In this document: one piece after another, positions 1 through 64,000 of the stretch
How positions within the stretch are numbered: position 1 is the stretch's first letter
How the letters are laid out: the number at the start of each line of letters is the position of its first letter
Assembly: GCA_902768715.1 (NCBI GenBank)
Contig: CACXMH010000013.1
Location: forward strand, 410-64,409
DNA: 64,000 nt
Direction of reading: 5' to 3'
Origin: Fibrobacter succinogenes
Lineage (GTDB): Bacteria; Fibrobacterota; Fibrobacteria; Fibrobacterales; Fibrobacteraceae
Program-made: the position numbers and the translations under genes
The notes under the pieces: generated by a model
What the model was told of the DNA's origin: nothing
What the model saw: the letters and a program-made list of their open reading frames with translations, nothing else
The model's database searches: none

Positions 1-1
1 T

Positions 2-832
2 CAGGCTGGCAAAACAGGGTTGACCCCGGGCCAGGCTCAAATGCCTACAGGAAGTGCTGCAGGGGATCCTCGTATGGGTGTTGCTGCGCAGTCTTTCCCT
101 GGAACCAACAAGGGTACATCTCCGGCAGTGCTTAATCCCTCGGCTTCCATTACCACTAGCATATTGGACAACCATATGCAATTGGCCATTACTAACTTGA
201 TGGGCGATGCTTCTACTGAAGTACTTGCCAGCCCCCAGGTTTCTACTTTGGATAACACCGAAGCACAGGTGTTTATGGGTGATAAGATTTCCATTCGCGT
301 TATTGATGATGACGGCGAGTCTTCCACCCAGTTGGTAGAAACGGGTATTAAGCTGACGGTGACGCCTCATGTTTCTGGCGATAACCGCATTTTGTTGGAC
401 TTGCATCCTGAAAATAACTCCTATGACTATGACTCTAAGGGAGAAGTTGTCATTAGTACCCAGGAAGCAAAGACCAAGGTGGTTGTGGCCGATGGTGAAA
501 CTGTGGTTATTGGTGGTTTGACCCGTAACGAGACTCAAGAGTCTGAAAGCGGTATTCCGTTCCTCAAGGATATCCCGCTGTTTGGCAACTTGTTCAAGTA
601 TTCTCGTAAGGCTTTGATTAAGAAGGATCTGGTGATTTTTGTGACGCCTCGCATTATCCGTAACTACATTGGCAATGTGGATATTTCTGAGCCCGCTTCT
701 GAAAAGTCTGCTGCTCCCGAAGCAAAGAAGGTGGAACAGAAGCCCGCTCCTGCAAAGCAGGCCGATAAGCCCGCCGCTTCTAAGGCTCCGGCCGCCCCCG
801 CTCCTGCAAAGAACGATAGCGACTGGGATTAA
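2..832 (+). CDS. Secretin (GspD/PilQ family), C-terminal part; the 5' end lies outside the window
   Basis: The frame is open from the window edge. Secretin-domain motifs are present (ETVVIGGL, SGIPFLKDIPLFGNLF, DLVIFVTPRII), followed by an Ala/Pro/Lys-rich tail. Confidence 0.85.
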   Translation, partial: QAGKTGLTPGQAQMPTGSAAGDPRMGVAAQSFPGTNKGTSPAVLNPSASITTSILDNHMQLAITNLMGDASTEVLASPQVSTLDNTEAQVFMGDKISIRVIDDDGESSTQLVETGIKLTVTPHVSGDNRILLDLHPENNSYDYDSKGEVVISTQEAKTKVVVADGETVVIGGLTRNETQESESGIPFLKDIPLFGNLFKYSRKALIKKDLVIFVTPRIIRNYIGNVDISEPASEKSAAPEAKKVEQKPAPAKQADKPAASKAPAAPAPAKNDSDWD

Positions 833-854
833 AACCCTATTTGATTTTACTAAA

Positions 855-886
855 GAAAAAAGCTCGGCGTTGTCCGAGCTTTTTTG
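855..886. terminator. Bidirectional intrinsic terminator between convergent genes
   Basis: Hairpin AGCTCGG cgttgt CCGAGCT (861-880), flanked by an A-run upstream and a T-run downstream. Confidence 0.7.
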
Positions 887-895
887 CGTTAGGTT

Positions 896-2959
896 TTATT
901 CTTCGTATTTGACATTAACGGCAATCAGCTTTATTTCGCCAACCGTTGGCGTAAGCGTCACGACTTTGGAGTCAAAACCTTTGCCTTCTAGGTATTCGCC
1001 GATGGCATTGATTTTACCTTCTGGCCCGCTTACTTCTAGCGTAAAGTTATGCTTGCGCATGAGCATGATGGCATCGTTCAGGGCGGTATAGCTCGATGCT
1101 ATAAGGCGGTTGGAGTTTTTGAAGAACTTGATTTCCTTGGCGATAGAGCTTAGGTTCTGCTTGGTATTTCGGGCGCAACCATTTTCGTCAACTTTGACTT
1201 TTGGGAGCGTAGCGGGGCATTTGTCCAGGTGGTCGGGCACTCCGTCAAAATCGGAATCCATGATGCAACCCGAAGAATCCACTACGGCTCCGACAGGAGT
1301 TTTGGAGCATTGGTCTATAGCGTCTGGGACTCCGTCTTTGTCGGTGTCCAACGGACAGCCGTTTTTATCTACGGGATAGTCCTTTGGGGTTTCTGTGCAG
1401 TTGTCGTGCAGGTCGGAAACGCCGTCGCCGTCGGAATCTACAGGGCAACCGTCCTTGTTGACCGTTTCTCCAAGCTCTGTTCCCGGGCAGCTATCTACTT
1501 CGTCGGGAATACCGTCCCGGTCTTCGTCCATGGGGCAGCCGAAGGGGTTGACCTTCCAGCCTTCGGGTGTACCTGGGCAGGCATCGTTTTCGTTTTGCAC
1601 GCCGTCGTGGTCTTCGTCCAGAGGGCAGCCTTTTGCATCTACGGGGTCGTCTTTACGGGTGTTCGGGCATTGGTCTGCGTTGTCGTCGATTCCGTCGGCA
1701 TCAGTGTCCAGTTTGCAGCCGCTTGCATCTACGGCCATACCGGCCGGAGTGTTCTCGCAGGTGTCCTTGTAGTCAGGCACGCCATCCATGTCCTGGTCCA
1801 GGGGGCATCCTGAATAGTCCACTCTAACACCTAGCGGTGTTCCTGGGCAATCATCGACGATGTTCAGCACTCCGTCTTGGTCTTCATCTACGGGGCATCC
1901 GCGGTTGTTTACCACCATGTCACGGGCTGATCCCGGACACATGTCCAGACGGTCGGGCACTCCGTCGCGGTCGGCATCTTTCCAGCTGAAGTCTATGGCC
2001 TTGCTGATGCCAAGCGTCATAGAAATTTTGGGGCTTCCAGAAACATAGTACGATATTTCTTCTCCAGCGTTGTCGCGCTTTACCAGGTGCCCATTGCTTG
2101 TCTTTGCGCCTCTGAAATAATCCAGGCCTATATCTACACCGAACAGGAGATTGAATTCTTGGGGTAGGTGCAGTTTAATTGCTGGCGAAAAGCGGAAGGA
2201 ATCGTTGATCAGGTGGTCGCTGATTTTTGTCTTGGTAATTTTGGTCTCCCCGGAAACTTCAAGAATGACAGAAATTAGTTTGTGTGGAAAAAGATTGAGG
2301 CCCGTTCCCCACATCACGTATTCTGTGCTGAAGTTTCCGATGTAGTTGTTCCATTGTACAATATTGAACAACTCTAGCGTTAAGAAAAGTGTGGTGGCGA
2401 AGGACCATTCGCCGTAGGTGTAGGCGTGGGTCTTGCCGTCCTTAATGTTCCAGATGCGCCTAGGACGGAATCCGGCGTCCTTGGCGCCTGTGGGTGCAAA
2501 CAGCTCCAGCGATACCGCAGGCCTTATCGGAAAATCCGTGGGGAGAGAGGCCTTGCCGTATATTTGCATATCCCCGATTCCGGAGGTCTCGAAATCGGTT
2601 CCTTTTACTTGCCCGTCGTAATAGAGGGGCTGGTAAATGCCAAATTCAAAGAAATCCAGGGGGGCGTATGTGGCCTGAAACGCTCCGCCGACAGACGGTA
2701 TGTTGCTTGGGACATCGTGCATATTCCCAGTTCTGGTATTTTCAAAGCCGCCAATGGCCATGGGGGAGCCGTCGCTCAGGTTCTCGAAATTCCCAGAAAA
2801 GAAGAAAAAGCCCTGACCTAGGGTGGTGGACGAGGGTACTCTGAAACCGTCGCCGTTGCGGATTGCCCCGGTGTGCGAAAATGCGTAAGTCGTTGCCAGA
2901 CAAAGACTTATGAGCAGTTTTCTAGTATTCATCGCAAAAAATTTAATTTTTTTTCGCAA
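896..2959 (-). CDS. Outer-membrane protein with thrombospondin type-3 repeats and a degenerate OmpA-like C-terminal domain
   Basis: Signal peptide and a beta-barrel-like N-terminal half. Nine DxDxDGxxDxxDxCP calcium-binding repeats. The C-terminal alpha/beta segment lacks the usual GHTD-type OmpA motif. Confidence 0.8.
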   Translation of the reverse strand: MRKKIKFFAMNTRKLLISLCLATTYAFSHTGAIRNGDGFRVPSSTTLGQGFFFFSGNFENLSDGSPMAIGGFENTRTGNMHDVPSNIPSVGGAFQATYAPLDFFEFGIYQPLYYDGQVKGTDFETSGIGDMQIYGKASLPTDFPIRPAVSLELFAPTGAKDAGFRPRRIWNIKDGKTHAYTYGEWSFATTLFLTLELFNIVQWNNYIGNFSTEYVMWGTGLNLFPHKLISVILEVSGETKITKTKISDHLINDSFRFSPAIKLHLPQEFNLLFGVDIGLDYFRGAKTSNGHLVKRDNAGEEISYYVSGSPKISMTLGISKAIDFSWKDADRDGVPDRLDMCPGSARDMVVNNRGCPVDEDQDGVLNIVDDCPGTPLGVRVDYSGCPLDQDMDGVPDYKDTCENTPAGMAVDASGCKLDTDADGIDDNADQCPNTRKDDPVDAKGCPLDEDHDGVQNENDACPGTPEGWKVNPFGCPMDEDRDGIPDEVDSCPGTELGETVNKDGCPVDSDGDGVSDLHDNCTETPKDYPVDKNGCPLDTDKDGVPDAIDQCSKTPVGAVVDSSGCIMDSDFDGVPDHLDKCPATLPKVKVDENGCARNTKQNLSSIAKEIKFFKNSNRLIASSYTALNDAIMLMRKHNFTLEVSGPEGKINAIGEYLEGKGFDSKVVTLTPTVGEIKLIAVNVKYEE

Positions 2960-2964
2960 AGGTA

Positions 2965-2992
2965 TTGACTTTTTAAAGTTTATGTATACATT
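2965..2992 (+). promoter_or_regulatory. Sigma70-like promoter candidate (TTGACT, 16 nt, TACATT) in a divergent intergenic region
   Basis: TTGACT at 2965-2970 and TACATT at 2987-2992. Promoter rules for this lineage are not known to me. Confidence 0.25.
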
Positions 2993-3168
2993 TCCACTCG
3001 TGGAACCGAACCGAGAGACTAAATCAGGGCTCCCTCCCTGGCACAGAAAGGCCCAAAAGGCCTATCGAGTCAATAGGATCATCATCGTGCTCCAGATAGT
3101 GGCGTCTTTGGTGATGAGCGGGGTAATCCTGGTTGGAATCAGTCGTGTCCTGCACTGAGGAGAATTCT

Positions 3169-3372
3169 ATGTTGAACTATGCGTACCATTGCGGCCGTAG
3201 GCCGAAGAGTGATTCTTTCGATAATTCACTTCCTTTTCCCAACGAGGAAATCGAAGAGGAAATCGAGGAGGAGGAAGAAGAACTGGACGAAGAAGTCGAT
3301 TTTGACCAGCCGTCCTTCAAGCGTGACCAGATTTGGTCCGACTACGCCGAAGACCTGGATTACGACCAGTGA
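3169..3372 (+). CDS. Small, highly acidic hypothetical protein (67 aa; the ORF track extends it to 3133)
   Basis: GAGGAG is 6 nt upstream of the ATG at 3169. There is an EEIEEEIEEEEEELDEE tract. The stop TGA overlaps a GTG start of the next gene (GTGA). Confidence 0.4.
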   Translation: MLNYAYHCGRRPKSDSFDNSLPFPNEEIEEEIEEEEEELDEEVDFDQPSFKRDQIWSDYAEDLDYDQ

Positions 3373-5561
3373 TATGCCTTTCTAGGCATATCGTAGTACT
3401 AGGAACTTTTCTTTCGGCTATTCTGCTAGCCGCCTGTGCTCCGGCTCAGGCTCCAGTTGCAAATGATGTTCCTTCGGGCGGTCCTGTCGGCAAGCCCGAT
3501 TCTTTGGTGTATTCCGAAGACGGCCAGGAATCCTTTGCCCAGGTGGCCCTCCGGGAAAAGGTCCACGATTCCCTGGCGGTAAGGCCTTCTTGGACTTATT
3601 ACCAGTATGCCCTGGAGGCCATGGATAACCAGGAATGGCTCTTGGCCAGGCATTACCTGGACGAATCCCTGCGGCAGTTCATTGCCGAAAAGCACGACAC
3701 CCTTTACCACAACGTTCCCGAATCCGTTGATTCCATATACCGGGCGCAGATGCCGCTCCGCATTGTGGATGCCCTGGACGAGGTTTACCCCAACATTTCT
3801 GAAATCGGTGTAGATGCAGGGGTGTTCGAGCAGAACGAAGTGTCTATCGAGGGCGTGGACGCCCTGGACGAAAGCGTTGCGGATAGCGCTGCCCTGCAGG
3901 TTATCGAAAACTTCTTGGATACCATAGACGTGGCTCAGTTTACGCTGCCCGTGGTGTTCAACGAAAGGGTGATGCAAGAAATTTTCTACATGAGTGGCGG
4001 GGCCCGGTCCTTTACCGAAGGCTCCCTTAACCGCAAGACCGCCTACGACTCGTTAGTTTATTCTAAACTCGACGAGATGGGCATGCCCCGCGACCTGATT
4101 TACCTCGCCCTGGTGGAATCCGGTTTCAAGCTGAAGGCCTATAGCCGTGCCAAGGCCAGCGGCATGTGGCAGTTCATTCCGGAGACGGGCAAGCGCTACG
4201 GTCTTCAAGTCGATTATTGGGTGGACATGCGCCGCAATCCGGAGATGGCCACCACGGCTGCCCTCAAGTATCTGTCGCGCCTGTACAACGAATTCAACGA
4301 CTGGCTGTTGGCCATGGCCGCCTACAACTGCGGCGAGGGCCGCGTGCGCCGCTTGGTCAAGGAGAAGATGGCCGATTCTACCTGGGACACCACCCAGGTG
4401 GTGACCTACTGGGATCTGGAACTGCCCAAGGAAACCATGCGCTATGTGCCTCGTATTTTGGCCGCCATGGTGATAGGCCATTATCCTGAACAGTACGACA
4501 TGAAAATCAATCGGCAGTACAGGCCCGACTTTGATACGGTGACGGTTTTTGACTCTTTCCCGCTGGAGGAAGTGGCCAAGGTTTTGAAGGTTCCCGAAGA
4601 CACCCTGCGGAGCCTGAACATGGAACTGGTCAAGTGGTGCACGCCGCCCAACAGGGATTCTTACCTGCTTCGCCTGCCGGTGGGCACCCGCAGCGCCTTT
4701 GTTGATGGTTACGACAAGATGGAAAAGAACAACTTTTCTAGCTGGCACCACCACAAGGTCAAGCGGGGTGAAAGCTTGGGCGTGATTTCGCGGCAGTACG
4801 GCATTTCGGTGAAGGAACTCCAGCAGGCCAACGACATGAAGGGCACCCGCATTCGTGCGGGGCAGACCCTGCTGATTCCCATCAAGGTCACGCCCAAGAA
4901 ATCTACGGGCAAGAAACCTGCGAAGGTCAAGACCTATGTGGCCAAGTTGGGCGACAACGTGGCTACGGTGGCTCGGCTCTTTGGCGTATCTCAAGAAAGC
5001 ATCCGGGTGTGGAATTCCATGAAAGAGGACCACGTGGTGAATCCGGGGGATACCTTGTTCGTGTCCAAGCCGGAACTGAAGCCCGTGGTGCCCCAGGCGA
5101 GTTCGGCTCCGAAGCTTGCCAAGGGCGAACGCTACGTAGTGGGCGAGGGAGACACCTACGCCGAAATCGCGAAGAAGTTCGGCGTGCCTGTGGTGATGCT
5201 TCTGGAGGCCAACGGCGGCTACAGCCATCGCCTTTCGGTAGGGGATTCCCTGGTGATTCCGGAGTTTACCCAGACCGTGGTAAAGAACGCCCCGAAATCT
5301 TCTGAAAAGCAGGCCAAGGCGGACAAGTCTTCTAGCGAAAAGCCATCGGCCAAGCCGGCAAAGACCGCCGATAAGCAGGCGGGCTCGGCTAGCGCAAAGT
5401 CGGAAAAGCCTGCCAAGGAGCGGGTCCATGTGGTCAAGAAGGGGGAGGGCCTGTGGGACATTTCCCGCCAGTACGGCGTGACCATTGAGGACATTGTCCG
5501 CTGGAACGACCTCAAGGACACCAAAATCCGGATTGGTGACAAGCTCATCATCCGAAAATAA
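3369..5561 (+). CDS. Membrane-bound lytic murein transglycosylase (MltD-like) with four LysM domains; lipoprotein
   Basis: SLT-domain motifs are present (ESGF, ASGMWQFIPETG, AYNCGEGRV), with four LysM repeats in the C-terminal half. Starting at GTG 3369 gives a lipobox (LLAAC). The track start at 3333 would overlap the upstream ORF. Confidence 0.85.
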   Translation: MICLSRHIVVLGTFLSAILLAACAPAQAPVANDVPSGGPVGKPDSLVYSEDGQESFAQVALREKVHDSLAVRPSWTYYQYALEAMDNQEWLLARHYLDESLRQFIAEKHDTLYHNVPESVDSIYRAQMPLRIVDALDEVYPNISEIGVDAGVFEQNEVSIEGVDALDESVADSAALQVIENFLDTIDVAQFTLPVVFNERVMQEIFYMSGGARSFTEGSLNRKTAYDSLVYSKLDEMGMPRDLIYLALVESGFKLKAYSRAKASGMWQFIPETGKRYGLQVDYWVDMRRNPEMATTAALKYLSRLYNEFNDWLLAMAAYNCGEGRVRRLVKEKMADSTWDTTQVVTYWDLELPKETMRYVPRILAAMVIGHYPEQYDMKINRQYRPDFDTVTVFDSFPLEEVAKVLKVPEDTLRSLNMELVKWCTPPNRDSYLLRLPVGTRSAFVDGYDKMEKNNFSSWHHHKVKRGESLGVISRQYGISVKELQQANDMKGTRIRAGQTLLIPIKVTPKKSTGKKPAKVKTYVAKLGDNVATVARLFGVSQESIRVWNSMKEDHVVNPGDTLFVSKPELKPVVPQASSAPKLAKGERYVVGEGDTYAEIAKKFGVPVVMLLEANGGYSHRLSVGDSLVIPEFTQTVVKNAPKSSEKQAKADKSSSEKPSAKPAKTADKQAGSASAKSEKPAKERVHVVKKGEGLWDISRQYGVTIEDIVRWNDLKDTKIRIGDKLIIRK

Positions 5562-5660
5562 TGCAAAAAATCGCTTTTTTTTGAAAAAAATGTGTATTTT
5601 CCCGAAAAAAAGTGTAATTTTAGTGACAGAAAACGAAAAAACTATTACGGAGCCCCGAAA

Positions 5661-6401
5661 ATGAACAAAAAAATCCTTGGATTGTGCGCTATGGGCCTGC
5701 TTGCTGCCGGCCTTACCGCCTGTAACGATACGATGGACCCTAACGATCCCCAGTCCGTGCGTAAGTACTTGACGAAGCAGAAAATCGCCTTTACGCCGAA
5801 CCAGTTCGTGTCTTATGCGGTGAACAGCGATACCGCCAAGATGACCTTGTTCTTGCAGGCTTCTATGGAAATTGACGCCGCCGCCGACAACGGCAACAAC
5901 GCCGTGGCCATTGCCGCCAACAAGGGCAACGTGATGGTGCTGAACTATTTGTTCGACCACGGTGCAAAGGCTAACGTTCGTAACGGCAACGGTGAACAGG
6001 TGATTGACAACGCCGTGATGATGGGCAACAAGGAAGTGGTGACCCTGCTTCTGGCCCAGCTCAAGAAAGAAGGCGTAGATGTGCAGAACCTGGGCACGGC
6101 CGTGACCATTGCCGCCAAGACCGGCAAGGTGGACATGCTGGAACTGCTGGCCGACGCTGGCGCCCCCCTCGAAGTCAAGAGCCCCGATGGTTATTACCCG
6201 ATTCACCTGACGGTGAAGGGCGGTCACTACGACGCCATGATGTTCCTCATCAAGAAGGGCGTAGATGTGAACGTGAAGTGCGGCCAGGGCTATTCCGTGA
6301 TGGACTGGGCCAAGAACGAAGGCTACACCCGCCTGATCAAGGAACTGAAGAAGGCCGGTGCCAAGAACACCGCCGCCTACACCAAGGAATTCGGAAAGTA
6401 A
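5661..6401 (+). CDS. Ankyrin-repeat lipoprotein
   Basis: MNKKILGLCAMGLLAAGLTAC is a lipoprotein signal. It is followed by about 5 ankyrin-like repeats (e.g. GNNAVAIAANKGNVMVLNYLFDHGAKANV). Confidence 0.75.
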   Translation: MNKKILGLCAMGLLAAGLTACNDTMDPNDPQSVRKYLTKQKIAFTPNQFVSYAVNSDTAKMTLFLQASMEIDAAADNGNNAVAIAANKGNVMVLNYLFDHGAKANVRNGNGEQVIDNAVMMGNKEVVTLLLAQLKKEGVDVQNLGTAVTIAAKTGKVDMLELLADAGAPLEVKSPDGYYPIHLTVKGGHYDAMMFLIKKGVDVNVKCGQGYSVMDWAKNEGYTRLIKELKKAGAKNTAAYTKEFGK

Positions 6402-6422
6402 TTCCTGTCGATGTTTAAAAGG

Positions 6423-6451
6423 AAAAGTCCCGCAGAATGCGGGACTTTTTC
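6423..6451. terminator. Bidirectional intrinsic terminator
   Basis: AGTCCCGC agaat GCGGGACT with a 5' A-run and a 3' T-run, between convergent genes. Confidence 0.7.
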
Positions 6452-6513
6452 GTTGTGGTGTATGGAGATGCCCGCCATGACGATTTAGGGGGTGGCGCGC
6501 CGTTTTCCCTTAA

Positions 6514-6566
6514 GCGGATCCTCGCCTTGGTTCGACGCAGCTCACCACAGGTCGCGAGGATGACGT
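6514..6566. repeat. GGATCCTCGC...GCGAGGATGAC hairpin repeat (long-loop variant)
   Basis: The arms GGATCCTCGC and GCGAGGATGAC are separated by about 27 nt. A near-identical copy lies at 22567-22617. Confidence 0.8.
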
Positions 6567-6586
6567 TACCCGAGCCTCGTGCCCCT

Positions 6587-8473
6587 TTACAGCAGTTCTT
6601 CCAGGGTCTGGTAAAGGGTTTCGGCTTCGATGGGCTTGCTCAGGTGGGCGTTGAGGCCTGCCTGCAGGCTGTTCTGCACGTCTTCGTCGAAGGCGTTTGC
6701 GGTGAGGGCGATGATGGGGATGGTTTTCGCGTCTTCCCGGTCCATGGCCCGTATGGCGGCGGTGGCCTGCAGTCCGTCCATTTCGGGCATGCGAACGTCC
6801 ATAAGGATGGCATCGTAGTAGCCTGGCTTATGGTCCCTGAACATTTCTACCGCAATGCGTCCGTTTTCGGCATGCTCCACGTTGATTTTCCGCATAGAAA
6901 GAATCATGGTGGTGATTTCGGCGTTTACGGCAACGTCTTCGGCAAGCAGGATTTTGCGGCCTTCAAGGTCAACCTTCGGTTTGTCCGTTCCGTCCCCGTT
7001 TGCCGCGCCCTGTCCACGCTGTCCGGATTCTTTGCGGAAACTCTTTTGCAGCGTAACGGTAACGGTGAACTTTGAACCGAGTCCCTTTTCGCTTTCCACA
7101 TCGATGTGTCCGTCCATAAGTTCCACGAGGCTCTTGGTAATGGGCAGTCCCAGGCCCGTGCTCCCGTACTTGCTGCTAAAGGATTCGTCTTCTTGGGCGA
7201 AAGTTTCGAATATACGGGGCAAGAAATCGGCAGCGATTCCGATACCCGTATCTTCAATGATAAAGCGGAGGGTGCATTTCTTGTTGCTGGCGGGCTCGCT
7301 TTCTACGGTCATCTTGATGCCGCCTCCTTCGGGGGTGAACTTGACGGAATTCCCGAGGATGTTAATCAAGATCTGGCGCAGCTTCGTCTCGTCGCCGATG
7401 TAGTTGCCCAAGGCTCCCTCTTTCACCTCGTAATGGTAAAGGATGTCCTTGCTCTCGCATTGCCCCTGGATGATGTAGTTTACCTGTTCCAGGATTTTCG
7501 AAAGGGAAAACTCTTCGTTCTTGAGGGTCATGCTGCCGGAATCGATACGGCTGATGTCCAGGATGTCGTTGATGATGCCCAGCAGGTGCTGCGCCGACGC
7601 GCCGATTTTTTCCAGATGGTCCTTGGTGGACTTGGGAATGTTCTTGTCGGTCAGGGCGATGCTGTTGAGCCCGATGATGGCGTTCATGGGGGTGCGGATC
7701 TCGTGGCTCATCTTGGAGAGGAATATGGTCTTTGCCTTGTTCGCCTTTTCGGCGGTCTCTAGGGCCTCTTTCAGGGCCTCGCGGCTAACTTCAAGCTTGT
7801 GACGGTATTCTTCCTTTTCGTCTTCTAGCACATAGCTGTGCAAGAAACTGATGCCAAGCATGTATCCCATGGCGTAGAAGGGCCACAGCGGAAAGAAAAC
7901 CTGGAATAGGAGGAACACCGCCATGGCAAGGCCGAATAGCCCGATGGTCAGGTGCCGCTGCCGGACAACCCCCTCGGTTTTGGTGGTGGTGTACAGGGTG
8001 TAAATGGATGTCGAAAGGAACATGAGGATTTGCAGGGCCAGCGCCACATGGCGCATGTAACCGGTGTGGTAGCTTCCGTCGCTTTCGAACCAGAAAAACA
8101 CGGGGTAGAAGAAATTGAAGATGATGCCGGCAAGAACCAGCCAGAAAATGATTTGCCCTACATGCAGGAGCCATCGCTCAAAGAAGTTCTTGCGGTCGAG
8201 ATAGGAAACCACGTAGTGGGTCCACAGCATGACTGTGGCAATCATGGCCACAAAATAAACGGTAGTGTCTGCAAACAGGAGCTTGATAAGGTGGTACTCG
8301 TCCAGGATACCCCACAGCATGTCGGTCACGTAATACACAAGTACGCCAAAAAGGAATCGCCGGTAATACTTTTTGGTAGGGGCGTTTTCCGCTCCGTCCT
8401 GCGGGCGCAACACGTCGCGGTTACCGATAAGCAGCAGGATTGTTGCCAGAATGCCTATGATGGAGTATGTCAT
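6587..8473 (-). CDS. Hybrid sensor histidine kinase with a polytopic (about 7TM) membrane sensor domain and a C-terminal receiver
   Basis: The first ~230 aa are a hydrophobic multi-helix region. H-box [13 protein letters not shown]; N/G boxes NILGNSVKFT, DTGIGI, GSTGLGL; receiver ILLAEDVAVN...ILMDVRMPEMDG...LSKP. Confidence 0.9.
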   Translation of the reverse strand: MTYSIIGILATILLLIGNRDVLRPQDGAENAPTKKYYRRFLFGVLVYYVTDMLWGILDEYHLIKLLFADTTVYFVAMIATVMLWTHYVVSYLDRKNFFERWLLHVGQIIFWLVLAGIIFNFFYPVFFWFESDGSYHTGYMRHVALALQILMFLSTSIYTLYTTTKTEGVVRQRHLTIGLFGLAMAVFLLFQVFFPLWPFYAMGYMLGISFLHSYVLEDEKEEYRHKLEVSREALKEALETAEKANKAKTIFLSKMSHEIRTPMNAIIGLNSIALTDKNIPKSTKDHLEKIGASAQHLLGIINDILDISRIDSGSMTLKNEEFSLSKILEQVNYIIQGQCESKDILYHYEVKEGALGNYIGDETKLRQILINILGNSVKFTPEGGGIKMTVESEPASNKKCTLRFIIEDTGIGIAADFLPRIFETFAQEDESFSSKYGSTGLGLPITKSLVELMDGHIDVESEKGLGSKFTVTVTLQKSFRKESGQRGQGAANGDGTDKPKVDLEGRKILLAEDVAVNAEITTMILSMRKINVEHAENGRIAVEMFRDHKPGYYDAILMDVRMPEMDGLQATAAIRAMDREDAKTIPIIALTANAFDEDVQNSLQAGLNAHLSKPIEAETLYQTLEELL

Positions 8474-11286
8474 GCTTTTCTCCCGTCCAGTACCCGTGCA
8501 AGCGTTTTGATCATCAGCTTCACATCTACGGGTTTTGCGATGTGGGCCTGCATGCCTGCGTCTTCGGCGGCCTTTACGTCTTCGGCAAAGGCGTTTGCGG
8601 TCATGGCCACGATGGGGATTTGTGCCAGGGCCTTGTTTTCAAGGAGCCGGATGTTCTTGGTGGCGGTATAGCCGTCCATGACGGGCATCTGGATGTCCAT
8701 GAGAATCAGGTCGTAGTAGCCGGGAGCGGACTTTTCCACCATCTCCACGGCGGTCTTTCCGTTTTCGGCGGTTTCTACGGCAAAGCCTGTCTGCAAAAGG
8801 ATCATCTTTGCGATTTCCAGGTTCACCAGGTTGTCTTCTACCAGAAGCGCGCGCTTGCCTGCAAAGGAAACTTCGCTGGATGCGCCTTCGTCGGATTCTT
8901 CGGGCTTGTCGCCGCCGAACTTGAGCAGGTCTTCTTCGGTGGCGAGCTTGAACTTGACCCGGATAATGATTTCGGTACCGTTCCCGAGGGAGGTGAGCAC
9001 CTCGATGGTACCGCCCATCATATCGACGATGCTCTTGGTGATGGCAAGGCCGAGCCCGGTTCCTTCGGTACGGCTGTTGGTGGAACTCCTTTCACGTTCG
9101 AAGGCGGTGAAAATCTTGCCTACAAAGTCCTTGGACATGCCGATGCCCGTGTCCTGGATTCGGATTTCGTAGAAGCCGTAGCCTTCTTCGCCTGCTCCAA
9201 CTTCCCATAGGGACACGTTGACGCTCCCCCTTTCGGGAGTAAACTTGAAGGCGTTGGAAAGCACGTTCAACAGCACCCGGTTCAGGTTTTTCTTGTCGCA
9301 CCAGACCAGGTTGTTCTTGACCTGCGATAGATGCAGCTTGAAATCGATTTTTTTCTGCTTCATTTGTTCGGCGAACAGGTCCCGGATGCTCTCGAAAATC
9401 TTGCACAGGTCTTCGGGTGAAAATTCCAGCTCTACCTTGCCGCTTTCGATACGGCTCATTTCCAGAATGTCGTTGATGAGGGTCAGCAGGTGCTGGCTTG
9501 ACATGTCAATCTTTTTCAGGTAGCTGTGCAGGTTTTCGGAGGCAGGCTCCTTCATGGCCAGGTTGGTATATCCGATAATGGCGTTCATGGGCGTGCGGAT
9601 ATCGTGGCTCATGTTGAACAGGAACTGGCTCTTGGCAAGGCTCCCTTCTACGGCGCGGATTTTTTCTCGTTCCACCAGTTCGTTCTTTTTGCGGACCTGG
9701 TTTTGCACATACAGCATAACGATTAGACCGATAAAGACAATGGCAAGGAGCACTATGCCGGTAAATACCAGCGTGTCACGGGAAGCATCGTCGGTTGCCC
9801 TTGCATACAGGAACTTTGCCACCCACATGATGGCGGAATACAGGAGCAGGGCAAACAGCACCACGCCCGAGATGGACATGCCGCTGTATTCGGCGAGGGA
9901 ACTCCGGCGAATGGTGCTCCAGTAAAAGACAAAGCCCAGCAGGCACCACAGCGACAGGAGCAAGAAGGCTGCAGAACTCATGGCTTCCATGGCGGCAAGC
10001 CTGGGCACAAGCTGCACCACCACGAGGATAATGGATATGATAGTGCCGATACCGCCGGCCACACGAACTTTGGAGTTGTTTTCGGTCTTTGCGATTTTCC
10101 AGGCCGCAGCCGATACATAGCCGAACCCTACAATGGCGCCGAAGGATGTCAGATCTACAAACCAGTTCAGCGTGTTTCGGCCCAAAAGCGCAAGCACAAT
10201 GGAAATGACCATGATGAACAGGATGCTGTTGGTGGTCTTCGAGAATCCGTCAGAAAGGATACGGTCTTCGGCCATGGTAGAAAGGATGCGCACGATGGCG
10301 CGGTAACCGCCTATAAGCCCGGTCAAGATGGCGGCAACGGCAGTGATTCCCAGGACCACAAGGCCAAAGGGTCCCATAATCTCTTTTACCCCGTAGAAAA
10401 CGGGCACGGAAACGACCCCTTGTAGCGTGCCGATTTTGGAGACATAGTCACTCCAGGAGCTGAATCCTTCTGGAACAACGGCCACTCCTACCAGTGCAAT
10501 CGATATGTACGAAATGGCGGCCAGGATAATGGCGATGGCGATAATCCACTTGGACTTTGAGGGCGCAAACTTGAAGCGGTAGGTCTCGAAGCAGGCTACG
10601 TCAAAGCCCACAAAGGCCCACGGGGCAAGAATTACCAGGCTGAAAATGCCGTAAAACGGGTTCAGCCCGGCCGTACCGAAAATGGGGCCGCTCGTGAGGG
10701 CGCCTGTAGCGATGGCCTTGGGCAGGCAGATAATCCCGATAATGACAATTCCTATGAACAGGATCAGTGCGAAGAGGGTTTGCAACTTGTGCAAGATTCC
10801 CTTCAGGAGCAAGAATAGGGTTCCGACCACGGCGAGGCTCGCCACAGATACCATGGCCTCGGTAAGGAAAACCTGGTGCCCCGCTACCGTATAGCTGTAG
10901 CCGACTTGCAGGGTGTCGCCCAACAGGAGTCTCGCCACGATAAAAAGCGCGGTCGCGTTCAGGAAAACGACGGTCAGGTAAGAAAGGCACAGGAACCAGG
11001 AACAGAGAAAGGCGTGGTCACGGCCGAAGGCTTCCTTGGCGTAGGCGTACACACCGCCGGGCTGGCCGTTTCGACCCATCAGGTAAGAAAAATTGTAGCC
11101 TATCACCAGCATGATAGCCATACCCACCAGCATGGCGATGAGGGTTCCCAACGGGCCTGCCACCGGAAGGAACGTGGTCCCCGGCATCACGAATATTCCC
11201 CATCCGACCATGACACCGAAAGCCATGCCCCAGACGTCTAGGCGCGAAATGTATTTTGAAATTGCTGAATCCTTGTCTTGCAGCAT
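8470..11286 (-). CDS. Amino-acid/polyamine (APC-family) permease-like domain fused to a hybrid histidine kinase with receiver
   Basis: The N-terminal ~470 aa look like a 12-TM APC permease (GMAFGVMVGWGIFVMPG...GGVYAYAKEAFG). Extra TM helices follow, then H-box [14 protein letters not shown], an HATPase domain (DTGIGM, GTGLGLAI) and receiver LLVEDNLVN...[12 protein letters not shown]...IAKP. Confidence 0.8.
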   Translation of the reverse strand: MLQDKDSAISKYISRLDVWGMAFGVMVGWGIFVMPGTTFLPVAGPLGTLIAMLVGMAIMLVIGYNFSYLMGRNGQPGGVYAYAKEAFGRDHAFLCSWFLCLSYLTVVFLNATALFIVARLLLGDTLQVGYSYTVAGHQVFLTEAMVSVASLAVVGTLFLLLKGILHKLQTLFALILFIGIVIIGIICLPKAIATGALTSGPIFGTAGLNPFYGIFSLVILAPWAFVGFDVACFETYRFKFAPSKSKWIIAIAIILAAISYISIALVGVAVVPEGFSSWSDYVSKIGTLQGVVSVPVFYGVKEIMGPFGLVVLGITAVAAILTGLIGGYRAIVRILSTMAEDRILSDGFSKTTNSILFIMVISIVLALLGRNTLNWFVDLTSFGAIVGFGYVSAAAWKIAKTENNSKVRVAGGIGTIISIILVVVQLVPRLAAMEAMSSAAFLLLSLWCLLGFVFYWSTIRRSSLAEYSGMSISGVVLFALLLYSAIMWVAKFLYARATDDASRDTLVFTGIVLLAIVFIGLIVMLYVQNQVRKKNELVEREKIRAVEGSLAKSQFLFNMSHDIRTPMNAIIGYTNLAMKEPASENLHSYLKKIDMSSQHLLTLINDILEMSRIESGKVELEFSPEDLCKIFESIRDLFAEQMKQKKIDFKLHLSQVKNNLVWCDKKNLNRVLLNVLSNAFKFTPERGSVNVSLWEVGAGEEGYGFYEIRIQDTGIGMSKDFVGKIFTAFERERSSTNSRTEGTGLGLAITKSIVDMMGGTIEVLTSLGNGTEIIIRVKFKLATEEDLLKFGGDKPEESDEGASSEVSFAGKRALLVEDNLVNLEIAKMILLQTGFAVETAENGKTAVEMVEKSAPGYYDLILMDIQMPVMDGYTATKNIRLLENKALAQIPIVAMTANAFAEDVKAAEDAGMQAHIAKPVDVKLMIKTLARVLDGRKA

Positions 11287-11288
11287 AC

Positions 11289-13754
11289 CTATTTCCTATT
11301 CTCCGCTGACCAGATGAGCTCTTCGAGAGTCTGGTACAGGTGTTCCGGTTCCACCGGTTTCGAAAGGTGCGCGTTCATGCCTACCTGCAGGGAACGCTGC
11401 ACGTCTTCGTCGAAGGCGTTTGCGGTCATGGCCACGATGGGCACCGTCCGGGCATCGCTCCGGTCCAGGGCGCGTATGGCCCGGGTCGCTTCCAGACCGT
11501 CCATTTCGGGCATGCGGATGTCCATCAAGATGGCATCGTAGTAATTTTCGTTGCTCTTGGCGAACATGTCCAGTGCAATCTGGCCGTTTCCGGCGTGATC
11601 GACAATGGCGTCTTTTACCGTCAACAGTTCCTTCATGATTTCGGCATTGATGAGGATGTCTTCGGCCAGCAGGATATGCCGCCCGGCGAGGCTTGCACGG
11701 CATTTTTTCTTGAAAAGGTTCATGTTGTTTCGACGGGCGATACGTTCGAACTCGTCGATGACGTTGCTTGCAAAGAGCGGTTTCGCAAGGAAACTGTCCA
11801 CCCCGATATGCAGCGCCTCGTCCATGATTTCGTCCCAGTTGTAGGCGGTAAGGATAATCACCGTAGTCTCGTTGTCGTAACGTTCACGGATCTTTGTCGC
11901 CACTTCCAGACCGTCCATGTTGGGCATTTTCCAGTCCAGGAGCACCAGGTTGTAGGGTTCGTGCTTGGCGTGCTTTACCTCCAGCATCTGCAGGGCTTCT
12001 TCGCCGCTGGTGCTGGTGTCCGCCTTGATGCCCGCCTCATCCAGCACGAACCGCGCGTGTTCGCAGGCGATGGGGTCGTCATCGACGACCAGCACGCTGA
12101 TGTCGCGCAGGTTCACGTGGCCTATCGACACTACCTCGTGGTCGCAGTTCTTGAGGGTCACCACCACCGTGAATACGGAACCTTCGCCTTTCTTTGACCT
12201 TACCGAGATAGAACCGTTCATCATTTCCACGATGTTCTTGGTAATCGCCATGCCAAGCCCTGTGGAGCCGAACTTGTTCTTGCGGCTGGAATCTTCCTGG
12301 GTAAAGGAATCGAACACCTTCGGGATAAAGGATTCGTCCATGCCGATACCCGTGTCTTTCACCTCGAATTTCAGGGTGCTCTGGTCTTCGAACTGGGCCA
12401 CCTTGGAAATGGTAAGGGTGATGCTCCCGGGGGCTTCGGTAAACTTGATGGCGTTGCTCAAGATGTTGATGAACACCTGCTTGAGCTTCATGTCGTCGCC
12501 GATAAAGTAGTCGTCAACATGGCCCTCGATATGGCATTCGAATTTGAGGCCCTTGTCCGAGCACTGGGACATGACCATGGTGTTGATCTGCTCTAGCATT
12601 CCGGCAAAGGAGAACTCCTCCTTGCGCATCACCAGCCTGCCGGATTCGATTCGGCTCATGTCCAGAATGTCGTTGATGAGCCCCAGCAGGTGCCGTGCAC
12701 TCCCGCCAATCTTTTCCAGGTATTCCCGGGTCCGCTCCGAAATGGCCGGGTCTCTCAGGGCGAGGCTGTTGAGGCCGATGATGGCGTTCATGGGCGTGCG
12801 GATTTCGTGGCTCATGTTCGAAAGGAAGGCGGTCTTTGCCTTGCTGGCCTCTTCCGCCGCATCCAGCGCTTCGCCCAGGGCCTGGTTCTTGGCCATGGAA
12901 TCCCGCATTTCGGCATCGATGATGGTAAGCCCCATGCCTACCGCATGCACCATGTGGTCCTTGCGGTCTTCGGGGTGATGCACCCCTGCCATGCGGATCA
13001 TTTCGTAGTATTCCTTGCCGTCCCGGCGGGCCAGGTAGCGGTAGGCGATCAGTTGTTCGTTCTGGAGCGCCTCGCGGATGTTCGCGGGCTCGATGAACTT
13101 CAAGAATCCTTCGCGGTATTTTTCCGTAACGCAGTTGTTGCCGTAGTCCCGGAACCGTTCCAGGTAAGGGAAATGCACTCCTTCGGCGTGCTGGTGGTGG
13201 TCTTCGGGGTCGCCGCGGTAACAGACGGCGTCGTCCTTGTCGAGGTCCACGTGATAGACGCTTCGGTAGTCCGAGGCCATGGCGGTAATCATGCTGTCCA
13301 GCTGCGCCCGCTGTTTTTGGCCTTCCAACAGCTTCTGTTCAATCTGTTCGTGCTTTTCGGTAATGTCCGAAATAAACACGTAGTAGAGCCCGCCGTAGTT
13401 TTCGCTGTCGGCGTAGTGTCCGTAATCATCTACCCAACGGAGCTTTCCGTCTTTGCGCTTGATGCGGTACTCGACATAGTCCAGTTTTTCGCTTGATTTT
13501 ACGATTTGCTTGTTGATAGAGGACTGAATTTTTTCGTAATCCTCGGTGTAAACCATGCCCTTGAAGGTGAAACCGGTCAGTGACTTGAATTCGTCCAGGT
13601 CACGGCACCCGAAAATATCGAACACCGTGTGGTTTGCGTAGAGCAGTTCTCCATCACCTTGTGCCTTGTAGATGAAGAATCCACCGGGCATGTAGCGCCC
13701 GATGTCTTCTACGATGGACATGTTCTTGTCGTTCAGCTTGAAATGGTTGAACAT
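11289..13754 (-). CDS. Cytoplasmic PAS-domain hybrid histidine kinase with two receiver domains
   Basis: No TM segments. The N-terminus is PAS-like. H-box [14 protein letters not shown] and an HATPase domain are present. REC1 is VLVVDDDP...[12 protein letters not shown] and REC2 is [10 protein letters not shown]...[12 protein letters not shown]. Confidence 0.9.
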
Positions 13755-13777
13755 GGTTGCACCTTTCGGTTAAGTGT

Positions 13778-14119
13778 TTATGCGCACAGTTCCGACAGTT
13801 TGTCCCTGAGGTTAAGCAGTTCCGACACCATGCCGCTGTAATCCATTGCGGTACGGTTACGCAGGGGTTCAGTAATCTTTACCGCCATGTCGAACATGGG
13901 CGTGAGGGCTAGGTTCCCAAGGACCCCTTTCAGGGCATGGACCGCGTCGAAGGCCTCGTCCAGGTTGTTGCTCTCGATAGACGTCTTGAGCTTGTCAAAG
14001 TTCTTTTCGGCGGGGATTGTGGCTACCAGCCGTAAGTACAGCGCCTCGTTTCCCATGCAGCGGCCAAGACCTTCTTCGGTATTGGCGCCGAAGGCTTTTA
14101 GTTTTTCGATAGTAATCAT
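13778..14119 (-). CDS. Histidine phosphotransfer (Hpt) protein
   Basis: 113-aa helical protein with the canonical Hpt motif AVHALKGVLGNLAL. Confidence 0.85.
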   Translation of the reverse strand: MITIEKLKAFGANTEEGLGRCMGNEALYLRLVATIPAEKNFDKLKTSIESNNLDEAFDAVHALKGVLGNLALTPMFDMAVKITEPLRNRTAMDYSGMVSELLNLRDKLSELCA

Positions 14120-15819
14120 GGGGCGTTTCTCCTATATTCAAGTTCTTTCTCTATAAACTTTTTGAATTCCTCGGGCGGGACCGGCTTCGAGAAGTAATAT
14201 CCCTGAATGATACCGCAACCCATTTGCTTCAGGGTTTTCAGCTGGGAGTCGGTCTCTACGCCTTCGGCCACCGTGGGCACGTTCAGGAACTTGGCGATGT
14301 CGATGACCAGTTCCACCAGCTTCATGTTCCGTTCGTCTTTTTCCATGTTGCGGATGAACGACATGTCGATTTTCAAAATATCGATGGGGAGGCTCGTAAT
14401 CATGTTGAGGGAGGAGTACCCGGAACCGAAATCGTCCATCTCGATACGGAATCCTTTCTTGCGCAGGTTCTCTACAACCTCGATGAGCCTTCTTGCATTT
14501 TCGGAGTAGGCGCTTTCGGTAATTTCCAGCATGTATTCGCTGGGAGAAAGGCCGTTTCCCTTGAGGATGTTGTCCAGCTTGGATTCGAGACTCGGGTCCA
14601 GAATGTCGATGCGGGAAACGTTCACCGAGACGGGGACGGTGATTCCGAACTGTTCCTTCCACTTGCGGATCTGGGCGGCGGCTTCGCTCCACACGAAGTT
14701 ATCCACCTTCTGGATAAGCCCGTTGGATTCGAAAAGTGGGACAAAGTCACTCGGGCTCACGAACCCGAGTTTCGGGTGGTTCCAGCGGATAAGCGCTTCG
14801 GCGCTGGTAAGTCTCGGCGTGTCGCCCTCTATGTTGTACTTGGGCTGGAAATAGACCACCAGGTCCTTGTTGGCGATGGCTTCGGGCAGGTCGCGGATGA
14901 GGGTTTCTTCAAAAACATGCCTTGCGTGAATTTCATTGTCGTAGCGGGCGAGGGTATGGGTGTAGTCGCCCCGAATCTGGTCGCAGGCGATTTTTGCCCG
15001 GTCAAACCAGGCCTCTACTTCTACGTCTTTGGACACGTTTTCCCAAAGGCCGCAACGCACGCGGATGTTGTTCATCTTGAAATCGTTCAGCACGTTCAAG
15101 ATGGCCACGTGCAGGTCTTCGTAGTCGTCCTGATGGGCGGCATAGACATAGAAGGTATCTGCGTTTGCTCGGCAGGCCATGGCGTTCATGGCCGGCAGCT
15201 CCCTTTCCAGGGTTTCCGCTATTTTCGAAAGTAGCAGGTCGCCAAAGGGCCTTCCGCAGAACTCGTTCACCAGGTGGAATCGCTCGATGTCAATGACCAG
15301 CACGTCGCGGCTGGTGTCTGCATCCCAGCGCTCGATCTGGCGGATGTATTCAAAGAAATAGTCGTGGGTGTAGAGCCCCGTGACGGAGTCCCTTTCGGTC
15401 TGCTTGATGAGGCTCTGGCCTTCGAACAGCTCGATAATGCGTTCGCAGCGGGCAAGCACCACCTCGGGCATGTCAAAGGGTTTCTTGATAAAGTCTTCTG
15501 CACCCAGTTTCAGGCTCCTGACTTCGGATTCTTTTTCCGAGGTCATCACGATGACGGGAATCCGCTTAAGGGATTCGTCTTCGCTCCGCTTCTGCAAGAA
15601 CTGGAAACCGTCCATGACAGGCATGAGCAGGTCCAGCAGCACCAGGGAATAGCTGGAATCCTGCCTTGCAAGTTTTTCCAGGGCGTCTTTCGCGTTGTCG
15701 GCATAGCTGACCGTATATTCCTGCGAAAGGATATTCCCGAGTATCTCGCGGTTGATCAGTTCGTCATCTACGATGAGGACGTTCCTCTTGATGGTCCTGT
15801 TCTGTCGAAACTTTTTCAT
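14116..15819 (-). CDS. Response regulator: REC, degenerate GGDEF, and EAL (predicted c-di-GMP phosphodiesterase)
   Basis: REC: LIVDDE, LLDLLMPVMDG, IKKP. In the GGDEF domain the GG(D/E)EF site reads NADTF. The EAL motifs are intact (EALIRW, EITES, DDFGSGYSSL, KIDMSF, AEGVET, QGYYFSKP). Confidence 0.9.
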   Translation of the reverse strand: MKKFRQNRTIKRNVLIVDDELINREILGNILSQEYTVSYADNAKDALEKLARQDSSYSLVLLDLLMPVMDGFQFLQKRSEDESLKRIPVIVMTSEKESEVRSLKLGAEDFIKKPFDMPEVVLARCERIIELFEGQSLIKQTERDSVTGLYTHDYFFEYIRQIERWDADTSRDVLVIDIERFHLVNEFCGRPFGDLLLSKIAETLERELPAMNAMACRANADTFYVYAAHQDDYEDLHVAILNVLNDFKMNNIRVRCGLWENVSKDVEVEAWFDRAKIACDQIRGDYTHTLARYDNEIHARHVFEETLIRDLPEAIANKDLVVYFQPKYNIEGDTPRLTSAEALIRWNHPKLGFVSPSDFVPLFESNGLIQKVDNFVWSEAAAQIRKWKEQFGITVPVSVNVSRIDILDPSLESKLDNILKGNGLSPSEYMLEITESAYSENARRLIEVVENLRKKGFRIEMDDFGSGYSSLNMITSLPIDILKIDMSFIRNMEKDERNMKLVELVIDIAKFLNVPTVAEGVETDSQLKTLKQMGCGIIQGYYFSKPVPPEEFKKFIEKELEYRRNAP

Positions 15820-15831
15820 CGGGAATCTCCG

Positions 15832-18441
15832 TTATGGAATCATCGTTTCCAGGGTTTCAAAGAGGGTTTCGGGCTGCACGGGCTTTGAAAGGTGGGCGTT
15901 GAGGCCCGCCTGCAGGCTCCGCTGCACGTCTTCGTCGAAGGCGTTGGCCGTAAGGGCGATAATCGGGATTTTCTTGGCGTCGGCCCGGTCCATCTTTCGG
16001 ATGGCCATGGTGGCCTGCAAGCCGTCCATTTCCGGCATGCGCATGTCCATGAGAATGGCGTCGTAATAGCCTTCGGGCTGCTTGCTGAACATCTCCACGG
16101 CAATCTTGCCGTTTACGGCGATGTCCGTTTTCATGCCGCGCATTTCCAGAACGTTTTCCATAATCTGGGCGTTGACTTCTACGTCTTCGGCAAGGAGTAT
16201 GTGCCTGCCCTTCAGTTCCGCCTTTTTGCGGGAAGACTGTTCTGCGCTCCGTTTTTTCTTGAGCACGGTCTTGAATTCGTCCAGCAGCGCTCCCGTAAAG
16301 ATTGGCTTTGCGATAAAGCTATCTACGCCGGCCTGGATGGCCTCGTCCAGGATGTCGTCCCAGTTGTAGGCGGTTAGGATAATGATTGCCGACTCGTCGC
16401 CGGTGGTGGCGCGTATCTGCCTTGCGGTCTCTACGCCGTCCATCTCGGGCATCTGCCAGTCCACGATAATCAGGTTGAAAGGCTCCCTGCGGGCGTGGCG
16501 CAGCTTGACCATCTCCACGGCCTCCTTTCCGGAATTGGCCGTTTCGGTGGCGATTCCCGCCAGCTCCAGCACCAGCTTTGCATGCTCCAGGGCCACCGGG
16601 TCGTCATCGACTACAAGCACGCTCAGTTCGTTCAGGTTGATGTCGATGTCTCCGTTGTCCTTCTCGTGCTTTTTCGTAGAATCTTGCAGGGTGACGGTAA
16701 TGGTAAAGGTGGTGCCCTTGCCCTTTTCGCTTTCTACCTCGATGTTGCCGTTCATCAGTTCCACGATACTCTTGGAAATGGCAAGGCCCAGGCCAGAACC
16801 GCCATACTTGCTGGAACTGCTGGTGTTTTCTTGGGTAAAGGTCTCGAACAGCTTGGGCAAGAATTCCTTGCTCATGCCGATACCCGTGTCCTTGATGGTA
16901 AACCGGAGGGTGGACTTGCTGTTGAACGAGGCTGTCTTCTGGACGCTGAAATCGATGCTCCCGCCCTTGTTGGTGAACTTGACGGCGTTTCCGAGGATGT
17001 TGATGAGCACCTGTCGGAGCTTCATGTCGTCGCCTACGAAGTATTCGTCTATGTTTCCGACAAAGTGGCAGTTGTACTGGATTCCCTTTTCTTGACACTG
17101 CACGCTGAACATGGTGTTCACCTGCTCCATAAGCTTGGAGAAGGGGAATTCTTCGTTTTTCAGGGCGAACTTGCCCGATTCGATGCGGGACATGTCCAGG
17201 ATTTCGTTGATGAGGTTCAGCAGGTGTTCGGCGGAGCCTCCGATTTTTTGCAGGTAGTCCTTGACCTTGTCCGAAAGTCCCGGTTCATGGAGGGCGAGGC
17301 TGTCCAGCCCGATGATGGCGTTCATTGGGGTGCGAATCTCGTGGCTCATGTTGGAGAGGAATATGGTCTTTGCCCTGTTGGATTCTTCTGCCACCTTCAG
17401 GGCCTCGGACAGGGCCTCCCGCTTGATACGGTCCTCGGCTTCCTGGATTTCGTGCTGGAGCGAAACCCTTGTGGTGCGCCGGACATGCAAGATGATAAAG
17501 ACGAACATGGCGACGAGCACAAAGGCCGTTACCGCCGAAAGGAACTGGCTCCGGACGATGATTCCCGAAGAGATGCTGCCAATCTGGTTGCTGATGACAC
17601 TTTCCCGGATGAGGTAGGTGAGCATCCAGTCCGTGTTGTGGATGGGCACGTAGTACAGGGTCTCGCGAATGTTGTTGTAGGTGAACGAGACTTCGCCTTC
17701 GATGTGTCCGTTGAAATCGTCCTTTACCTTTTCAAAGGAATAGCCCATGTCGTAATCGGCGTGACTGAGGGCATTCAGCAGGTTGTCTTCGCTGGCAAGG
17801 CCTCCCAGCACCATGTTGGTGAGGGCTTTCCCGTCTTTGGTGTAGATGTTACAGAAGGTGGAGTTGTTGTTGCCTCCCTGCAAGGAGAGCCCTTCTAGCA
17901 GGTTCGGGATACTCAATTCCATGAAGCACACCACCAGGACCCGGTCTTCTAGGGGTAGCCGGTCAACGGGGATGGCGATGATGATGGTCTTGTTTTCGGC
18001 GCTTACGTTCTTGATGGAAATTTCGGGTTTCTGGAGGTTGTTGTAGTCGATGTTGTACAGTTGGATGTCGGTGCGGGTTCCACGGGAGGTGTAGATAAGT
18101 CCCGTAGTGTCCACGAAGGCAAACTTTTCGAGCCCGTAGAGCTGTTTCATACGGGCCTGGTAGGCCTGGAGTTTTTCGATGCTCTTGAGGTCGTCTTTTT
18201 CGATAAGGCCTATGGCGATGTCCATGTCGCTGATAAAGTCCGCAAGCCTTGCGGAAACCACCTGCTCGCGACGTTCGGCCAGTTCGTTCAGGTAAAGGAG
18301 GCTCACGCTCCTGACAGCCTTTTCGGTGTCTGCGCCGGCGCTTTTGCCGTTCCAGAAAGAGCCTACAATCAGAATGGCCGCTACAACGATTGCCGCCGTG
18401 ATGGCGGCCCGCATAATGCTGGCCTGTTTTTTTGATTCCAT
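15832..18441 (-). CDS. Hybrid histidine kinase with a periplasmic Cache-like sensor domain and two receiver domains
   Basis: Two TM helices bracket a ~270-aa extracytoplasmic domain. H-box [14 protein letters not shown] and an HATPase domain are present. REC1 is VLVVDDDP...IIVDWQMPEMDG and REC2 is ILLAEDVEVN...ILMDMRMPEMDG. Confidence 0.9.
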   Translation of the reverse strand: MESKKQASIMRAAITAAIVVAAILIVGSFWNGKSAGADTEKAVRSVSLLYLNELAERREQVVSARLADFISDMDIAIGLIEKDDLKSIEKLQAYQARMKQLYGLEKFAFVDTTGLIYTSRGTRTDIQLYNIDYNNLQKPEISIKNVSAENKTIIIAIPVDRLPLEDRVLVVCFMELSIPNLLEGLSLQGGNNNSTFCNIYTKDGKALTNMVLGGLASEDNLLNALSHADYDMGYSFEKVKDDFNGHIEGEVSFTYNNIRETLYYVPIHNTDWMLTYLIRESVISNQIGSISSGIIVRSQFLSAVTAFVLVAMFVFIILHVRRTTRVSLQHEIQEAEDRIKREALSEALKVAEESNRAKTIFLSNMSHEIRTPMNAIIGLDSLALHEPGLSDKVKDYLQKIGGSAEHLLNLINEILDMSRIESGKFALKNEEFPFSKLMEQVNTMFSVQCQEKGIQYNCHFVGNIDEYFVGDDMKLRQVLINILGNAVKFTNKGGSIDFSVQKTASFNSKSTLRFTIKDTGIGMSKEFLPKLFETFTQENTSSSSKYGGSGLGLAISKSIVELMNGNIEVESEKGKGTTFTITVTLQDSTKKHEKDNGDIDINLNELSVLVVDDDPVALEHAKLVLELAGIATETANSGKEAVEMVKLRHARREPFNLIIVDWQMPEMDGVETARQIRATTGDESAIIILTAYNWDDILDEAIQAGVDSFIAKPIFTGALLDEFKTVLKKKRSAEQSSRKKAELKGRHILLAEDVEVNAQIMENVLEMRGMKTDIAVNGKIAVEMFSKQPEGYYDAILMDMRMPEMDGLQATMAIRKMDRADAKKIPIIALTANAFDEDVQRSLQAGLNAHLSKPVQPETLFETLETMIP

Positions 18442-18477
18442 ATGGATACCCCCGATAGAGATTTCCTATGGAAATTA

Positions 18478-18511
18478 TAATAAAAGGAAATGCCCGCTCG
18501 GTGGCGGGCAT
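18478..18511 (-). terminator. Hairpin ATGCCCGC...GCGGGCAT followed by a T-rich tract on the minus strand, downstream of ilvD
   Basis: The minus strand reads ATGCCCGCcaccgaGCGGGCATttcctttt. The same hairpin type occurs at 39324-39343. Confidence 0.5.
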
Positions 18512-18560
18512 GACAATCCTATGTGTGACATTGCCGTTTTTACCCGACGTTGTCCAGCGT

Positions 18561-18639
18561 TGTCATCCCCGCGCAGGCGGGCGGACAGCACTTAGCACTT
18601 TAGTGCTTAGTGCGCATGGCCACCAAGGTGGGGATCTCC
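18561..18639. repeat. Composite repeat: GTCATCCCC...GGGGATCTCC module with an internal near-perfect hairpin
   Basis: TGTCATCCCCGCGCAGGCGGGCGG ... GCACTTAGCACT tt AGTGCTTAGTGC (18587-18612) ... GGGGATCTCC. It ends directly against the ilvD stop codon. Confidence 0.75.
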
Positions 18640-20391
18640 TTACTTCACACCAATCAGAGACAGGTCCCGCACGGCACCCTTGTCAGCGCTGGAGGCCATC
18701 GCAGCATAAGCCTGCAGAGCCTTGGACACCACGCGGTCGCGGTTTTCCGGCTGCCATGCCTTGGCGCCACGGGCTTCCATTTCCTTGCGGCGTTCAGCCA
18801 GTTCGTCGTCGGTGAGCTGCACGTTGATGCTGCGGTTCGGGATGTCGATTTCGATGACGTCGCCCGTGTGCACGAGGCCGATGTTACCCTTGTTGGCGGC
18901 TTCCGGAGAAGCGTGGCCGATGGAGAGGCCGCTCGTACCGCCGGAGAAACGTCCGTCGGTGAGGAGGGCGCAGGACTTGCCGAGGTGACGGCTCTTGAGG
19001 TAAGAGGTCGGGTAGAGCATTTCCTGCATGCCGGGGCCACCCTTCGGGCCTTCGTAGCGGATAACGACCACGTCGCCAGCCTTCACCACGTTCGGGTCGA
19101 GAATGCCCTTCACGGCATCTTCCTGGCTTTCGAACACCACGGCAGGGCCGGTGAACTTGAAGATGGATTCATCGACGCCGGCGGTCTTCACGATGCAGCC
19201 ATCCACGGCGAGGTTACCGTAAAGAACAGCGAGGCCGCCGTCCTTGGTGTAGGCGTGTTCGCCGTCGCGGATAGCGCCTGTAGCGCGGTCGAGGTCGTGG
19301 TCGGGGTACATGAAATTCTGCGAGAAGGCGACCAGGTTGTACTTGCGGCCCGGGCCAGCGAGGTAGCGCTGCTTGGCTTCGGCGGTCGGGTTACGCTTGA
19401 GGTCGTTCACTTCGAGGGCTTCGCCCATCGTAGCGGCGTGAACGGTCTTTGCATTCTTGTGGATGAGGCCCATGCGGTCGAGTTCGCCCATGATACCCAT
19501 GATGCCACCGGCGCGGTTCACGTTTTCGACGTGGATGTTGTGGACCGTCGGGGCTACCTTGCAGATGCACGGCGTGTTGCGGGAGAGGCGGTCGATGTCC
19601 TTCATGGTGAAATCGACACCCGCTTCCTGGGCGACGGCGAGCAAGTGGAGCACGGTGTTGGAGGAACCGCCCATGGCGATGTCGAGGCGCATGGCGTTTT
19701 CAAAGGCGTCCTTCGTGGCGATGCTGCGCGGGAGGATGCTGTCGTCGTTCAAGTCGTAATACTGGTGGCAGAGTTCCACGATACGCTTACCGGCGGCTTC
19801 GAAGAGCTTCTTACGTTCGGCGTGGGTGGCAACAATCGTGCCGTTGCCCGGGAGGCTAAGGCCCAGGGCTTCGGTCAGGGAGTTCATGGAGTTTGCGGTG
19901 AACATGCCGGAGCAGGAGCCGCAAGTGGGGCAGGAGTTGGCTTCGATGGCGGCCACTTCTTCGTCGCTTACAGAGCTGTCGGCGGAATCGATCATGGCGT
20001 CAATCAGGTCGAGGGCGCGGTCCTTGCCGTCCTTCGTGGTCACGTGGCCAGCTTCCATCGGGCCACCAGAGACGAAGATTGCCGGAATGTTGAGGCGCAT
20101 GGCGGCCATGAGCATGCCCGGAGTCACCTTGTCGCAGTTGGAGATGCACACGAGGGCGTCGGCGCGGTGCATTTCCTTCGCGACACCGCCGGCGGCTTCG
20201 ATCGCGCGGGCGACAACCTGGCCCAAGTCCTTCAGGTGAACGTGGCCCGGAACAAACTGGGTATAGCTGTTCACCACGCAAATCACCGGCTTGCCAAAGT
20301 CTTCCACCTTGGTTCCTGTTGCGTGCCAAAGGGCGCGTGCACCGGCCATTTCACGGCCTTCCATAGTCTTGAGCGAACGAAGTTTCGGCAT
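18640..20391 (-). CDS. ilvD: Dihydroxy-acid dehydratase, E. coli-like, but missing the conserved [14 protein letters not shown]...segment
   Basis: Near-colinear with E. coli IlvD as I remember it (MPK.RS...[63 protein letters not shown]). About 36 residues are absent after GGVAKE. Confidence 0.85.
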
Positions 20392-20412
20392 AATAGTTCC
20401 TTGTGTTTAAAA

Positions 20413-20485
20413 GATGTCATCCTCGTGAGAGAATGTCATCCCCGCCCGTTCGGCTTGCTCAGGGCAGGCTCCGGCGGGGATCTCC
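20413..20485. repeat. GTCATCC-family repeats (two heads) with an ATCCCCGCC...GGCGGGGAT long hairpin and a GGGGATCTCC tail
   Basis: gatGTCATCCtcg... aatGTCATCCCCGCC cgttcggcttgctcagggcaggctcc GGCGGGGATCTCC. The loop shares gctcagggcaggct with 50966-51013. Confidence 0.75.
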
Positions 20486-20536
20486 TATACGTTGCGCAAT
20501 AATGTAGCAAAAAAGGGGAGGAACGCTCGAATACAA

Positions 20537-20566
20537 GAAAAAAACACCCGCCTTGCGGCAGGTGCT
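20537..20566 (-). terminator. Intrinsic terminator downstream of the GH45 gene
   Basis: The minus strand reads CACCTGCC gcaa GGCGGGTG followed by TTTTTTT. Confidence 0.7.
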
Positions 20567-20589
20567 TTATGGAGGTTAATGAAAAAGGA

Positions 20590-22320
20590 TTAGTACTTGG
20601 CAGTGAGTACCGATGGGCACTCGACTTCCCTATAGGTGTGGTTGGGATTACCGGCCGCTTCCATGAAGTTGGCCAAGAACAGGCAACCTTGCTTGGCTTG
20701 AGAGTCGCTGCCGAAGGACGTGTTGCACTTGTTGACCAAGCACTCCTTGCGCCTGGTATAAATTTCCTCTTCGGATCCGTTATATCCGGCTTCGTTTTCG
20801 CAGACGCTTAAAAGTCCGCCATAACGCTCGCCCATATTGCCACTCCAACCCATCAGGGAACTACAGCCGTCAAATGCACCATATCCACCGCCCGGAATCA
20901 TAATGTCGAATTGCTGGTGGCTCACATCGTAGCCAATGTTGGAGGCCATGACGATAAGTTTTTTGCCCTTGAGTTTCTTGTGATTCAGCGTGGTTTCGTA
21001 TTTGCCCTCGCCAGTAAAGGTAAGCTCAAAGCACCTACCGCAGGCGGCGTTTGTCGGAACGGCCGCGAAAGCAAAGCCGATATTTGAACAACCGTCAATG
21101 GTAAACGGAATCTGGCTAATGCAAGTTGCCATGGGACCGCCATCACAGACACTGGCAGCACCCCAGTCTGAAGACTTCGTTGTGCCCTTGTTCGAGCATT
21201 GGCTTGCGAGGTTTTGGGTGTTTGCTGCCCAGGAACAGCTGGGCTTGCAGCAGTCCCAATAACGGCTAGCAAAACCACTTCCCGAGTCACCACCCTTGGC
21301 AACGATGTTCGGGCAGCTTCCTGTCTGCTGGCTTGTAGAACTGGGAGTCTGCTGCTGGGAGTTGGAACTGGGAGTCTGCTGGGAGTTGGAACTCGGAGTC
21401 GGGTTAGGATTGGGATTCGGGTTCGGGTTAGGATTGGGATTCGGGTTCGAGACTGTGCCCACATCTGCGCAGTTATTTCCCGTTGGATCGTACCAGCATT
21501 GTAAAACGCAGGATGCATCATAAGAGTACTGTTCCTCATGGGCTCCTCTCAGACCATGCGCATAATGATCGACACATTGACTCGAAACACTGTCGTAGCA
21601 TTTGTTATCGCCGCAGTTATCCCCCGATGAAGCAGAGTTTTGCGTCTGGTTGCTTGCAGAGCTGGTCGTATTGTTGTTCTGGTTGTTGCTTCCGTTGCTT
21701 GCAGAGCTGGTCGTATTGTTGTTCTGGTTATTATTGCCACCGTTGCTTGCAGAACTGGTTGTGTTGTTGTTCTGGTTGTTGTTGCCGCCGTTGCTTGCAG
21801 AACTGGTCACCGTCTGCTGGTTGGCGTTGCTTGTGGGGTTGGAGGCTTCTGCAGAGGATTCTGTAGTCTTGTTCGGATTTTCGGCGATGATGTCGCCATT
21901 GTTGTCCACAATGTCGCCATTGTCATCTACTTTACCTACATCGTTACCTTCGGTATCCGTAACTTTGCCGTCGCCGTCAACCACCAGCTTCTGCCCGTCA
22001 TCAGTCGTGACGACTTTTACATCAGACAGATTTTCATCATCGATGTTTTCTACGATGGGGTTGCCGTCGTCATCAGTGATTTTGCGGTCGGCATAATGCC
22101 CAACGGCATTCCATTGTTCATCGAAGACACTTCCATCTTCTGTGATGTAGTATTTCTGTCCGTCTTGATCAAGAACCTGGACATTTTCGGCCATATTCGG
22201 AATGAGATTGGCCGGGTTTACGGTGGTGTTGTCGGTGCAGTTCCAGGCGAGCATGAGCGCACCCGCAACCAACATTGATTTGAAGAACGGAAATTTCATG
22301 GTACCTCTCTTTATACCCAT
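20590..22320 (-). CDS. Secreted endo-beta-1,4-glucanase, glycoside hydrolase family 45, with long low-complexity linkers
   Basis: The C-terminal domain carries GH45 signatures (SRYWDCCKPSCSWA, CGRCFELTFTG, KKLIVMASNIG, FDIMIPGGGYGAFDGC). A signal peptide, a D/G/N-rich region, N/S-rich tandem repeats and a (PN)n linker lie upstream. Confidence 0.85.
   Translation of the reverse strand: MGIKRGTMKFPFFKSMLVAGALMLAWNCTDNTTVNPANLIPNMAENVQVLDQDGQKYYITEDGSVFDEQWNAVGHYADRKITDDDGNPIVENIDDENLSDVKVVTTDDGQKLVVDGDGKVTDTEGNDVGKVDDNGDIVDNNGDIIAENPNKTTESSAEASNPTSNANQQTVTSSASNGGNNNQNNNTTSSASNGGNNNQNNNTTSSASNGSNNQNNNTTSSASNQTQNSASSGDNCGDNKCYDSVSSQCVDHYAHGLRGAHEEQYSYDASCVLQCWYDPTGNNCADVGTVSNPNPNPNPNPNPNPNPTPSSNSQQTPSSNSQQQTPSSTSQQTGSCPNIVAKGGDSGSGFASRYWDCCKPSCSWAANTQNLASQCSNKGTTKSSDWGAASVCDGGPMATCISQIPFTIDGCSNIGFAFAAVPTNAACGRCFELTFTGEGKYETTLNHKKLKGKKLIVMASNIGYDVSHQQFDIMIPGGGYGAFDGCSSLMGWSGNMGERYGGLLSVCENEAGYNGSEEEIYTRRKECLVNKCNTSFGSDSQAKQGCLFLANFMEAAGNPNHTYREVECPSVLTAKY
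21401..21448. repeat. Coding microsatellite-like (GGGTTN)n tract encoding a (PN)n linker
   Basis: gggttaggattgggattcgggttcgggttaggattgggattcgggttc; it translates on the minus strand to PNPNPNPNPNPNPNP. Confidence 0.9.
21650..21805. repeat. Coding tandem repeat, about 3.3 copies of 45-48 nt (SSASNGGNNNQNNNTT units)
   Basis: Repeated ttgcttgcaga(g/a)ctggt(c/t)gt(a/g)ttgttgttctggtt... units inside the GH45 gene. Confidence 0.9.
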
Positions 22321-22546
22321 TACCCGTTTAAAAAATATAATAAAGTGCTAAAATTGGCTTGTAAAAAAGAGTTTAGAGTGACGAAGGTCAATAAAATGGA
22401 CCGTTTTTTGGCCTGTTTTCGCTTACATTTTTGTGTTTTTAGGTAAAAGTAAGCGTTTTTTTACTAAAAGGCCTGGTTTCGGGGTGATTCCTTCGCCTGC
22501 GGCTCGGAACAGGTGTGGCTCGGAATGACGCCTCTTGCTACCGGCG

Positions 22547-22652
22547 ACCCTAATACCTACATCTAGCGGATCCTCGCCTTGGTTCGACTTCGCTTACCAC
22601 AGGTCGCGAGGATGACAATCCTAGCCCCTAGATCCTAGATCCTAACCCCTGG
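22547..22652. repeat. Composite repeat: 3 heptads, GGATCCTCGC...GCGAGGATGAC hairpin, then 5 CTAG-type heptads
   Basis: accctaa tacctac atctag, then the hairpin at 22567-22617, then atcctag cccctag atcctag atcctaa cccctgg. The last heptads contain the stop codon of the 22642-23646 gene. Confidence 0.8.
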
Positions 22653-23646
22653 CAACCAAACTGTCCAGGAACAGACGCTGGGCCTTGGAGTCGTACATGA
22701 CCACGTCGTAGAGCTCGCCCAACTTGCCGGTGCGGGATTCTACCATAAGCCCTGCCAGGGAGCCTTTTTCGGTGGGGAGGAACGCGCCCTTGCCGTCGGG
22801 AGATTCCTTGAATTCCAGGTAGCCTTCGGACACGAACCAATCGCGGATTACTTTGTAGTAAATGCGTTCCGTGTTGGGGCCAATCAGGGCATTGAGACGC
22901 CGTGCAATCTCGCTTACCGGTATGGGAGTTTCGTCGGCGGGGTAGTTGCTCAGTTCTTCTGCAGAAACATGAAATTTTTCACGAGTCTTGCGAAGTGAGT
23001 TCCCTTCTTCGGCACCGTCTTCGTCGGCATGGTTGGAACCGCGGTTTGCAAAGCGTTCGTTGGCGATGTCGATACACTTCTGGAGGTTGTCCAACACGTA
23101 CTGTTGGGCCTTTTCCCAGCATTGGGTATAGATGTTGTGGTGGCCCCGCAGGTCCGATTCGCCCTTCTCGAACCCGTAAGATTCTCCGAGTTCTGTGGGC
23201 AGGTTCGCTTCGGTTCCGTTTTCGGTCATCTGACGGGCGAGGATGCCCTGCTGAACCAAGAAGTTGGCCACGTCAGCGTAGAGCAGGTGGTTCATGTTCA
23301 CGCCAGCGGGGATAAGTTCGTTGATATTGCGGACCACCCGGGAAATGGAGACGGGGTAGTCGAAGAAACGGTATTTACTAACAGCTTCGGGGGCAATAGA
23401 AAGGGGCTGCTTGGGGGTCTTGGGCGCTTTAGGTGCGGGCTTGCGGGGAGCGCTCACCGGGGCCAACTGTTCGTGGTTCAGCTGTTGTTGCAACAGGGAA
23501 GCCACATAGGCGAGGCACTTGCTGATTCGTTCCTGTTTGCAGGAGTCCCCTTCGGGGAGGATTTCGTCGGTAAGAGGGTTGATGCCGCAAGACAATTTGC
23601 GCAGGTACATTTCGGCACGTTCGATAATTGCATTTTCAGAAGCCAT
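22642..23646 (-). CDS. Hypothetical protein with an internal duplication
   Basis: Long ORF with no overlapping alternative. Two similar ~70-aa segments (PVSISRVVRNINELIP...LPTELGESYG and PVSEIARRLNALIG...LPTEKGSLAG). I recognise no family. Confidence 0.5.
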   Translation of the reverse strand: MASENAIIERAEMYLRKLSCGINPLTDEILPEGDSCKQERISKCLAYVASLLQQQLNHEQLAPVSAPRKPAPKAPKTPKQPLSIAPEAVSKYRFFDYPVSISRVVRNINELIPAGVNMNHLLYADVANFLVQQGILARQMTENGTEANLPTELGESYGFEKGESDLRGHHNIYTQCWEKAQQYVLDNLQKCIDIANERFANRGSNHADEDGAEEGNSLRKTREKFHVSAEELSNYPADETPIPVSEIARRLNALIGPNTERIYYKVIRDWFVSEGYLEFKESPDGKGAFLPTEKGSLAGLMVESRTGKLGELYDVVMYDSKAQRLFLDSLVARG

Positions 23647-23789
23647 ATTTTACTCCTATTATCTCATTTTATTTAGGCGCGGCAAATATAAAAAAATATA
23701 GGAGTGGAGGTGTCGGCAAAAGCCTGTGTATATGAAAAAGACCGCATAGCACCATGTGCTGCGGTCAGGGGAAAAATGTCTAGAGTAGG

Positions 23790-24341
23790 CTACTTCTGGT
23801 TGGCCTTGTACTGGTCAAGGGCGGCTGCGGCGTTGTCCAGGTCAGCGTAACCCTTCATGGCGCGGGCGCGATCTACGTTGGCCTTTTGGGCGGCAAGGGC
23901 TGCTTCGAAGGCCTTCTTGAAGGCTTCGGTGTTCATGGCGGCAATGGCATAGACCTTGAACTTGCCTTCTTCGGTGACTTCCATGTCCATCTTGACCACG
24001 CTGACGCCGTTCTGCATGTCGGAAATGACGTTTTTCTTGACCGCTTCCTTGTGCTGGGTGAGTTCGTCACCTACTTCTTCTTGGTAGTTGCGGATAAGAG
24101 CTTCGACCTTGGATTCCAAGGAACGTGCCACGTCGGTGCGGGCATTCAGGTCGGCCTCGTCGTAGGCCAGCTGTTCGGACTTGGATTCGCCGATGCCGAT
24201 ACCGGCCACGACGCCCTTGTCGAGCAGTTCGTTCTTTTCTCTCTGCATCTTCATCATCTTGCTTGCGGACTGTTCCTGGGGGGTGCCTGCGCAACCGACA
24301 ATGAACAGGGCGAATGCCAGAAGGGCGATAATCTTTTTCAT
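23790..24341 (-). CDS. Lipoprotein, possibly LPP20-like
   Basis: Lipobox in MKKIIALLAFALFIVGCAG; helical, Ala/Glu/Lys-rich mature part. Confidence 0.5.
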   Translation of the reverse strand: MKKIIALLAFALFIVGCAGTPQEQSASKMMKMQREKNELLDKGVVAGIGIGESKSEQLAYDEADLNARTDVARSLESKVEALIRNYQEEVGDELTQHKEAVKKNVISDMQNGVSVVKMDMEVTEEGKFKVYAIAAMNTEAFKKAFEAALAAQKANVDRARAMKGYADLDNAAAALDQYKANQK

Positions 24342-24443
24342 GTTGTTTCTCCTGATTTTAGTTTACCCGTTCAATATAAGTTATTTTGGGGTGTTGTGTG
24401 CGAAAGTGGGCGAAAACAGGTCGAAAATGTTATATTTATCACT

Positions 24444-25184
24444 ATGAAGAATTTATCCAAGTGTCTTTGTGTGGCGGCTATCACATTTGCCGCGGCCTCT
24501 TCTGTCGCCTTTGCCGACGACAACATCCGTTTTGTTCCCGAACCTTACCCCATTGGCCAGGCTGACCAGGGGGAGGTGAAGCATGTGGTGCTCAAGGGCG
24601 CCAATGTCTCCGGAAAAGAAATCAACCTGGAAAGCGTCATGGGCCAGGGGGTTGGCATGTCCAACTTCAAGTTTCCCAAGAAGATTGCCAAAGGTGCTGC
24701 GGTTGCTATCGAGTTCGACATGGATTTTGCGGGCATGGACGGCCAGATCAACCCGGTGGTGGTAATGGTGGGCACCGACGGCACGCCTTACACGGCAACC
24801 CTGGACGGTTTTGTGAAGGCCCCCATCTTCTTTGGCGAAAAGCTCTTTGATACGGGTTTCTACGCCAAGGGCGAAAAGCGGTCATGGACGTTCTATGTGT
24901 GGGAGACCGACAAGAAGGAAAGGCCCGACCTGGCTCTGGACTCCGCCGCCCTGCGGGAGTTTTCCATGACGTCCAAGCCGGTGATGCTGAACGTGGACAA
25001 GCTGGACCAGATCAGGGAAGGGGGCAAGGTCCCGGGTCTCAAGGTGACTCTTACCACAAAGGGACTTTTGCGTGAAGGTCTGGAGCTAAAGCAGAGGAGC
25101 ATCCGCAAGATTGTGGGCTTCAAGAGTAAAAAGCACCCCAAGGCCACCCCTGAGGTGCTGATTGTGGGCTACTGGAAGGAGTAG
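24444..25184 (+). CDS. Secreted hypothetical protein
   Basis: Internal ATG at 24444 gives a signal peptide (MKNLSKCLCVAAITFAAASSVAFA). The upstream part of the track ORF overlaps the divergent lipoprotein gene. Confidence 0.55.
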   Translation: MKNLSKCLCVAAITFAAASSVAFADDNIRFVPEPYPIGQADQGEVKHVVLKGANVSGKEINLESVMGQGVGMSNFKFPKKIAKGAAVAIEFDMDFAGMDGQINPVVVMVGTDGTPYTATLDGFVKAPIFFGEKLFDTGFYAKGEKRSWTFYVWETDKKERPDLALDSAALREFSMTSKPVMLNVDKLDQIREGGKVPGLKVTLTTKGLLREGLELKQRSIRKIVGFKSKKHPKATPEVLIVGYWKE

Positions 25185-25279
25185 TCCGGTCTAAAAAGCG
25201 CGAAAAATTCTGTTTTTTCGCAATTTTGCCTTGAAAAAAGGGGAGACTTTAACTAACTTTGGTGCACTCGTAAGAGTCT

Positions 25280-25353
25280 CGGGATGTAGCTCAGCCTGGT
25301 AGAGCGCTTGAATGGGGTTCAAGAGGTCGCTGATTCGAATTCAGTCATCCCGA
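25280..25353 (+). tRNA. tRNA-Pro (anticodon GGG)
   Basis: Manual cloverleaf: acceptor CGGGATG/CATCCCG, D-arm GCTC-AGCCTGGTA-GAGC, anticodon arm CTTGA-ATGGGGT-TCAAG, T-arm GCTGA-TTCGAAT-TCAGT, discriminator A. Confidence 0.9.
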
Positions 25354-25355
25354 TA

Positions 25356-25386
25356 AAAAGGCCCGCTTTTGTAGCGGGTCTTTTCT
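25356..25386 (+). terminator. Intrinsic terminator after tRNA-Pro
   Basis: GCCCGC ttttgta GCGGGT followed by CTTTTCTATTTT. Confidence 0.6.
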
Positions 25387-25457
25387 ATTTTGTTGAAAAG
25401 GCGTTTCTTTGGTACGGAGCGCCGCGGAATATTTAAGGAGCAAGTTTAAGGAGTAGG

Positions 25458-27533
25458 GTGGCAAAACGCATACCAAAGACCGAGGCCCCTCTGGAGGTTG
25501 GCCGGAAGCGAAAGTCCCAGGAGCTGGAACTTTTTTGCGAGGTCTATATCCCGCTGGCCCCGTCGGTCTATACCTACGGCGTTCCCGAAGGCGCAAAAGT
25601 TGAACGGGGAAGCGTGGTCTGGGTGCAGTTCGCCACCCGCAAGAACCCCCTGCTGGCCCTGGTTTCCCGTGTAAGCCGGGAACGGCCCGCCTTTGACGTG
25701 CGGTGCGCCTACCCCCATGCTTCGGGCTATGTCTTTAACGAGCGGTACATGGACGCCCTGGAATGGGTGGCACGCTACTATATAAGTACTCCCATGAAGG
25801 CCCTGGACGTGTTCTGGCCCTCGGATTTCGGGAAGTATCTGGACGCTGTCGCTGCCGATGCTGGCACGGAAGTTGCGCCGGTTGGTACGGGTGAAACTTT
25901 GGCTGGTTCGGACGGTGTTGCATCGGGCATAAAAAGTGTCGCGCCCCTGACTGACGAGCAGCAGGTGGCGTTAAACGCCCTGGTGGCCCGCCTAAAAGGA
26001 AACGGTTTCCGTGGGGCGCTTTTGCACGGGGTCACCGGCAGCGGCAAGACCCGTGTCTATCAGGAACTGGCCCGCGTGGCTCTCAGCCGGGGGCTCAAGG
26101 TCTTGATTCTCGTGCCCGAAATAGGCCTCACGCCCCAGACGGCGGGGCGGTTCGAGAGTTTTCTGGGCGTGCCCGTGCAGGTGTTGCATTCTGCCCTTTC
26201 GGCCCCCAAGAAGCGTTCTGCCTACGTGTCCGTGCTGAAGGGGGAGGCCCGTGTGGTTCTCGGGACCCGGAGCGCCATCCTTGCGCCTTTCGACTTTGAC
26301 GTGGTGGTTCTGGACGAGGAGCACGACAGTTCCTTCAAGCAGCAGGACCCGGCCCCCCGCTACCACACGCGGGAACTGGCCTTTCACTTGGCCCACAAGT
26401 ACGGGGCCCTGGTGGTGCTTGGGTCTGCCACGCCGGCCCTGGAAACATTTTACAACGCGAACCAGGGCCACCTGGAACTGCTTTCCCTGAAAAAGCGGGC
26501 CACGGCGGCGCCCCTGCCCGATGTAAAGATTGTTGACATGGGGGAGGTTCGGCAGCAGAAGGGAATCCTTATGTCGCCGGAGTTGCGGGAGGCCTTGACG
26601 GAATGCGTTTCGGCGGGGGAACAGGCTATTGTGCTTATGAACCGTCGTGGTTATTCCAAGATTCGGGTGTGCAGCAGCTGCGGTGAGACGCTCTACTGCA
26701 AGCATTGCCACGTGCCCCTGGTTTACCACCGGCAGTACCGCGGGCTTCTGTGCCACTACTGCAACAGCATCTATCCGGAAAACACCTGCTGTCATTCCTG
26801 CGGGGCGGAGACCTACGAATACGTGGGTGGCGCCATCGAAAAGCTGGAAGAAGAAATTGTACAGTGGATTCCGGGGGCGAACGTGGTCCGTATGGACAGG
26901 GACACCACCCAAAACGTAGGTTCTGTGGAAAAAATTCTGGAGGCTTTCAGGAAACGGGAACACAACATTCTGCTGGGCACCCAGATGGTGGCCAAGGGCC
27001 ACGACTTTCCGGGAGTGCGTCTTGTTGGGATCGTCGGGGCCGACAGCGGGCTTGGCATTCCCGACTTTCGCGGGACGGAGCGGCTGTTCCAGCTGTTGAG
27101 CCAGACGGCAGGCCGTGCAGGCCGCGCCCAGGGCGGCGGCCGCGTCTTGATTCAGACCATGAATCCTGCGGAACCCATAATGCAGTTCGCCCTGAACCAC
27201 GACTATGCGGGTTTTGCCCGGAGTGAACTTTCGAACCGGAAAGCGGCGCTCTATCCGCCCTTCTGCAAGCTGGTGACTGTGTCGGTCGGGAGTCGTGACG
27301 AATCGGCCCTGAATGGGGCGCTGTCAAAGCTTGAGGCTTTGTGCAAAAAGGAAAAGTCCCTGATGGTGCTTGGGCCTGTGGAGGCCTTTGTGCCTGTGGT
27401 GCAGAACGTGCACTGGAGCAGGCTCTACCTGAAAACCCAGGAACTGAACGCCGTCCGCAGCGTGCTCGGGCCTGTGGTGAACAACCCCAAAGCCTTTGCC
27501 CCCGGGGTAGATGTGAAGGTGGAAATAGAGTAG
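25458..27533 (+). CDS. priA: Primosomal protein N' (replication restart helicase PriA)
   Basis: Walker A GVTGSGKTRVY, DEEHD box, and a Cys-rich zinc region (CSSCGE...CKHCHV...CHYCN...CHSCGA). GTG start preceded by AAGGAG. Confidence 0.9.
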   Translation: MAKRIPKTEAPLEVGRKRKSQELELFCEVYIPLAPSVYTYGVPEGAKVERGSVVWVQFATRKNPLLALVSRVSRERPAFDVRCAYPHASGYVFNERYMDALEWVARYYISTPMKALDVFWPSDFGKYLDAVAADAGTEVAPVGTGETLAGSDGVASGIKSVAPLTDEQQVALNALVARLKGNGFRGALLHGVTGSGKTRVYQELARVALSRGLKVLILVPEIGLTPQTAGRFESFLGVPVQVLHSALSAPKKRSAYVSVLKGEARVVLGTRSAILAPFDFDVVVLDEEHDSSFKQQDPAPRYHTRELAFHLAHKYGALVVLGSATPALETFYNANQGHLELLSLKKRATAAPLPDVKIVDMGEVRQQKGILMSPELREALTECVSAGEQAIVLMNRRGYSKIRVCSSCGETLYCKHCHVPLVYHRQYRGLLCHYCNSIYPENTCCHSCGAETYEYVGGAIEKLEEEIVQWIPGANVVRMDRDTTQNVGSVEKILEAFRKREHNILLGTQMVAKGHDFPGVRLVGIVGADSGLGIPDFRGTERLFQLLSQTAGRAGRAQGGGRVLIQTMNPAEPIMQFALNHDYAGFARSELSNRKAALYPPFCKLVTVSVGSRDESALNGALSKLEALCKKEKSLMVLGPVEAFVPVVQNVHWSRLYLKTQELNAVRSVLGPVVNNPKAFAPGVDVKVEIE

Positions 27534-28547
27534 CTACTCTTCTACAACCAGGTCCATGGCCCGTTGGAGCATTCCGGCGGCGTCTTTTGTTTTGGGGGCT
27601 TCTTGGCTCAAGACCTGACGGAATTTTCGGGCGCCGGGGAGTCCAGTGAACAGCCCGTAGAGGTGGCGTGTGAGGATGGTAGCTGGAGTCCCTTTGGAAA
27701 ATTCCTTTTCCACATAGGGCAGATAGGCTTCGAGAACCGCTTTGCGGGACGCGGGCTTCCCTTCTTTTGTCATTCCCGGCTTGGCCGGGAATCTCCCATC
27801 ACAGAATATTCTCTCGTCGGCATCCCGCAGGAACCAAGGATTCTCGTAGGCTTCGCGACCCACCATCACGCCGTCCAGGTCTTTCAGCTGTTCTTCTACC
27901 TGGTCCATGGTTTTGATGCCGCCGTTGATGGAAATGTTCAGCTGGGGCATCTCGGCCTTTAAATTGTGGACAAATTCATATTTCAACGGCGGAACTTCCC
28001 GGTTCTCCTTGGGACTGAGCCCCTTGAGCCAGGCCTTTCGGGCGTGTATAATGAAAATTCGGCAGCCTGCGTCGGCGATAGTCCCGACAAAGTTCCGGAA
28101 AAATTCCCAGCTGTCGAATTCATCTACGCCGATGCGGCACTTGATGGAAACGGGAATGGAGACGGCGTCTTGCATGGCCTTGAAACAGTCCGCCACCAGG
28201 TTCTTGTCCTTCATGAGGCAGGCACCGAAGTTTCCGTTCTGTACCCGGTCCGAAGGGCATCCGCAGTTCAGGTTCACTTCGCCAAAGCCTGCGCATTCCA
28301 CCATCTTGCTTGCCGCCGCAAGTTCTGCAGGGTCGCTTCCGCCCAGTTGCAGCACCGCGGGCATTTCGCAGTCTTCGTGGCCCAGGAACAGTTCCGGGTC
28401 CTTGCAGTGCAAAAGTCCTGTAGATACCACCATCTCGCTGTAGAGCAAGATGTTCTTGGAAATCAACCGCAAAAAATACCGCTCGTGACGGTCGGTGCAG
28501 TCCAGCATGGGGGCGATAGAAAGCCGTCGGTTGAAATCCAGGTCCAT
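27534..28547 (-). CDS. dusA: tRNA-dihydrouridine synthase A
   Basis: N-terminal RLSIAPMLDCTDRHERYFLRL and a TIM-barrel Dus pattern (NLNCGCPS, IKCRIG, IIHARKA). Confidence 0.85.
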   Translation of the reverse strand: MDLDFNRRLSIAPMLDCTDRHERYFLRLISKNILLYSEMVVSTGLLHCKDPELFLGHEDCEMPAVLQLGGSDPAELAAASKMVECAGFGEVNLNCGCPSDRVQNGNFGACLMKDKNLVADCFKAMQDAVSIPVSIKCRIGVDEFDSWEFFRNFVGTIADAGCRIFIIHARKAWLKGLSPKENREVPPLKYEFVHNLKAEMPQLNISINGGIKTMDQVEEQLKDLDGVMVGREAYENPWFLRDADERIFCDGRFPAKPGMTKEGKPASRKAVLEAYLPYVEKEFSKGTPATILTRHLYGLFTGLPGARKFRQVLSQEAPKTKDAAGMLQRAMDLVVEE

Positions 28548-28562
28548 GGGGGGAAAGATAGT

Positions 28563-28711
28563 AATTAGGGGTTAGGTATTAGGTAATAGGTTGTAGGTAT
28601 TAGGGGTGCAGGTTTCAAGAAGCGTCATCCTGAGGAGTGTAGCGACGAAGGATCCAGTCTGTAGGAATAGGTAAACTGTGGTTTTGGGTCGCTTCGCTTT
28701 GAGGAGTGAGG
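28563..28711 (-). repeat. ~150-nt composite intergenic element (heptad array, GTCATCC...GGATCC hairpin, conserved flank); inverted copy of 41989-42137
   Basis: The reverse complement aligns by eye almost base-for-base with 41989-42137 (ctcaaagc.aa.cgacc.aaaccacagtttacctattcctac.gactggatccttcgtcgct.cactcctcaggatgac.cttcttg.aacctgcaccccta...). Confidence 0.85.
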
Positions 28712-28734
28712 TTCGAGGCGCGAGGTTTGGGAAA

Positions 28735-28763
28735 TGTCATCCTCGCGAAGGCGAGGATCCGCC
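28735..28763. repeat. GTCATCCTCGC gaag GCGAGGATCC hairpin repeat (short-loop variant)
   Basis: Perfect ATCCTCGC/GCGAGGAT stem. The same unit occurs at 53013-53040. Confidence 0.85.
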
Positions 28764-28785
28764 AAACACTAGCCATTTTTCTATA

Positions 28786-29706
28786 ATGCTTACCATGAGC
28801 CTGATTAAAAACATTGTCGTAGCGGGCGGGACCCATGGAAACGAGCGGACAGGTGTCCGCCTGGTGGAAAAGTGGATGGAATACCCCGAATGCTACAGCT
28901 CCTGTTGCCCAAGCGCCAAGGTGGAACTGGTGCTTTCGAACCCGGAGGCGGTCCGGCAGAACAGGCGGTACCGCGACCACGACCTGAACAGGGCTTTTTC
29001 ACAGGTGTGCCTGGACATGAGCGCAGAACCCCAGGAATACGAGTTCCGCCGTGCACGGGAACTGAACCGCATCTACGGCCCCAAGGGAACCGGCACAAAG
29101 ACAGACCTGTTGCTGGACGTGCACAATACGGGAGCCAACATGGGGCTGTGCCTGATCCTTTCGGCGCGGGACCCTTTCACTATGAAAGCCTCCGCCGTGC
29201 TGACCCAGGAATTCAAGGACGCCTGGATTTATTACCAACCCGAAGAGCGGAGCATGTCGCCTTACTTTGGCACGGTGGCCAAGGCGGACGTGTGCATCGA
29301 GATTGGCCCCCAGCAGCACGGCACCCTGGATGCACGCCTGTTCGAGGAATCGGAAAGTCTTGTGAAGCGTTACCTGGAACTTGCGGAGGAATGGAACCGT
29401 GGGGAACTCCAGAAGCGTGCCCCTATTCAGGTGGAAGTGTTTACGCAACTTCGGGACTTGGGTTACCCCAAGGCCTGGACGGGAGCGCCCATCGAGGCCA
29501 TGATTCATCCCGATTTGTTGGGCCGTGACTTTGGCGAACTGAAAAAGGGCGACAAGTTGTTCCGCACCTTCGACGGCAAGGACATTCTGTACCAGGGCGA
29601 GGCTGACGGACGCGAGAGCGTGTGGCCCATCTTTATCAACGAACCCGCCTACTACGAGAAGGACATCGCCATGAGCCTTACGGTAAGGACCGTGGAGGAG
29701 TGGTGA
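28786..29706 (+). CDS. Aspartoacylase / succinylglutamate desuccinylase family zinc hydrolase
   Basis: N-terminal IVVAGGTHGNERTG motif and DLNRAF. The start is placed at the ATG at 28786 (or 28795), because the upstream part of the track ORF lies in repeats. Confidence 0.75.
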   Translation: MLTMSLIKNIVVAGGTHGNERTGVRLVEKWMEYPECYSSCCPSAKVELVLSNPEAVRQNRRYRDHDLNRAFSQVCLDMSAEPQEYEFRRARELNRIYGPKGTGTKTDLLLDVHNTGANMGLCLILSARDPFTMKASAVLTQEFKDAWIYYQPEERSMSPYFGTVAKADVCIEIGPQQHGTLDARLFEESESLVKRYLELAEEWNRGELQKRAPIQVEVFTQLRDLGYPKAWTGAPIEAMIHPDLLGRDFGELKKGDKLFRTFDGKDILYQGEADGRESVWPIFINEPAYYEKDIAMSLTVRTVEEW

Positions 29707-29725
29707 TTACAGACGAGAGATTTAT

Positions 29726-30388
29726 ATGGCTGAATTTGATGAAAAAAGCGTGCCCAGTGCAGAACTTTCCATGGTTCCGGGGGAAGAACGTCTGAAAAAT
29801 TTCATGGAACTGGTCCAGGCCGAAAAGACCAAGCCCTGGGAGTCCCGCCTTCAGGACATTCTGGATTCTTTCGAGGATTTTTTGACCCTGCGTCCGGAAC
29901 CGCCCCAGTCCTGGCTGGACAACTACGCCGCCAGCGGTAAAAAGTTCGACTACCATCAGGTGGTGCTGCCCCAGGATTTCCAGGACCCCTACGAAGACGA
30001 CCTGGGGAACATCCGCAGGCTCCGCGGTGAATTCGAACGTGTGCCCAGCACCATGGCCCTGGAGCACGAACTGATTAGCCGCAATTACTTTATCTACGAG
30101 AACGGACACGCCGACCCCATCGCAGCCCCGCGCCCTATGCTCATGCTAGAAAGCAAGGACCGGGACGACGACCAGGAGGAGGAAGAAGGAGACATCACCT
30201 GGGACTGCTGTATCTCCATTTTCCCCGACGGAAGCTACACTTCTTACAACCTGGACCACGATGACGAAGAGGTTTTGGGGGAGGATTTCAAGGCCGTTTT
30301 CGAAAAACACATCGAAACTCTGTCCAAAATGCAGCTGGTGATTCCCGTAGAGGGCAGGGATTATGGTATATTGAGGAGTGATGCGTAG
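29726..30388 (+). CDS. Acidic hypothetical protein
   Basis: 220-aa ORF with good coding appearance and no recognised domain. It overlaps the next gene by 11 nt. Confidence 0.5.
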   Translation: MAEFDEKSVPSAELSMVPGEERLKNFMELVQAEKTKPWESRLQDILDSFEDFLTLRPEPPQSWLDNYAASGKKFDYHQVVLPQDFQDPYEDDLGNIRRLRGEFERVPSTMALEHELISRNYFIYENGHADPIAAPRPMLMLESKDRDDDQEEEEGDITWDCCISIFPDGSYTSYNLDHDDEEVLGEDFKAVFEKHIETLSKMQLVIPVEGRDYGILRSDA

Positions 30389-31664
30389 GCTCTTGACAAA
30401 GGTAATGCTCGGAATGTCCCTGCTTTGCAGCGGGGCTTTTGCGGCCTTTATCCAGAGCCCCATACCGCCCAGCACTCAGCAGAACTTTGTGCGAGATACC
30501 GACGGCGATGGCCGCATGGACCAGATGGAAATCCGTTTCCTGGGGAACCTGACCAAGGAATACGTGTCCTCCATGCTGGACAGCCTCACTTTTGAATGGA
30601 TTGATTCTTCGGGAGCGGCCAAGCATTACGGCGTGGCTGCAGGCAAGTTCCAGCTGAACCCGGCCAACAAGCGCAGCCTCGTAGTTGACCTGAAAGGGAT
30701 GCAGAAAAGTTTCCGCCTGCTGACGGCCCTTTCTACCATGGAGTTTTCTGCCGCCATCTACGGTTCGGCGCTTTTGTACCTGCGGGACGGTTCCATGTAT
30801 CCCGTGGCCCTGAAAGACGCCATGGCGCCAGCCATCATGTCGGCCTACCTGAGAAACATGCGGGGCAAGTCCAAAGACTCCCTGACGGTGCTGTTTTCGG
30901 AAACTGTCCGAACGGTTCCCGGCTGCCCGGCGCTGCTGGAATACAAGAGCGCAAAAGACGGCAAGGTCCGCAAACTCAAGACAGACGAAATCCGCTGGAA
31001 TTTCTGGATGAATTCCGCCGTGTTCGTTCTGGACAAGAAGGCCTCTGCCGATGCGCTGAATTTCCGGGATTCCTTGCGGTTGGTGAACGGCTGCGTCGAA
31101 GATACCAGCGGGAATGCGGTGTCGAAGGTCTCCCAGTTCTCGTCGCTGACAGGATATTCTCCTTTCGAGGTGGTAGTGCCCTCCATGGCGGTGGACAGCG
31201 TCTCTAGGCATGGCGCAGGTGCCGAAGGTGCGGGCCTTCCGATTTTCCAACTGAATTTCCAGCCTCTGCCTGTAGAATCCGCACGGGATACGGCCTGGGG
31301 CGTCTATATGGACGTGCTGGGTGAAGAATTCGAAAACGCCCTCCGTGAAATTTTGAAGATGGACGAAAAGACTCCTGTTAGTTTGTCAAAACTGAAGGTC
31401 CGCTTCGACATCCGCATCTACACGAACCTGGGCGCCTATGTGGTGGGAACCCGCGCCGATATCGCCGGAAGCGACGAACGCCTGGGCGGCAAGCCCACGC
31501 AGCTTTCTCTCCGCTGGAACTTTATGGACAGTCACGGTCGCCGTGTTTCTACGGGCGTCTATATCGCAAACGTGACCGCCGTGGTGGAATACGACGGCAA
31601 GGCCGTGTTCCGGAACGGAACGGACGCCACGGCATCCTACGTGTTCGGGGTGGTCCGCCGCTAG
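30378..31664 (+). CDS. Secreted hypothetical protein
   Basis: Signal peptide (LGMSLLCSGAFAAF), a DTDGDGRMD calcium-binding-like motif, and a beta-rich C-terminus. No family recognised. Confidence 0.55.
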   Translation: MMRRLLTKVMLGMSLLCSGAFAAFIQSPIPPSTQQNFVRDTDGDGRMDQMEIRFLGNLTKEYVSSMLDSLTFEWIDSSGAAKHYGVAAGKFQLNPANKRSLVVDLKGMQKSFRLLTALSTMEFSAAIYGSALLYLRDGSMYPVALKDAMAPAIMSAYLRNMRGKSKDSLTVLFSETVRTVPGCPALLEYKSAKDGKVRKLKTDEIRWNFWMNSAVFVLDKKASADALNFRDSLRLVNGCVEDTSGNAVSKVSQFSSLTGYSPFEVVVPSMAVDSVSRHGAGAEGAGLPIFQLNFQPLPVESARDTAWGVYMDVLGEEFENALREILKMDEKTPVSLSKLKVRFDIRIYTNLGAYVVGTRADIAGSDERLGGKPTQLSLRWNFMDSHGRRVSTGVYIANVTAVVEYDGKAVFRNGTDATASYVFGVVRR

Positions 31665-31678
31665 GGCCTGCTTTTCCC

Positions 31679-32641
31679 ATGGACTTGGAAGAGACGAAAA
31701 TCTATAAAGGGTACCAATCCTTTATAGAGCTTTCCTTGCCTGAATCGAAGTTAGGGGCAGAACCTTGTCAAGTTACTTTGTCTGAAATCCTGGACGGCTA
31801 TGACGCCTTCTGTTTCGATGGTTACGGGACGCTATACAACCGCGGGGATTTTGTTTACCCCGGAGCCATGGAGTGGTACCGCACTTTGCGGGCGGCGGGC
31901 AAGCACTTGCGACTGGTGACCAATGCGGCCTCCAACACCGACGAGTTCCTTGCGGCAGACGCCGGGGCCCGGGGCTTTGATTTTACGGCAGAAGAGACTA
32001 TTTCCTCGGGCGGATTGCTTGCGGACCTGTCTCGGGGTGAGCCCGTGGGTGTTTTTGATTTTGTGGGGTTTTCTGGGCAGAAACGCGGGCCGGTTGAGGG
32101 ACTGAAAATCGGGGAACCTCTGGAAAGAAACGTCCGTGAAGTTTATTACATCGGTCGGGACACCGGCGTGAACGTGCTTGCCCAGGCGGGAATGGCTGTT
32201 GCCGAAAATCCGGTGGACCCGGTGGTGGCGGTATCGTCTTACACGGCAACCTCCGAGATGTTCGAGCGGGCGGTAGAGATATTGCGGCGCCCCGACGGCT
32301 TGCTGCTGGTGCTGAATCCCGACGCCTGGGCGCCCAAGATAGACGGCAGCCGGAGCGCCGTGTCCGGCACGCTGGCGGAACGCTTGCGGGTAGCCTCCGG
32401 CTGCAAGACGTGTTATTTGGGTAAACCGTTTCCTGCCATCTGGGAAAAGGTCCGTCGTTCGCTCCCTGCGGGTGCGCGGGTGCTGATGATAGGCGATACC
32501 ATCGGGACGGATGTTTACGGTGCAAAGATTGCAGGCTTTGATGCCGCCCTGGTGGTAGGTCGCAACGTTCCTGCAGAAAGCCTTGCTGCAGACGAAGCCG
32601 CCTTAGGCGTGCGGCCCGACTACTACTTGGTGCCGGGCTGA
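31679..32641 (+). CDS. HAD-superfamily hydrolase, subfamily IIA-like
   Basis: Motif I FCFDGYGTLY, motif II VTNAAS, motif III GKP, motif IV GDTIGTDVYGA. Confidence 0.75.
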   Translation: MDLEETKIYKGYQSFIELSLPESKLGAEPCQVTLSEILDGYDAFCFDGYGTLYNRGDFVYPGAMEWYRTLRAAGKHLRLVTNAASNTDEFLAADAGARGFDFTAEETISSGGLLADLSRGEPVGVFDFVGFSGQKRGPVEGLKIGEPLERNVREVYYIGRDTGVNVLAQAGMAVAENPVDPVVAVSSYTATSEMFERAVEILRRPDGLLLVLNPDAWAPKIDGSRSAVSGTLAERLRVASGCKTCYLGKPFPAIWEKVRRSLPAGARVLMIGDTIGTDVYGAKIAGFDAALVVGRNVPAESLAADEAALGVRPDYYLVPG

Positions 32642-33198
32642 ACGCTGGCGGAGTCCGGCGCTGTGGGCGCGGAAGGTACAGCCGTCGAATCCTGAACTTT
32701 CGCGCTGGTCGCGGAATCTACGGCTGGTGTGACAAGTGCCGAGCCATCTGCTTTCTTGTCGGCCACAATCACATAGAGGGTGTCGTGAACGACGTCGTGG
32801 ACGACTACAGTATCCCGCACAAAGACGGTATCGGTCTTGCAGGTTGGAACAGCACCCTGTGGTGCCGCCGCTGAACTGGACGGTTGTGGCGGGTTCTTCC
32901 GGATTTGTTCTTCCAGGGCGGCCCGTTCGGTTTTGAGGGCATCCAGTTCTTTCTTGATGTTGGCTTTGTTGTTCGGCCTGCGTTCCCGGGAGTATTTGCC
33001 TTCTAGGGTGTTGATTCTCTTGTCCAGCTCCCGGAGCTTGTCGTATTCCGGGCCTTCGCCCTCGACGGTGGGCATGGGGGAGAAAAAGTCCTTGAACTTT
33101 TGCCACAGGGATTTTTCTTCGGCATGGGAAAGGGAGGCAAGCCCGAGGGCGAGCAGGGTTGCGGGCAGAATGGCTCGTGTAAAGCGGGAAATAACCAT
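32623..33198 (-). CDS. Secreted coiled-coil hypothetical protein
   Basis: Signal peptide (AILPATLLALGLASLSHA), a charged coiled-coil segment and a Ser/Ala/Pro-rich tail. Preferred over the 32603-33586 ORF, which runs through tRNA-Gly. Confidence 0.55.
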   Translation of the reverse strand: MVISRFTRAILPATLLALGLASLSHAEEKSLWQKFKDFFSPMPTVEGEGPEYDKLRELDKRINTLEGKYSRERRPNNKANIKKELDALKTERAALEEQIRKNPPQPSSSAAAPQGAVPTCKTDTVFVRDTVVVHDVVHDTLYVIVADKKADGSALVTPAVDSATSAKVQDSTAVPSAPTAPDSASVQPGTK

Positions 33199-33279
33199 GC
33201 CCCAATGATAGAAAAAATATCTTTGGCGGGGCGAATCCCTTTACAGGGTGCGTTTTTTTATTAAATTTGGAAAACTCTC

Positions 33280-33352
33280 GCGGGAGTAGCTCAGTTGGTA
33301 GAGCGCGACCTTCCCAAGGTCGATGTCGAGGGTTCGAACCCCTTTTCCCGCT
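33280..33352 (+). tRNA. tRNA-Gly (anticodon CCC)
   Basis: Manual cloverleaf: acceptor GCGGGAG/TTCCCGC, D-arm GCTC-AGTTGGTA-GAGC, anticodon arm CGACC-TTCCCAA-GGTCG, T-arm GAGGG-TTCGAAC-CCCTT, discriminator T. Confidence 0.9.
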
Positions 33353-33356
33353 CGAA

Positions 33357-33390
33357 AAACAAAAAGACGCCACCAGGCGTCTTTTTGTTT
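33357..33390 (+). terminator. Intrinsic terminator after tRNA-Gly
   Basis: AAAAAGACGCC acca GGCGTCTTTTT followed by GTTTTT. Confidence 0.75.
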
Positions 33391-33550
33391 TTATGGCGGG
33401 TGTTAGAAGGGATGAGAACCCTCGAAGAGGGTTTGACACAAAATTGCCGTGGGCACAAAGTTGCCCATGAAATAGGCAATTTTTGAGCTTAACGCGAGTG
33501 TACGAGCGTTGAGCCCGTAAGGGTTGGCAATCAGCCGCGAAGCGGTGTCT

Positions 33551-33639
33551 GATTGTCAACAACCCCTTTTCCCGCTCGAAAAACAAGACGAGCCCTTTTG
33601 GGCTCGCCTTGTTTTTTGTAGAGGGAAGTTAGAAGGGGT
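33551..33639 (+). repeat. Duplicated tRNA-Gly 3' end (26 nt), second terminator hairpin, and GTTAGAAGGGRTGAGAACCCT box
   Basis: aaccccttttcccgctcgaaaaacaa at 33551-33576 is identical to 33337-33362. CGAGCCC tttt GGGCTCG plus a T-run follows. The box at 33618-33639 matches 33392-33413. Confidence 0.85.
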
Positions 33640-33654
33640 GAGAACCCTTCTCCT

Positions 33655-33737
33655 GTCATCCTGGAGCGCGTAGCGCGATAGGATCCACCCCAATTTGTCA
33701 TGCCCCGTCATCCTGGAGCGAAGCGACGGGATCCAGT
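33655..33737. repeat. Two GTCATCCTGGAGCG...GGATCC hairpin repeats
   Basis: gtcatcctggagcgcgtagcgcgataggatcc and gtcatcctggagcgaagcgacgggatccagtc. The second resembles 28623-28658 and 42047-42078. Confidence 0.8.
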
Positions 33738-33974
33738 CTTTTTATAACAAATCTTTCCCTCGATGTGTGTTCCCTCGCTCGCAGATTCATTTCATTCGAC
33801 TGTTCTCTCGGGAAGCACACATCTCGGTCAAAAAACAAGCGTTGGTTTTGGCATACAAGTGCTTTTTCGGGCAAGAACATTTACTACAGGTGAGAAACAT
33901 TACCGCAGGAGGAAACTCTTGTGACTGTTAGTCCCTGCGAGTTTCCTCCGAGATGTCTTCCCCGCATCCTTCCT

Positions 33975-34004
33975 TGTCATCCCCGACTTGGTCGGGGATC
34001 TCCC
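33975..34004. repeat. TGTCATCCCCGAC ttg GTCGGGGATCTCC hairpin repeat
   Basis: Perfect ATCCCCGAC/GTCGGGGAT stem with the GGGGATCTCC tail also seen at 18630-18639 and 20476-20485. Confidence 0.8.
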
Positions 34005-34015
34005 TTCCTTTCCCC

Positions 34016-34690
34016 TTACTTCACGCTCCAGTCGATAGGCTCGATTCCCTTGCTTACAAGGAATGCATTTGCCTTGCTGAAATGCCTGCAGCCGAAAAAT
34101 CCCCGGTAGGCCGACAGTGGGCTGGGGTGTGGGGCGGTGAGAATCAGGTGTCCGCGGTTTGGCGCCACCAGGGCCTGTTTCTTGATGGCGAAACTGCCCC
34201 ACAGCAGAAACACCAGGTTTTCCCGTACCTGCGAGAGCCTCTGGATAATGGTGTCGGTAAAGGTCTGCCAGCCGATTCCTGCGTGGCTTGCGGCCATGTG
34301 GGCCCGCACCGTCAGGGAGGCGTTCAGGAGCAAGATCCCCTGCTTGGCCCAGCATTCCAGGTTCCCGTGGGGCGGGGGCGTAATGCCCAGGTCGTCGTGG
34401 AGTTCCTGGAAGATGTTGATGAGGGAAGGCGGCGGGTCGATTCCGTTGGGCACCGAGAAGCAGAGCCCGTGGGCCTGTCCCGGATTGTGATAAGGGTCTT
34501 GCCCGATGATGACCGCCTTTACCTTGCCCACAGGGCAAAAGTCCAGGGCCGCAAAGATTTTCGGTCCCGGCGGATACACCACATGGTGTTCCGCCTTCTC
34601 CTTCAGGAGAGTTTCCTTTATTTTCTGGAAATAGGGCTGCTCGAACTGGTCGCCCAGGAGTTTTAGCCAGGATTCTTCCAACTTGACCAT
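34016..34690 (-). CDS. ung: Uracil-DNA glycosylase (family 1)
   Basis: GQDPYHNPGQAHGLCFSV catalytic motif, and HPSPLSA near the C-terminus. Confidence 0.92.
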   Translation of the reverse strand: MVKLEESWLKLLGDQFEQPYFQKIKETLLKEKAEHHVVYPPGPKIFAALDFCPVGKVKAVIIGQDPYHNPGQAHGLCFSVPNGIDPPPSLINIFQELHDDLGITPPPHGNLECWAKQGILLLNASLTVRAHMAASHAGIGWQTFTDTIIQRLSQVRENLVFLLWGSFAIKKQALVAPNRGHLILTAPHPSPLSAYRGFFGCRHFSKANAFLVSKGIEPIDWSVK

Positions 34691-34818
34691 AGTGCCCCGA
34701 AATTAGCAATTTTTATCTCTCAAAAAGGGAAATCGGCCATTTGTCTTGAAAAAAATTGCCACCCTTTTGTTTTTTTTTCCTATCATTAAGAATACATGGT
34801 TTACGAAAGGAGAGTCCT

Positions 34819-36963
34819 ATGAAAACAAGAATCTCACTCCGTTTTTTGATGGCAGCGTTTGTTGCCGTTGTCTTTAGTGCATGTGGCAGTTCTTCCAGCG
34901 GCCCTTCGGAAAATGCGGAAGAACAAGAAAGCAGCGCTTCCAAGGAAACGGGAACCCTTGAAGATTTAGGGAAATGCAGGGCTTCCAACGAAGGAAAGGT
35001 GAGGTTCGTTGAAGAAGAGGGCATGGAATTTATCTGTGAGGATGGGGAATGGGTTCCTGTTGAAGACGACCCTCCGCAATCAGGAGATTCGAAGAAATCG
35101 TCCTCTTCTGGAAAAAAGACCGATTCCTCTGCTTCTGAGAACCCGTCGGGTAACTCATCGGGTAGCTCGTCAGGTAGTTCATCCGATTCGGGAACGTCAT
35201 CGCCAGCATCCAGTGCTGTGGAAATTTCCAGTTCCAGCACTCCCGGAACTAACGATTCTATTCCTACGAAGCCCATATCCAAGGCGTTTTCCGGGGTCGC
35301 AGAAAAAGGTCCTTTCGTAAGCGGTTCTACCATGAAAATATGGGAAATGGATGATGAATTGAGTTTGACGGGTACAAAGTTTGAATGGGAAGTCTCCACT
35401 TCTCTGGGAGAGTATTCTTCGCCCAAGGTGAATCTGACCACCCAGTACGCTCTCTTGCAGGCTACGGGGGCGTTTTACAACGAAGTGTCAGGGACTTCGG
35501 CAACGGGTGATTTTACCTTGAAGGGCTTGGTGAATCTGGACGGTCGCGACAAGGTGAACCTGAATATCCTGTCCCATCTGTCATACAACAGGGCAATGGC
35601 CTTGTACGCCAGCGGAGACTATAAAAATGTTCCCGCTGCTAAGGCGAAGGCGGAACAAGAAGTGATGTCTGCTTTTTACATGAATTCGTCCGATTCTCCA
35701 TTGCGCCATTCTTTCGAAGATTTGAGCATTTTCGGATCGTCCGATGACGATGCGAAACTTCTGGCCATCTCCATCTTGCTTACCCGGACCCTCAATGTAA
35801 CCGGACTCACCTCCACCTTGGCTGAACTTTCGGCAGATTTCAAGGATGACGGTAAGTGGAATGGGAGTGTCTCTTCTACATCGCAGGTGACAATTGCGGA
35901 CTGGGCGTTTAACATCAGGGCCAATTTCTCCAAATATCGCACAAATCTGCAGGCGTTGAAAACCCCTGTTCCTGATTTCGAAAAGTGGATTTATCGGTTT
36001 ATTGAATCGGTTTACTCGATTCCATGTAACGAAAAACTTGATGGAAACATGGAGCAGGTAGCTGTAGTCGGAAGCCAGTTCAATGGAAAAACCCTGGTGT
36101 GCGACGGTGGAAAGCTTCGCGTCATGTCAACCCTGGATAGTCTTATCGGGTATGCGTGCACGGCAACAAGGGATGGCGCTATTAAGAGCTATACATCCTA
36201 TTCGACAGAATACACGAAGATATGCGATTCCGGTTCTTGGAGAGATATTGGCATTTATGACTATTCCAAGGAGGATTTCTTCAGCGAGACTGCCAATTAT
36301 GGCACGCTCAAGGATAGCCGCGATAACAAGACATACAAAACCATAAAAATCGGTGCCCAGACCTGGATGGCGGAAAACTTGAACTATTCCGATAGTGTGA
36401 AGACGCCGCTGTTGGCTGGTAATTCCTGGTGTTTCAATAACCGGGCAAAGAATTGCGAGATGGCTGGACGCCTCTACACCTGGACTGCAGCCATGAATCT
36501 GGCGGAATTCTACCTAGAAGAAAGTGCGGCAGATGTGATTGCTGAAAATCATCAGGGAATTTGCCCCAGTGGCTGGCACATTCCTACATCGTCGGAGTGG
36601 AACGATCTCATGGAATATGTGGAAGTTCTGGGTCTAAAAGGATATGCCGGGAGAGACTTGAAGTCGCAAACGGGATGGTCTTATTACAGTGCGGCAATAC
36701 CTACTGACGAATATGGATTTTCGGCAATTCCCACGGGAGCTTATTACGGGATGTATGCGGAAACGGGCAATACCTACAGCGCCTACACCTTTGATGACGA
36801 AGGATACTTTACCAACTTCTGGTCGGCATCGGAAGCTGCGGGAACCTACTCTGCCACAAGGGCGATTTATTGGTTCTTAGATTATCGTTATGATTATTTC
36901 AAGGAGAGCACCGACTATAACCAGAAGGGCCGCGGTTTTGCCGTGCGATGCTTGAAAAACTAG
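34819..36963 (+). CDS. Lipoprotein with a C-terminal Fibrobacter succinogenes major paralogous (FISUMP, TIGR02145-like) domain
   Basis: The ATG at 34819 is preceded by AAAGGAGAG, and the lipobox is VVFSACGSS. The C-terminus has KIGAQTWMAENLNY, GRLYTWTAA, CPSGWHIPTSSEWNDL, FWSASE, GFAVRCLKN. Confidence 0.8.
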   Translation: MKTRISLRFLMAAFVAVVFSACGSSSSGPSENAEEQESSASKETGTLEDLGKCRASNEGKVRFVEEEGMEFICEDGEWVPVEDDPPQSGDSKKSSSSGKKTDSSASENPSGNSSGSSSGSSSDSGTSSPASSAVEISSSSTPGTNDSIPTKPISKAFSGVAEKGPFVSGSTMKIWEMDDELSLTGTKFEWEVSTSLGEYSSPKVNLTTQYALLQATGAFYNEVSGTSATGDFTLKGLVNLDGRDKVNLNILSHLSYNRAMALYASGDYKNVPAAKAKAEQEVMSAFYMNSSDSPLRHSFEDLSIFGSSDDDAKLLAISILLTRTLNVTGLTSTLAELSADFKDDGKWNGSVSSTSQVTIADWAFNIRANFSKYRTNLQALKTPVPDFEKWIYRFIESVYSIPCNEKLDGNMEQVAVVGSQFNGKTLVCDGGKLRVMSTLDSLIGYACTATRDGAIKSYTSYSTEYTKICDSGSWRDIGIYDYSKEDFFSETANYGTLKDSRDNKTYKTIKIGAQTWMAENLNYSDSVKTPLLAGNSWCFNNRAKNCEMAGRLYTWTAAMNLAEFYLEESAADVIAENHQGICPSGWHIPTSSEWNDLMEYVEVLGLKGYAGRDLKSQTGWSYYSAAIPTDEYGFSAIPTGAYYGMYAETGNTYSAYTFDDEGYFTNFWSASEAAGTYSATRAIYWFLDYRYDYFKESTDYNQKGRGFAVRCLKN

Positions 36964-36985
36964 TTTGAAAAGCCGGCAATAGACC

Positions 36986-38479
36986 ATGACGGAACTGTCG
37001 TCAGCGTTGATTTATTTGGGAAGCGCCTTGATGCTTCTCAACATTGTCCGCTACATTCTGCTGGAACGGGTTGTTCTCAGGTCAAACTACTGGGACAAGG
37101 GCCGCGGTCCTCTCCACATTCCTTTGGCGCTGTTGGTCCTGTTCCTTCTGGGTTACCTTGCAGTGGGGTACGTGGGAACTCACGACAACGTGGTCCCATC
37201 CATCCTCTTTGGCGGGAGCCTTTTTGTGTTCCTGATTCTCTCCCTGATGAAGATTGTCCTTAAAAAAGTGGAAGAGGGGGAGGAACGTATCGGGGCGGTC
37301 CACAAGGACCTGAATGCGGAAAAGAAGGAACACGAGGCCAAGTCCGCATTCCTTTCTAACATCGGTCACGATATCCGCACCCCCATGAACGCGATTATGG
37401 GCTGTGTCGCCCTTTGCAAAAGGGAAGACGCCACCTTGCCCGAAATCAGGGAGAATGCGGCCAAGATAGAGCGCTCCTGCCAGCATCTGCTGTCGCTGGT
37501 GAACGACGTGCTGGAAATGAGCCGCCTGGAAAGCGGAAAAATCGAGGCGGAAGAATCCGCCCTGGACTTAAGGGAAATGGTGTCCGGCTGGCAAGAAACC
37601 TTTGCTCCCCGGATGCAGGAGAAGAACATCGACTTCACGGTGGATTGCGCCAGCATAAAAGATTCCCAGGTCATTTGTTCCCGCCAGGGCTTCAACCGGG
37701 TCGTCATGAACCTCTTGAGTAACGCCTGCAAGTTTACGCCCGATGGTGGAAAGGTTTCCTTGAAACTTTCCGAAAAGCCGTCGGAAAGGGAAGGCTTCGG
37801 CCTGTATGAATTGCGGGTGAAGGACAACGGAATCGGCATGACCGAAAGCCTTGTGAGCCGCCTGTTCGACGCCTTTGAAATGGAACGTTCCTCTTCGTTG
37901 AGCGGTGTCCAGGGCGTGGGTCTTGGAATGGCCATCACCAAGCGTATCGTGGACCAGATGGACGGAAAAATCCAGGTGCAGAGCCAGTCCGGAAAGGGGA
38001 CGGAGTTCGTGGTGACACTCCCCATGCGCCTGCAGTCGGCCATGCAAGCCCAGTGGGGTTCCGATTTGCCGAACTGTCCGGTGAATTTTGCGGGCAAGAG
38101 AATCCTTCTGGTGGAGGACATGGTTGTCAATCGGGAGGTGACCGGATTGATTCTGAAAAACATGGGCTTCGAAGTGGAATTTGCGGCGAATGGGGAAGAG
38201 GCGGTCTACAAGCTGTCCAGTGCCCATCCCGGCTACTACGACATGGTCCTGATGGATATCCAGATGCCCGTCATGGATGGTTACGAGGCCACCCGCCGGA
38301 TCCGCCGTCTCGGCAATGTGGAGCAGGCCTATGTCCCCATCGTGGCCATGACGGCCAATGCCTTTAGCGCAGATATGGAAAAGGCCATGGAGGCGGGAAT
38401 GAACGCCTACGTGGCCAAGCCTATCGATGTAGCTGTTCTTGAAAAGACCCTGGCAGGAATTTTCGGGAAGAAAACTTAG
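36986..38479 (+). CDS. Hybrid sensor histidine kinase (2 TM, HisKA, HATPase, receiver), orphan
   Basis: H-box [13 protein letters not shown]; [24 protein letters not shown]; receiver [10 protein letters not shown]...[12 protein letters not shown]...VAKP. Confidence 0.9.
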
Positions 38480-39258
38480 TCTCGCAGGAATCCCGTTAGC
38501 GGGTCGGAGGCGGAAGCCCCGCGCGTGAGCACGCGCCCAAGGCCTGCCAGGTAGGCCTTGCGACCCGCCTCTATCGCAAGCTTGAAACTTTCCGCCATGA
38601 GCGTCAGGTCGCCTGCCGTCGCGAGGGCGGTATTCGCCATGATGGCCGCCGCCCCCATCTCCATGGCGGCACAGGCTTCGGAAGGTTTCCCGATTCCCGC
38701 GTCCACGATGATGGGCAAGTCGATTTCGTCAATCAGAATCTGGATGAATTCCCGAGTGGAAAGCCCCTTGTTGGACCCGATGGGGGCGGCAAGTGGCATC
38801 ACTGCGGCGGCTCCAGCGTTCACCAGGTCCCGTGCCACGTTCAGGTCCGGGTACATGTAGGGCATCACCACGAAACCTTCCTTTGCCAAGGTCTCCGTGG
38901 CCTTTACCGTTTCGTAGTTGTCGGGCAGCAAGTACTTGGTGTCCCGCATGATTTCGATCTTCACGAAGTCGCCACAGCCCAGTTCTCTGGAAAGTCGTGC
39001 GATACGCACCGCCTCGTCGGCATTCCGCGCACCCGAGGTGTTTGGGAGCAGCGTCACACCCTTGGGAATGTAGTCCAGAATGTTCTCGTGGTCCTTGGTG
39101 TTGGCACGGCGCACAGCAAGCGTTACGATCTGTGCTCCGGCGTCACGTACCGCCGCCTCGATGAGTTTCAGCGAGTACTTGCCGGAACCAAGAATAAAAC
39201 GGGAACTGAATTCGTGTCCGCCGATAACGAGAGAATCTTTAACCTGAGAGTCTGCCAT
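38476..39258 (-). CDS. thiG: Thiazole synthase
   Basis: [19 protein letters not shown] at the N-terminus, LLPNTSG, and [13 protein letters not shown]. The start is placed at MADSQ (39258), because the upstream part of the track ORF lies in repeats. Confidence 0.9.
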
Positions 39259-39323
39259 AAAGCCTTCTTGTTGTGGCGGAATATAGAAAAATCCGCCCGA
39301 AATATGGACGAGGTGAAAAGGAG

Positions 39324-39343
39324 ATGCCCGCCTTCGCGGGCAT
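39324..39343. repeat. ATGCCCGC cttc GCGGGCAT hairpin repeat
   Basis: Perfect 8-bp stem. A related copy is at 18490-18511 and a half-copy at 6468-6480. Confidence 0.75.
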
Positions 39344-39368
39344 GACAAATCGAAGAAAGGACGGTCGT

Positions 39369-39461
39369 CCGTGAGCAACAAAGCCCCTGGTATTAACCAG
39401 GGGCGGTTGCGAGAGTGAGCGCAGTCCGGAGAATTTGCTCCTGACTTTGGCGCGAACGGTC
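39369..39461 (-). repeat. Conserved ~95-nt two-hairpin element immediately 3' of ilvN (copy A)
   Basis: The minus strand reads TAAgc GACCGTTCGCGCCAAAGTCAGGAGCAAATTCTCCGGACTGCGCTCACTCTCGCAACC GCCCCTGG ttaata CCAGGGGC TTTGTTGCTCAC. It matches 55852-56041. Confidence 0.85.
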
Positions 39462-39463
39462 GC

Positions 39464-39964
39464 TTAAGTTTTGTCTTCGCCGCGGAGCATGATGACCTTG
39501 CCCGTGCGGATGTATTCCACGATTTCGAATTTCTGGAGCAGACTCTTCAGGTTGTCCACCTTGTCGCTGCTTCCGGTAATCTGGATAATCATGGACTTTT
39601 CGGTCATATCTACGGTATGGGCCTTGAAGTGGTCGCAGAGCTGCAGCACTTCGGTTCTCTGGTCCGGAGTGCAGCGCACCTTGATGAGGGCCAGTTCCTT
39701 TTCCACTGCGTTGGTATCGGTGTGGTCCTTGGCCTGCACCACGTCCACCAGCTTTTCCAGCTGCTTGATAATCTGCATCAGGATTTCGGGATTGCCGTGG
39801 GCGATGATATTCATGCGGCTGAAATTCGGGTCCAAGGTGGGGGAGACCACCAGGGAATCGATGTTGTAGCCACGACGGGAGAACACTAGCGCGATACGCA
39901 CCAGCACGCCGGGGCGGTTCGCAACCAACAAACTAATAGAATGTGCCTTATCAATCATCTTCAA
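39464..39964 (-). CDS. ilvN: Acetolactate synthase small (regulatory) subunit
   Basis: 166 aa with an ACT-domain start ([31 protein letters not shown]), immediately downstream of ilvB. Confidence 0.9.
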
Positions 39965-39973
39965 ATCCTCCTA

Positions 39974-41692
39974 TTAGGTCGATCCCGTGGGCTTTTCAAG
40001 CTGGGCCTTGGGCTGTTCAACAATCATGCTGGTAATGGGGGCACCGGCAGGAATCATGGGGAACACGTTGTCTTCCTTCTCGCATTCACAATGGATAAGG
40101 ATGGGGCCGTCCTTGTAGTCCAGGGCCTTCTGGATCACGCGTTCGGCATCGGCGGCGCGCTTGATACGCAGTCCTGGAATGCCGTAGGCCTCGGCGAGTT
40201 TTACGAAGTCGGGGTTGCCCTGCATGTCCACGCTAGAGTAGCGGTGCTCGTAGAAGAGTTCCTGCCACTGGCGCACCATGCCCAGGTACTTGTTGTCCAT
40301 CACGAAAATCTTGATGGGCAGCTTGTGGATAGCGGCTGTGGCCAGTTCCGCTTCGGTCATCTGGAATCCACCGTCGCCGCTGAAGCTGAGCACCGGCCAG
40401 CCGGTCTCGTTGCCGAAGGAGGCGCCGATGGCGGCGGGGAACCCAAAGCCCATAGTGCCGGCGCCGCCGCTGGAGTGCAGCTGGCGGGGGTAGTTGATGT
40501 CGAAGAACTGCGCGACCCACATCTGATGCTGGCCCACGTCGGTAGTGACGATGGCCTTGCCCTGGGTGAGCTTGCTTGCTGTGGCAATCACGTGCTGCAT
40601 GCGGAGCCCGCCCTGCTTGGGGTAGGTGAGGGGGAACTTCTTTTTCCAGCTCTGGCAAGTTTTAACCCAGTCGGCGGTGTCCAGCTTGTTTACCATGGGC
40701 AAAAGCTGTTCCAGCACGAGCTTGGCGTCGCCGCAGAGGAACACGTCGGGCTGCAGCACCTTGCCCTCTTCGGCGGGGTCGATGTCCAGGTGCATCTTGA
40801 CGGCGTCCTTGCAGAACACGTCCAGCTTGCCGGTGATACGGTCGTCCCAGCGGCTACCGATGGAGAAAATCAAATCGCAGTCCAGCACCGCCTTGTTGGC
40901 GTAAACCGTACCGTGCATGCCCAGCATGCCCAGAGAAAGCTCGTGGTCGGTGGGGAAGGCGCCGAGGCCCAGCATGGTGCAGCACACAGGGGCGTTCAGC
41001 TTTTCGGCCAGTTCGCGCACCTGGCGGCTAGCTCCAGAAATCATGGCGCCGTGGCCTACCAGCAAGAGGGGCTTCTTGGACTTTTTCAGGAATTCTGCTG
41101 CCTTCTCAACTGCCTGGATGGGGGCGTGGGTGGGAATCTTGTAACCCGGCAGGTCCATCTTGTCGGTGAAGGGGGCGGTGCAGGGGCCGGCGGTCACGTC
41201 TTTGGGCAGGTCAATCAGCACGGGGCCCGGTCGGCCGCTGCGCGCGATGTGGAAGGCTTCTTTCATAATGCGGGGAAGGTCGTTGGAATCCTTCACCAGG
41301 TAGGAATGCTTGACAGCAGCGAAAGTCATACCGCTGGTGTCGCATTCCTGGAAGGCGTCCTTGCCCAGGTTCGGCGTGGTGGTCTGGGCGGCCAGCACCA
41401 CGATGGGGCTAGAATCCATAAGGGCGGTATAAATACCCGTAAAGGTGTTGGTGGCGCCCGGACCGCTGGTCACCAGGGCAACGCCCACCTTTCCGGTCTG
41501 GCGGGCGTATCCGTCGGCCATGTGGGTGGCCCCCTGCTCGTGGCGGGTCAGCACTACCTTAATATTAGAATCGAGAATCGCGTCGAACATGGGGATTGCA
41601 GATCCGCCAGGGTACCCGAAAATGGTATCGACGCCCTCTCTTTTGAGGCACTCGATAATCACTTCGGCTCCACTTAATGTCTTGTTTGCCAT
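39974..41692 (-). CDS. ilvB: Acetolactate synthase large (catalytic) subunit, ThDP/FAD-dependent
   Basis: [23 protein letters not shown], the HEQGA motif, and the ThDP motif GDGGFQM...N. Confidence 0.92.
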
Positions 41693-41988
41693 AAAATACC
41701 TGAGTTAGAGTTTGAAATTTTATAAAAAGTTGACGAAAAATTAGCAGATTTTATTGGGAACGGCAAGATGTAGTTCCTGAATTTGTTGAAAATTTTTGAA
41801 TTTTTTAATAAAAAATGAATTTTTTTGAGCTTTCAATTGCTAAAAATTGTGAAAAAATGACAAAGTTGCGGAAAATTTTGGTTTTGTTGATTTGAAAAAA
41901 GCTGATTTGTTGTAAAAGTTTGATAAATGAACTATATTTTGATAGAAAAATTTTAAACTTTTGACTGAAAGATGTGAATTTTGTACTG
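41693..41988 (-). promoter_or_regulatory. Strongly AT-rich ~300-bp region upstream of ilvB with repeated TTTTTGA/TTGAAAA words
   Basis: Visibly AT-rich compared with its surroundings. It contains many copies of ttgaaa / tttttga / aaaattt. No ORF or leader peptide was recognised. Confidence 0.4.
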
Positions 41989-42137
41989 CCTCACACTTCA
42001 AAGCAAAACGACCTCAAACCACAGTTTACCTATTCCTACGGACTGGATCCTTCGTCGCTGCACTCCTCAGGATGACACTTCTTGTAACCTGCACCCCTAC
42101 AACCTACAACCTACAACCTAACCACTAGCCCCTAACC
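41989..42137 (+). repeat. ~150-nt composite intergenic element, inverted copy of 28563-28711, ending at the rnhB ATG
   Basis: The modules are a conserved flank, the hairpin GGATCCTTCGTCGCTGCACTCCTCAGGATGAC, then the heptads cctgcac ccctaca acctaca acctaca acctaac cactagc ccctaac. Confidence 0.85.
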
Positions 42138-42857
42138 ATGAAATACAAGAATCCCGACTTTATGTCAGCCGTCACCACTCCTATTGAGGGTGAAATTGCC
42201 TTCCGCAACTACGCCGAATCTACTTTTGGCCCTAATTATATTATAGTAGGTATCGACGAAGTTGGCCGCGGCCCGTTGGCGGGCCCTGTGGTGGCTTGTG
42301 CCGCCGTGCTCAAATCTGCCGATATTTTGTCCGTATTGAACGATTCGAAAAAGTTCACTCGACCCAAGCGAGAAGCTATTTACGACAAAGTAAAAGATGC
42401 CTGTGAATGCTATGCCATCGCCAGCGCCAGCGTTGAGGAAATTGACCGCCTGAACATCTTGGAAGCCGATTTCTTGGCCATGCGGCGGGCATTGCAGGCG
42501 TTGGGTATGACGGAAATCACGGAAAAACAGCCCGAACTACCCGTGGAGGTCCGGGGACATTTTAAGCCGGGTGCGACCGTTCTAGTAGCGGTGGATGGAA
42601 ATTTGAAAATTCGCGGTTTGGACCAGGAGTGCCAGTTCCCCGTGATAAAAGGGGACGGTTTGGTGGCCTCTATTTCTGCGGCATCAATCCTTGCTAAGGT
42701 CTTCCGTGATCGCTATATGGACCGCCTGGCTCAGGAATATCCGGGTTACGGCTTTGAAAAACATGCTGGCTACGGCACTAAGGCACACCTGGCCGCCATT
42801 CGCAAGCAGGGCTTTTCGCCGGTGCACCGCAAGACGTTCCATCCGAAAGGACTGTAG
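42138..42857 (+). CDS. rnhB: Ribonuclease HII
   Basis: IVGIDEVGRGPLAGPVV catalytic motif, DSKK, and a C-terminal HR.TF motif. Confidence 0.9.
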   Translation: MKYKNPDFMSAVTTPIEGEIAFRNYAESTFGPNYIIVGIDEVGRGPLAGPVVACAAVLKSADILSVLNDSKKFTRPKREAIYDKVKDACECYAIASASVEEIDRLNILEADFLAMRRALQALGMTEITEKQPELPVEVRGHFKPGATVLVAVDGNLKIRGLDQECQFPVIKGDGLVASISAASILAKVFRDRYMDRLAQEYPGYGFEKHAGYGTKAHLAAIRKQGFSPVHRKTFHPKGL

Positions 42858-42860
42858 AAA

Positions 42861-42936
42861 ATGAGTAATGAGTTGCGAGTTGTGAGTCGTGAGTAGTGGG
42901 AAATTACACCCCTCACACCCCACACTTCACATCTAG
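42861..42936. repeat. Dyad-symmetric heptad array (11 units)
   Basis: atgagta atgagtt gcgagtt gtgagtc gtgagta gtgggaa attacac ccctcac accccac acttcac atctag. The left-arm GTGAG units face right-arm CTCAC units. Confidence 0.85.
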
Positions 42937-43062
42937 AAAACGCTCTGGGAACAGAAAAATGCCCATTTTGGGGCGTTTCTTAGAAAAAACTTGCACGAAT
43001 GGGTTATTCTTTATATATTTCCCCGTGATTTTAATGCAAACTCTTTTATGAATGGAGAATCT

Positions 43063-44115
43063 ATGAAGAAACTTGCAATGGTTGTTTTCCTTGCCTCTAT
43101 GGTGGGCGGGGCTTATGCTCAGGCTCCTGCTGCACCCGCTCCCGCACCGGCTCCTGCGGCCGCACCGGCTCCTGCCGCTGCTCCTGCACCAGCCCCCGCT
43201 GCACAGCCTGCCCCTGCCGCACAACCGGTAGCCGCAGCCCCTGCTGCTGAAGCGGCTCCTGCTGCACCTGTAGCCGAAGCCCCTGCCGCAGATCCCTGCG
43301 CTGTCGATTCCCTGGGTCAGCCGATTAACGCTGACGCTTGCGCCGCCGAACAGGCTCGCCAGCAGGCGGTAGCCGATTCTATCGCTGCCGCCGAAGAAGC
43401 TGCCCGTCAGCAGGCAATTGCGGACTCCATCGCCGCCGAACAGGCTCGCCAGCAGGCTATAGCTGATTCTATCGCCGCTGCCGAAGAAGCCCGCAAGCAG
43501 GCCGAGGCCGATTCTATTGCCGCCGCTGAAGCTGCCCAGAAGGCCGAAGCCGACAAGGCTGCCGCAGCAGGTCGCCTTGCTCTTGGTATTACCGGGTCGG
43601 CGGGCTTCGGTATGTTTAATGTCAAGTACGACGACAACCACTTTAAGGACTTCCCCTTTACTTTTGGGGTGAGCGGACTTTTCACTAAGGGTATGTTCGG
43701 CGCTCGCTTGGCCGGAACCATGCAGTACAATCGCCTCTATGTGGGTGAATCCCGCAACCGTACCGTAAACGAAGGTTACTGGCGCGCTGGTGCCGGCCTC
43801 TACGGACGTTTTATGCCCAACCAGAAAGAGGACGGACTTATTGTTGAACTGGGCGTTTCCGGTGCATGGGTCACTTCCAATGACATCGTTCTGTACCCCA
43901 ATGCTTCCAAGCACGCCTCTGTGGTTTACAAGCCCCAAGCCCAATATGATGTTGAACTGGGATTCGGTTACGGGATCAATTTTGCCGGTATGGCCGGTGA
44001 ACTGGGTGCTTATGCCGCCTATGACATCCTTGAGACTATGGAATTCACCAGCGACACAGATGGCCGTGCTTGGCATGTCGGTGCTCGTGCCACATTCTGG
44101 CTTCTTAATCTTTAA
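43063..44115 (+). CDS. Secreted/outer-membrane protein with (AP)n and AEQARQQAIADSIAA repeats and a beta-barrel-like C-terminal half
   Basis: Signal peptide MKKLAMVVFLASMVGGAYAQ, an Ala/Pro-rich tract, about 4 copies of the A(E/Q)ARQQA(I/V)ADSIAA repeat, and alternating aromatic beta-strand patterns. Confidence 0.6.
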   Translation: MKKLAMVVFLASMVGGAYAQAPAAPAPAPAPAAAPAPAAAPAPAPAAQPAPAAQPVAAAPAAEAAPAAPVAEAPAADPCAVDSLGQPINADACAAEQARQQAVADSIAAAEEAARQQAIADSIAAEQARQQAIADSIAAAEEARKQAEADSIAAAEAAQKAEADKAAAAGRLALGITGSAGFGMFNVKYDDNHFKDFPFTFGVSGLFTKGMFGARLAGTMQYNRLYVGESRNRTVNEGYWRAGAGLYGRFMPNQKEDGLIVELGVSGAWVTSNDIVLYPNASKHASVVYKPQAQYDVELGFGYGINFAGMAGELGAYAAYDILETMEFTSDTDGRAWHVGARATFWLLNL

Positions 44116-44166
44116 CAGACAAGTTTATTTACAAAAAAACATAAAATACAATCACAAGGAGAATGT

Positions 44167-46068
44167 ATGAAACATAAACTCTTGACCCTCGCCTCGGCTG
44201 CGGCTCTGCTCGCTGCTTGTAGCGACTCCTCGGTTTCCGATGCCAATGACGAAATCAAGGACAAGGCCACCGTGACCTTTATGGTCGTGGACAACAATAC
44301 CAACCTCCCGTTGGAAAATGTTGAGGTCTATTTCCGTCCGACCGATAAGACCAAGTACACTGACTCTGCAGGTACCAGCGTCTGGAAAGATGTGGAATAC
44401 GGTGAAGATATTTACTGGGATTTCAAGCTTGATGGCTATGCTATGAAGCGTTTCAAGTACACCTTTACGGATGATATCGCCAATGACGTGGCCCGTGTAA
44501 AGGATAAGCACCCCAGGATTGACATGTACAAGACGGGTGTGACTGTCAAGGGTAAGTTCTATTACACCGACGTGGAAACGGGTAACTACCTTCCTGCCGC
44601 CAAGGTGAAGGTCTATGCCAAGTACACCGGTGATGCCGAAATCTATCCTAACGAAGTTTATACCACCACCGCGGAAGACGGTTCTTATGAATTCAAGAAC
44701 ATGGCTGCCGACGTGCAAATCACTGTAAGTGGTGAACGCTTCATCCTGGAAGGCACCAACATCGTCTATGACGAGACTGTCATTGACTCCTTTGCTCAGC
44801 GCAAGGGCGAAGCCAAGGAAGTGGTCAAGGAACTTGACCCCAAGGCCGCTCCGGTGCTTGGCCTTACTCCGGTGCTCCTCTCCAGCAACCTGAAGAAGAT
44901 TGACTCCACCACTGCCCTGCAGCTGGAGTTCTCTGAAGACCTGGAAAAGGATTCCGTGAAGACGGAACATGTCTATGTCCAAAACGCTGCAGGTAAGAGA
45001 GTTGCCGTGGTGGTGTCTTACAATGCCGACAACAAGACCGTGACCGTGAAGCCCGCTTCTGGCAAGTGGGTCGATGGCAACGACTACAAGGTCAATTTCG
45101 GTGTTTGGACCAAGACCGCTATCAAGGATCAGGATGCTGATGGTGGCGTTCGTGACTTCTCCGTGGGTACCGTGAAGATTCCGGGTAAGGCCGAAAATGT
45201 GAAGCTTGACACAGCCAAGAACAAGGACGTGGTGATTAGCTTCTACGGTGAACGCACCTATGCCACCCGTAACGACTCAATTGGTTACAATGCCATCATC
45301 AGCCTGATTTGGAAGGAAGTGTCCAAGGGTGTCAAGGGCTACAATGTCTATGTGAAGGGCGACAATGCTGAAAATGCTGACTTTGTCAAGGTTCAGGAAT
45401 TGGGCGCCAGTGCCCATGCAACTTCCATTGACGTTGCTTCGTTCTTGAACGACGACAACAATATGAAATATCCTGTTAGCGCCAAGGAAGTGAAGACCGT
45501 CCAGGTTATCGTGCTGCCCTTCAGCTCTGCTGGTGAATCCGACGCTTCTAAGGCCGATGTGATTACGGTCAAGGTGGCTGATAAGGCCAAGGCCAAGATG
45601 GACACTTATGAAAAAGCCTCTGTTAAGAGCGTGGAAACCCTTAAGGCTTCTGCGGGTTACGCTTGCACGGGTGAAAATGTGACTACTTGCCCAGTCTCGG
45701 CATCTACCGAAGCCGAAGTTCTTGCTGCTGATTATTTCGCTCTTGACTACGTTATCGACTTTACCCCTGTTGAAAAGGATGGTGCTGCCGGTTACCTCGT
45801 GTACTTCAAGAATGGTAACACTTGGGTAGAAGTGGCTTCTACGACTGCGGCTGCTACCAAGATTACCGTAACGCACAACTCCGTTGAGAATGGTCCCTTC
45901 TGGGAGAAGGCGCTGCAGAACAAGTCTTCTGTCACCAATAATGATGCGGAATTTGCCGTGGTGCCGTACTTCCTTTCTGCAACTAGTGAGAAGATTGCTT
46001 CTACCTCGCTCGGCAAGACCGGAACGCAGTCTCGTAAGATTGCCTCGATTATTGACGACCTTGAGTAA
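44167..46068 (+). CDS. Large lipoprotein with carboxypeptidase-regulatory-like and Ig-like (SbsA-type) domains
   Basis: Lipobox LLAACSDS. There are beta-sandwich-like repeats and a segment TALQLEFSEDLEKDSV...VTVKPAS that is typical of Big_5-type domains. Confidence 0.55.
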   Translation: MKHKLLTLASAAALLAACSDSSVSDANDEIKDKATVTFMVVDNNTNLPLENVEVYFRPTDKTKYTDSAGTSVWKDVEYGEDIYWDFKLDGYAMKRFKYTFTDDIANDVARVKDKHPRIDMYKTGVTVKGKFYYTDVETGNYLPAAKVKVYAKYTGDAEIYPNEVYTTTAEDGSYEFKNMAADVQITVSGERFILEGTNIVYDETVIDSFAQRKGEAKEVVKELDPKAAPVLGLTPVLLSSNLKKIDSTTALQLEFSEDLEKDSVKTEHVYVQNAAGKRVAVVVSYNADNKTVTVKPASGKWVDGNDYKVNFGVWTKTAIKDQDADGGVRDFSVGTVKIPGKAENVKLDTAKNKDVVISFYGERTYATRNDSIGYNAIISLIWKEVSKGVKGYNVYVKGDNAENADFVKVQELGASAHATSIDVASFLNDDNNMKYPVSAKEVKTVQVIVLPFSSAGESDASKADVITVKVADKAKAKMDTYEKASVKSVETLKASAGYACTGENVTTCPVSASTEAEVLAADYFALDYVIDFTPVEKDGAAGYLVYFKNGNTWVEVASTTAAATKITVTHNSVENGPFWEKALQNKSSVTNNDAEFAVVPYFLSATSEKIASTSLGKTGTQSRKIASIIDDLE

Positions 46069-46093
46069 TCGACAATCTTAATCGATGTCTTTC

Positions 46094-46127
46094 AAAAGAC
46101 CGTGTCCTTCGGGGCATGGTCTTTTTT
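46094..46127 (+). terminator. Imperfect hairpin plus T-run
   Basis: AAAAGACCGTGTCC ttcg GGGCATGGTC TTTTTT. Confidence 0.55.
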
Positions 46128-46163
46128 CTATATTGTCTCTAGCGATTTTAACCGGAGGTTCTT

Positions 46164-46856
46164 TTGAACAATTCCATTCCTTTGGTGCAAATGGTGTTGC
46201 AGTCCGATATTGCAACCATCGTTGTCCTTTGCATATTGGCGATTATGTCTCTGGGATCCTGGGGCATCATCATTGTCAAGTACATTACCTACCTCAAGAA
46301 CAAGCACGCCAATGCCGAATTTTTCCGCAAGTTCAATACGGTGACCCAGTTCGTGGAACTTCAGGAATTGTGCGAAAAGGCCGAAGACAGTGCGCTTCGC
46401 CGCCTTACCGCCGAAGTTTTGAAAGAGGCTTCCAAGTTCAGTAACTTCGTAAGTTACGACTCTATCCAGCACAGAGCCTCCCTTCTGGAAGATACCATCC
46501 AGCGCTCTATCGAGGGCCTTCGCCTTACCGAAGACAAGTACCTGAGCTTTTTGGCCACCAGTTCCAATCTGGCTCCCTTCTTTGGACTTTTGGGAACTGT
46601 TTGGGGAATCATGATTGCCTTTTTCCAGATTGGCCAGCACGGTTCTGCCGACCTTTCTGTGGTAGCTCCTGGTATCGCCATGGCCTTGATTACTACGGTA
46701 GGCGGCCTGGTGGTGGCAATTCCTGCCTCTGCGGGCTACAACTACTTTACCAGCTGTAACGGCCAGAACGAGATTTCTTATTTCAACTTTGGTTCCCAGG
46801 TGCTGAGCTTGTTCAAACGCGGTGACCTGCTGGCTCTCGAAGAAGTGGCGGGCTAG
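46164..46856 (+). CDS. tolQ: MotA/TolQ/ExbB proton-channel protein (TolQ by context)
   Basis: Three TM helices and the LGLLGTVWGIMIAF motif. It is the first gene of a tol-pal-like cluster. Confidence 0.85.
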   Translation: MNNSIPLVQMVLQSDIATIVVLCILAIMSLGSWGIIIVKYITYLKNKHANAEFFRKFNTVTQFVELQELCEKAEDSALRRLTAEVLKEASKFSNFVSYDSIQHRASLLEDTIQRSIEGLRLTEDKYLSFLATSSNLAPFFGLLGTVWGIMIAFFQIGQHGSADLSVVAPGIAMALITTVGGLVVAIPASAGYNYFTSCNGQNEISYFNFGSQVLSLFKRGDLLALEEVAG

Positions 46857-46865
46857 GAGGCCTAG

Positions 46866-47273
46866 GTGAAGCGTAGCCGCGGAAAAGAACTGAAGCAGGA
46901 GATGAACCTCACGAACATGATTGATATCGTGTTCTCGATTCTGATTGTGTTCATCATTTCTGCCCCCCTTATGAGCCAGGGCGTCAAGGTGGACTTGCCC
47001 AAGGCCGAAGCTCCTACCATGGAGCAGGAAAAACTTTTGAAGGTGTCTATCACCAAGGACGATGAAATCTACATCGCCGATATGATGGTGGATTTCGACA
47101 GCTTCAATAGCGTGTTTCAGTCCCTCTGGAATGGTGAGATGGCGGTGGTCATCAACTCCGACGAATCTGTTCGTTATGGTCTGGTAATGCAGGTGGTGAC
47201 CCAGGTGCAAAAGCTGGGTGTGACCAAGCTTGGATTCTTGACCATGAACCCCAAAGAAACTCCGGGTAAATGA
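46866..47273 (+). CDS. tolR: ExbD/TolR protein
   Basis: 135 aa with an N-terminal TM (NLTNMIDIVFSILIVFII) and a periplasmic ExbD fold pattern. Confidence 0.85.
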   Translation: MKRSRGKELKQEMNLTNMIDIVFSILIVFIISAPLMSQGVKVDLPKAEAPTMEQEKLLKVSITKDDEIYIADMMVDFDSFNSVFQSLWNGEMAVVINSDESVRYGLVMQVVTQVQKLGVTKLGFLTMNPKETPGK

Positions 47274-47983
47274 AGAAGTTTCAAGACAGGATACAGTATT
47301 TCGCTTCCGATGTAGATTCTACATTGGTAAAGATTATCGTGTGCGCCGTGGTGTTCCACCTGGCCATTGTCGGAATCTGTATCGCTTTCCACTACGTGAA
47401 CGTGAAGCCTGAACCGGAGCCCATTCCCGTGTTCGAGATGGTGCAGGTATCACAACCGAAACCGCCTGCTCCGCCCAGGACGCAGCCGCCTCCGCCCAAG
47501 CCCAAGCCCAAACCGAAGGTCAACAAGAGGTTGCCGCCGGATATCAAGCCCGAACCAGAGGAAAAGCCGGAGGTGGTAGATGAAGATCCGAAACCGCCCG
47601 AGCCTGAGCCGGAACCGGTGGATGATTTCCCCATGGACGATATGGACTTGCCCGTTGCCATGGAAGCACCGAGTCTAGACCCGGTGGGTTCTGTGGATAT
47701 GGACCCTCTGATGCAGGTGTACCTGGAACAGCTCAAGAAGATTATCATGAGTAATTTCAGACCGCCCAAAGATCTTAAGGTTGGTAGGGATGCCAAGACT
47801 ACGGTGCAGTTTACCGTGGACCGATTCGGGAAAATTACGGCTGTCATACTCAAGAAGTCTTCGGGTAACAAGGCCTGGGATCACCTTTCGGTGCGTGCTA
47901 TCCAGATTTCCAAGGTGCCAGAATTGCCTTTCAATTACCGTGCCCCGAATCTGGTGCTGAATTTCAACTTTACGCCTAACTGA
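47270..47983 (+). CDS. TonB-C-domain protein occupying the TolA position
   Basis: N-terminal TM, a Pro/Lys/Glu-rich spacer (PPPPKPKPKPK, EPEPEP) and a C-terminal TonB_C-like domain. Confidence 0.7.
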   Translation: MKKFQDRIQYFASDVDSTLVKIIVCAVVFHLAIVGICIAFHYVNVKPEPEPIPVFEMVQVSQPKPPAPPRTQPPPPKPKPKPKVNKRLPPDIKPEPEEKPEVVDEDPKPPEPEPEPVDDFPMDDMDLPVAMEAPSLDPVGSVDMDPLMQVYLEQLKKIIMSNFRPPKDLKVGRDAKTTVQFTVDRFGKITAVILKKSSGNKAWDHLSVRAIQISKVPELPFNYRAPNLVLNFNFTPN

Positions 47984-48015
47984 TTTTGTATAATTGTAAG
48001 AGAGTATTTTTAAGA

Positions 48016-49323
48016 ATGAGAGAAAATTTGAAAAGGTTTGTTTGGGGACTTGTCCTTGCCTTGGCCTGTGTTTTCCCGCAGGGAGTGTTTGCCTCTATCG
48101 ATACCATTGCCGTAGATGTGGGTATTTCTGTTTTCAAGACTACGCCCATAGGCATTGTCCCCTTTGAAGAAAAACCGGGTATTGACTGGATCGAGGAAAA
48201 ACCCCATCAGATTTTGACTCGCGATGCGAACCTTTCGGGACGCTTTGATGTGGTGGCTTCTGAAAAGTTTAACTTGGCCCTGTTCAGCCGCTCCAAGGCG
48301 AAGCATTACATGACGGGGAAGGTTGAACCTACAAGCGATGGCCGCCTTGCCGTAGATTGTTACTTGTATGTGTCCCAGTCCAAGGACTTGCTCCTTGGTG
48401 AACGCTATACGGTGCCTCAGAAGGAACTCCGCCGTGCCATGCACGCCTTCTTTGACAAGGTGATTTACCAGCTGTGGGGTGAGCGCGGCGTGGCCAGCAC
48501 CCGCATTGCATACGTTTCGAAGATTGACGGTGTGAAGCAGGTGGTGGTGTCCGATTATGATGGTTTCCACCGCTCCCAGATTACCAGGGATTCCACTATA
48601 AGCATGATGCCGGTGTGGACCCGAAACAACAAGGGTCTTGTGTATGTGAACTTCAAGACCAACCGCCCGAGACTCTACACCAAGAACTTTGGCAGGCCCG
48701 AAAAGCCCTTGTTCGAACAGTTCGACCAGACCTACAGCCCTGCGGTGAATCCCGTGAATGGGGAACTTTTATTCTCCTCTTCTAAGGACGGCAAGACGGA
48801 CTTGTATATCGGAAACATGGAGACGGGCAAGGCCCGCAAGTTTGCCTACCTGAAGAGCAACCAGACCAGCCCCGCTTGGAGCCCGTATGCTACCGAAGTC
48901 TTGTTTACCAGCGACCGTGGTGGTGGCCCGCAGATTTTTGTGATGGGCAAGGACGGAAGCGACCTGCGTCGAGTGACCTTTATGGGCCGTTACAATGAAC
49001 GCGCCAGCTGGTCACCCGAAGGAGACCGCATTGCCTACACCTCCATGGACAACGGCAAGATGAACATTTACACCTGCGCCCTGGACGGTAGCGACATTGT
49101 GCAGCTCACCAACAACGCAGGTAATAATGAACACCCCACCTGGTCGCCGGATGGCAAGCTTATTGCTTTTTCTAGCAACCGGAGCGGCACCTACCAGATT
49201 TACATTATGCGGAAAGACGGAAGCAACGTGACCCGCATTACCCAGGCCGGCGAAAATACTGCGCCTACATGGTCCTGGTTCTACGAAGAAAATAAACCAC
49301 AACCTAAAGAAGGATCCAAATGA
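48016..49323 (+). CDS. tolB: Tol-Pal system beta-propeller protein TolB
   Basis: Signal peptide after the ATG at 48016. Repeated WD40-like PD40 motifs (P.WSPDG..IAF.S.R.G). The track start at 47986 is a TTG. Confidence 0.85.
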   Translation: MRENLKRFVWGLVLALACVFPQGVFASIDTIAVDVGISVFKTTPIGIVPFEEKPGIDWIEEKPHQILTRDANLSGRFDVVASEKFNLALFSRSKAKHYMTGKVEPTSDGRLAVDCYLYVSQSKDLLLGERYTVPQKELRRAMHAFFDKVIYQLWGERGVASTRIAYVSKIDGVKQVVVSDYDGFHRSQITRDSTISMMPVWTRNNKGLVYVNFKTNRPRLYTKNFGRPEKPLFEQFDQTYSPAVNPVNGELLFSSSKDGKTDLYIGNMETGKARKFAYLKSNQTSPAWSPYATEVLFTSDRGGGPQIFVMGKDGSDLRRVTFMGRYNERASWSPEGDRIAYTSMDNGKMNIYTCALDGSDIVQLTNNAGNNEHPTWSPDGKLIAFSSNRSGTYQIYIMRKDGSNVTRITQAGENTAPTWSWFYEENKPQPKEGSK

Positions 49324-49904
49324 AAAACATCGTCAAGATTGCATTGATTTCTAGCGCTGCCTGCCTTGCATTGGTGGCGTGTGCCAAGAAGCAGCAACCC
49401 CAGACTGACCCTGCTGCCGAAGCTACTCCTGCCGCTGCCGCAGGCCAGGAAGCAGCTCCTGCCATGACTCAGGCCCAGGCTGATTCCCTGGCTGCCGAAC
49501 AGGCCCGCCTAGAGGCGGAACGCCTGGAAGCAGAACGCGCCCGTCTGGAAGCGCTTATTAACCAGATTATGTCTGAAGACGTTTACTTTGACTTTGACCG
49601 TTCGGAACTCACAGAAAAGGCCAAGGAACTGCTGGCCCAAGTGGGCGAACTGTTGCTCAAGGAACAGCGCTTCACCATCACCATCGAAGGCCACACCGAT
49701 GCCCGCGGTACAGAAGACTATAACTTTACTTTGGGTGCAAAGCGCGCCATGAAGGTGAAGGAATTCCTGGCCGCCTATGGTATCGAGAACAGCCGTATGG
49801 AATCGGTGAGTTACGGTAAGGAAGCCCCGAAGGCCGCTGGTGAAACGGAAGAAGCCTATTCCCAGAACCGCCGTGCCAACTTCCGCGTGAATATCAAGCA
49901 GTAA
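49320..49904 (+). CDS. pal: Peptidoglycan-associated lipoprotein (OmpA family)
   Basis: Lipobox LALVACAK. The OmpA_C domain has VYFDFDRSELT, IEGHTDARGTEDYNFTLGAKRA and NRRANF. Confidence 0.88.
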   Translation: MKNIVKIALISSAACLALVACAKKQQPQTDPAAEATPAAAAGQEAAPAMTQAQADSLAAEQARLEAERLEAERARLEALINQIMSEDVYFDFDRSELTEKAKELLAQVGELLLKEQRFTITIEGHTDARGTEDYNFTLGAKRAMKVKEFLAAYGIENSRMESVSYGKEAPKAAGETEEAYSQNRRANFRVNIKQ

Positions 49905-49988
49905 TTATAGGTTTTAGGTTATAGGTATTAGGTTTTAGGTAGTAGGTATTAGGTCCGAGGCCCTAGCCCCTAGATCCTAGCCCCTAAA
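49905..49988. repeat. Dyad-symmetric heptad array (12 units) between pal and ybgF
   Basis: ttatagg ttttagg ttatagg tattagg ttttagg tagtagg tattagg tccgagg ccctagc ccctaga tcctagc ccctaaa. Confidence 0.9.
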
Positions 49989-50024
49989 TTCCAACAATCT
50001 ATTCATTCTTCAACAATTACGAAT

Positions 50025-50960
50025 ATGAAACGTTTATCGATTTGTATTGCTGCAACGCTTATAGCCCTTACGGGCTGTTCCAAGATTACCATGCTCCGTA
50101 CCGAGGAGATGAAGGCTGTGGGTAGCGATGTGCAGACGGGTATGCAGCAGGGTCTGGATTCTGCCGTGCTGAAACTTTCTGCAGAGAACGATTCCCTGCG
50201 TGCGGAGATGGATAGTCTGAAGGCTCAACTGGAGGCTTCTGCCCTGGTGCAAAAACGCATGATGGCCGAAGTCACCATGCTGTCGCGCCGTATGGGTGAT
50301 GAATCGGAAAGGAACGATTCCAGGCAAGAAGAAATCATCTACCGCTTGGATATGCTGCTGGGCAAGAGCGACAAGATTCTGGCCAAGAAGGTTGTGGTCA
50401 GCGGTGCTCCTGCGGCTCCCATTTCTATGGACAGCCTGGAGCGTGAAGCCGAAAAGCTGGTGGAAGCCGAAGCCATGTTCAATACGGCCCGTTCCGACTA
50501 CCATCGCGGTGAATACAAGCTTGCCTACGCCGGTTTCAAGCAGGTCTATGAACAGATGAAGACCGGTGAACTTGGGGAGAATTCCCTTTATTGGATGGCG
50601 CTGTGCCTGATTGACGCCAACCAGGTGGAAAAGGCGAAGAAGGTGTTTGTGAGCCTCGCGGACGCTTTCCCCGAAGGCCAGAAGGTCTGCACTACCATGT
50701 TCAAGCTGGCGGCTATCTACAGCACCGAAGGCAACATCGATATGCAGAAGCAGTACCTGCAGAAAATTCTGAATAGCAAGACTTGCTCTACTTCGGGAGA
50801 ATTCGAACAGGCGGCAGAAATCTTGCAAGAGATTCTGGAACAGGAAACTCAGACGGGTCCCAAGACTGCCGAACCATCGAATGGTCCTGAGGCCGCCGCA
50901 CCTGCGACGGATGCCCCTGCGACAGAAGCTCAGCCTGCCGCACCAGCGCCTGCTCCGTGA
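50025..50960 (+). CDS. Tol-Pal system protein YbgF/CpoB-like (coiled coil plus TPR)
   Basis: Lipoprotein-like signal (LIALTGCS), an N-terminal coiled coil, C-terminal TPR-like repeats, and its position after pal. Confidence 0.7.
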   Translation: MKRLSICIAATLIALTGCSKITMLRTEEMKAVGSDVQTGMQQGLDSAVLKLSAENDSLRAEMDSLKAQLEASALVQKRMMAEVTMLSRRMGDESERNDSRQEEIIYRLDMLLGKSDKILAKKVVVSGAPAAPISMDSLEREAEKLVEAEAMFNTARSDYHRGEYKLAYAGFKQVYEQMKTGELGENSLYWMALCLIDANQVEKAKKVFVSLADAFPEGQKVCTTMFKLAAIYSTEGNIDMQKQYLQKILNSKTCSTSGEFEQAAEILQEILEQETQTGPKTAEPSNGPEAAAPATDAPATEAQPAAPAPAP

Positions 50961-50965
50961 TTCTA

Positions 50966-51013
50966 GATGGCGGCTCCCCTCGACTGCGCTCAGGGCAGGC
51001 TGACCGCCATGAC
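50966..51013. repeat. ATGGCGG...CCGCCATGAC hairpin repeat with a gctcagggcaggct loop
   Basis: gATGGCGGctcccctcgactgcgctcagggcaggctgaCCGCCATgac. The loop is shared with 20447-20470. Confidence 0.7.
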
Positions 51014-51018
51014 GAAAT

Positions 51019-51054
51019 AAAAAAGGCGAGTCAGATGACTCGCCCTTTCTTTAT
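51019..51054. terminator. Bidirectional intrinsic terminator
   Basis: AAAAAA GGCGAGTC agat GACTCGCC CTTTCTTT between convergent genes. Confidence 0.75.
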
Positions 51055-51061
51055 ACTTTGA

Positions 51062-52156
51062 TTACTTGATGGTACTGGTCAGGCGGAAGGCGAGACCGAC
51101 GTCGCTGACTTCGTTTTCGCTATAGACGCTGAACTGCAGCTTGGACTTGCCGATGTTACGGACCAGGGCCACCGTCCATGCCCAGTCATCCATTTCGGCC
51201 TTGCTGCCTGCCATAATCTGCCTGTCGTTGATGTATTCCCCTTCTACCATAAGGTTGGAAAGGAGCACGTTCAGTCCAGGAACCAGGCTGACGGGAAGTT
51301 CCAGGCCGACATATGTGGGCTGGTAGTAAATTCCCGGCTGGAAATATTTGGATTCCGGAGCGATATAGTTGGAAGCTTCGGTATCGAGGTCATCATCCTG
51401 TGTGTAGATGCAGGCGTATTCACCATAGAGACGCAGGTTCGGGATAATGGAGTAGCTTGCGTAGGCGGCTACACGGTGGGTGAGGTAGGCGGTGTTCTGT
51501 ACCACGTCGATGAGGTTTCCGCGGTAGGCCACTTTCACATCCAGCGGGAAGGTAAATTTCATGTCGTCTTCTACACGGAGGTAGCCCTGGTTGGCATTGC
51601 CGTCTTTGGTGGCGAGCATGGCGTTCAGTTGGTTGTTCTGGTGCTTCCAGCCCAGTTCAATGGCGTTGTGGCTGTAGTCGCGCATCCAGAGACCGCGCTT
51701 GGTCAGGTCCTTGTCGATATAGGTACCGTAGTGAGTCGATTGGGACCAGTCCGTTTTCCAGCGGCCGATTTTCAGGTTCACCTGGTCAAGGTCTGTAACC
51801 TTCCACTTGTAGTTTGCCCAGTAGAGGTCAGCGAGAATCTTGTCTTGTGCGGACTTGGTGGCCTTGGCGTTGCCATTTTCATCGGTGGCTACATCCGTTA
51901 CGTTCTTGTTGCCGAATTCCGGAGCGAAAATGCGGAGCATGATGGTTCCGTCCAGGTTGTCGCTTTTGTACTGACCGCCCACGTTGGCGCGAATCCATCC
52001 GCTGCTGAAATTATGGTCATCGTCATTGATGGACTTGGTGACCTGGGTTTGCACATTTCCCTTGAGGGTCATATTGTCGGTAACGCTGGCTGCGTCTGCG
52101 GCATAGGCGGCAATGCCTGTGGCGAGAATAGCTGCACCGAAGATTCCGTAATTCAT
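51062..52156 (-). CDS. Outer-membrane beta-barrel (porin-like) hypothetical protein
   Basis: Signal peptide (ILATGIAAYAADA). Alternating hydrophobic/aromatic beta-strand pattern throughout. Confidence 0.6.
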   Translation of the reverse strand: MNYGIFGAAILATGIAAYAADAASVTDNMTLKGNVQTQVTKSINDDDHNFSSGWIRANVGGQYKSDNLDGTIMLRIFAPEFGNKNVTDVATDENGNAKATKSAQDKILADLYWANYKWKVTDLDQVNLKIGRWKTDWSQSTHYGTYIDKDLTKRGLWMRDYSHNAIELGWKHQNNQLNAMLATKDGNANQGYLRVEDDMKFTFPLDVKVAYRGNLIDVVQNTAYLTHRVAAYASYSIIPNLRLYGEYACIYTQDDDLDTEASNYIAPESKYFQPGIYYQPTYVGLELPVSLVPGLNVLLSNLMVEGEYINDRQIMAGSKAEMDDWAWTVALVRNIGKSKLQFSVYSENEVSDVGLAFRLTSTIK

Positions 52157-52241
52157 AGGGTGAAACTCCTGTTACATTTGTACGGGACAAATTTAGTTTT
52201 TTTAATGTTATTTTGTTAAATTGAGGTAAAAAGAGGTTGTT

Positions 52242-52787
52242 ATGCAAATACTTTTTTTGATGGCCGACGGTTTCGAGGAAACCGAATTCGTCACACCTTT
52301 CGACTACCTGCAGCGGGCGGGTTTTGAGGTTGCTCTCGCAAGCGTTTCCGGTAAGGCCGAAGTGGTAGGATCCCATGGCCTTAAAATCCAGACGGATTTT
52401 GCACTTTCGGGAGCCGATACCGCAAAGTTCGGCGCCGTCCTTTTGCCGGGTGGTGGGACGGGCGTCAGGAACCTGAAGGCCTCCGCCGATGTAGAGAAGG
52501 TCATCTGCGATTTCAACGATCAGGACAAGTGGATTCTTGCCATCTGCGCCGCTCCTTTGGTACTGAGCAAGGCGGGAATCCTGGTGGATAGAACCGTTAC
52601 TTGTTTCCCGGGCTGCGAAGCGGAGCTGGTCTGCAACAAGTTTCTGGAAGATCGTGTAGTGGTGGACGGCAACATTGTCACCAGTCGCGGCGCGGGCACC
52701 GCCGAAGAATTTGCCTTCGAGTGCATCGCTCAGCTGGGCAGCCGCGACCTTGCGGAAAAAATCCGCAAGCAGGTGGTAGCGCGGTAG
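52242..52787 (+). CDS. DJ-1/PfpI/ThiJ-family protein
   Basis: LLPGG, the nucleophile elbow AICAAP, and VTSRGAGTA. Confidence 0.85.
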   Translation: MQILFLMADGFEETEFVTPFDYLQRAGFEVALASVSGKAEVVGSHGLKIQTDFALSGADTAKFGAVLLPGGGTGVRNLKASADVEKVICDFNDQDKWILAICAAPLVLSKAGILVDRTVTCFPGCEAELVCNKFLEDRVVVDGNIVTSRGAGTAEEFAFECIAQLGSRDLAEKIRKQVVAR

Positions 52788-52962
52788 ATGTGAGGTCGGG
52801 GCTTCGCCCCTTTGAGGTATGGGGTATGAGGTGTGGTCCTTCAGGTCAAGCAATGTGGAATGTGTAGTGAATCATGAGTTGTGAGTTGTGAGGTGTGGGT
52901 CGTGAGTAGTGTGTAATGTGTAGTGTGGAGTGTGGAGTGTGGGATGAATAATGAACGATGAT
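52788..52962 (+). repeat. Heptad array, about 25 consecutive 7-nt units of type NNNTGNG
   Basis: In register from 52788: ...caatgtg gaatgtg tagtgaa tcatgag ttgtgag ttgtgag gtgtggg tcgtgag tagtgtg taatgtg tagtgtg gagtgtg gagtgtg ggatgaa taatgaa cgatgat. Confidence 0.9.
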
Positions 52963-52970
52963 TCCATCTT

Positions 52971-53099
52971 CGTCATGTTCGCGAAGGCGAACATCTGCTA
53001 GCTGTTATCAAGCGGATCCTCGCCTTCGCGAGGATGACGTTCCTCAAAGCGAAGCGACCTCAAACCCCTAGCCCCTAGATCCTAGCCCCTAGCCCCTAA
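52971..53099. repeat. Two hairpin repeats, the conserved flank module, and 5 CCCCTAG-type heptads
   Basis: GTTCGC gaag GCGAAC; GGATCCTCGC cttc GCGAGGATGAC; cctcaaagcgaagcgacctcaaacc (the same flank as in 28563-28711 and 41989-42137); cccctag cccctag atcctag cccctag cccctaa. Confidence 0.85.
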
Positions 53100-53106
53100 T
53101 CTCTAT

Positions 53107-54204
53107 CTATTTCTCGATAATTGCCGAGGCCACGATGCCGTCGCCGGCGTAGAGCACCATGATTTGCCCGGGGGTGGCGGCGAATTGCGGCGTGTCGAAC
53201 CGGATAGAAATTCGGTTGTCTGTAAGTTCGGTAATGCTTGCTTCGGCGAAGGTGTGACCCAGCCGGATTTTTGCCTGGAGTTTCTGCTGCAGCAGGGGAG
53301 AATCCTTGGAAACCATCAGGTTCAGCTGGCTCCCGCTGACTTCGCTGCATTGCAACAGACTGCGAGGGCCGAGCACCACTTGATTCTTCTTGACGTCGAT
53401 GGCAATCACGAAAAGGGGCTCCGGCTGTCCGCCGATGTTCAGCCCTTTCCTTTGCCCGATGGTGTAATGGATGAACCCTTTGTGCTGCCCTAGGACTTTG
53501 CCGTTTACATCTACGAAGTCCCCGGGAACGTTGTCGCTTTCGTCAAAGAGCACGGAGTAGTCGCCGCATTCCAGAAAATCCTGGCTTTCTTTTTTGGAGG
53601 CAAAATCTTCCCAGCCGATTTTACGGGCCAGTTCCTTGACCTCTTCCTTGTGCATCTCGCCCAGCGGGAACAGCACCGACGAAAGCTGGTCTTCGGTTAG
53701 CCTGGAAAGGAAATAGGACTGGTCCTTGAAAGAGTCCCGGGCTTTCCACAGGAATGGTTCTTCGGGGCTTCTGAAATCCAGGCGGGCGTAGTGCCCCGTG
53801 GCAAAGTAGTCAAAATCTACGCCCATCTTGCGGACGGCGTGGAGCATGGCTCCGAACTTGATGGACTGGTTACAGCGTACACATGGGTTAGGCGTGCGGC
53901 CCGCCCGGTATTCGGCGCGGAAATAGTCCAGCACGTTTTTCTTGTATTCCTCTACCACGGAAACCACATGGAAGGGAATAGACAGGCGCTTGGCCACATT
54001 CTCGGCGGCTTCGATGCTTTCCCCTTCGTTGGGGCCGAAACATCCGGAGCGGCCCTCCACGATGGGCATGTCGATGGAACCGTCCCAGAGGGCCATGGTG
54101 ATGCCTATGACGTTGTAGCCCTTCTGCTGCAAGGTCCAGGCGGTAAGGGCGGAATCTACGCCTCCCGAAAGACCGACTGCTACTGTTTTGTTGCCTAGTT
54201 CCAT
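53107..54204 (-). CDS. mnmA: tRNA-specific 2-thiouridylase
   Basis: PP-loop VAVGLSGGVDSA, the CN..IKF motif, ATGHYA, and overall length. Confidence 0.92.
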   Translation of the reverse strand: MELGNKTVAVGLSGGVDSALTAWTLQQKGYNVIGITMALWDGSIDMPIVEGRSGCFGPNEGESIEAAENVAKRLSIPFHVVSVVEEYKKNVLDYFRAEYRAGRTPNPCVRCNQSIKFGAMLHAVRKMGVDFDYFATGHYARLDFRSPEEPFLWKARDSFKDQSYFLSRLTEDQLSSVLFPLGEMHKEEVKELARKIGWEDFASKKESQDFLECGDYSVLFDESDNVPGDFVDVNGKVLGQHKGFIHYTIGQRKGLNIGGQPEPLFVIAIDVKKNQVVLGPRSLLQCSEVSGSQLNLMVSKDSPLLQQKLQAKIRLGHTFAEASITELTDNRISIRFDTPQFAATPGQIMVLYAGDGIVASAIIEK

Positions 54205-54251
54205 AATACTAGTGAAAATATAGGAAAATGGAGTCTTGAGACCACTAGCCC

Positions 54252-55226
54252 CTAAACCGGAGTCTTGCTTTTTTCGCCAGCGATTTCCCGGACGAGTTTC
54301 GGTACTAAGTAGCCTGGCAACTTGGTGCGGATTTCTGCAATCAATTCACGCGCCCGCTCGTCGGGAACTTCAAAGTGGGCGACCCCGTTGGCGTGATCCA
54401 GCTGGTGCAGATAGTAGGGGAGAACACCCTGTTCAAAAAGCTTGCGACAGAGAGCTGTTAATTTGTCTGGACTATCGTTTATACCTTTCAAAAGGACGCT
54501 CTGGTTGAGCAGGGTCCAGCCGCAAATTTTGAAGTGGGCAAACAGGGTGGCCGATTCATTGTCCAGTTCGTCGGCATGGTTCACGTGTGACACAAGAACG
54601 CAGTGGAATCGGGTGGGCAGTTCCCGCAGCAGTTCAAAGTGCTGCATTACAAGGTCCGGACGCATTACGGGGAGTCTTGTGTGGATGCGAAGCGTAGTGA
54701 CTGACGGGTGGACTGCGATGGATTCCACCAGGTCGCGGAAGGCTCCGGGCGAAAGCGTGAGTGGGTCGCCGCCGGAGAGAATGACCTCCCATACGTCGCT
54801 GTGGGTGTCGATCCAGTTGCTGACTTCGCGGGCCACGTCGGGTATATTCTGGAAGGGATAGTTCTTGCGGAAGCAGAAGCGGCAACGGACACCGCAGGTG
54901 GCGGTCGAGACAATTAGGGCGCGTCCGTCGTATTTCTGGATAACGCAGTCGGATTTGCTTGCAGGCAGGTCTCCTACGGGGTCGTCAACGAATCCGGGAA
55001 CGTTTTCGCGCTCGGCAACATGCGGCAGGATTTCGCTTAATAGGGCGGTGGGGTCGCTAGATTTCTTGATCAGGTCGGCGAAGTGCCTGGAACATAGGAA
55101 TGGAAACTTGGGTGTAGGGTTCAGGTTCGCAAGGGCCTCTGATTTAGCGAAGTTGGTCGCAAAATCACTTCCCAAATAGTCTAAAAAGTCTGAAATTTGT
55201 GTAAAAACAGTCCCTGGATTTTCCAT
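54252..55226 (-). CDS. epmB: EF-P beta-lysylation protein EpmB (lysine 2,3-aminomutase family radical SAM)
   Basis: CGVRCRFCFR radical-SAM cluster motif and SGGDPL. It is divergent from efp. Confidence 0.8.
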   Translation of the reverse strand: MENPGTVFTQISDFLDYLGSDFATNFAKSEALANLNPTPKFPFLCSRHFADLIKKSSDPTALLSEILPHVAERENVPGFVDDPVGDLPASKSDCVIQKYDGRALIVSTATCGVRCRFCFRKNYPFQNIPDVAREVSNWIDTHSDVWEVILSGGDPLTLSPGAFRDLVESIAVHPSVTTLRIHTRLPVMRPDLVMQHFELLRELPTRFHCVLVSHVNHADELDNESATLFAHFKICGWTLLNQSVLLKGINDSPDKLTALCRKLFEQGVLPYYLHQLDHANGVAHFEVPDERARELIAEIRTKLPGYLVPKLVREIAGEKSKTPV

Positions 55227-55266
55227 TATATACTAAATTTAGCTTCAAAATCAACAAGAGGATAAT

Positions 55267-55851
55267 ATGGGTACTGTAAGCACCAACGAATTCCGCAAGA
55301 AACTTAAAATCATGGTTGATGATCAGCCGTACGAAATCATCGAAAACCAGTTCGTGAAGCCGGGTAAGGGCCAGGCCTTCAACCGTGTTCGTATCAAGAA
55401 CCTGGTGACCGGCCGCACTCTGGAACGCACCTGGAAGAGTGGCGATACGGTGGAAGAAGCCGATGTGACCTTCACCGAAATGACCTACCTCTACAATGAC
55501 GGTTCTACTTGGTATTTCTTGAACAACGAATCCCAGGAAACCGAAGAAATTTCCAAGGAAGCTCTGAACGGCTGCGAAGTCTGGCTCCTGGACGGTGCTA
55601 CCGTAGAAGTGACCTGGTGGAAGGACCCGAAGTCCGGCGCTACGCTTCCTATCGAAGTGATTCCGCCTACCTTCGTTGACCTGATGATCGTAGATGCACC
55701 TCCGGCAGTGCAGGGCAACACCAGCGGCAACGTGATGCGTGAAGCCATTCTCGAAACCGGTGCCAAGGTGATGATCCCGCTGTTCATCGAGAACAACACC
55801 AAGATCCGCGTGGACACCCGCGACGGTTCTTACCTCGAAAGAGCGAAATAA
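55267..55851 (+). CDS. efp: Translation elongation factor P
   Basis: KPGKGQAF loop with the modifiable Lys. Colinear with E. coli EF-P apart from one short insertion. Confidence 0.92.
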   Translation: MGTVSTNEFRKKLKIMVDDQPYEIIENQFVKPGKGQAFNRVRIKNLVTGRTLERTWKSGDTVEEADVTFTEMTYLYNDGSTWYFLNNESQETEEISKEALNGCEVWLLDGATVEVTWWKDPKSGATLPIEVIPPTFVDLMIVDAPPAVQGNTSGNVMREAILETGAKVMIPLFIENNTKIRVDTRDGSYLERAK

Positions 55852-55946
55852 GACCGTTCGTGCTAAAAGCCGGAGCAAATTCTCCGGCCGGCACTCACTC
55901 TCACAACCACGCTCGGTTAATACCGAGCGTTTGTTGTTCACAATAA
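55852..55946 (+). repeat. Conserved 95-nt two-hairpin element, copy B (directly after the efp TAA)
   Basis: GACCGTTCGTGCTAAAAG CCGGAG caaatt CTCCGG CCGGCACTCACTCTCACAACC ACGCTCGG ttaata CCGAGCGT TTGTTGTTCACAATAA. Confidence 0.9.
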
Positions 55947-56041
55947 GACCGTTCGTGCTAAAAGCCGGAGCAAATTCTCCGGACTGCACTCACTCTCGCA
56001 ACCGCCCCAGTTTAATAACTGGGGCTTTGTTGCTCACGTAG
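55947..56041 (+). repeat. Conserved 95-nt two-hairpin element, copy C (tandem to copy B)
   Basis: The same element, with the second stem changed to GCCCCAG tttaataa CTGGGGC. Confidence 0.9.
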
Positions 56042-56087
56042 AAATTTTTAGTGGCTCCAATCGTTTTTTCATATTAGGGGCACAAGA

Positions 56088-56825
56088 TCAGTGTGATAAC
56101 CTAAAGGTTAAGCCGAAGGTGTGGCTTTTATGGGATATTCTGTCTGCGCTTTTTCTTACCTTGGTGTAACTGTAGTGCTCGTTTTTATCGCGGAGCCAAC
56201 TGATAGTATAATTTAAAGCGAAACCGTAATTCCAGAGTCTGTTCATCCTCCATTCTTTACCAATTTCGAATTTACAAAATAGGTTTATGAATCCAGTCAC
56301 CATCGATGAGTCCCTGTATACTTGGTTAAAGTCATATGCGGTTACTTTAAAGTAGTCGAGTTCAAAACCTGCATTGACACCAATGAAAGTTCCGTACATC
56401 AGGCCAGTTATGTCTTGAACTGGGTAGATTTCTAAGCCTCCGCCCGAAGATACCCTGAAAGTGCCGTCATCATCATCCTTGATAGTTACTTTATTGATCT
56501 CATTTCCATTCTCTTTGGTTATGTATTCTCCTTTGAATGAGCCTTCTCCCATACCTAAACCAAGTACCGCGTAAAGTGAAGCCATATTGGAAAAAAATCT
56601 GCCAATTCGGAATTCGACTAAGTGTAAAAAGCCAGAAAATTTTTCTGATTCGATTTCACTTACGTCATATGAGACTTTTCTGCGTTCTGTCGTATAGGCG
56701 AATCCTGGATTGGCTGAAAAATATATCCCCTTATGCTCTTGAATCGGAGGAGAGATGCTCCTTGTTTCGTATTGTGCGAATGCACAGGATGTAATCAATA
56801 GGAGTGGAACGATGAATAATTTCAT
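56088..56825 (-). CDS. Small outer-membrane beta-barrel hypothetical protein in a low-GC islet
   Basis: Signal peptide MKLFIVPLLLITSCAFAQ and an alternating beta-strand pattern. The gene and its flanks are visibly more AT-rich than their neighbours. Confidence 0.55.
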   Translation of the reverse strand: MKLFIVPLLLITSCAFAQYETRSISPPIQEHKGIYFSANPGFAYTTERRKVSYDVSEIESEKFSGFLHLVEFRIGRFFSNMASLYAVLGLGMGEGSFKGEYITKENGNEINKVTIKDDDDGTFRVSSGGGLEIYPVQDITGLMYGTFIGVNAGFELDYFKVTAYDFNQVYRDSSMVTGFINLFCKFEIGKEWRMNRLWNYGFALNYTISWLRDKNEHYSYTKVRKSADRISHKSHTFGLTFRLSH

Positions 56826-56886
56826 TAATTATATCGAAATGACAAAAGGAGTATATTGCCAATAGAAAAAAGAAATAATATGTGTT

Positions 56887-57861
56887 TTATTTCAATGATT
56901 TTCTAAAGACCCGGGCGACTTCGTCCGGGTCGTCGCTTTTTAGCCAGCTGAGGGTCTCGGTACCGCGGTAGCTCCAGGCGAAAATATTGTCGATGCCAGC
57001 CTTGCGGCTTTCGGCTACGGCAATGGCCAGGTCGTTTTCGCGGCCCGCTTCGATCTGGTAGGCCTTAATCCACATTTGCACGGCCTTGCCGTATTTGGCG
57101 GCCACGGTCACGAGTTTGTGGGCGGTCTCGGCGTACTTTTCGCGAACCCATTCTTCGGTGGCGCCCCGTTCCCAGTAAGGATCGCTGGCGATTTCATCTA
57201 CGCTATCCATGGATGCCACGCGGCCCCAGTCGTTGAGGCCTGCCGGAAACCAGGGCGGCAACATGCACACGCAGTTACGCTTGCCACGGGCGTGAACATC
57301 TTCCGTCATTTCCTTCAAAAAGTCGATAAGCGAATCTTCGCGGAACTTCAACACGTCTTCGGTGAGTTCGGCGGGCATCTCGTAACCGAATTGCGCGCAG
57401 AACTTTTCGCGACATTTCTCACAACGGCAGCTCCAGTTCTGGAGTCCGCCCTTCTCAAAGTAAAAATGAGGTTCATCCCAGAAGATGGTGCTTACTTTGG
57501 TCGCACAGACGGATTCAATCCAGCGGTGCATGTAGGCCCGGAATTCCGGATGGTTGGGGCAGGCGGCCACCTTAGGCTTGCCGTCCAGTGCCACCTGGCA
57601 CAGGTCGTGGTTACGGGCGGTAAGTTCGGAATAGGCTTCTCCGCCGAATACGCGGCCCACTCCCCAGGGGTTCACATAGACTGTTAGACCTAGCTCGGCG
57701 GTCCGGTCCACGATTTCAGCCATGGTGTCGTAGTAATACTGCTGGTCTTCTTCGCTCCAAGTGTGGAGCACGGCGTTGAAACCTGCCGCCTTGATGTCTT
57801 GCATGTCGGTTAACGCATGCTTTGGCGTGCGTACGCCGAAATAACTGACGCCTTTAATCAT
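56887..57861 (-). CDS. Hypothetical TIM-barrel, glycoside-hydrolase-like protein
   Basis: Alternating beta/alpha pattern (GVSYFGV, GFNAVLHTW, GLTVYVNPWG, IFWDEPHF) plus a CRCEKCREKFC cluster. The family assignment is uncertain. Confidence 0.35.
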   Translation of the reverse strand: MIKGVSYFGVRTPKHALTDMQDIKAAGFNAVLHTWSEEDQQYYYDTMAEIVDRTAELGLTVYVNPWGVGRVFGGEAYSELTARNHDLCQVALDGKPKVAACPNHPEFRAYMHRWIESVCATKVSTIFWDEPHFYFEKGGLQNWSCRCEKCREKFCAQFGYEMPAELTEDVLKFREDSLIDFLKEMTEDVHARGKRNCVCMLPPWFPAGLNDWGRVASMDSVDEIASDPYWERGATEEWVREKYAETAHKLVTVAAKYGKAVQMWIKAYQIEAGRENDLAIAVAESRKAGIDNIFAWSYRGTETLSWLKSDDPDEVARVFRKSLK

Positions 57862-57883
57862 ACAGGCTCAATATAGAACTTAG

Positions 57884-57967
57884 GAGTAATGTGTAGTGTG
57901 TAATGTGTAATGAGAGGTGTACAATGTATAATCAGTCATTTCACATTATACATTCCACATCTCACAC
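57884..57967. repeat. Dyad-symmetric heptad array (12 units) containing a perfect 10-bp inverted repeat
   Basis: gagtaat gtgtagt gtgtaat gtgtaat gagaggt gtacaat gtataat cagtcat ttcacat tatacat tccacat ctcacac. AATGTATAAT (57923-57932) pairs with ATTATACATT (57945-57954). Confidence 0.9.
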
Positions 57968-57980
57968 CGCCGTGTAGCGG

Positions 57981-58400
57981 CTAGTTTTCTGCCCACTGTG
58001 GCGTAGGGGTTTTCCGCAGTACCTGGTCCAGGGTCTCCCGCCACTCGTCTTCGGTAAGTGGCCTGCGAATCCAGTACAGGCCCTCATCTTCTTTTTCGAT
58101 GGGCATGGTGTCCGGGACGATTTCTATGATCCAGGATTCGGGAATGCTGTTGCGGAGCCTCTTGCTGAAGGCGATGTTCATATCGGTGGGCCTGTCGGCG
58201 TGGTCAAAGATGATAAGCGCCGGGGAATCTCCCGTAATGAGCGCCGTCTCCAGGATGTTCGCCGCCTCTTCGATGGTATTGCAGGTGTACATGGTGGAAT
58301 CTTCGGCCATGTCGTTTTCTAGAAGCCAGCGGAGAGTCCACTGGCTCAGGCGGTCCAAGCTGCCCGGCGAAGAAGGGGCTATGAAGAATATGTGTCCCAC
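57981..58400 (-). CDS. Hypothetical protein, possibly a receiver-like (pseudo-receiver) fold
   Basis: 139 aa with a beta/alpha pattern that loosely resembles CheY (IFFIAPS, LIIFDHAD). The acidic pocket is not canonical. Confidence 0.3.
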   Translation of the reverse strand: MGHIFFIAPSSPGSLDRLSQWTLRWLLENDMAEDSTMYTCNTIEEAANILETALITGDSPALIIFDHADRPTDMNIAFSKRLRNSIPESWIIEIVPDTMPIEKEDEGLYWIRRPLTEDEWRETLDQVLRKTPTPQWAEN

Positions 58401-58521
58401 GGGCTAAAGTATAGAAAGATTGAAAGCCCTTTTTTAGGGGAAAAAAGGGCAATTTTGGAGCGAAATCTATTATTTTTGAGATAGGAAAAGTCTATCAAAC
58501 ATTAATCAACAATTAACGCAC

Positions 58522-59499
58522 ATGTTTCCCGACCTAGGCGAATTCAGACTGATAAACGGCATCCTGGAAAAGTCGTTGCCCCTAAAAAAAGGTGCCCCCG
58601 AATTTCGGGACTGGCTTCCCGTAGGCGACGATGCCGCCGAGTTTGACGGTTGGCTAGCCACCAAGGATTTGTCTGTAGAAGGAACCCACTTCCGCCTGGA
58701 CTGGTCCACGCCGGAACAGGCGGTAGAAAAGCACATTGTTTCCAACGTCTCGGACATTTCCGCCATGGGAGGGAGGCCTCGGCTGGCCCTGTTCGGCCTG
58801 TGCGTCGGTAAAAGCTGGAGCGAAGACACGGTGCGTCGGGTGTCCGCTGCGGTGGCGGAAGGCTTTGCCAAAAGGAACATCGCCCTTATCGGGGGCGATA
58901 CCGTCTCCGGTGAAGTGGGAATGTTTTCTACGACCCTCATAGGCGAACAGGTGTCCAAGACCCGCCTGCTCCGGAGTGGCGCTAGGGCGGGCGACAGGCT
59001 GTTCGTCTCGGGAACACTCGGGCGCTCTGCCGCAGGGCTCTGGCTGTTGCAGAACCGCCCCGCCGGTTTCGAGGACTTTCAGGACTTGATTCAGTACCAC
59101 CTGTGTCCGGAAATTCGGGAGAATATGGGGTCGGATTTGGCCTCTACGGGTGCATGCCGTTGCGCGTTGGACATCAGCGATGGCCTTTCTTCGGAGCTTA
59201 ACCATTTGGCCTTGTCGTCGGGAGTTTCCCTGGAGGTGAATGCCGATAGGATTCCTATAGACCCCAAGGTTTCAGAAATGTGTGGCCGATATGGCCTAAA
59301 TCCTATGGATTTTGCGATGGATGGCGGTGAAGAATACGTGCTTTTGTTTACCGCTTTTGCCAAAAATGATATATTTTCAAGTGATAGGACTCTTTGGAAT
59401 GTACACGAGATTGGCTCCGTCGGGGAAGGCTCCGGCGTTTACATGGTCAAAGAGGGGAAAAGAAGGATTGTTAAAGCACAGGCTTGGTCACATTTATGA
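58522..59499 (+). CDS. thiL: Thiamine-monophosphate kinase
   Basis: AIR-synthase-like N-terminus (VGDDAAEF, EGTHF), GGDT, and the DISDGL motif. Confidence 0.88.
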   Translation: MFPDLGEFRLINGILEKSLPLKKGAPEFRDWLPVGDDAAEFDGWLATKDLSVEGTHFRLDWSTPEQAVEKHIVSNVSDISAMGGRPRLALFGLCVGKSWSEDTVRRVSAAVAEGFAKRNIALIGGDTVSGEVGMFSTTLIGEQVSKTRLLRSGARAGDRLFVSGTLGRSAAGLWLLQNRPAGFEDFQDLIQYHLCPEIRENMGSDLASTGACRCALDISDGLSSELNHLALSSGVSLEVNADRIPIDPKVSEMCGRYGLNPMDFAMDGGEEYVLLFTAFAKNDIFSSDRTLWNVHEIGSVGEGSGVYMVKEGKRRIVKAQAWSHL

Positions 59500-61433
59500 T
59501 TAGTAACGTGAAAATGAACTTGGGCCAACTGTTGATTCGTCAGGGCGTCCTGGACGAAGACCAGCTGGCTCACGCTACCTCGGAACACAAGCGTACTGGA
59601 ATCCCTCTGGCGAAGATTCTCATTCGTCTGGGAATGGTCAGCGAAGATACCCTCACGAGCATCTTGGGTGTGCAGATGCAATCTACCACCAAGATGCGTA
59701 TCGGTGAGATGTTGCTCGCCCAGAAGTACATTACCCAGGAACAGCTGGACCAGGCTCTAGAAGAACAGAAGAAGACCGGTAAGCGTCTGGGCCGTACTTT
59801 GGTGGACCTGAAGTTCATGCCCGAAGAACGCCTGGTCGAAATTCTCTCCAAGCAGTTCGAAGTTCCTTACGTAAAACTTGAAAATTTTGCCATTGACCCC
59901 GAAGCCTATACTTACCTGCCCGAAGACTTGTGCAGGACTTACAAGGTGGTGCCCCTGTTTGTTTCCAAGGGCGAAGATGACCGCCGTGTCCAGCGTGAAG
60001 CCCTGACCATCGCGATGACCGACCCCACCAACATGCGTGTGATCAACATCGTGAAGTTCAAGGTAAAGATGGAAGTGGACATCGTCATGGCCTCCGACGC
60101 AGATGTGGTCAAGACTATCGACCGCGTGTTCGCGGGGCGTAGCACTTCCGAAGAATCCTTGGCGGAGCTGATTGGTGAGACCAAGGAAGGCGAAGAACTG
60201 GAGACCGTGGAACGGGGTCAGGGCGGTAACGACGAACCGGAACTGACCGACGAAGAAGGCCGCCAGGTGGTGCGAATCGTGACCACGCTGATTCACGAAG
60301 CCATTGCCCGTCACGCATCCGATATTCACCTGGAACCGCAAGAAACTTTCCTCAAACTCCGTTACCGTATCGATGGTGACCTGCAGGTCATGTCCCCGAT
60401 TCCGGCCCGTCTGATGCCGCAGATTCTTTCTCGTATCAAACTGCTTTCCAAGATGGACATCGCCGAAAAGCGTAAGCCCTTGGATGGTCGTTTTACGGTG
60501 CGTTACAAGGGAAGCGAAGTGGACCTTCGTGTGAGCTCCTTCCCGATTTCGCTCCGTAAGCGTGGCGTCTGCGAAAAGATCGTTATGCGTATTTTGGACC
60601 CGAACTCGGGTCAGTTCCCACTTCGCGAAATGGGTTTTGATGCACGAGTGCTCAAACAGTTTCTGGATGCCATCAACCTACCTAACGGAATTATCCTGGT
60701 TACCGGTCCTACGGGTTCTGGTAAATCTACCACGCTTTACGCTTCTATTCGAGAAATTCTGGATTCCACAATCAACATCTCTACGATGGAAGACCCTGTG
60801 GAACTTAATATTGACGGTGTGAACCAAGGTCAAATCAACAACGCGGCGGGCTTTACCTTCGCCGCGGGCATTCGCGCCCTGCTCCGTCAGGACCCGGATG
60901 TGATTATGATCGGTGAAATGCGTGACCAGGAGACGTCGTCCATGGCTATTGAAGCCGCTCTGACGGGTCACTTGGTCTTCAGTACGCTCCATACCAACGA
61001 TGCTGCTGGCGCATTCCCTCGTCTATTGGAAATGGGCCTGGAACCCTTCCTTGTGTCAACTGCCATCAAGGGCGTGCTTGCCCAGCGTTTGGTACGCCGT
61101 ATTTGTAAGTACTGTAAGGAACCTGTAGAAATTTCGGCATCCCTGCGCGAAGAACTCCACCTGTCTCCCGACATGCAGTTCTACCACGGTAAGGGTTGCG
61201 AAAAGTGTGACGGCTCGGGCTACAAGGGTCGTTGCGGTATCTACGAGTTCTTGGTGCCCAACGAAACCGTGCGTAACTTGATCATCAAGCGTTCTTCCGG
61301 TGATGTAATCAAACGCGCCGCCATGCAGGAATGCGACATGATTACGCTCCGTATGGATGGTATCCAGAAGGCCTTGGACGGTCATACCACGCTGGAACAG
61401 GCTATCAGCGCCTCCGCTGCTGACGACGTCTAA
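59484..61433 (+). CDS. Type II secretion / type IV pilus assembly ATPase (GspE/PilB family) with two N-terminal MshEN-like modules
   Basis: Walker A GPTGSGKSTTLYA, Asp box, Walker B MIGEMRD, His box, and tetracysteine CKYC...CEKC. The N-terminus carries four 24-aa xLGxxLLxxGxxxxxxLxxxLxxQ-type motifs in two pairs with 5-aa spacers. Confidence 0.9.
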   Translation: MVTFMISNVKMNLGQLLIRQGVLDEDQLAHATSEHKRTGIPLAKILIRLGMVSEDTLTSILGVQMQSTTKMRIGEMLLAQKYITQEQLDQALEEQKKTGKRLGRTLVDLKFMPEERLVEILSKQFEVPYVKLENFAIDPEAYTYLPEDLCRTYKVVPLFVSKGEDDRRVQREALTIAMTDPTNMRVINIVKFKVKMEVDIVMASDADVVKTIDRVFAGRSTSEESLAELIGETKEGEELETVERGQGGNDEPELTDEEGRQVVRIVTTLIHEAIARHASDIHLEPQETFLKLRYRIDGDLQVMSPIPARLMPQILSRIKLLSKMDIAEKRKPLDGRFTVRYKGSEVDLRVSSFPISLRKRGVCEKIVMRILDPNSGQFPLREMGFDARVLKQFLDAINLPNGIILVTGPTGSGKSTTLYASIREILDSTINISTMEDPVELNIDGVNQGQINNAAGFTFAAGIRALLRQDPDVIMIGEMRDQETSSMAIEAALTGHLVFSTLHTNDAAGAFPRLLEMGLEPFLVSTAIKGVLAQRLVRRICKYCKEPVEISASLREELHLSPDMQFYHGKGCEKCDGSGYKGRCGIYEFLVPNETVRNLIIKRSSGDVIKRAAMQECDMITLRMDGIQKALDGHTTLEQAISASAADDV

Positions 61434-61461
61434 TTTGTCGTAAAGGTTATTTCTGAAATCT

Positions 61462-62751
61462 CTAGAGCCTTTCGCCTATAAGGGCGAAGGGCTCTGTTTT
61501 TGTAATGCGCACTTGTAGAGCTTTGCCTGCCGGGATGTTCCCCTGCAGGGCCACGGGGCGGTAGGCGCAGTTACGTGCGATGGTGGTGCCTGCCCGGTGG
61601 CCTTGTTTTTCGGTCACGACCGTGCAGGTCTTGCCAACCCAGCGCTGGTTGTTTTCTTGGGCGATTTGCTGGAAGGCGTCGAACAGCTTTGCGGAGCGTT
61701 CGTGCTTTACGCTGTCGGGAACGGCAGGCGTGTCGTCGGCGTTTGCTTTTTCTATGCGGGCGGCAACGGTCCCTTTGCGGGCCACGAACCGCGTAATGTT
61801 ACAGACGGTGGGGCGGGTCTCCTTCAGCAGGTCAATGGTCTCTTGAAAGTCGGCATCTGTTTCTCCAGGGAAACCCACAATCAGGTCTGTACTGAGGGTG
61901 AACAGCGGGAACTTTTCTTGCAACTCCAGCGCAAAGTTACGGAAATTCTCCACGGAGTGCTTGCGGTTCATGAGCTGCAGAACGCGTTCGCTCCCGCTCT
62001 GGACAGGAACGTGCAAGAACTGGTAGAGCCGTTCGTCTTGGAAACATTCCAGCAGGGCGTCTTTATAGCCGAGGATGTGCCTCGGGTTTCCCATGCCCAG
62101 CCGGATCTTGTAGTTTCCGGGAACTTGGACGAGAATTTTTTGCGTGAGGTTTGCAAGGTTCGTGCCGGTGTCAAAACCGTAGCAGGCGCAGTCCTGCCCG
62201 CTGAGCTGAATCTCCAGGCATCCGTCTTCTACTAGGCGACGGACCTGTTCTACGATGGCGTCTTCGGGTTCGCTCCGGAGCTTGCCTTTGACCAGCTTTG
62301 TGGAGCAGAAGGCACAGGCGTCCAGGCAGCCTTCCTCGATGTTAACGATGCCTACGAAGGGGGACTGCCGGAGGATTCGCATGTCATTCTGGAGCCCCTC
62401 CGGGGCGATAGAATCCAAGGACTCTATCGCTTTCAAACTCGTGAACGATACCTTGTCCGAAATCTTGCGGGCTTCTTCCTGGAAATCCTTGGGAGCGCAT
62501 CCTGTTATAAAGATAGGTGCCTGCGGAAAAGCCGATACCGCCTGCTGCAAAAGTTTCAGGGCGGATCCGTTTCCTTTGACGGTGCACACGTTCAGGTAAA
62601 AGGCAAAAGGCTGCTCTGTCGGGAATTCAAAAGAGATGGAACAGTCCGGATGTTGTGCGGACAGCGCCCGGGCGATTTTTTCCCCGTCGCCGAAGTTGGC
62701 GGCACAGCCCTGGCTGAGAACTGCAATGACAGGCGAGGTGGCGGAACTCAT
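61462..62751 (-). CDS. Radical-SAM methylthiotransferase (MiaB/MtaB family) with a TRAM domain
   Basis: The N-terminal UPF0004 Cys pattern (QGCAAN, NVCTV, ITGC), the radical-SAM site EEGCLDACAFCS, and a C-terminal TRAM-like domain. ATG 62751 overlaps the upstream stop (ATGA). Confidence 0.8.
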   Translation of the reverse strand: MSSATSPVIAVLSQGCAANFGDGEKIARALSAQHPDCSISFEFPTEQPFAFYLNVCTVKGNGSALKLLQQAVSAFPQAPIFITGCAPKDFQEEARKISDKVSFTSLKAIESLDSIAPEGLQNDMRILRQSPFVGIVNIEEGCLDACAFCSTKLVKGKLRSEPEDAIVEQVRRLVEDGCLEIQLSGQDCACYGFDTGTNLANLTQKILVQVPGNYKIRLGMGNPRHILGYKDALLECFQDERLYQFLHVPVQSGSERVLQLMNRKHSVENFRNFALELQEKFPLFTLSTDLIVGFPGETDADFQETIDLLKETRPTVCNITRFVARKGTVAARIEKANADDTPAVPDSVKHERSAKLFDAFQQIAQENNQRWVGKTCTVVTEKQGHRAGTTIARNCAYRPVALQGNIPAGKALQVRITKTEPFALIGERL

Positions 62752-63998
62752 CTTTCGAACCGCTCCAGGGTGATTCCCGGATAGTAATGGCTCAGGATTT
62801 CGATGTAGCTCTGACCCGCCTGGGCCCGGGCTCGCACGCCCATCTGGCACATGCCTACGCCGTGGCCGAATCCCTTACCTTCGAGAATCCACTTGCTGCC
62901 CTCTTTCTTGACGGTAAAGAAACTGGAGGGGAGGATTGTACCGCCTTTGCGGAAAAGCCAACGGACCTTGTCGCCGCGGACTTCGAAGGTTCCCGCGTCC
63001 GTAGTGACCGCAAGTGTCAAGATGCGTCCGCTTTTGAGCGTATCCTTGACGGTAATGTCCTTGACTTTCTTGAAGGGGGCGACTTTCGCCTTGGAATCTT
63101 TGGCGTTCTGGACAAAGAGTTTCACCAGTTCGTCGCTCTCGAAGGTCCGCTCCCACTTGCTGTAGCTGGACTCCTTGCACCAGGGCGTTCCATCGCTTCG
63201 CAGGTCCGGCTTGCTCTTGAGGTAGGGAAGGTTCGGCTTTTCCCAGGTGTCCAGCGTCTCGGACATGCCTCCGCAGGTGGAGTGGTAGTAGGCGGTAATG
63301 AACTCGCCATTATACATCATGACCTCGCCCTTGGTCTCCTTGACGGCGCGGTCTGTCAGGGCCGTAGCGCTCTGGAGGCCCTTATACACCTGGTCCTTAG
63401 TGTCGGCGAACACGTCAAATCCCAAGGACTCCCGGCTCCCGAAATGCTTGTAGGCGTAGGTGCGGGCGGCTACCGCCTGGGCCTTCAGCGCCTCGAATCG
63501 GCTGCTGTCCAGCTGTCCGATTTCGTAAGGGATCACGCCCCGCAGGTAGTCTTCCATGTCCACCGTATTGACGGCGTTGATTTTCCCGTTGTTGTAGGAG
63601 ATGGTGAAAAATCCCGGATAGCAGGAACTAGCAAGTTGTTTTTGGGTCGGTGCGATAGAGACGCACTTGCCGTCATCAATGTCCTTTTTAACGGCGGTAA
63701 AGGAATTTTCCTTCCCCTGGAATTTCAACTCCTTGCCCTTGACGGTAACATGGATGACCTCTCCGCCTTTTGAAAGGTACAGTTCCTTGACGTCGGTATA
63801 GACCCCTACACGAAGAGGCCTATTCAAGTTCGTCGGTATCTTTTCCGCTTGAACTCGGGCCAAAGTATCTCCGGATACCGTCTTGATTTGCGTGGACGCA
63901 GGGGCTTCCCTCGGGCCTTTCGCCTGGACGTCGGAAACGTTCGTCGCTTCGATGGGCCTGAAATCTACAATCTCGGGCTCTTCGACGCTGGAGTCTTT
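62748..63998 (-). CDS. SpoIID/LytB-domain protein; the frame stays open to the window edge, so the 5' end may lie outside
   Basis: AVAARTYA and YHSTCGGMSE motifs. There is no stop in frame between 63864 and 63998, and the track start at 63863 is only a TTG. Confidence 0.75.
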   Translation of the reverse strand, partial: KDSSVEEPEIVDFRPIEATNVSDVQAKGPREAPASTQIKTVSGDTLARVQAEKIPTNLNRPLRVGVYTDVKELYLSKGGEVIHVTVKGKELKFQGKENSFTAVKKDIDDGKCVSIAPTQKQLASSCYPGFFTISYNNGKINAVNTVDMEDYLRGVIPYEIGQLDSSRFEALKAQAVAARTYAYKHFGSRESLGFDVFADTKDQVYKGLQSATALTDRAVKETKGEVMMYNGEFITAYYHSTCGGMSETLDTWEKPNLPYLKSKPDLRSDGTPWCKESSYSKWERTFESDELVKLFVQNAKDSKAKVAPFKKVKDITVKDTLKSGRILTLAVTTDAGTFEVRGDKVRWLFRKGGTILPSSFFTVKKEGSKWILEGKGFGHGVGMCQMGVRARAQAGQSYIEILSHYYPGITLERFER

Positions 63999-64000
63999 TT

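Follow-up and report, generated by a model that had tools for sequence, protein, structure and literature searches.

A six-gene cluster in Fibrobacter succinogenes predicted to encode a multi-input phosphorelay feeding a c-di-GMP phosphodiesterase

Within a 64-kb stretch of Fibrobacter succinogenes DNA (64,000 nucleotides, hereafter the window), six minus-strand genes packed at positions 6587-18441 probably encode a His-Asp-His-Asp phosphorelay with several inputs, organized as one transcription unit and feeding a c-di-GMP phosphodiesterase. The cluster comprises four hybrid histidine kinases (HK1 to HK4), a single-domain phosphotransfer protein (Hpt) and one receiver-containing regulator (RR). 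Its most unusual parts are a kinase family fused to an APC permease and an unannotated 7TM sensor.

Fibrobacter ranks among the main cellulose degraders of the rumen and needs to be attached to fibre in order to digest it. F. succinogenes S85 has ~2.5-fold more c-di-GMP when grown on cellulose than when grown on glucose (PMC6851124). The operon could offer a Fibrobacter lineage a concrete way of lowering c-di-GMP in response to four kinds of cue.

Organization of the gene cluster

The following genes, as given by the ORF list and Pfam, are listed in the order of transcription along with the two hairpins that flank them. The same six products were found in the same order in public gene calls on rumen metagenome contigs.

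18490-18511, minus strand: terminator-like hairpin then a U-rich tract, after ilvD (dG -16.6 kcal/mol, z -3.65)
15832-18441, minus strand: HK1, hybrid kinase, 869 aa
14116-15819, minus strand: RR, REC-(degenerate GGDEF)-EAL, 567 aa
13778-14119, minus strand: Hpt, single-domain phosphotransfer protein, 113 aa
11289-13754, minus strand: HK2, PAS hybrid kinase, 821 aa
8470-11286, minus strand: HK3, APC-permease-fused hybrid kinase, 938 aa
6587-8473, minus strand: HK4, 7TM hybrid kinase, 628 aa
6413-6449, minus strand: intrinsic-terminator-like hairpin with a 12-bp stem (6423-6449) and a U-run (dG -18.2 kcal/mol, z -7.28)

HK1 and RR are separated by 12 nt, Hpt and HK2 by 23 nt, and HK2 and HK3 by 2 nt; RR and Hpt overlap by 4 nt (the Hpt start overlapping the RR stop), as do HK3 and HK4. 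An earlier note, made from the letters alone, had described six minus-strand genes that overlap by 4 nt or lie no more than 23 nt apart, and the ORF coordinates agree with it exactly. The Pfam annotation that it had proposed as a check was run and returned the same domain assignments, except for the Cache-like and 7TM modules, which were confirmed by structure prediction.

Strong hairpins were found at the two ends of the cluster only, with none in its largest internal gap. The upstream one leaves a leader of ~50 nt before the HK1 start, in which no Rfam element was found, and the downstream one is common to the six-gene unit and a convergent ankyrin-repeat gene. These hairpins would mark the upstream and downstream boundaries of the unit, and we infer that the six genes are co-transcribed as a single transcription unit.

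Kinase cores and receivers

The four kinases are hybrid histidine kinases that lack an Hpt domain (PF01627 was absent from all four by Pfam) and whose predicted H-box, ATPase and receiver residues are intact. HisKA (PF00512) scored 62-71 bits and HATPase_c (PF02518) 88-109 bits in each of them, and a receiver (PF00072) is present in all four, in two copies in HK1 and HK2. HK1 (His367), HK2 (His316) and HK4 (His257) have one 13-residue H-box motif in common, and HK3 (His561) has a variant of it, also of 13 residues. The N, G1 and G2 boxes are visible as N(I/L)L(G/S)NA.KFT, DTGIG and G(S/T)GLGL. The Asp of the terminal receiver (D799 in HK1, D745 in HK2, D864 in HK3 and D559 in HK4) lies in the motif LMD(M/I/V)(R/Q)MP(E/V)MDG, and the acidic pocket and the phospho-Asp, T and K positions of the kinase receivers are intact, so that both the phospho-His box and the receiver Asp are kept in every kinase, as the earlier note had read them. 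All phospho-acceptor residues are also kept in the internal receiver (REC1) of HK1 (Asp661) and HK2 (Asp607).

Among HK1, HK2 and HK4, identity reaches 66-72% in the terminal receivers, compared with 54-60% in the kinase cores. The REC1 domains of HK1 and HK2 fall into a class of their own, with 27-33% identity to those receivers. Such a pattern would be expected of terminal receivers that have one docking partner in common. In helix alpha-1, the terminal receivers and the RR receiver all have a (V/I)N.(E/Q)I pattern, which we take to resemble that of Hpt-docking receivers such as Sln1, and REC1 does not have it. HK3 stands apart from the other three kinases (39-44% identity in the core and 47-49% in the receiver), which by these comparisons makes it a clearly different kinase subfamily and suggests that it may prefer another partner.

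Sensor modules

No similarity was detected among the four sensor modules at E<1e-3, whereas the kinase cores and receivers do match each other, in line with the earlier view of paralogous cores carrying unrelated sensors.

HK1 is composed of TM1, a periplasmic dCache region, TM2, HisKA, HATPase_c, REC1 and REC2. Its periplasmic region has no Pfam match even at E<=10. The AlphaFold2 model of aa 33-292 (nt 17566-18345; pLDDT 85) agrees with a dCache fold, in which two PAS-like alpha/beta modules come after a long N-terminal helix, here between the two membrane helices. The Foldseek matches listed for this model in the PDB are dCache ligand-binding domains, such as those of McpH, Tlp3, Mlp24, PctA and TlpC; the top match was an integrative full-length chemoreceptor model (E 1e-11), and the others lay mostly between 1e-10 and 1e-7. 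PF02743 is precomputed in 5 of the 120 listed HK1 homologues (53-59% identical), one of which is named a cache domain protein. The HK1 sensor is hence modeled as a dCache fold.

HK2 has no membrane segment and is a cytoplasmic kinase, with a PAS_3 domain (aa 25-133 by Pfam) and an unassigned region of ~150 aa preceding HisKA, HATPase_c, REC1 and REC2.

HK3 carries an APC permease domain (aa 14-462) and about three extra membrane helices, followed by HisKA, HATPase_c and a single REC. The match to AA_permease_2 (PF13520) scored 61.3 bits against a cut-off of 27 and spans aa 14-428, for a profile of 427 positions; PF00324 also matches the domain (27.4 bits), and hydropathy, in addition to the Pfam match, agrees with a domain of about 12 membrane helices. 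We collected 782 relatives of HK3, and among the best 120 nearly all the full-length ones have the architecture APC-HisKA-HATPase-REC. Their NCBI label is only "amino acid permease". In the searched literature, no paper was found that describes an APC-superfamily permease as the sensor of a kinase.

HK4 consists of a seven-helix membrane sensor, HisKA, HATPase_c and REC. Seven membrane helices were modeled with AlphaFold2 in aa 1-229 (nt 7787-8473; pLDDT 88.8, pTM 0.85), with a beta-hairpin at aa 127-137. The sensor had no meaningful Pfam match at E<=10, the sole one being DUF6526 (E 5.5), and Foldseek against the PDB returned only weak, generic seven-helix-bundle matches (E>=1e-3, TM ~0.5). 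The described 7TM families (7TMR-DISM, 7TMR-HD, MASE and others) were considered and set aside, as no curated model matched. Homologues of this sensor also occur fused to GGDEF domains.

The Hpt protein and the output regulator

The Hpt matches PF01627 with 31.6 bits (cut-off 24.6). Its His61 lies in the motif HALKG, and all 20 of the compared Hpt genes that adjoin RR homologues keep H..KG. The 64-kb window contains one Hpt and one stand-alone receiver protein only, both located between the cluster kinases. The claim of a single Hpt and a single stand-alone regulator alongside Hpt-less kinases thus holds by Pfam for the window, and for the window only, as the analysis was limited to it. The window also contains a fifth hybrid kinase:

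36986-38479, plus strand: HK5, HisKA, HATPase_c and REC with a small membrane sensor, 497 aa

HK5 lies outside the operon, 18.5 kb away, with no partner gene adjoining it, and is the closest relative of HK3 in the window (47% identity in the core and 58% in the receiver). HK5 may also feed the Hpt of the cluster, but its place in the system is uncertain.

RR scored 83 bits for REC, 45 bits for GGDEF and 233 bits for EAL in Pfam, with a partial GGDEF match covering profile positions 3-111 of 161. Its motifs were read from an alignment to the MorA and 5m3c GGDEF-EAL structures and compared across 31 family members. The receiver (aa 14-121) has Asp18/19, Asp63, Thr93 and Lys113, and the receiver Asp is invariant in the 31 members. 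The degenerate GGDEF domain (aa 143-300) reads NADTF at its signature. With this signature, the partial Pfam match and GG(D/E)EF at the cyclase site in none of the 31 members, all of which have a degenerate signature, a role of RR as a GGDEF diguanylate cyclase was rejected. Most of the family keeps an Asn and a C-terminal Asp in the GGDEF nucleotide-binding region, which makes allosteric nucleotide binding conceivable.

The EAL domain (aa 309-546) has EAL.R, N400, E432/E435, DDFGSGYSS, K483, E519/E522 and Q539, so that the metal, substrate and general-base classes are all represented (EAL.R, N, E..E, DDFGSGYSS of loop 6, K.D, EGVE and QG). These catalytic motifs are conserved in essentially all 31 members, one of which has Ser for the Arg of EAL.R. 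The closest solved relatives of RR are active enzymes such as MorA, MucR, DosP and RocR, and LapD and FimX are more distant. With every EAL catalytic signature present and NADTF in place of GGDEF, the degenerate GGDEF plus EAL output named in the earlier note is found again here, and the EAL domain is predicted to hold an intact c-di-GMP phosphodiesterase site.

Distribution and origin of the cassette

The regulator and Hpt core has many relatives, its N-terminal half being matched at E<=1e-30 by 934 clusters (50% identity). Of 34 loci taken from Clostridia, Treponema and Bacilli, about 19 have an Hpt gene close to the RR homologue, in most cases next to it, and the surroundings usually include hybrid kinases of the same families, one to four in number. 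Across phyla, no feature of the cassette is better conserved than the adjacency of RR and Hpt, whose stop and start codons often overlap. In Eubacterium barkeri, a single ORF of 2200 aa reads REC-GGDEF*-EAL-REC-GGDEF-PAS-HisKA-HATPase-REC; this Rosetta-stone fusion of the regulator with a hybrid kinase supports the many-to-one reading.

The surroundings of the Clostridial HK3 orthologues vary. One adjoins the regulator and an Hpt (L089), another adjoins the regulator, a dCache kinase and a 7TM kinase with no Hpt within 10 kb (L087), and some are orphans (L091). The orphans and the Hpt-less locus mean that a neighboring Hpt gene is not strictly required by these kinases. Gut Clostridia have both the regulator and Hpt core and the APC-kinase family in abundance, and the searched literature yielded no experiments on either.

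Sister Fibrobacter genomes share an unchanged HK1-RR-Hpt core and the two flanks and differ in the number of kinases, which is one (L010, with HK1-RR-Hpt alone between the same flanks), three (L008) or four (the window and L007). The added kinases lie inside the unit: they follow Hpt directly and precede the terminator. HK2 is 96-99% identical between Fibrobacter lineages, against ~80% for the flanks.

HK3 is a full-length orthologue of the Clostridial APC-kinase family, to whose members its core is 71-75% identical, its receiver 63-79% and its APC domain 63%. The HK2 core is 68% and 64% identical to Clostridial kinases, compared with 59% to HK1 and 54% to HK4, and a Clostridial 7TM kinase is 64-65% identical to HK1, HK2 and HK4, which share 54-60% with one another. 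Every kinase of the cluster therefore has Clostridial relatives as close as, or closer than, its operon neighbors, so that the paralogues and their sensor combinations predate this genome and the cluster is a Fibrobacter copy of a modular cassette spanning phyla. The local tandem duplication followed by sensor swapping that the earlier note had suggested does not fit these values, above all for HK3, whose core is 71-75% identical to the Clostridial orthologues and 39-44% to its neighbors. The cassette is common in rumen and gut Clostridia, with kinases gained and lost on a constant regulator and Hpt core.

More tentatively, and with some doubt on our part, the cassette may be a horizontally mobile plug-in unit whose kinases are swapped between species across phyla, in which the APC-kinase would act as a transceptor turning the transport state of amino acids or related solutes into c-di-GMP turnover and the 7TM sensor family would be shared with diguanylate cyclases. 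The one, three and four kinases of the sister genomes, the exchange of HK2 and the Clostridial kinase orthologues (56-75% identical) are in favor of this idea. With one, three and four kinases added to cores that are otherwise identical, the sister genomes offer a natural series for studying how new inputs are wired into an existing phosphorelay without cross-talk, and the hundreds of relatives of the regulator and Hpt core, together with the 782 relatives of the APC-kinase, extend the interest of the system beyond Fibrobacter.

Proposed relay and alternative explanations

The phosphotransfer steps, the sign of regulation and the physiological output of the following scheme are what we infer. 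HK1 would respond to a periplasmic small molecule at its dCache domain, HK2 to a cytoplasmic PAS signal, HK3 to the occupancy or conformational state of its APC-type permease domain and HK4 to a cue at its membrane-embedded 7TM module. Each kinase would autophosphorylate its H-box His and pass the phosphate to its own C-terminal receiver Asp; His61 of the Hpt would collect it from the terminal receivers and hand it to Asp63 of the REC-(dead GGDEF)-EAL regulator. Phosphorylation of Asp63 would change, and probably raise, the c-di-GMP phosphodiesterase activity of RR. The effect of receiver phosphorylation on EAL regulators varies between known systems, however, which makes the sign proposed here a guess. 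Unstimulated kinases could drain the relay backwards through the same Hpt, and REC1 of HK1 and HK2 would probably serve as an intramolecular modulator or a phosphate sink. The output is likely adhesion or surface behavior, because c-di-GMP rises on cellulose in F. succinogenes.

The many-to-one scheme of the earlier note still appears to be the best explanation, with comparative support from the RR and Hpt genes found beside variable kinase sets, the E. barkeri fusion and the one, three or four kinases of the sister genomes. The Hpt might instead be a hub in a branched network, serving receivers elsewhere and being fed by distant kinases such as HK5, with the EAL regulator as one of several outputs. 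The HK3-related HK5, 18.5 kb away and without an adjoining partner, would suit such a network, as would the Clostridial kinase relatives that occur with and without a neighboring Hpt or regulator, and known Hpt hubs such as HptA of the Roc system do contact several regulators (PMC12051241). The conserved adjacency of RR and Hpt across phyla, however, points to a dedicated pair, and no other receiver or Hpt gene was found in the 64-kb window; we regard a branched network as unlikely, though worth keeping in mind.

It seems more improbable still that only HK1, RR and Hpt are dedicated to each other, HK2, HK3 and HK4 being later passengers with other partners, or acting mainly as phosphatases or phosphate sinks. 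The sister genome with the core alone between the same flanks would agree with this, as would the divergence of HK3, whose Clostridial subfamily members can be orphans, and the exchange of HK2 between Fibrobacter lineages independently of its neighbors. Yet the added genes sit inside the unit, either 2-23 nt apart or overlapping by 4 nt, Clostridia also have these kinase families clustered with this regulator family, and the terminal receivers of HK2 and HK4 are as close to that of HK1 as given above (66-72%). Hardly probable at all is that RR is not primarily a phosphodiesterase but a c-di-GMP- or GTP-binding sensor or scaffold, like LapD or FimX, whose partner contacts are switched by phosphorylation. 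A GGDEF domain that is degenerate throughout the family and nevertheless retained could be read this way, and LapD and FimX are among the more distant structural relatives, but all the residue classes that separate active EAL domains from degenerate receptors are present in RR and conserved in essentially all 31 members, and its closest solved relatives are active.

Comparison with known systems

Caulobacter PdeA (CC3396) is a GGDEF*-EAL phosphodiesterase with a regulatory dead cyclase domain. RR resembles PdeA, MorA and DosP in having a GGDEF domain before an intact EAL domain, that of PdeA being degenerate as well, but unlike them it places the tandem under a receiver domain and is linked to an Hpt.

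On the input side, HK3 resembles CbrA and CrbS (SSS/SLC5) and Ks-Amt5, an Amt domain fused to a kinase (PMC5764959), in having a complete transporter-type domain N-terminal to the histidine kinase, an arrangement in which substrate binding or transport could be read as kinase activity. It differs in that the domain belongs to the APC superfamily, that there is no STAC linker and that the kinase is a hybrid one feeding an Hpt relay. The domain order of HK1 and HK2 is that of Caulobacter ShkA (HisKA-CA-REC1-REC2), which has an internal receiver with a regulatory and not a relay role and a separate Hpt, ShpA, downstream (PMC6969517); the REC1 of ShkA is a degenerate pseudo-receiver involved in c-di-GMP-dependent activation, whereas those of HK1 and HK2 keep their phospho-acceptor residues.

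A relay from a hybrid kinase to a stand-alone Hpt and on to a receiver-domain c-di-GMP enzyme was demonstrated biochemically for SiliHK, SiliHpt and SiliDGC of Silicibacter, where phosphorylation alters the enzyme activity (PMC4436077). That H-NOX-linked relay shares its layout with the Fibrobacter cluster but has a single H-NOX-controlled kinase and a cyclase output, and is not clustered with multiple kinases. In the Pseudomonas aeruginosa Roc network, above all in its RocS4-HptA-RocR3 branch, a hybrid kinase and a separate Hpt lead to a receiver-EAL phosphodiesterase as one output, and several kinases converge on shared regulators (PMC12051241). Unlike the cluster kinases, RocS1 and RocS2 belong to the unorthodox type that includes an Hpt domain, and RocR-type regulators are REC-EAL proteins without the GGDEF remnant that RR has between REC and EAL. 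The Roc genes are also dispersed, with transcription factors as co-outputs, while the genes described here are clustered, and the sensors and the phylum differ. RR was rejected as a RocR/PvrR orthologue, as its NCBIfam PvrR score (214.8, covering the EAL part only) is under the cut-off of 580.

In gene content, within the window, the cluster matches the LuxU/HptB type of relay, in which several Hpt-less hybrid kinases share a single monodomain Hpt and a single regulator. The Pseudomonas HptB system (PA1611, ErcS' and SagS to HptB to HsbR) and the Vibrio system (LuxN, LuxQ and CqsS to LuxU to LuxO) are likewise many-to-one, with differing sensors on Hpt-less kinases. Their kinases can reverse as phosphatases and are scattered on the chromosome, not gathered in one operon as here. 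HsbR acts as a phosphatase/anti-sigma-antagonist (PP2C) and LuxO as a sigma-54 activator, whereas RR has a GGDEF*-EAL output only. The kinase cores resemble LuxQ, TorS, BarA and ArcB only in a generic way, with scores under all NCBIfam cut-offs (246-349 against 1200 for LuxQ), and with the different output this led us to reject membership in either the LuxU/LuxO or the HptB type. By analogy, the operon would work like the LuxU and HptB systems while belonging to neither.

Organization and boundaries of the kinase cluster

Between 6587 and 18441, we called six ORFs on the minus strand (869, 567, 113, 821, 938, and 628 codons), whose junctions, in order of transcription, are a gap of 12 nt, an overlap of 4 nt, gaps of 23 and 2 nt, and an overlap of 4 nt. 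On several rumen metagenome contigs encoding an identical regulator protein (RR), independent gene calls reproduced both the six products and their order. Together with the Pfam assignments, these calls bear out the tightly spaced six-gene cluster described in the earlier note, and the genes are likely co-transcribed.

Domain composition of the six products in order of transcription (Pfam)
HK1: HisKA-HATPase_c-REC-REC
RR: REC-GGDEF (partial)-EAL
Hpt: Hpt domain
HK2: PAS_3, then HisKA-HATPase_c-REC-REC
HK3: AA_permease_2, then HisKA-HATPase_c-REC
HK4: hydrophobic N-terminus, then HisKA-HATPase_c-REC

Features flanking the cluster
5592-6401, plus strand: ankyrin-repeat gene, converging on the cluster
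6423-6449: downstream boundary hairpin with a 12-bp stem and a U-run, common to the cluster and the ankyrin-repeat gene (z -7.3)
18490-18511: upstream boundary hairpin, 3' of ilvD (z -3.7 vs shuffled sequence)
18640-20391: ilvD, upstream neighbour

The same folding test found no fold better than shuffled sequence in the largest internal gap of the cluster. A riboswitch or leader element 5' of HK1 was rejected, as the Rfam scan of the window returned only two tRNAs at the gathering score and the sole match in the HK1 leader was a sub-threshold Trp_leader (20 bits vs 41). A sigma-70 promoter scan gave the number of matches expected from shuffling and is uninformative for this organism.

The tract 18309-18508, comprising the upstream hairpin, the leader, and the first HK1 codons, is 98% identical to L008, a locus from another Fibrobacter lineage (MAG RGIG5144); the 200 nt directly 5' of it can hardly be aligned at all (37%), and identity over the HK1 sensor is ~78-88%. 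Either conservation of a regulatory region or a further recombination tract, besides the one described below for HK2, could explain this. The ankyrin-repeat gene lies downstream of the cluster in every Fibrobacter locus compared, and its product is unusual for a bacterium.

Other window features
25280-25353, plus strand: tRNA gene (Rfam, gathering score)
33280-33352, plus strand: tRNA gene (Rfam, gathering score), within a 327-codon ORF (32603-33586, minus strand)

The ORF overlapping the second tRNA has no Pfam match and is probably not a gene. Three long ORFs of 578-724 codons, at 18610-20502 (+), 4053-6227 (-), and 39941-41677 (+), run antisense to ilvD, an SLT/LysM gene, and an acetolactate-synthase-like gene, respectively; they also lack Pfam matches and most likely are not genes.

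Kinase cores and sensor domains

The H-boxes SH(E/D)[10 protein letters not shown] are intact in HK1-HK4 on inspection, and all receivers, including the internal receiver (REC1) of HK1 and HK2, keep the acidic pocket, Asp, Thr, and Lys positions, in agreement with the earlier reading that every kinase retains its phospho-His box and receiver Asp. None of the kinases, RR, or Hpt reached a curated NCBIfam cut-off. Identification of the kinases as TorS, BarA, LuxQ, or ArcB was rejected, the likeness being generic to hybrid kinase cores and below those cut-offs.

Even at E<=10, Pfam gave nothing usable for the HK1 periplasmic domain, HK2 residues 140-290, or the HK4 membrane domain, which matched no curated family; the HK1 and HK4 sensor folds were then settled by structure prediction. 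The N-terminal 326 residues of HK1 have 397 relatives, the listed ones being ~50-63% identical save for three fragments of the same or a near-identical protein (78-100%). The named relatives belong to rumen Lachnospiraceae, Selenomonadaceae, and Oscillospiraceae. dCache_1 matches occur in a few of the relatives. With 47 of the relatives as input, AlphaFold gave a model (pLDDT 85) that was compared with the PDB using Foldseek, and the matches shown are dCache ligand-binding domains (McpH, Tlp3, Mlp24, PctA, and TlpC), the best being an integrative full-length chemoreceptor model (E 1e-11) and the others mostly at E 1e-10 to 1e-7, which confirms the sensor as Cache-like.

For the HK4 N-terminus, the predicted structure has seven membrane helices and, on the extracytoplasmic side, a short beta-hairpin (pLDDT 88.8, pTM 0.85), so that the proposed 7TM character of this sensor also holds. 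In the Foldseek PDB search, the model matched only eukaryotic GPCRs and similar generic bundles, at E>=1e-3, taken here as a common topology and not as homology. Among the 105 relatives of the HK4 sensor (aa 1-229, nt 7787-8473) are 402-aa proteins with a GGDEF domain in place of the kinase. As the same module occurs on both kinases and GGDEF proteins, it behaves as a true sensor module, and it has the look of a membrane sensor domain, so far undescribed, that is common to kinases and cyclases.

The sensor part of HK3 is a complete APC-type permease domain with ~3 additional helices (Pfam and hydropathy), and HK2 is cytoplasmic, with one PAS_3 domain followed by ~150 residues with no Pfam match.

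The regulator as a predicted phosphodiesterase

Among solved structures, RR is nearest to active GGDEF-EAL enzymes (MorA, MucR, and DosP, among others) and to RocR. The GGDEF signature of RR itself reads NADTF, the first metal-binding Asp is replaced by Glu, and none of the 31 family members from the fetched loci has GG(D/E)EF at this site. All 31 of these proteins have the receiver Asp, and essentially all keep the EAL signatures (EAL.R, N, E..E, DDFGSGYSS, K.D, EGVE, and QG), with one exception at the Arg. This conserved pattern marks the family as old, receiver-controlled predicted phosphodiesterases with a dead cyclase domain, possibly regulatory.

The family-specific N-terminal half of RR (REC and degenerate GGDEF) matched 934 clusters at 50% identity (E<=1e-30). 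The short form (560-570 aa) occurs in Fibrobacter, Treponema, and some Clostridia. Most Clostridial relatives (L087, L089, and many of the Lachnospiraceae and Oscillospiraceae loci L018-L030) have a longer regulator, in which REC-(degenerate GGDEF)-EAL continues into another GGDEF, one that Pfam matches in full, and often into another REC; with this second GGDEF, the long form may be bifunctional. F. succinogenes FSU_0748, a REC-GGDEF-EAL protein induced on cellulose, is probably a different gene from RR, since it is described as an orphan without a kinase operon (PMC6851124).

Distribution and natural variation

The window is from a Fibrobacter, with genes for GH45, a secretin, TonB/TolB-like proteins, and a protein with a Fib_succ_major domain, and the loci closest to RR are in three Fibrobacter MAGs (RR identity 93%, 85%, and 85%). 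The next-best relatives (48-56%) are from rumen Clostridia, Lachnospiraceae, Oscillospiraceae, Anaerovoracaceae, and Treponema. Across the 34 loci examined, the RR homologue usually has between one and four hybrid kinases from these same families nearby and is accompanied by an Hpt gene in ~19, usually directly adjacent; the H..KG histidine is kept in all 20 Hpt neighbours. One Oscillospiraceae locus reads GGDEF / RR / APC-kinase / Hpt, and one Clostridia locus APC-kinase / GGDEF / RR / dCache kinase / 7TM kinase. In Eubacterium barkeri VPI 5359 (L021, 9983-16585), a single 2200-codon ORF joins REC-(degenerate GGDEF)-EAL-REC-GGDEF-PAS repeats to HisKA-HATPase_c-REC, with two further PAS hybrid kinases 3' of it. 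This organism is cultured, and the relay system could be studied there.

The Fibrobacter loci differ in kinase content. In L010 (MAG SRR873595_bin.6), HK1-RR-Hpt runs straight into the terminator, ankyrin gene, and SLT/LysM gene known from the window, so that the 7.2 kb carrying HK2, HK3, and HK4 (window 6587-13778 vs L010 4739-4862) is a clean presence/absence difference. L008 has HK1-RR-Hpt-HK2-HK4 and lacks HK3, the junction lying within receiver-coding sequence common to HK2 and HK3. Because L008 14276-14536 aligns to the ends of both HK2 (window 11284-11543) and HK3 (window 8470-8716), HK3 was probably gained or lost by recombination between homologous receiver-coding segments. L007 matches the window over all sequence present, its contig stopping inside HK4.

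HK2 itself is 96-99% identical at the DNA level between window 11515-13714 and L008 12063-14300, compared with ~77-87% for RR, Hpt, and the HK1 sensor, and identity falls to ~84-88% in its last ~220 nt. This indicates a recent recombination tract that would have replaced one kinase gene between Fibrobacter lineages. L008 also encodes an extra 1016-aa secreted repeat protein (16541-19591) between HK4 and the ankyrin gene, absent from the window.

Origin of the kinase set

HK1, HK2, and HK4 are 54-60% identical to one another in their cores and 66-72% in their terminal receivers, which are more conserved than the cores and form a class apart from REC1. HK3 is more distant (core 39-44%, receiver 47-49%). 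Over its full length it is orthologous to a large Clostridial family, the ~930-aa APC-HisKA-HATPase-REC proteins (782 matches), the identities to Clostridial orthologues being 63% (permease), 71-75% (core), and 63-79% (receiver). Among the best 120 relatives (P0226-P0345), almost all full-length members keep this architecture, and all are 59-64% identical over the permease save one 94% match. The NCBI label for this family is "amino acid permease", which hides the kinase part.

The HK2 core is nearer to Clostridial kinases (68% and 64%) than to HK1 or HK4, and a 770-aa Clostridial kinase combines an HK4-like 7TM module (56%) with both receiver types and a core that is equally close to HK1, HK2, and HK4 (64-65% identity). 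These close relatives of HK2, HK3, and HK4 indicate that the paralogues and their sensor-core combinations are older than this genome. The earlier proposal of tandem duplication followed by sensor swapping thus stands in part: the HK1/HK2/HK4 subfamily has indeed shuffled its sensors on a shared core, and local tandem duplication is rejected on the Clostridial identities. No compositional trace of recent horizontal import was seen, GC3 (0.68-0.76) and codon-usage correlation with other window genes (0.70-0.85) being in the host-gene range. From distribution and identity we infer transfer between phyla, with Bacillota the likelier donor side because of the breadth of the system there.

Probable convergence on one Hpt and regulator

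Convergence of the kinases on Hpt and RR is the best-supported mechanism, as suggested by the Clostridial contexts, the E. barkeri fusion, the Fibrobacter series, and the receiver classes. We consider it somewhat favoured and go no higher, in part because HK3 may have other partners: one Clostridial HK3 orthologue is an orphan, and the nearest relative of HK3 in the window (core 47%, receiver 58% identical) has no adjoining partner gene.

36986-38479, plus strand: fifth hybrid kinase (HK5), 497 aa, with a small 2-3-helix membrane sensor and HisKA-HATPase_c-REC

As judged from sequence, the cluster appears to be a real, well-formed multi-input phosphorelay to a c-di-GMP phosphodiesterase.

Comparison with known systems

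The architecture of the cluster would not surprise a two-component specialist, and transporter-fused kinases are already known for SSS and Amt domains (PMC5764959; PMC11109136). The searched literature held no description of APC-fused kinases, of the cassette, or of Hpt-linked REC-GGDEF-EAL regulators in Clostridia. Worth follow-up are the phyla-spanning cassette, the series with one, three, and four kinases, the APC-fused kinase family, and the 7TM sensor that lacks annotation. The reported link between c-di-GMP and cellulose-grown Fibrobacter (PMC6851124) strengthens the case.

Functionally, the cluster is akin to the many-to-one relays through Vibrio LuxU and Pseudomonas HptB, and its output is like that of the Roc branch RocS4-HptA-RocR3 (PMC12051241) and of the biochemically demonstrated relay SiliHK-SiliHpt-SiliDGC (PMC4436077). 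It is not orthologous to any of these systems, as every NCBIfam equivalog score falls far short of its cut-off and the output has another architecture. HK1 and HK2, with two receivers each, are reminiscent of ShkA (PMC6969517), but their REC1 is canonical.

Follow-up and report, generated by a model that had tools for sequence, protein, structure and literature searches.

Genes and Features of the Locus

The analysed window is a stretch of 64,000 nucleotides from the rumen bacterium Fibrobacter succinogenes (contig CACXMH010000013.1), which contains a six-gene operon on its minus strand. The operon comprises a gene encoding a permease-kinase fusion protein together with genes for three other hybrid kinases, an Hpt protein, and a REC-(degenerate GGDEF)-EAL protein:

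15832..18441, minus strand: first operon gene, hybrid kinase of 869 aa with an N-terminal region of ~330 aa without assignment and two receivers (Pfam)
14116..15819, minus strand: response regulator with REC, degenerate GGDEF (RANADTF), and intact EAL (Pfam: EAL 233 bits, REC, partial GGDEF)
13778..14119, minus strand: stand-alone Hpt protein of 113 aa with His61 in HALKG (Pfam Hpt, E 2e-7; motif located)
11289..13754, minus strand: PAS/HK/REC/REC hybrid kinase of 821 aa (Pfam)
8470..11286, minus strand: APC-permease/2 TM/HisKA/HATPase_c/REC hybrid sensor kinase, complete gene (ORF list, Pfam, orthologue alignment)
6587..8473, minus strand: last operon gene, polytopic-membrane hybrid kinase of 628 aa (ORF list, Pfam)

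The stop codon of the upstream gene lies 2 nt before the ATG of the fusion gene (8470..11286), and the stop codon of the latter overlaps the start of the downstream gene (6587..8473) as ATGA. This tight packing with neighbouring kinase genes agrees with the original prediction, which had placed the gene inside a multi-kinase operon. A terminator-like hairpin at 18511-18490, just upstream of the first operon gene, gives a weak hint as to where the operon starts; a scan for promoter and terminator consensus sequences yielded a number of sites that did not exceed the one for shuffled sequence. The REC-EAL protein contains the EAL, DDFGSG, EGVE, and QGYYF motifs and lacks the GGDEF signature, and it probably is a c-di-GMP phosphodiesterase that constitutes the operon output. 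The Hpt protein would likely serve as phosphoryl acceptor from the hybrid kinases. The presence of these two partners in the operon suggests a multi-input phosphorelay toward c-di-GMP hydrolysis.

A Permease Domain and a Hybrid Histidine Kinase Share One Reading Frame

The fusion gene starts with ATG and encodes 938 aa in a single unbroken ORF, with neither a stop nor a frameshift between the permease and kinase halves. Pfam analysis identified AA_permease_2 (PF13520; residues 14-428, 61-63 bits, gathering score 27), AA_permease (PF00324; residues 21-462, 27-29 bits, gathering score 24.6), HisKA (residues 551-616, E 7e-19), HATPase_c (residues 664-779, E 5e-25), and Response_reg (residues 814-928, E 1e-22). 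Both hydropathy and the AlphaFold2 models yielded 12 core TM helices and exactly two more (472-495 and 499-526), which place the kinase in the cytoplasm. Thus, ORF, Pfam domains, and models all support the earlier claim that the permease runs without interruption into further TM helices, a HisKA/HATPase core, and a receiver. Downstream of the permease domain, the following features were assigned:

9709..9873, minus strand: extra hairpin TM13-TM14, residues 472-526, which brings the chain back to the cytoplasm (hydropathy; AlphaFold2 helices 472-495 and 499 onwards)
9637..9708, minus strand: helical linker, residues 527-550, continuous with TM14 and DHp helix 1 (full-length AlphaFold2 model)
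9439..9636, minus strand: HisKA/DHp with phospho-acceptor H561 (codon 9604-9606) in SHDIRTPMN (Pfam; H561 invariant)
8950..9297, minus strand: HATPase_c with N box N674/N678, G1 D712-G714-G716, and G2 G742-T-G-L-G746 (Pfam; motifs invariant)
8503..8847, minus strand: receiver with E817/D818, phospho-acceptor D864 (codon 8695-8697), T896, and K918 (Pfam; residues invariant)

In the full-length model, TM14, the linker, and DHp helix 1 form a single helix (499-578). A search of residues 462-560 for HAMP, PAS, or STAC gave no Pfam match even at E<=10, and the linker is free of indels among 32 orthologues, the alignment of which has a mean column identity of 76%. H561, the N, G1, and G2 boxes, E817/D818, D864, T896, and K918 are invariant across these 32 sequences. 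With all its catalytic motifs intact, the hybrid histidine kinase part is predicted to be catalytically complete. NCBIfam matches of the full protein were dominated by kinase families, whereby the equivalog scores for named kinases (TorS, BarA, LuxQ, ArcB, and others) stayed far under the cut-off (TorS 269 versus 676).

Orthologues and Distribution Between Phyla

The same architecture was found in other phyla, with more than 100 full-length orthologues of 920-947 aa that are mostly labelled just "amino acid permease." The family comprises about 1,000 clusters when grouped at the 90% identity level and roughly 300 at the 50% level, and one cultured carrier is Lachnospiraceae bacterium FE2018. 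The top 120 cluster representatives, which stem from independent assemblies, show the same architecture and length except for a few shorter entries, and the locus itself occurs in four Fibrobacter assemblies at ~96% nucleotide identity. That the fusion arose when adjacent permease and kinase genes were joined by a sequencing or assembly error has a practically negligible probability. The frame is continuous, architecture and length recur in independent assemblies, and the junction consists of a TM hairpin and a continuous helix without indels; such an artefact is thus excluded.

All orthologues outside Fibrobacter (56-64% identity) come from Bacillota of the ruminant gut and from a small number of other phyla, so that the fusion was probably transferred as a whole from one phylum to another. 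Judged by this identity pattern, which is the only basis for proposing horizontal transfer, the Fibrobacter copy is xenologous to the ruminant-gut Bacillota genes. GC and GC3 of the gene match those of its neighbours, so that composition gives no support to a recent transfer. The Bacillota neighbourhoods examined differ from each other and contain no conserved transporter, metabolic operon, or cognate regulator. The Hpt and REC-EAL partners are absent from them as well, and thus the wiring through these partners may be specific for Fibrobacter.

The N-Terminal Domain Is an APC Permease

According to the original prediction, the first ~470 residues constitute a complete 12-TM APC-type transporter, and two peptides had been quoted for it. 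Both are present in the protein, GMAFGVMVGWGIFVMPG as TM1 and GGVYAYAKEAFG at residues 77-88. With single-sequence phmmer, the membrane part gave only spurious GPCR matches among PDB sequences, and therefore profile and fold searches were required for this comparison. The profile search against PDB sequences matched CAT1 (4e-10) and GkApcT (3e-6). The AlphaFold2 model (pLDDT 78.8, pTM 0.83) has helices broken at 27-30 and 224-228, corresponding to the unwound regions of TM1 and TM6. Its top Foldseek match was GkApcT (6f34; E 1.8e-11, TMt 0.76); GkApcT, AdiC, CAT1 (mCAT1), y+LAT, BasC, and ApcT were matched at prob 1.00, with a TMt of 0.74-0.78 for GkApcT, AdiC, BasC, and ApcT. The fold search returned LeuT-fold carriers only, KimA being among them. 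The identity of the N-terminal ~460 residues as an APC-family (TC 2.A.3, LeuT-fold) permease domain is thus confirmed by Pfam, profile, and fold searches as well as by the structure prediction. The subfamily, which the HMM searches should have identified as well, did not emerge. Whereas PF13520 and PF00324 exceeded their gathering scores, the permease part reached no NCBIfam cut-off for a named APC subfamily (ABT, CAT, APA, LAT, BcaP, and others), the best scores being 49.8 for TIGR00909 (cut-off 556.8), 43.3 for BcaP (690), and 25.8 for CAT (681.7). For this reason a substrate could not be derived by orthology. The domain and its motifs are as follows:

9901..11247, minus strand: APC-family permease domain, residues 14-462, TM1-TM12, LeuT fold (Pfam, Foldseek, profile versus PDB sequences)
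11191..11217, minus strand: TM1 unwound-region motif GVMVGWGIF (G28-W29-G30), invariant in 32 orthologues
11008..11028, minus strand: motif FGRDHAF in the cytoplasmic loop IL1, invariant in orthologues
10600..10623, minus strand: TM6 unwound-region motif PWAFVGFD (W223, G227, F228, D/E229), invariant or nearly so
10255..10320, minus strand: TM8 to IL4, GLIGGYR...TMAEDRIL (T322, G326/G327, E340, D341; alignment to CAT1 and GkApcT)
10138..10164, minus strand: TM10 motif WFVDLTSFG with buried acidic D378; W375, D378, and T380 invariant in orthologues

Putative pocket residues were derived from alignments to CAT1 and GkApcT. In these alignments, TM1 carries the clade signature "GWG" instead of GAG (CAT1) or GTG (GkApcT), PWAFVGFD aligns with FYAFVGFD of CAT1 and FFAYIGFD of GkApcT, the TM8-IL4 stretch aligns with "RVIYAMAEDGLL" of CAT1, and G326/G327 aligns with position 321 of GkApcT, which relates to pocket size. 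W29 is kept in 104 and D378 in 101 of the 117 clade sequences. D90 in IL1 is present in 54 of 57 HK-fused and 19 of 20 c-di-GMP-fused members, whereas the standalone permease clade has T, N, or G instead.

Conservation Is Focused on the Pocket Helices

The entropy of the substrate-site helices TM1/3/6/8/10 amounts to 0.46 bits compared to 0.99 bits for TM2/4/5/7/9/11/12 (p=1e-10), although this is no proof of ligand sensing, since the pocket-forming helices are the structural core of all LeuT-fold proteins. In conservation, the substrate-site helices equal or exceed the kinase core (0.60), and low values were also obtained for TM12 (0.45) and the helical linker (0.52 bits).

These data bear on the idea that the APC module does no more than anchor the protein in the membrane or provide a scaffold for dimerisation and no longer binds a ligand, whereby the kinase answers the membrane state, a partner protein, or something else. 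It would fit with this that CbrA retains kinase activity without its SLC5 domain, which is thus not essential for it (PMC7096432). However, an anchor would require neither the invariant motifs in the unwound regions of TM1 and TM6 nor the buried Asp of TM10 across phyla and output types, and its conservation would not be expected to focus on the pocket helices rather than being even. We therefore consider a mere anchor improbable.

The GWG Permease Clade Is Fused to Many Signalling Outputs

Approximately 73% of 116 clade representatives are fused to signalling modules. These include HK, HK-REC, LytS-type HK, GGDEF, GGDEF-EAL, HD_5 (HD-GYP-like), SpoIIE, and ATP-grasp, and such a variety indicates that the permease clade provides a general sensory input domain. 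About 19 standalone permeases, which presumably are real transporters, form a clade that shares the pocket signature with the fused members. It is conceivable, though in our view not yet probable, that the GWG APC clade represents a general-purpose LeuT-fold receptor in which transport has largely been lost. Such a receptor would serve at least six output types (HisKA kinases, LytS-type kinases, GGDEF, EAL, HD-GYP-like, and SpoIIE phosphatase) in gut anaerobes of five or more phyla, would respond to one class of gut or rumen metabolites, and would have been exchanged between phyla as a sensor, here from Bacillota to Fibrobacter. If this holds true, receptors derived from transporters would be widespread among prokaryotes and not the exception.

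The variety of outputs also bears on the direction of regulation. It might be that the protein is a transporter in the first place and that the kinase-receiver part is an appendage gating transport by phosphorylation from the other operon kinases. Through Hpt, the three adjacent hybrid kinases could supply the receiver with phosphoryl groups, and APC-superfamily carriers with cytoplasmic regulatory domains exist, for instance KimA with c-di-AMP. Yet, among the fusion partners of the clade are enzymes (GGDEF, EAL, HD_5, SpoIIE) that exert their effects through products on other targets, and these fusions make sense only with the membrane module as input. In addition, the autophosphorylation apparatus of the kinase is complete, and many orthologues are orphans without adjacent kinases. 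A control of transport by the kinase is thus very improbable.

Proposed Mechanism

Overall, we regard it as likely that the protein is a membrane sensor kinase with an APC (LeuT-fold) permease as input, in which a ligand-driven signal is passed to the kinase and via the operon phosphorelay to c-di-GMP hydrolysis. Transporter folds as input have precedents in CbrA (PMC7096432, PMC13022988), Ks-Amt5 (PMC5764959), Sd-Amt1 (PMC11152129), and the APC-fold sensor GerAB (PMC8617281). For CbrA, the best-studied analogue, however, the transported ligand changed neither kinase nor transport activity significantly in vitro (PMC7096432), so that the part of a fused protein that perceives the stimulus is not necessarily the transporter. 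In our model, a small solute, for which an amino acid or cationic amine is the most likely candidate, would bind to the canonical pocket of TM1, TM3, TM6, TM8, and TM10. This ligand class is a guess, since no named-subfamily cut-off was reached in NCBIfam. Pocket occupancy or the outward/inward rocking of the transporter core would then act on the conserved TM12 and the TM13-TM14 hairpin, from where the signal would enter the continuous helix that becomes DHp helix 1 and toggle the kinase dimer between a kinase and a phosphatase state. Inside the protein, phosphoryl groups would flow from H561 to D864. In Fibrobacter, they could pass from D864 to the operon Hpt protein and then reach the REC-(degenerate GGDEF)-EAL regulator. 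The APC-permease input and the three other hybrid kinases would thereby jointly set c-di-GMP hydrolysis.

The original suggestion that such a protein senses amino-acid or polyamine flux directly is plausible. A bifunctional transceptor of the CbrA type, in which the APC module is a fully active transporter for nutritional uptake and the kinase responds to the flux of substrate and not to its binding as such, appears rather unlikely to us. In its favour, the alignments to CAT1 and GkApcT show that the canonical APC motifs are all kept, the pocket signature is common to fused members and the standalone permeases, and CbrA does transport histidine (PMC7096432). Against it, the proton-coupling TM5 lysine of ApcT and GkApcT aligns to the invariant Gly179, albeit in a low-confidence alignment region. 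Furthermore, the general view of Fibrobacter is that it assimilates ammonia. In Ks-Amt5, every transporter motif is present although the protein does not translocate its ligand (PMC5764959, PMC11152129); the retention of motifs is thus uninformative with regard to transport. Within the favoured sensor kinase model, we tentatively view the permease module as an equilibrative or non-transporting receptor because a glycine takes the place of the ApcT-type lysine.

Novelty and Significance

No fusion of AA_permease/APC to a kinase or to GGDEF was found in the open literature, whereby subscription papers, TCDB, or InterPro may hold a mention. As SLC5 and Amt fusions have already been described, APC is the third transporter family in such fusions. 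Fusions of secondary transporters to two-component kinases are still viewed as rarities: Ks-Amt5 is the sole transporter-fused kinase listed in a 2021 sensor kinase review (PMC8534201), a 2024 study presented an S-component/5TMR case as the first prokaryotic transceptor under a strict membrane-fold definition (PMC11109136), and CbrA was termed a "rare transceptor" in 2026 (PMC13022988). The APC fusion represents a family and not a singleton. Since TM14 runs directly into the DHp helix, it is the simplest available system for the conversion of LeuT-fold alternating-access movement into kinase control. Due to the annotation as "amino acid permease," metabolic reconstructions of gut and rumen communities count family members as transporters. 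They probably act as sensors of nutrients or amines in the principal rumen taxa that degrade fibre and ferment. In many bacteria, c-di-GMP controls attachment and biofilm behaviour, and it is the turnover of c-di-GMP that the signal appears to feed in Fibrobacter.

Comparison With Known Systems

CbrA, CrbS (MxtR), and PrlS likewise carry a LeuT-fold secondary transporter N-terminal to a histidine kinase in one polypeptide, and CrbS is a hybrid kinase like the Fibrobacter protein; all of them share the transceptor concept, in which solute handling is tied to two-component signalling (PMC7918813, PMC7096432, PMC13022988). Their transporters are of the SSS type (TC 2.A.21, SSF) with 13 TM helices and occur in Proteobacteria, whereas the protein described here has an APC permease (TC 2.A.3, AA_permease_2) with 12+2 TM helices, is found in anaerobic gut Bacillota and Fibrobacter, and continues from TM14 directly into the DHp helix without the STAC/PAS of CbrA and CrbS. 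An assignment to the CbrA family was rejected, as there is no Pfam SSF match at E<=10, no STAC or PAS, and instead the continuous helix 499-578. Hence, the APC fusion is distinct from the CbrA/CrbS type, as had been proposed. A review of the SSS family noted at first glance no Gram-positive proteins with Pfam ssf plus HisKA (PMC7918813).

The second described class of transporter fusions are the Amt-kinase and Amt-GGDEF proteins (PMC5764959, PMC11152129). In Ks-Amt5 and Sd-Amt1, Amt modules are joined to either a histidine kinase or HAMP-GGDEF, so that here, too, a transporter fold is used as receptor with C-terminal transducers (kinase or diguanylate cyclase). Both the Amt and the GWG systems keep all transporter motifs, and in both, fused and unfused members are mixed within a sequence cluster (PMC5764959, PMC11152129). 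However, Amt is an 11-TM trimeric channel-like protein for ammonium and unrelated to the 12-TM LeuT-fold alternating-access carrier found here. Membership in the Amt family was discarded, given that no Ammonium_transp (PF00909) match was obtained and the fold search returned only LeuT-fold carriers.

GerAB is a Bacillota protein of APC fold that senses amino acids via the canonical transporter pocket and not for nutrition (PMC8617281), which resembles the reading proposed here. It belongs to the Spore_permease family of Pfam (APC superfamily, spore-germination-protein family) and differs in being a separate subunit of a multi-protein receptor that has no fused kinase and triggers germination instead of phosphotransfer. 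The protein was not assigned to this family, as Spore_permease (PF03845) gave no match at E<=10 and Pfam identified no GerA/GerC-like neighbours in the operon.

Among the characterised APC carriers, GkApcT/CAT (SLC7A1-4), AdiC, ApcT, BasC/LATs, and BcaP have the same fold and a homologous sequence at 14-18% identity. They have TM1 GxG, TM6 (F/W)AFVGF(D/E), and TM8-IL4 MAED in common with the GWG permease, which differs by the Trp in TM1 (GWG) from their Ser, Ala, or Thr; fused signalling domains are absent from them. CATs also have 14 TM helices, and the Foldseek alignments to CAT1 extend over about 570-587 columns. APC permeases as sensors are known from LysP-CadC, a trigger-transporter pair in which the lysine permease acts as co-sensor for a separate regulator, and from yeast Ssy1/Gap1, amino-acid sensors of the APC family that report substrate availability. 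While these systems use non-covalent partners or eukaryotic pathways, the protein from Fibrobacter combines the permease and a two-component kinase in one polypeptide.

The Permease and the Hybrid Histidine Kinase Form One Polypeptide

The original prediction of an amino-acid permease of the APC type fused to a hybrid histidine kinase at 8470-11286 stands as written, except that the strand, which is the minus strand, had been left unstated. The gene is a single ORF of 938 codons with an ATG start, in which neither a stop nor a frameshift was found between the permease and kinase halves, and all Pfam domains are present in the one polypeptide.

Pfam domains of the fusion protein (window 8470-11286, minus strand)
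residues 14-428: AA_permease_2 (61-63 bits, gathering score 27)
residues 21-462: AA_permease (27-29 bits, gathering score 24.6)
residues 551-616: HisKA
residues 664-779: HATPase_c
residues 814-928: Response_reg

Hydropathy and two AlphaFold2 models gave 12 core transmembrane (TM) helices plus two extra ones (472-495 and 499-526); the peptides quoted originally are TM1 GVMVGWGIF (residues 24-32) and residues 77-88. Since APC carriers have both their N- and C-terminus in the cytoplasm and the number of extra helices is even, the kinase stays intracellular.

For the orthologue search, only residues 1-541 were used as a query against 5.8 billion clustered proteins; 1,040 clusters with E<=1e-3 were recovered. 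Among the top 120, nearly all were 920-947 aa long, had the four Pfam domains of the target and were 60-65% identical to it, while a few were shorter. An alignment of 32 orthologues (mean column identity 76%) was free of indels between TM13 and the end of the DHp domain, and the locus was found in four Fibrobacter assemblies at about 96% nucleotide identity. A sequencing or assembly artefact was rejected on the basis of these same-length orthologues, the indel-free alignment and the four assemblies.

The Membrane Module Is an APC Carrier Outside the Named Subfamilies

HMM searches, with both permease models above their gathering scores, and fold searches agreed on an APC/LeuT transporter fold for the N-terminal domain. 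The AlphaFold2 model of residues 1-545 (mean pLDDT 78.8, pTM 0.83) matched exclusively LeuT-fold carriers in the PDB, with GkApcT 6f34 in first place (E 1.8e-11, TM-score 0.76 on the target), together with AdiC, mouse CAT1, y+LAT1/2, BasC, KimA, ApcT and LAT1 and, more remotely, NKCC and NCC. A profile of eight orthologues searched against sequences gave CAT1 (4e-10) and GkApcT (3e-6) as well as plant CAT4 and xCT. In the profile alignments, TM1 reads GSTLGAGVY in CAT1, GAIIGTGIF in GkApcT and GVMVGWGVF in the target's family, TM6 reads FYAFVGFD, FFAYIGFD and PWAFVGFE/D, respectively, and TM8-IL4, compared between CAT1 and the target's family, reads RVIYAMAEDGLL and RVLSTMAEDKIL. Tentatively, the proton-coupling TM5 lysine of ApcT/GkApcT aligns to the invariant Gly179, and the GkApcT pocket-size position 321 may correspond to the invariant glycine pair 326/327.

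A lenient Pfam scan of residues 1-560 (E<=10) returned the two permease models and nothing else, with no match to SSF, STAC, PAS, HAMP, Spore_permease or Amt. Identification of the subfamily by HMM did not succeed: NCBIfam similarities to TIGR00909 (TC 2.A.3.6), BcaP and CAT were weak and all far under the cut-offs. The module thus belongs to the APC family proper, yet to none of its named subfamilies.

Conservation of the Pocket Helices and Predicted Coupling to the Kinase

Entropy was computed for each segment of the orthologue alignment.

Entropy by segment
substrate-site helices TM1, 3, 6, 8, 10: 0.33-0.56 bits
TM4, 5, 7, 11: 1.07-1.35 bits
TM12: 0.45 bits
linker: 0.52 bits
kinase DHp and CA domains: 0.60 bits

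Pooled entropy was 0.46 bits for TM1/3/6/8/10 versus 0.99 bits for TM2/4/5/7/9/11/12 (p=1e-10). Judged from this alignment, the constraint on the pocket helices is at least that on the catalytic core, which argues against the role of a mere membrane anchor; it is no proof of ligand sensing, since the same helices are the structural core of the fold.

In the kinase half, every catalytic residue is invariant across orthologues, namely H561 (in SHDIRTPMN), N674, N678, D712xGxG716, G742TGLG746 and the receiver residues E817/D818, D864, T896 and K918. The full-length model (pLDDT 74.6) has one unbroken helix over residues 499-578, in which TM14 leads through a linker of 24 residues into DHp helix 1 with H561, and this predicted helix is the most direct possible connection between transporter core and kinase.

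The Permease Clade as a Probable Modular Input Domain

An exhaustive HMMER scan with residues 1-462 against 1.84 billion 50%-identity representatives gave 1,536 relatives at E<=1e-3, of which 296 reached E<=1e-30. A near-complete permease domain was present in 116 of the best 150 relatives, which we call the 'GWG' clade after the TM1 signature G28-W29-G30. Their C-terminal modules were classified by local phmmer seeds and Pfam.

C-terminal modules of the 116 representatives
HK-REC: 40, plus 2 also matching the LytS-type seed
HK alone: 13
GGDEF: 16
GGDEF-EAL or EAL: 4
HD_5 (HD-GYP-like): 3
SpoIIE phosphatase: 2 (P0206, P0231)
LytS/His_kinase type: 1
TupA-like ATP-grasp: 1
extension without identification: 3
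no C-terminal module: 31

In a neighbour-joining tree, about 19 of the 31 proteins without a fused module grouped as one clade. NCBI labels several of those scattered elsewhere in the tree as 'partial', and about 73% is therefore a lower bound for the fused fraction. In a metagenomic protein of 790 aa (P0154), the fused module is an enzyme domain of the TupA-like ATP-grasp type rather than a signalling output.

Fused and unfused members share G28-W29-G30, Y103, N110, P222-W223, G227-F228-E/D229, Y260, T322, G326, W375 and D378. Of the 57 kinase-fused members 54 keep D90 in IL1 (FGRDHAF, window 11017-11019), and so do 19 of the 20 members fused to c-di-GMP modules, whereas the standalone permease clade has T, N or G; D90 is therefore a candidate coupling or signal-transmission residue. 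A further deep search that started from a GGDEF-type member found carriers in Lachnospiraceae, Oscillospiraceae, Ruminococcus, Selenomonadaceae, Anaerolineaceae, Eggerthellaceae, Kiritimatiellae and Victivallales, all generically named 'amino acid permease', 'APC family permease' or 'hypothetical protein'. The target's family is already in databases, under-annotated as permeases.

Hosts and History of the Fusion Gene

A scan of one genome per GTDB species yielded 179 loci. The window and the uncultured rumen Fibrobacter MAGs L001-L004 share 95-98% amino-acid identity; all other loci among the 80 listed show 56-64% identity and come nearly all from ruminant-gut assemblies. Orthologues occur in other phyla: the 80 include Bacillota (Oscillospiraceae, Lachnospiraceae, Ruminococcus, Christensenellales, Eubacterium, Anaerovoracaceae, Erysipelotrichaceae and others), two Chloroflexota bins, one Eggerthellaceae bin and one cultured isolate, Lachnospiraceae bacterium FE2018 (L077). 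MAG binning error could affect the minor phyla; for Fibrobacter it is unlikely, because the flanks are common to four contigs at 83-93% identity.

The kinase-receiver half is nearer to that of Bacillota orthologues (66-72% identity) than to the three paralogous hybrid kinases of its own operon (35-40%), and the whole fusion gene is therefore xenologous. Its wide occurrence in Bacillota, against one narrow lineage of Fibrobacter, suggests that the gene was transferred into the latter. The transfer finds no separate backing in base composition, since the GC3 of 0.71 equals that of the neighbours.

In a Clostridia MAG (L081, JAFUDS010000001.1, 4573-15422), a gene for a PAS hybrid kinase immediately precedes the orthologue, and one for an SBP_bac_3 hybrid kinase follows some 1.3 kb downstream. 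The orthologue itself lies about 4.4 kb downstream of relaxase/MobC/NikA-like genes. This region may be a mobilisable element, which could explain cross-phylum spread.

The Operon and Its Likely Output

The predicted multi-kinase operon was borne out as six abutting minus-strand genes, window 18441 down to 6587, with four hybrid kinases.

15832-18441 (-): gene 1, hybrid kinase, two receivers
14116-15819 (-): gene 2, REC-GGDEF-EAL regulator
13778-14119 (-): gene 3, Hpt, His61 in HALKG
11289-13754 (-): gene 4, PAS hybrid kinase, two receivers
8470-11286 (-): gene 5, APC hybrid kinase
6587-8473 (-): gene 6, polytopic hybrid kinase

The N-terminal polytopic membrane domain of gene 6 (about 230 aa) and the N-terminal region of gene 1 between two hydrophobic segments (about 330 aa) have no Pfam match; both are sensor regions whose input domain is unassigned. 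In the REC-GGDEF-EAL regulator, RANADTF (15151-15171) replaces the GGDEF signature and the EAL, DDFGSG, EGVE and QGYYF motifs are intact; its probable function, by these motifs, is that of a c-di-GMP phosphodiesterase controlled by phosphorylation. We infer a four-input phosphorelay converging via Hpt on this enzyme. The Bacillota orthologues that were examined do not keep the proposed Hpt/REC-EAL wiring: they either are orphans or adjoin other hybrid kinases.

Across L001-L004, which are species-level MAGs, the operon (window 6586-18441) is 95.5-96.4% nucleotide-identical and thus markedly better conserved than the DNA on both sides (83-93%); this excess might reflect strong selection or recent spread within the genus. 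The 742-aa protein encoded at 3333-5561 (+) resembles, by eye, a lytic transglycosylase that carries repeated LysM-like motifs. It seems ordinary, with no link to the fusion gene.

Proposed Mechanism and Comparison With Known Systems

A small solute would occupy the canonical pocket of the APC module, and the occupancy-dependent state of the LeuT-fold core would be relayed via TM12 and the TM13-14 hairpin, possibly with participation of IL1, into the TM14-DHp helix, where it would set the balance of kinase and phosphatase activity; phosphoryl groups would then pass from H561 to D864, Hpt and REC-EAL. In their aromatic and acidic character, the invariant residues resemble the pockets of basic-amino-acid/polyamine antiporters, and the W223-D229 spacing equals that of W202-E208 in AdiC. 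By this analogy, a cationic amine or basic amino acid is hinted at as ligand, as a lead rather than a result. Net transport may persist or may have been lost: CbrA transports its own ligand (PMC7096432), and Ks-Amt5 keeps all motifs and does not transport (PMC5764959).

The family is large and modular, and the predicted coupling of transporter core to kinase has an unusually simple geometry. Its spread across phyla, centred on the rumen, points to a signal of ecological importance. APC-fold sensing is familiar from LysP-CadC and yeast Ssy1/Gap1, which have no covalent two-component kinase, whereas the kinase of the target is covalently attached. The same difference holds for GerAB, another case of APC-fold sensing (PMC8617281). 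Searches of open full-text literature found no description of an APC-kinase or APC-GGDEF fusion. Described transporter-kinase fusions are of the SLC5 type, namely CbrA, CrbS/MxtR and PrlS (PMC7918813), and of the Amt type, namely Ks-Amt5 and, as a GGDEF variant, Sd-Amt1 (PMC5764959, PMC11152129). CbrA carries STAC and PAS domains between transporter and kinase (PMC13022988), whereas the target has neither and its predicted helix is continuous.

Follow-up and report, generated by a model that had tools for sequence, protein, structure and literature searches.

In E. coli, REP units are extragenic, imperfectly palindromic sequences of about 25-50 nt with conserved feet and compensatory changes in their stems, and BIMEs combine such units with linker motifs into locus-specific mosaics that vary between strains. 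MITEs, such as the Correia elements of Neisseria, and the pneumococcal BOX elements are short, non-coding and intergenic; they are sometimes modular, as with boxB and its variable number, and can carry promoters. Intergenic repeats may also be built from heterogeneous heptamers, (GGGANTN)n in Xanthomonas and GGGGA(C/T)T in Nostoc. About 90% of these are intergenic, with the G-rich array near the 5'-side ORF, on average 28 nt from it; convergent plus/minus pairs are frequent, and close relatives differ strongly in array length and sequence (Rehm et al. 2015, PMC4692102). The TAACTGA repeats of Beggiatoaceae, cyanobacteria and some Bacteroidetes lie in 'forward' orientation just ahead of start codons, within a few nucleotides of them, in regions where Shine-Dalgarno sites are rare, with occasional reverse sets just after stop codons and with other heptamers in the same intergenic regions (MacGregor 2015, PMC4679880). 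In Haemophilus influenzae, phase-variable 7-bp repeats lie between the promoter and the start codon of hmw1A and hmw2A, and their unit number depends on the strain (PMC8262952, PMC12721329).

In the window, a 64-kb stretch from an uncultured rumen Fibrobacter, two segments of about 150 nt resemble one another closely, one (copy A) upstream of dusA and the other (copy B) upstream of rnhB. These are probably paralogous patches of a non-coding intergenic mosaic, and their likeness would stem from gene-conversion-like copying from rnhB to dusA: the ~150-nt resemblance would exist because a ~75-nt block of the rnhB-upstream mosaic was copied to dusA. The parts are listed in Table 1.

Table 1. Parts of the repeat mosaics at dusA, rnhB and the third locus, in window coordinates.
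Feature	Position	Strand	Remarks
dusA ATG	28545-28547		
Native 14-nt dusA leader	28548-28561		After copy A heptads
Copy A heptad array	28563-28604	-	Six units: CCTAATA CCTACAA CCTATTA CCTAATA CCTAACC CCTAATT
Copy A CTTCTTG module GCTTCTTGAAACCTGCACC	28605-28623	-	
Copy A 'hairpin 2' TGGATCCTTCGTCGCTACACTCCTCAGGATGAC	28624-28656	-	Family feet GTCAT...GGATCC kept; stem 5 bp
Copy A unique segment ACAGTTTACCTATTCCTACAGAC	28657-28679	-	
Copy A 'flank', i.e. linker CCTCACTCCTCAAAGCGAAGCGACCCAAAACC	28680-28711	-	Tail of a degenerate CCTCnnn heptad run
Remainder of inserted repeat block at dusA	28712-28776	-	Outside the segment first described
CCTCnnn-like spacer	28712-28735		Within the remainder of the dusA block
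Perfect hairpin 1 GTCATCCTCGCGAAGGCGAGGATCC	28736-28760		Followed by a short tail
Copy B flank/linker CCTCACACTTCAAAGCAAAACGACCTCAAACC	41989-42020	+	Diverged version
Copy B unique segment	42021-42043	+	
Copy B hairpin 2	42044-42076	+	
Copy B CTTCTTG module ACTTCTTGTAACCTGCACC	42077-42095	+	Also kept in L003/L005, whose hairpin differs
Copy B heptad array	42096-42137	+	Six units, up to the rnhB ATG (42138)
Mirror half of third-locus mosaic	52867-52996	+	
Third-locus G-rich heptad array	52867-52946		GTGAGTT/GTGTGGA types
Third-locus reversed hairpin GTCATGTTCGCGAAGGCGAACATCT	52972-52996		Head to head with hairpin 1
Third locus, standard unit	53014-53101	+	
Third-locus hairpin 1 GGATCCTCGCCTTCGCGAGGATGAC	53014-53038	+	
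Third-locus linker TTCCTCAAAGCGAAGCGACCTCAAACC	53040-53066	+	
Third-locus CCTAGnn heptads	53067-53101	+	End 5 nt before the stop codon of a minus-strand gene (53107-53109)

A preliminary description of this DNA had aligned the two copies by eye, and the near base-for-base match holds: the reverse complement of 28563-28711 runs against 41989-42137 ungapped across flank, unique segment, 'hairpin' and CTTCTTG module, with 98 of 108 positions before the heptads identical. Identity is lower in the flank (26/32) than in the three middle modules (72/76 together; 22/23 in the unique segment, 32/33 in the hairpin and 18/20 in the CTTCTTG module, CTTCTTGnAACCTGCACCC). Both a 31-nt hairpin block and a 24-nt unique block occur exactly twice in the window, against an expectation of 0 from 100 shuffles. 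The flank occurs three times against 0.08 expected, one occurrence lying at 53042-53059, which confirms the third, flank-bearing locus that had been placed at 53041-53099. The heptad units do differ between the two copies, as had been stated, and at rnhB the array does stop exactly at the ATG. The copies had also been called inverted; they do lie on opposite strands but are not merely inverted, since both read from hairpin-GGATGAC through the CTTCTTG module and CCTAnnn heptads to an ATG, and their orientation relative to the abutted gene is identical. At dusA the extent had been drawn too short, the inserted repeat block continuing to about 28776 and including a second, perfect hairpin. Farther on, the divergent aspartoacylase-like gene has its TATAAT and, at 28796, its ATG. 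Pfam assigns the neighbouring genes to Dus, RNase HII and AstE/AspA.

Two other features of the copies called for qualification. The element had been said to contain no ORF, yet each copy holds a 46-codon ORF starting with TTG. A coding role was rejected, as neither the end point nor the sequence is conserved; the ORFs end differently and the flank substitutions, read directly, are mostly non-synonymous, so the segments stand as non-coding. The module labelled a hairpin is present in both copies, but its stem is only 5 bp (ATCCT/AGGAT) around a 17-nt loop, and a search for inverted repeats found none in copy B. The module is a degenerate form of a hairpin family whose other members pair much better. 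The idea that the whole composite is a decayed heptad array was also discarded, the hand-counted CCT positions sharing no common 7-nt phase except in the flank.

The hairpin family is abundant. The 64 kb contain 12 hairpins that are anchored by GTCAT and have stems of 7 bp or more, against 0.16 expected (maximum 2), and their stems (ATCCTCGC/GCGAGGAT, ATGTTCGC/GCGAACAT, ATGCCCGC/GCGGGCAT and ATCCCCGAC/GTCGGGGAT) combine a conserved foot with compensatory variation, as REP/BIME units do. Several lie inside ORF 3' ends, so the family is not strictly extragenic. In metagenomes, at least 120 contigs, spanning 36-72% GC, carry one variant, and the CCTCGCCTTCGCGAGGATGAC hairpin occurs in organisms other than Fibrobacter. 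As a separate observation, tandem half-hairpin arrays lie beside an ATGAC foot in unrelated organisms (L043, L071, L147). Hairpin 1, linker and heptads recur together at the third locus, at dusA (in L030 and the window) and in L049/L074, and the linker is also found at rnhB in L032 and the window; the pair at 52972-53038 is arranged head to head. The dispersed items are thus these separate building blocks, namely GTCAT hairpins, the 'flank' linker and the heptad arrays.

Arrays of period 7, 14 or 21 were detected by TRF at 22618, 28564, 42096, 42863, 49905, 49961, 52867, 53065, 57886 and 57937. Each is an intergenic tandem run of 7-nt units in which a core is conserved and other positions vary, and the arrays turn over rapidly in length and sequence between close relatives. 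On the mRNA strand, arrays following a stop codon are rich in G, and those preceding a start codon are rich in C. A polarity rule, by which the G-rich strand lies next to the 5'-side ORF and convergent pairs run G-array then C-array, fits 8/8 arrays in the window and 36/39 overall (binomial p = 3.6e-8, a value inflated by orthologous loci). Among the arrays that do not fit, one seems to fail only through an ORF-calling artefact, and L155 truly breaks the rule. Paired arrays can fold, mostly no better than shuffled sequence, with 57880-57972 (z = -2.87) as the exception.

These features place the Fibrobacter system beside several of those described above. Like E. coli BIMEs, it has footed palindromic units, head-to-head combinations and recurrent linkers in locus-specific, strain-variable mosaics, a comparison with what is established for BIMEs rather than one of homology. 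The sequence itself is dissimilar, with a GTCAT rather than a GTAG foot, and unlike in BIMEs tandem 7-nt arrays form a regular outer module and one hairpin variant is common to organisms of 36-72% GC. The arrays share a conserved core, variable positions, polarity and turnover with the Xanthomonas, Nostoc and cyanobacterial STRR heptamers, but their units are different (nnnTAGG/CCTAnnn, GAGTnnn, GTGTnnn, AATTCGG) and they are physically coupled to hairpins and a linker. Most units lack tracts of three or more Gs, and G-quadruplexes are therefore unlikely for many arrays. Heptamer direct repeats near start codons that lack Shine-Dalgarno sequences, with reverse sets after stop codons, also recall the TAACTGA repeats; that unit is uniform and has no described hairpin or linker, whereas the Fibrobacter units are degenerate and lineage-specific. 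The hmw tracts likewise place 7-nt repeats of varying number before a start codon and offer a precedent for graded expression control, but they are perfect repeats with high slippage and a demonstrated effect, whereas the Fibrobacter units are imperfect and any effect of theirs is hypothetical. With MITEs and BOX elements, finally, the composite shares its short, non-coding, intergenic and modular nature and a variable-number module, but those families number tens to hundreds of copies, whereas the composite has two, with neither terminal inverted repeats nor a clear target duplication. A search of the literature for Fibrobacter heptamers or the hairpin sequence found nothing.

The preliminary description had proposed a MITE/BIME-like mobile module. 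Its BIME-like half fits the modular mosaic, the hypervariable heptad end and the strain polymorphism, while a dispersed, non-autonomous MITE does not fit what we find. An exact 21-mer of the unique segment occurs in 5 places, all in Fibrobacter MAGs, when one genome each of 185,579 species is scanned, a search in which diverged or unassembled copies would escape, MAGs often losing repeats. Four of the 5 are orthologous rnhB-upstream sites and one is a dusA-upstream site. Fuzzy searches of 1.2 Mb of fetched DNA found the unique segment, the CTTCTTG module and hairpin 2 nowhere beyond the dusA and rnhB loci, and the linker at 4 distinct loci. The many copies expected of genome-wide dispersal are thus not seen, and the ~150-nt composite is confined to dusA and rnhB orthologues. 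Of the pattern named beforehand as pointing to a local duplication, only these copies in the genome and no polymorphism among strains, the first part was found for the composite and the second was not. The composite itself thus appears not to transpose. A plasmid or phage origin was rejected, blastn having returned no plasmid or phage match.

The polymorphism is clearest at dusA. L025 (84.6% nucleotide identity to the window; Dus protein 86%) has an empty, repeat-free intergenic region of 34 nt; L030 (Dus protein 87%) carries an intermediate state of hairpin 1, CCTCnnn spacer, linker and CCTAnnn heptads; and the window and L021 have the L030-type mosaic with the ~75-nt block exactly between linker and heptads. 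The more distant species L026, L028 and L029 have another gene at this position and no repeats. Of the 23 positions of the dusA linker core, 21 agree with the generic linker (third locus, L030, L049) and 19 with the rnhB linker, and at dusA the linker appears to predate the arrival of the block. The heptads that follow the block at dusA, CCTAATA CCTACAA CCTATTA, are those that follow it at rnhB in L024, L023 and L020. Lineages with 82-100% identity to the window have the rnhB copy, which seems to be the older of the two. The order of events at dusA is drawn from three lineages, and L030 might alternatively have lost the block secondarily. One MAG provided both L021 and L024, with identities to the window of 95% and 88% at the two loci, and lineage assignments are therefore approximate.

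The region upstream of rnhB carries alternative mosaics. In L003/L005, whose RNase HII is identical to that of the window, hairpin 3 (as in L032) is joined at GGATGAC/AC to a window-type CTTCTTG module, apparently a module exchange at conserved hairpin ends. Among relatives the rnhB-upstream arrays measure 42, 49, 77, 84, 84 and 91 nt, all multiples of 7, with 6, 7, 11, 12, 12 or 13 units, and a 7-nt indel separates the window from L021 in the CCTCnnn run. The heptad array is thus the variable end, as had been suggested, its length differing among strains and species.

The mosaic consists of REP-like hairpins whose feet are conserved (GTC-AT(stem)-loop-(stem)AT-CC), the linker CCTCAAAGCGAAGCGACCTCAAACC and degenerate 7-nt arrays (CCTAnnn), which invariably occupy the GGATGAC side of the hairpin and reach the start or stop codon of the neighbour. 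From the states seen at the two loci we infer the following course. A ~75-nt block, comprising the unique segment, degenerate hairpin 2 and CTTCTTGnAACCTGCACC, would have been copied from the older mosaic upstream of rnhB into a simpler one already present upstream of dusA, bringing the first few heptads behind it. Such copying would be homology-driven and non-reciprocal, the shared linker serving as left homology arm and the heptads as right arm. The heptad end diverges fast as whole 7-nt units are gained and lost, probably because strands slip and mispair or exchange unequally, and as unit positions 5-7 undergo substitution.

The block or composite might instead be a non-autonomous element, site-specific at the linker/heptad junction and moved in trans by a RAYT or an IS200/IS605-like transposase. 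We regard this as unlikely, even though the presence/absence polymorphism at dusA has sharply defined ends, the block contains one of the abundant hairpins whose feet are conserved, one junction (AAACC next to CCTA) is occupied at both loci, and ACC stands at both block ends. Just two loci carry the block across the species genomes and related DNA searched, and no terminal inverted repeats join the ends in either copy, internal pairs of 8-11 nt occurring in the copy A region only. Aligning empty and filled sites gives block borders of AAACC/ACAG and GCACC/CCTA, with at most a 3-nt ACC repeat, possibly a short target duplication, and with no clean duplication around the larger dusA block. When all fetched DNA was screened heuristically for HUH/Y motifs, no Y1-transposase-like ORF was found, which is weak negative evidence. 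The copied tract reaches into the heptads and both its sides are homologous between donor and recipient, so recombination suffices without a transposase.

Selection on a regulatory sequence could also keep two copies alike. The conserved core would then be a cis-regulatory cassette, a promoter or 5' leader of dusA and rnhB with heptad number as a rheostat, and its candidate promoter would comprise TTGnAA of the CTTCTTG module, a 17-nt spacer and TAcAAc in the first heptads. Both copies share their orientation and abut an ATG, TTG(T/A)AA-N17-TA(C/T)AAC is present in both and in most orthologues, and the dusA insertion moved the former promoter-proximal region ~215 nt away; in the hmw genes of H. 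influenzae, the number of 7-nt repeats between promoter and ATG tunes expression (PMC8262952, PMC12721329). Against this, the -10-like hexamer has no final T and does not pass a sigma-70 scan in either region, and on this hexamer the promoter was rejected; it also varies among orthologues, being TACTAC in L004 and absent in L022. A consensus scan found neither promoter nor terminator within the element at dusA, and at rnhB gave one upstream candidate (41910-41938) outside it. The cassette is missing from L025, L030, L032, L035 and L036, close relatives that have the same genes, L003/L005 swapped part of it, and the sense-strand RNA fold is not beyond chance (z +0.28 and -1.40). We consider this reading about as improbable as transposition.

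Less probable still is a structured small or antisense RNA encoded on the G-rich strand, with the linker pairing with the hairpin-2 loop region as a long stem: the strand does fold into an extended hairpin (AGCGAC with GUCGCU/GUCGUU, GGAGUG with CGCUUU/UGCUUU) and the stem differences between copies A and B are G-U-compatible on this strand only, but its z-scores are only -1.96 and -0.99, neither a promoter nor a terminator was found, close relatives lack the element, and Rfam gives no match even at E<=10. A structured leader or sRNA was accordingly rejected with both strands of both copies folded (z +0.28 to -1.96), as was a known RNA family, the Rfam gathering threshold yielding two tRNAs in the whole window and E<=10 nothing relevant around the copies.

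The mosaic might lengthen a Shine-Dalgarno-less 5' leader by ~215 nt at dusA, and the heptad end might vary the rnhB leader in 7-nt steps. Close relatives do without the mosaic, which is thus dispensable and probably near-neutral, or at most a crude modifier of expression. Loss of Shine-Dalgarno sequences was rejected as a special trait of heptad-preceded genes: an SD-like motif stands at just 14/45 crude gene starts, so SD-less starts are general here.

The polarity and the hairpin variant spanning 36-72% GC tie this system to the unexplained heptamers of Xanthomonas and cyanobacteria and offer a new system in which to study how arrays originate. In Fibrobacter, and by analogy in Xanthomonas and cyanobacteria, a cross-phylum hairpin might have 7-nt arrays seeded at its ATGAC foot by a dedicated polar process, although we regard this as a long shot. 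If it were so, seeding could run by nicking and slippage synthesis with a hairpin-recognising enzyme, the arrays growing outward to the coding boundary; the half-hairpin arrays of L043, L071 and L147 would be another output of the process. Genes would then be systematically capped by tunable tracts, those after stop codons G/U-rich with stop codons in all three frames, and those before Shine-Dalgarno-less starts C/A-rich and unstructured. Tracts of both kinds would determine how long the leader is, or whether translation re-initiates or terminates.

Taken by itself the finding is modest, and its general point is that repeat mosaics copied between intergenic loci by recombination can mimic a mobile element. 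Beyond it, a rumen cellulolytic genus carries an undescribed, abundant system of GTCAT-footed hairpins, linker and 7-nt variable-number arrays, which rebuilds the DNA beside start and stop codons between strains with identical proteins and may affect expression and how long 5' leaders are. The tracts can serve as they stand to mark strains, and they probably cause contigs to break in Fibrobacter MAGs. Downstream of the rnhB stop codon, the array ranges from 4 to 10 units among relatives, and the OmpA-TPR spacer has TAGG-type units in the window versus AATTCGG units in L032.

The likeness between the two loci, as the preliminary description had it, is real: the reverse complement of the copy upstream of dusA (copy A) aligns without gaps to the copy upstream of rnhB (copy B) through four modules in a row, with 98/108 positions identical. 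Identity is 26/32 in the flank, 22/23 in the unique segment, 32/33 in the 'hairpin' (hairpin 2) and 18/20 in CTTCTTGnAACCTGCACCC, the CTTCTTG module (72/76 for the three middle modules), and the heptads behind these modules are unlike between copies. Sub-blocks of 31 and 24 nt each occur twice in the 64 kb, versus 0 occurrences in 100 shuffles. The copies were described as inverted, and their strands are indeed opposite, but this overlooked that their polarity relative to the adjoining gene is the same, with both running flank, unique segment, hairpin ending GGATGAC, CTTCTTG module, CCTAnnn heptads and ATG. The hairpin module aligns in both copies, but its weak stem is only 5 bp (ATCCT/AGGAT), and a search of copy B detected no inverted repeat. 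Nor is the element free of ORFs as claimed: 46-codon ORFs overlap both copies, although they are not conserved. By Pfam assignment, the Dus gene is divergent from an AstE/AspA-like neighbour and the RNase HII gene from an acetolactate synthase large subunit neighbour. Homologues of the two products carry the names Fibrobacter DusA and RNase HII, and identical proteins from these regions are present on many contigs of rumen metagenomes.

Coordinates of the composite, its neighbouring genes and other repeats in the window
Feature	Position	Strand	Remark
Copy A	28563-28711	-	upstream of dusA
Copy B	41989-42137	+	upstream of rnhB
Dus-family tRNA-dihydrouridine synthase	27534-28547	-	Pfam assignment
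RNase HII	42138-42857	+	Pfam assignment
Third locus	53014-53101		hairpin 1, linker, CCTAGnn heptads
Flank, further occurrence	53042-53059		heptads fused straight on, as first described
Further heptad arrays	22618-22644, 42863-42925, 49905-49986, 52867-53101, 57886-57966		directly abut stop/start codons
GTCAT hairpins inside ORFs	20435-20483, 27769-27794, 33976-34001, 39322-39346, 62383-62416		mostly near 3' ends; 27769-27794 within 3' end of dusA
Longer tandem repeats inside ORFs	21338-21822, 43341-43530		periods 24/48/93 and 45/90; seemingly repetitive protein-coding regions
Candidate small-RNA element (~95 nt)	55848-55945, 55943-56040	+	two copies in tandem
Candidate small-RNA element	39368-39472	-	third copy

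An exact-match scan with the unique-segment 21-mer GTAGGAATAGGTAAACTGTGG across one genome per species (185,579 species) found five places, all in 'uncultured Fibrobacter sp.' MAGs. Four Fibrobacter MAGs have the match at the orthologous rnhB-upstream site; the fifth match lies at the dusA-upstream site, in a MAG that also carries one of the rnhB matches. Fuzzy searches of 1.2 Mb of related and metagenome DNA confined the unique segment, the CTTCTTG module and hairpin 2 to these two loci, apart from one hairpin 2 relative with 4 mismatches (metagenome contig L041), whereas the flank occurred at four distinct loci. Because the 21-mer is at two loci only, a search for terminal inverted repeats found none, and plasmid and phage sequences gave no matches, the composite appears to be a two-locus paralogue and not a dispersed family, a count limited by the exact matches that the scan required and by under-representation of repeats in MAGs. 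The proposed MITE is therefore unsupported, while the alternative, a BIME-like mosaic that recombines and has the heptads as its variable end, is supported and can be stated more precisely.

Among contigs reached via Dus homologues, whose upstream regions we read and aligned, the dusA-upstream states of related lineages (L handles denote their loci or contigs) form a nested series. In L025 (Dus 86% identical; 84.6% nucleotide identity to the window) the divergent start codons are only 34 nt apart, with no repeats between them, and the last 14 intergenic nt are homologous to window ctatctttcccccc (28548-28561). L030 (Dus 87%) has, in this position, GCGGATCCTCGCCTTCGCGAGGATGAC, a CCTCnnn-like run ending TCAAAGCGAAGCGACCTCAAACC and five CCTAnnn heptads, the architecture of the third locus. 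The window and L021 have this state plus ~75 nt (ACAGTTTACCTATTCCTACAGAC, hairpin 2 and GCTTCTTGAAACCTGCACC), placed exactly between flank and heptads. The series thus argues that the flank was at dusA before the ~75-nt block came. The core of the dusA flank agrees with the generic linker at 21/23 positions but with the rnhB flank at only 19/23, and the first heptads behind the dusA block (CCTAATA CCTACAA CCTATTA) also follow the rnhB block of L024, L023 and L020. The simplest reading, which we infer from these alignments, is that the block was copied non-reciprocally, guided by homology, from the rnhB mosaic into dusA, with end points that would lie at the linker 3' end on one side and inside the heptads on the other. 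Alternatively, the L030 state may be the product of a block deletion, or the block may have inserted site-specifically, possibly duplicating the 3 nt ACC.

The surroundings of dusA also differ. In L026, L028 and L029 (Dus 78-79%) there are no repeats, and a Fib_succ_major-family gene separates the aspartoacylase-like gene from dusA (window 28548-28800 versus 8780-10010 in L026/L029); downstream of dusA lies MatE in L026/L029 and priA in the window. The window's lineage has therefore undergone a rearrangement of this neighbourhood. A perfect TATAAT (window 28780-28798), conserved in L025, ends 8 nt before the ATG of the aspartoacylase-like gene, which suggests a leaderless or near-leaderless mRNA.

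Upstream of rnhB, contigs reached via RNase HII homologues have a different mosaic in nearly each lineage. The intergenic region is absent altogether in L038 (RNase HII 71%), comprises four CnnACnC heptads in L036 and L037 (81%), and in L035 (89%) holds hairpin 1, the well-paired GTCAT-footed type, with a half-hairpin duplicate and degenerate heptads. L032 (92%) has the long-loop hairpin 3, a spacer, linker-like CTCACTCCTCAGAGCGAAGCGAC and (CCCTAGA TCCTAGC)n. The window-type composite is shared by the window, L020, L022, L023 and L024 (loci 82-100% identical to the window in nucleotides). L003 and L005 (identical RNase HII) combine hairpin 3 with the window-type CTTCTTG module, the junction being GGATGAC|AC, as exchange or deletion between conserved hairpin feet would give. 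In all lineages with an intergenic region here the heptads reach the rnhB ATG, as first noted for the window.

The arrays, common in the window, act as variable-number tandem repeats that change in whole units, since distances from ...CTGCACC to the rnhB ATG in six alleles (42, 49, 77, 84, 84 and 91 nt) are all multiples of 7, the dusA CCTCnnn runs of the window and L021 are one 7-nt unit apart in length, and relatives have 4-10 units in the GAGTnnn array that follows the rnhB stop codon (none in L035). Intergenic regions read 5' to 3' on either strand have G-rich units first (nnnTAGG, GAGTnnn, GTGTnnn) and C-rich units last (CCTAnnn, CACAnnn), often as a G-rich and then a C-rich array in the further window arrays; on the mRNA strand, arrays are C-rich ahead of start codons and G-rich behind stop codons. 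This rule is kept by 8/8 scored window arrays (11/11 by eye) and 36/39 overall (p = 3.6e-8, inflated by orthologous loci). Of the three failures, one is an artefact of ORF calling; the only clear true exception is L155 2307-2377. There a C/A-rich array (AACTAAA) lies left of a G/T-rich one (AGTTTTT), on a contig that also bears other, non-Fibrobacter-type heptads. Spacer 49905-50024 has TAGG-type units in the window versus AATTCGG units in 88%-identical L032. Some 48 kb from more distant Fibrobacter species (L026, L029, L038) had no arrays, which makes the expansion lineage-specific.

Wherever hairpins occur, arrays sit on their ...ATGAC side, directed outward to genes. The window has 12 hairpins of the form GTC-AT[stem]...[stem]AT-C(C/T) whose stem is 7 bp or longer (0.16 expected); their loops are GAAG, TTG or 26-30-nt inserts, and their stems differ in a compensatory way. 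Dus homologues range from 327 to 358 aa, which would fit C-termini reshaped by hairpin insertions. The hairpin 1 21-mer CCTCGCCTTCGCGAGGATGAC, not found in the literature searched, has exact matches on at least 120 metagenome contigs (L040-L159). Because these span GC 0.36-0.72 and rumen, termite gut, soil, activated sludge and sea water among the matches listed, hairpin 1 is not Fibrobacter-specific; the distribution of this REP-like hairpin is cross-phylum. On the Fibrobacter-like contigs L049 and L074 it is again followed by linker and CCTAnnn heptads. Tandem 20-26-nt 'half-hairpin' units, each ending CGCGAGGATGAC, occur in L043, L053, L071, L118 and L147 (also L035 and L041/L047); they lie directly 3' of the GGATGAC foot in unrelated organisms, which suggests that this foot is a tandem-duplication hot spot.

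The composite had no Rfam match, no folding better than chance and no consensus promoter. It is dispensable, as close relatives lack it, and most window genes are without a Shine-Dalgarno motif anyway. Since no test applied indicates a specific function, we regard the mosaic as DNA that is tolerated and for the most part neutral. Its presence makes the dusA leader longer and changes the length of the rnhB leader by multiples of 7 nt; it may possibly modify expression. The Fibrobacter arrays share the geometry of the Xanthomonas (GGGANTN)n repeats, where a G-rich array lies close to its 5' ORF, arrays often form convergent pairs, and turnover among relatives is rapid (PMC4692102). TAACTGA heptamers lie directly upstream of start codons in Beggiatoaceae, cyanobacteria and Bacteroidetes (PMC4679880). 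The Fibrobacter system, in which REP/BIME-type mosaics are coupled to heterogeneous heptamer repeats, adds a variant to kinds of repeat already known.

The candidate small-RNA element, with mean identity of 87% among its three copies, comprises the stem-loop CCGGAGCAAATTCTCCGG, the single-stranded and C/A-rich ACTGCACTCACTCTCGCAACC, and another stem-loop, terminator-like and showing compensatory changes, with TTTGTTG behind it. Its Rfam match to Yfr1, a cyanobacterial sRNA, is sub-threshold (27 bits versus a gathering score of 38, E = 0.0012).
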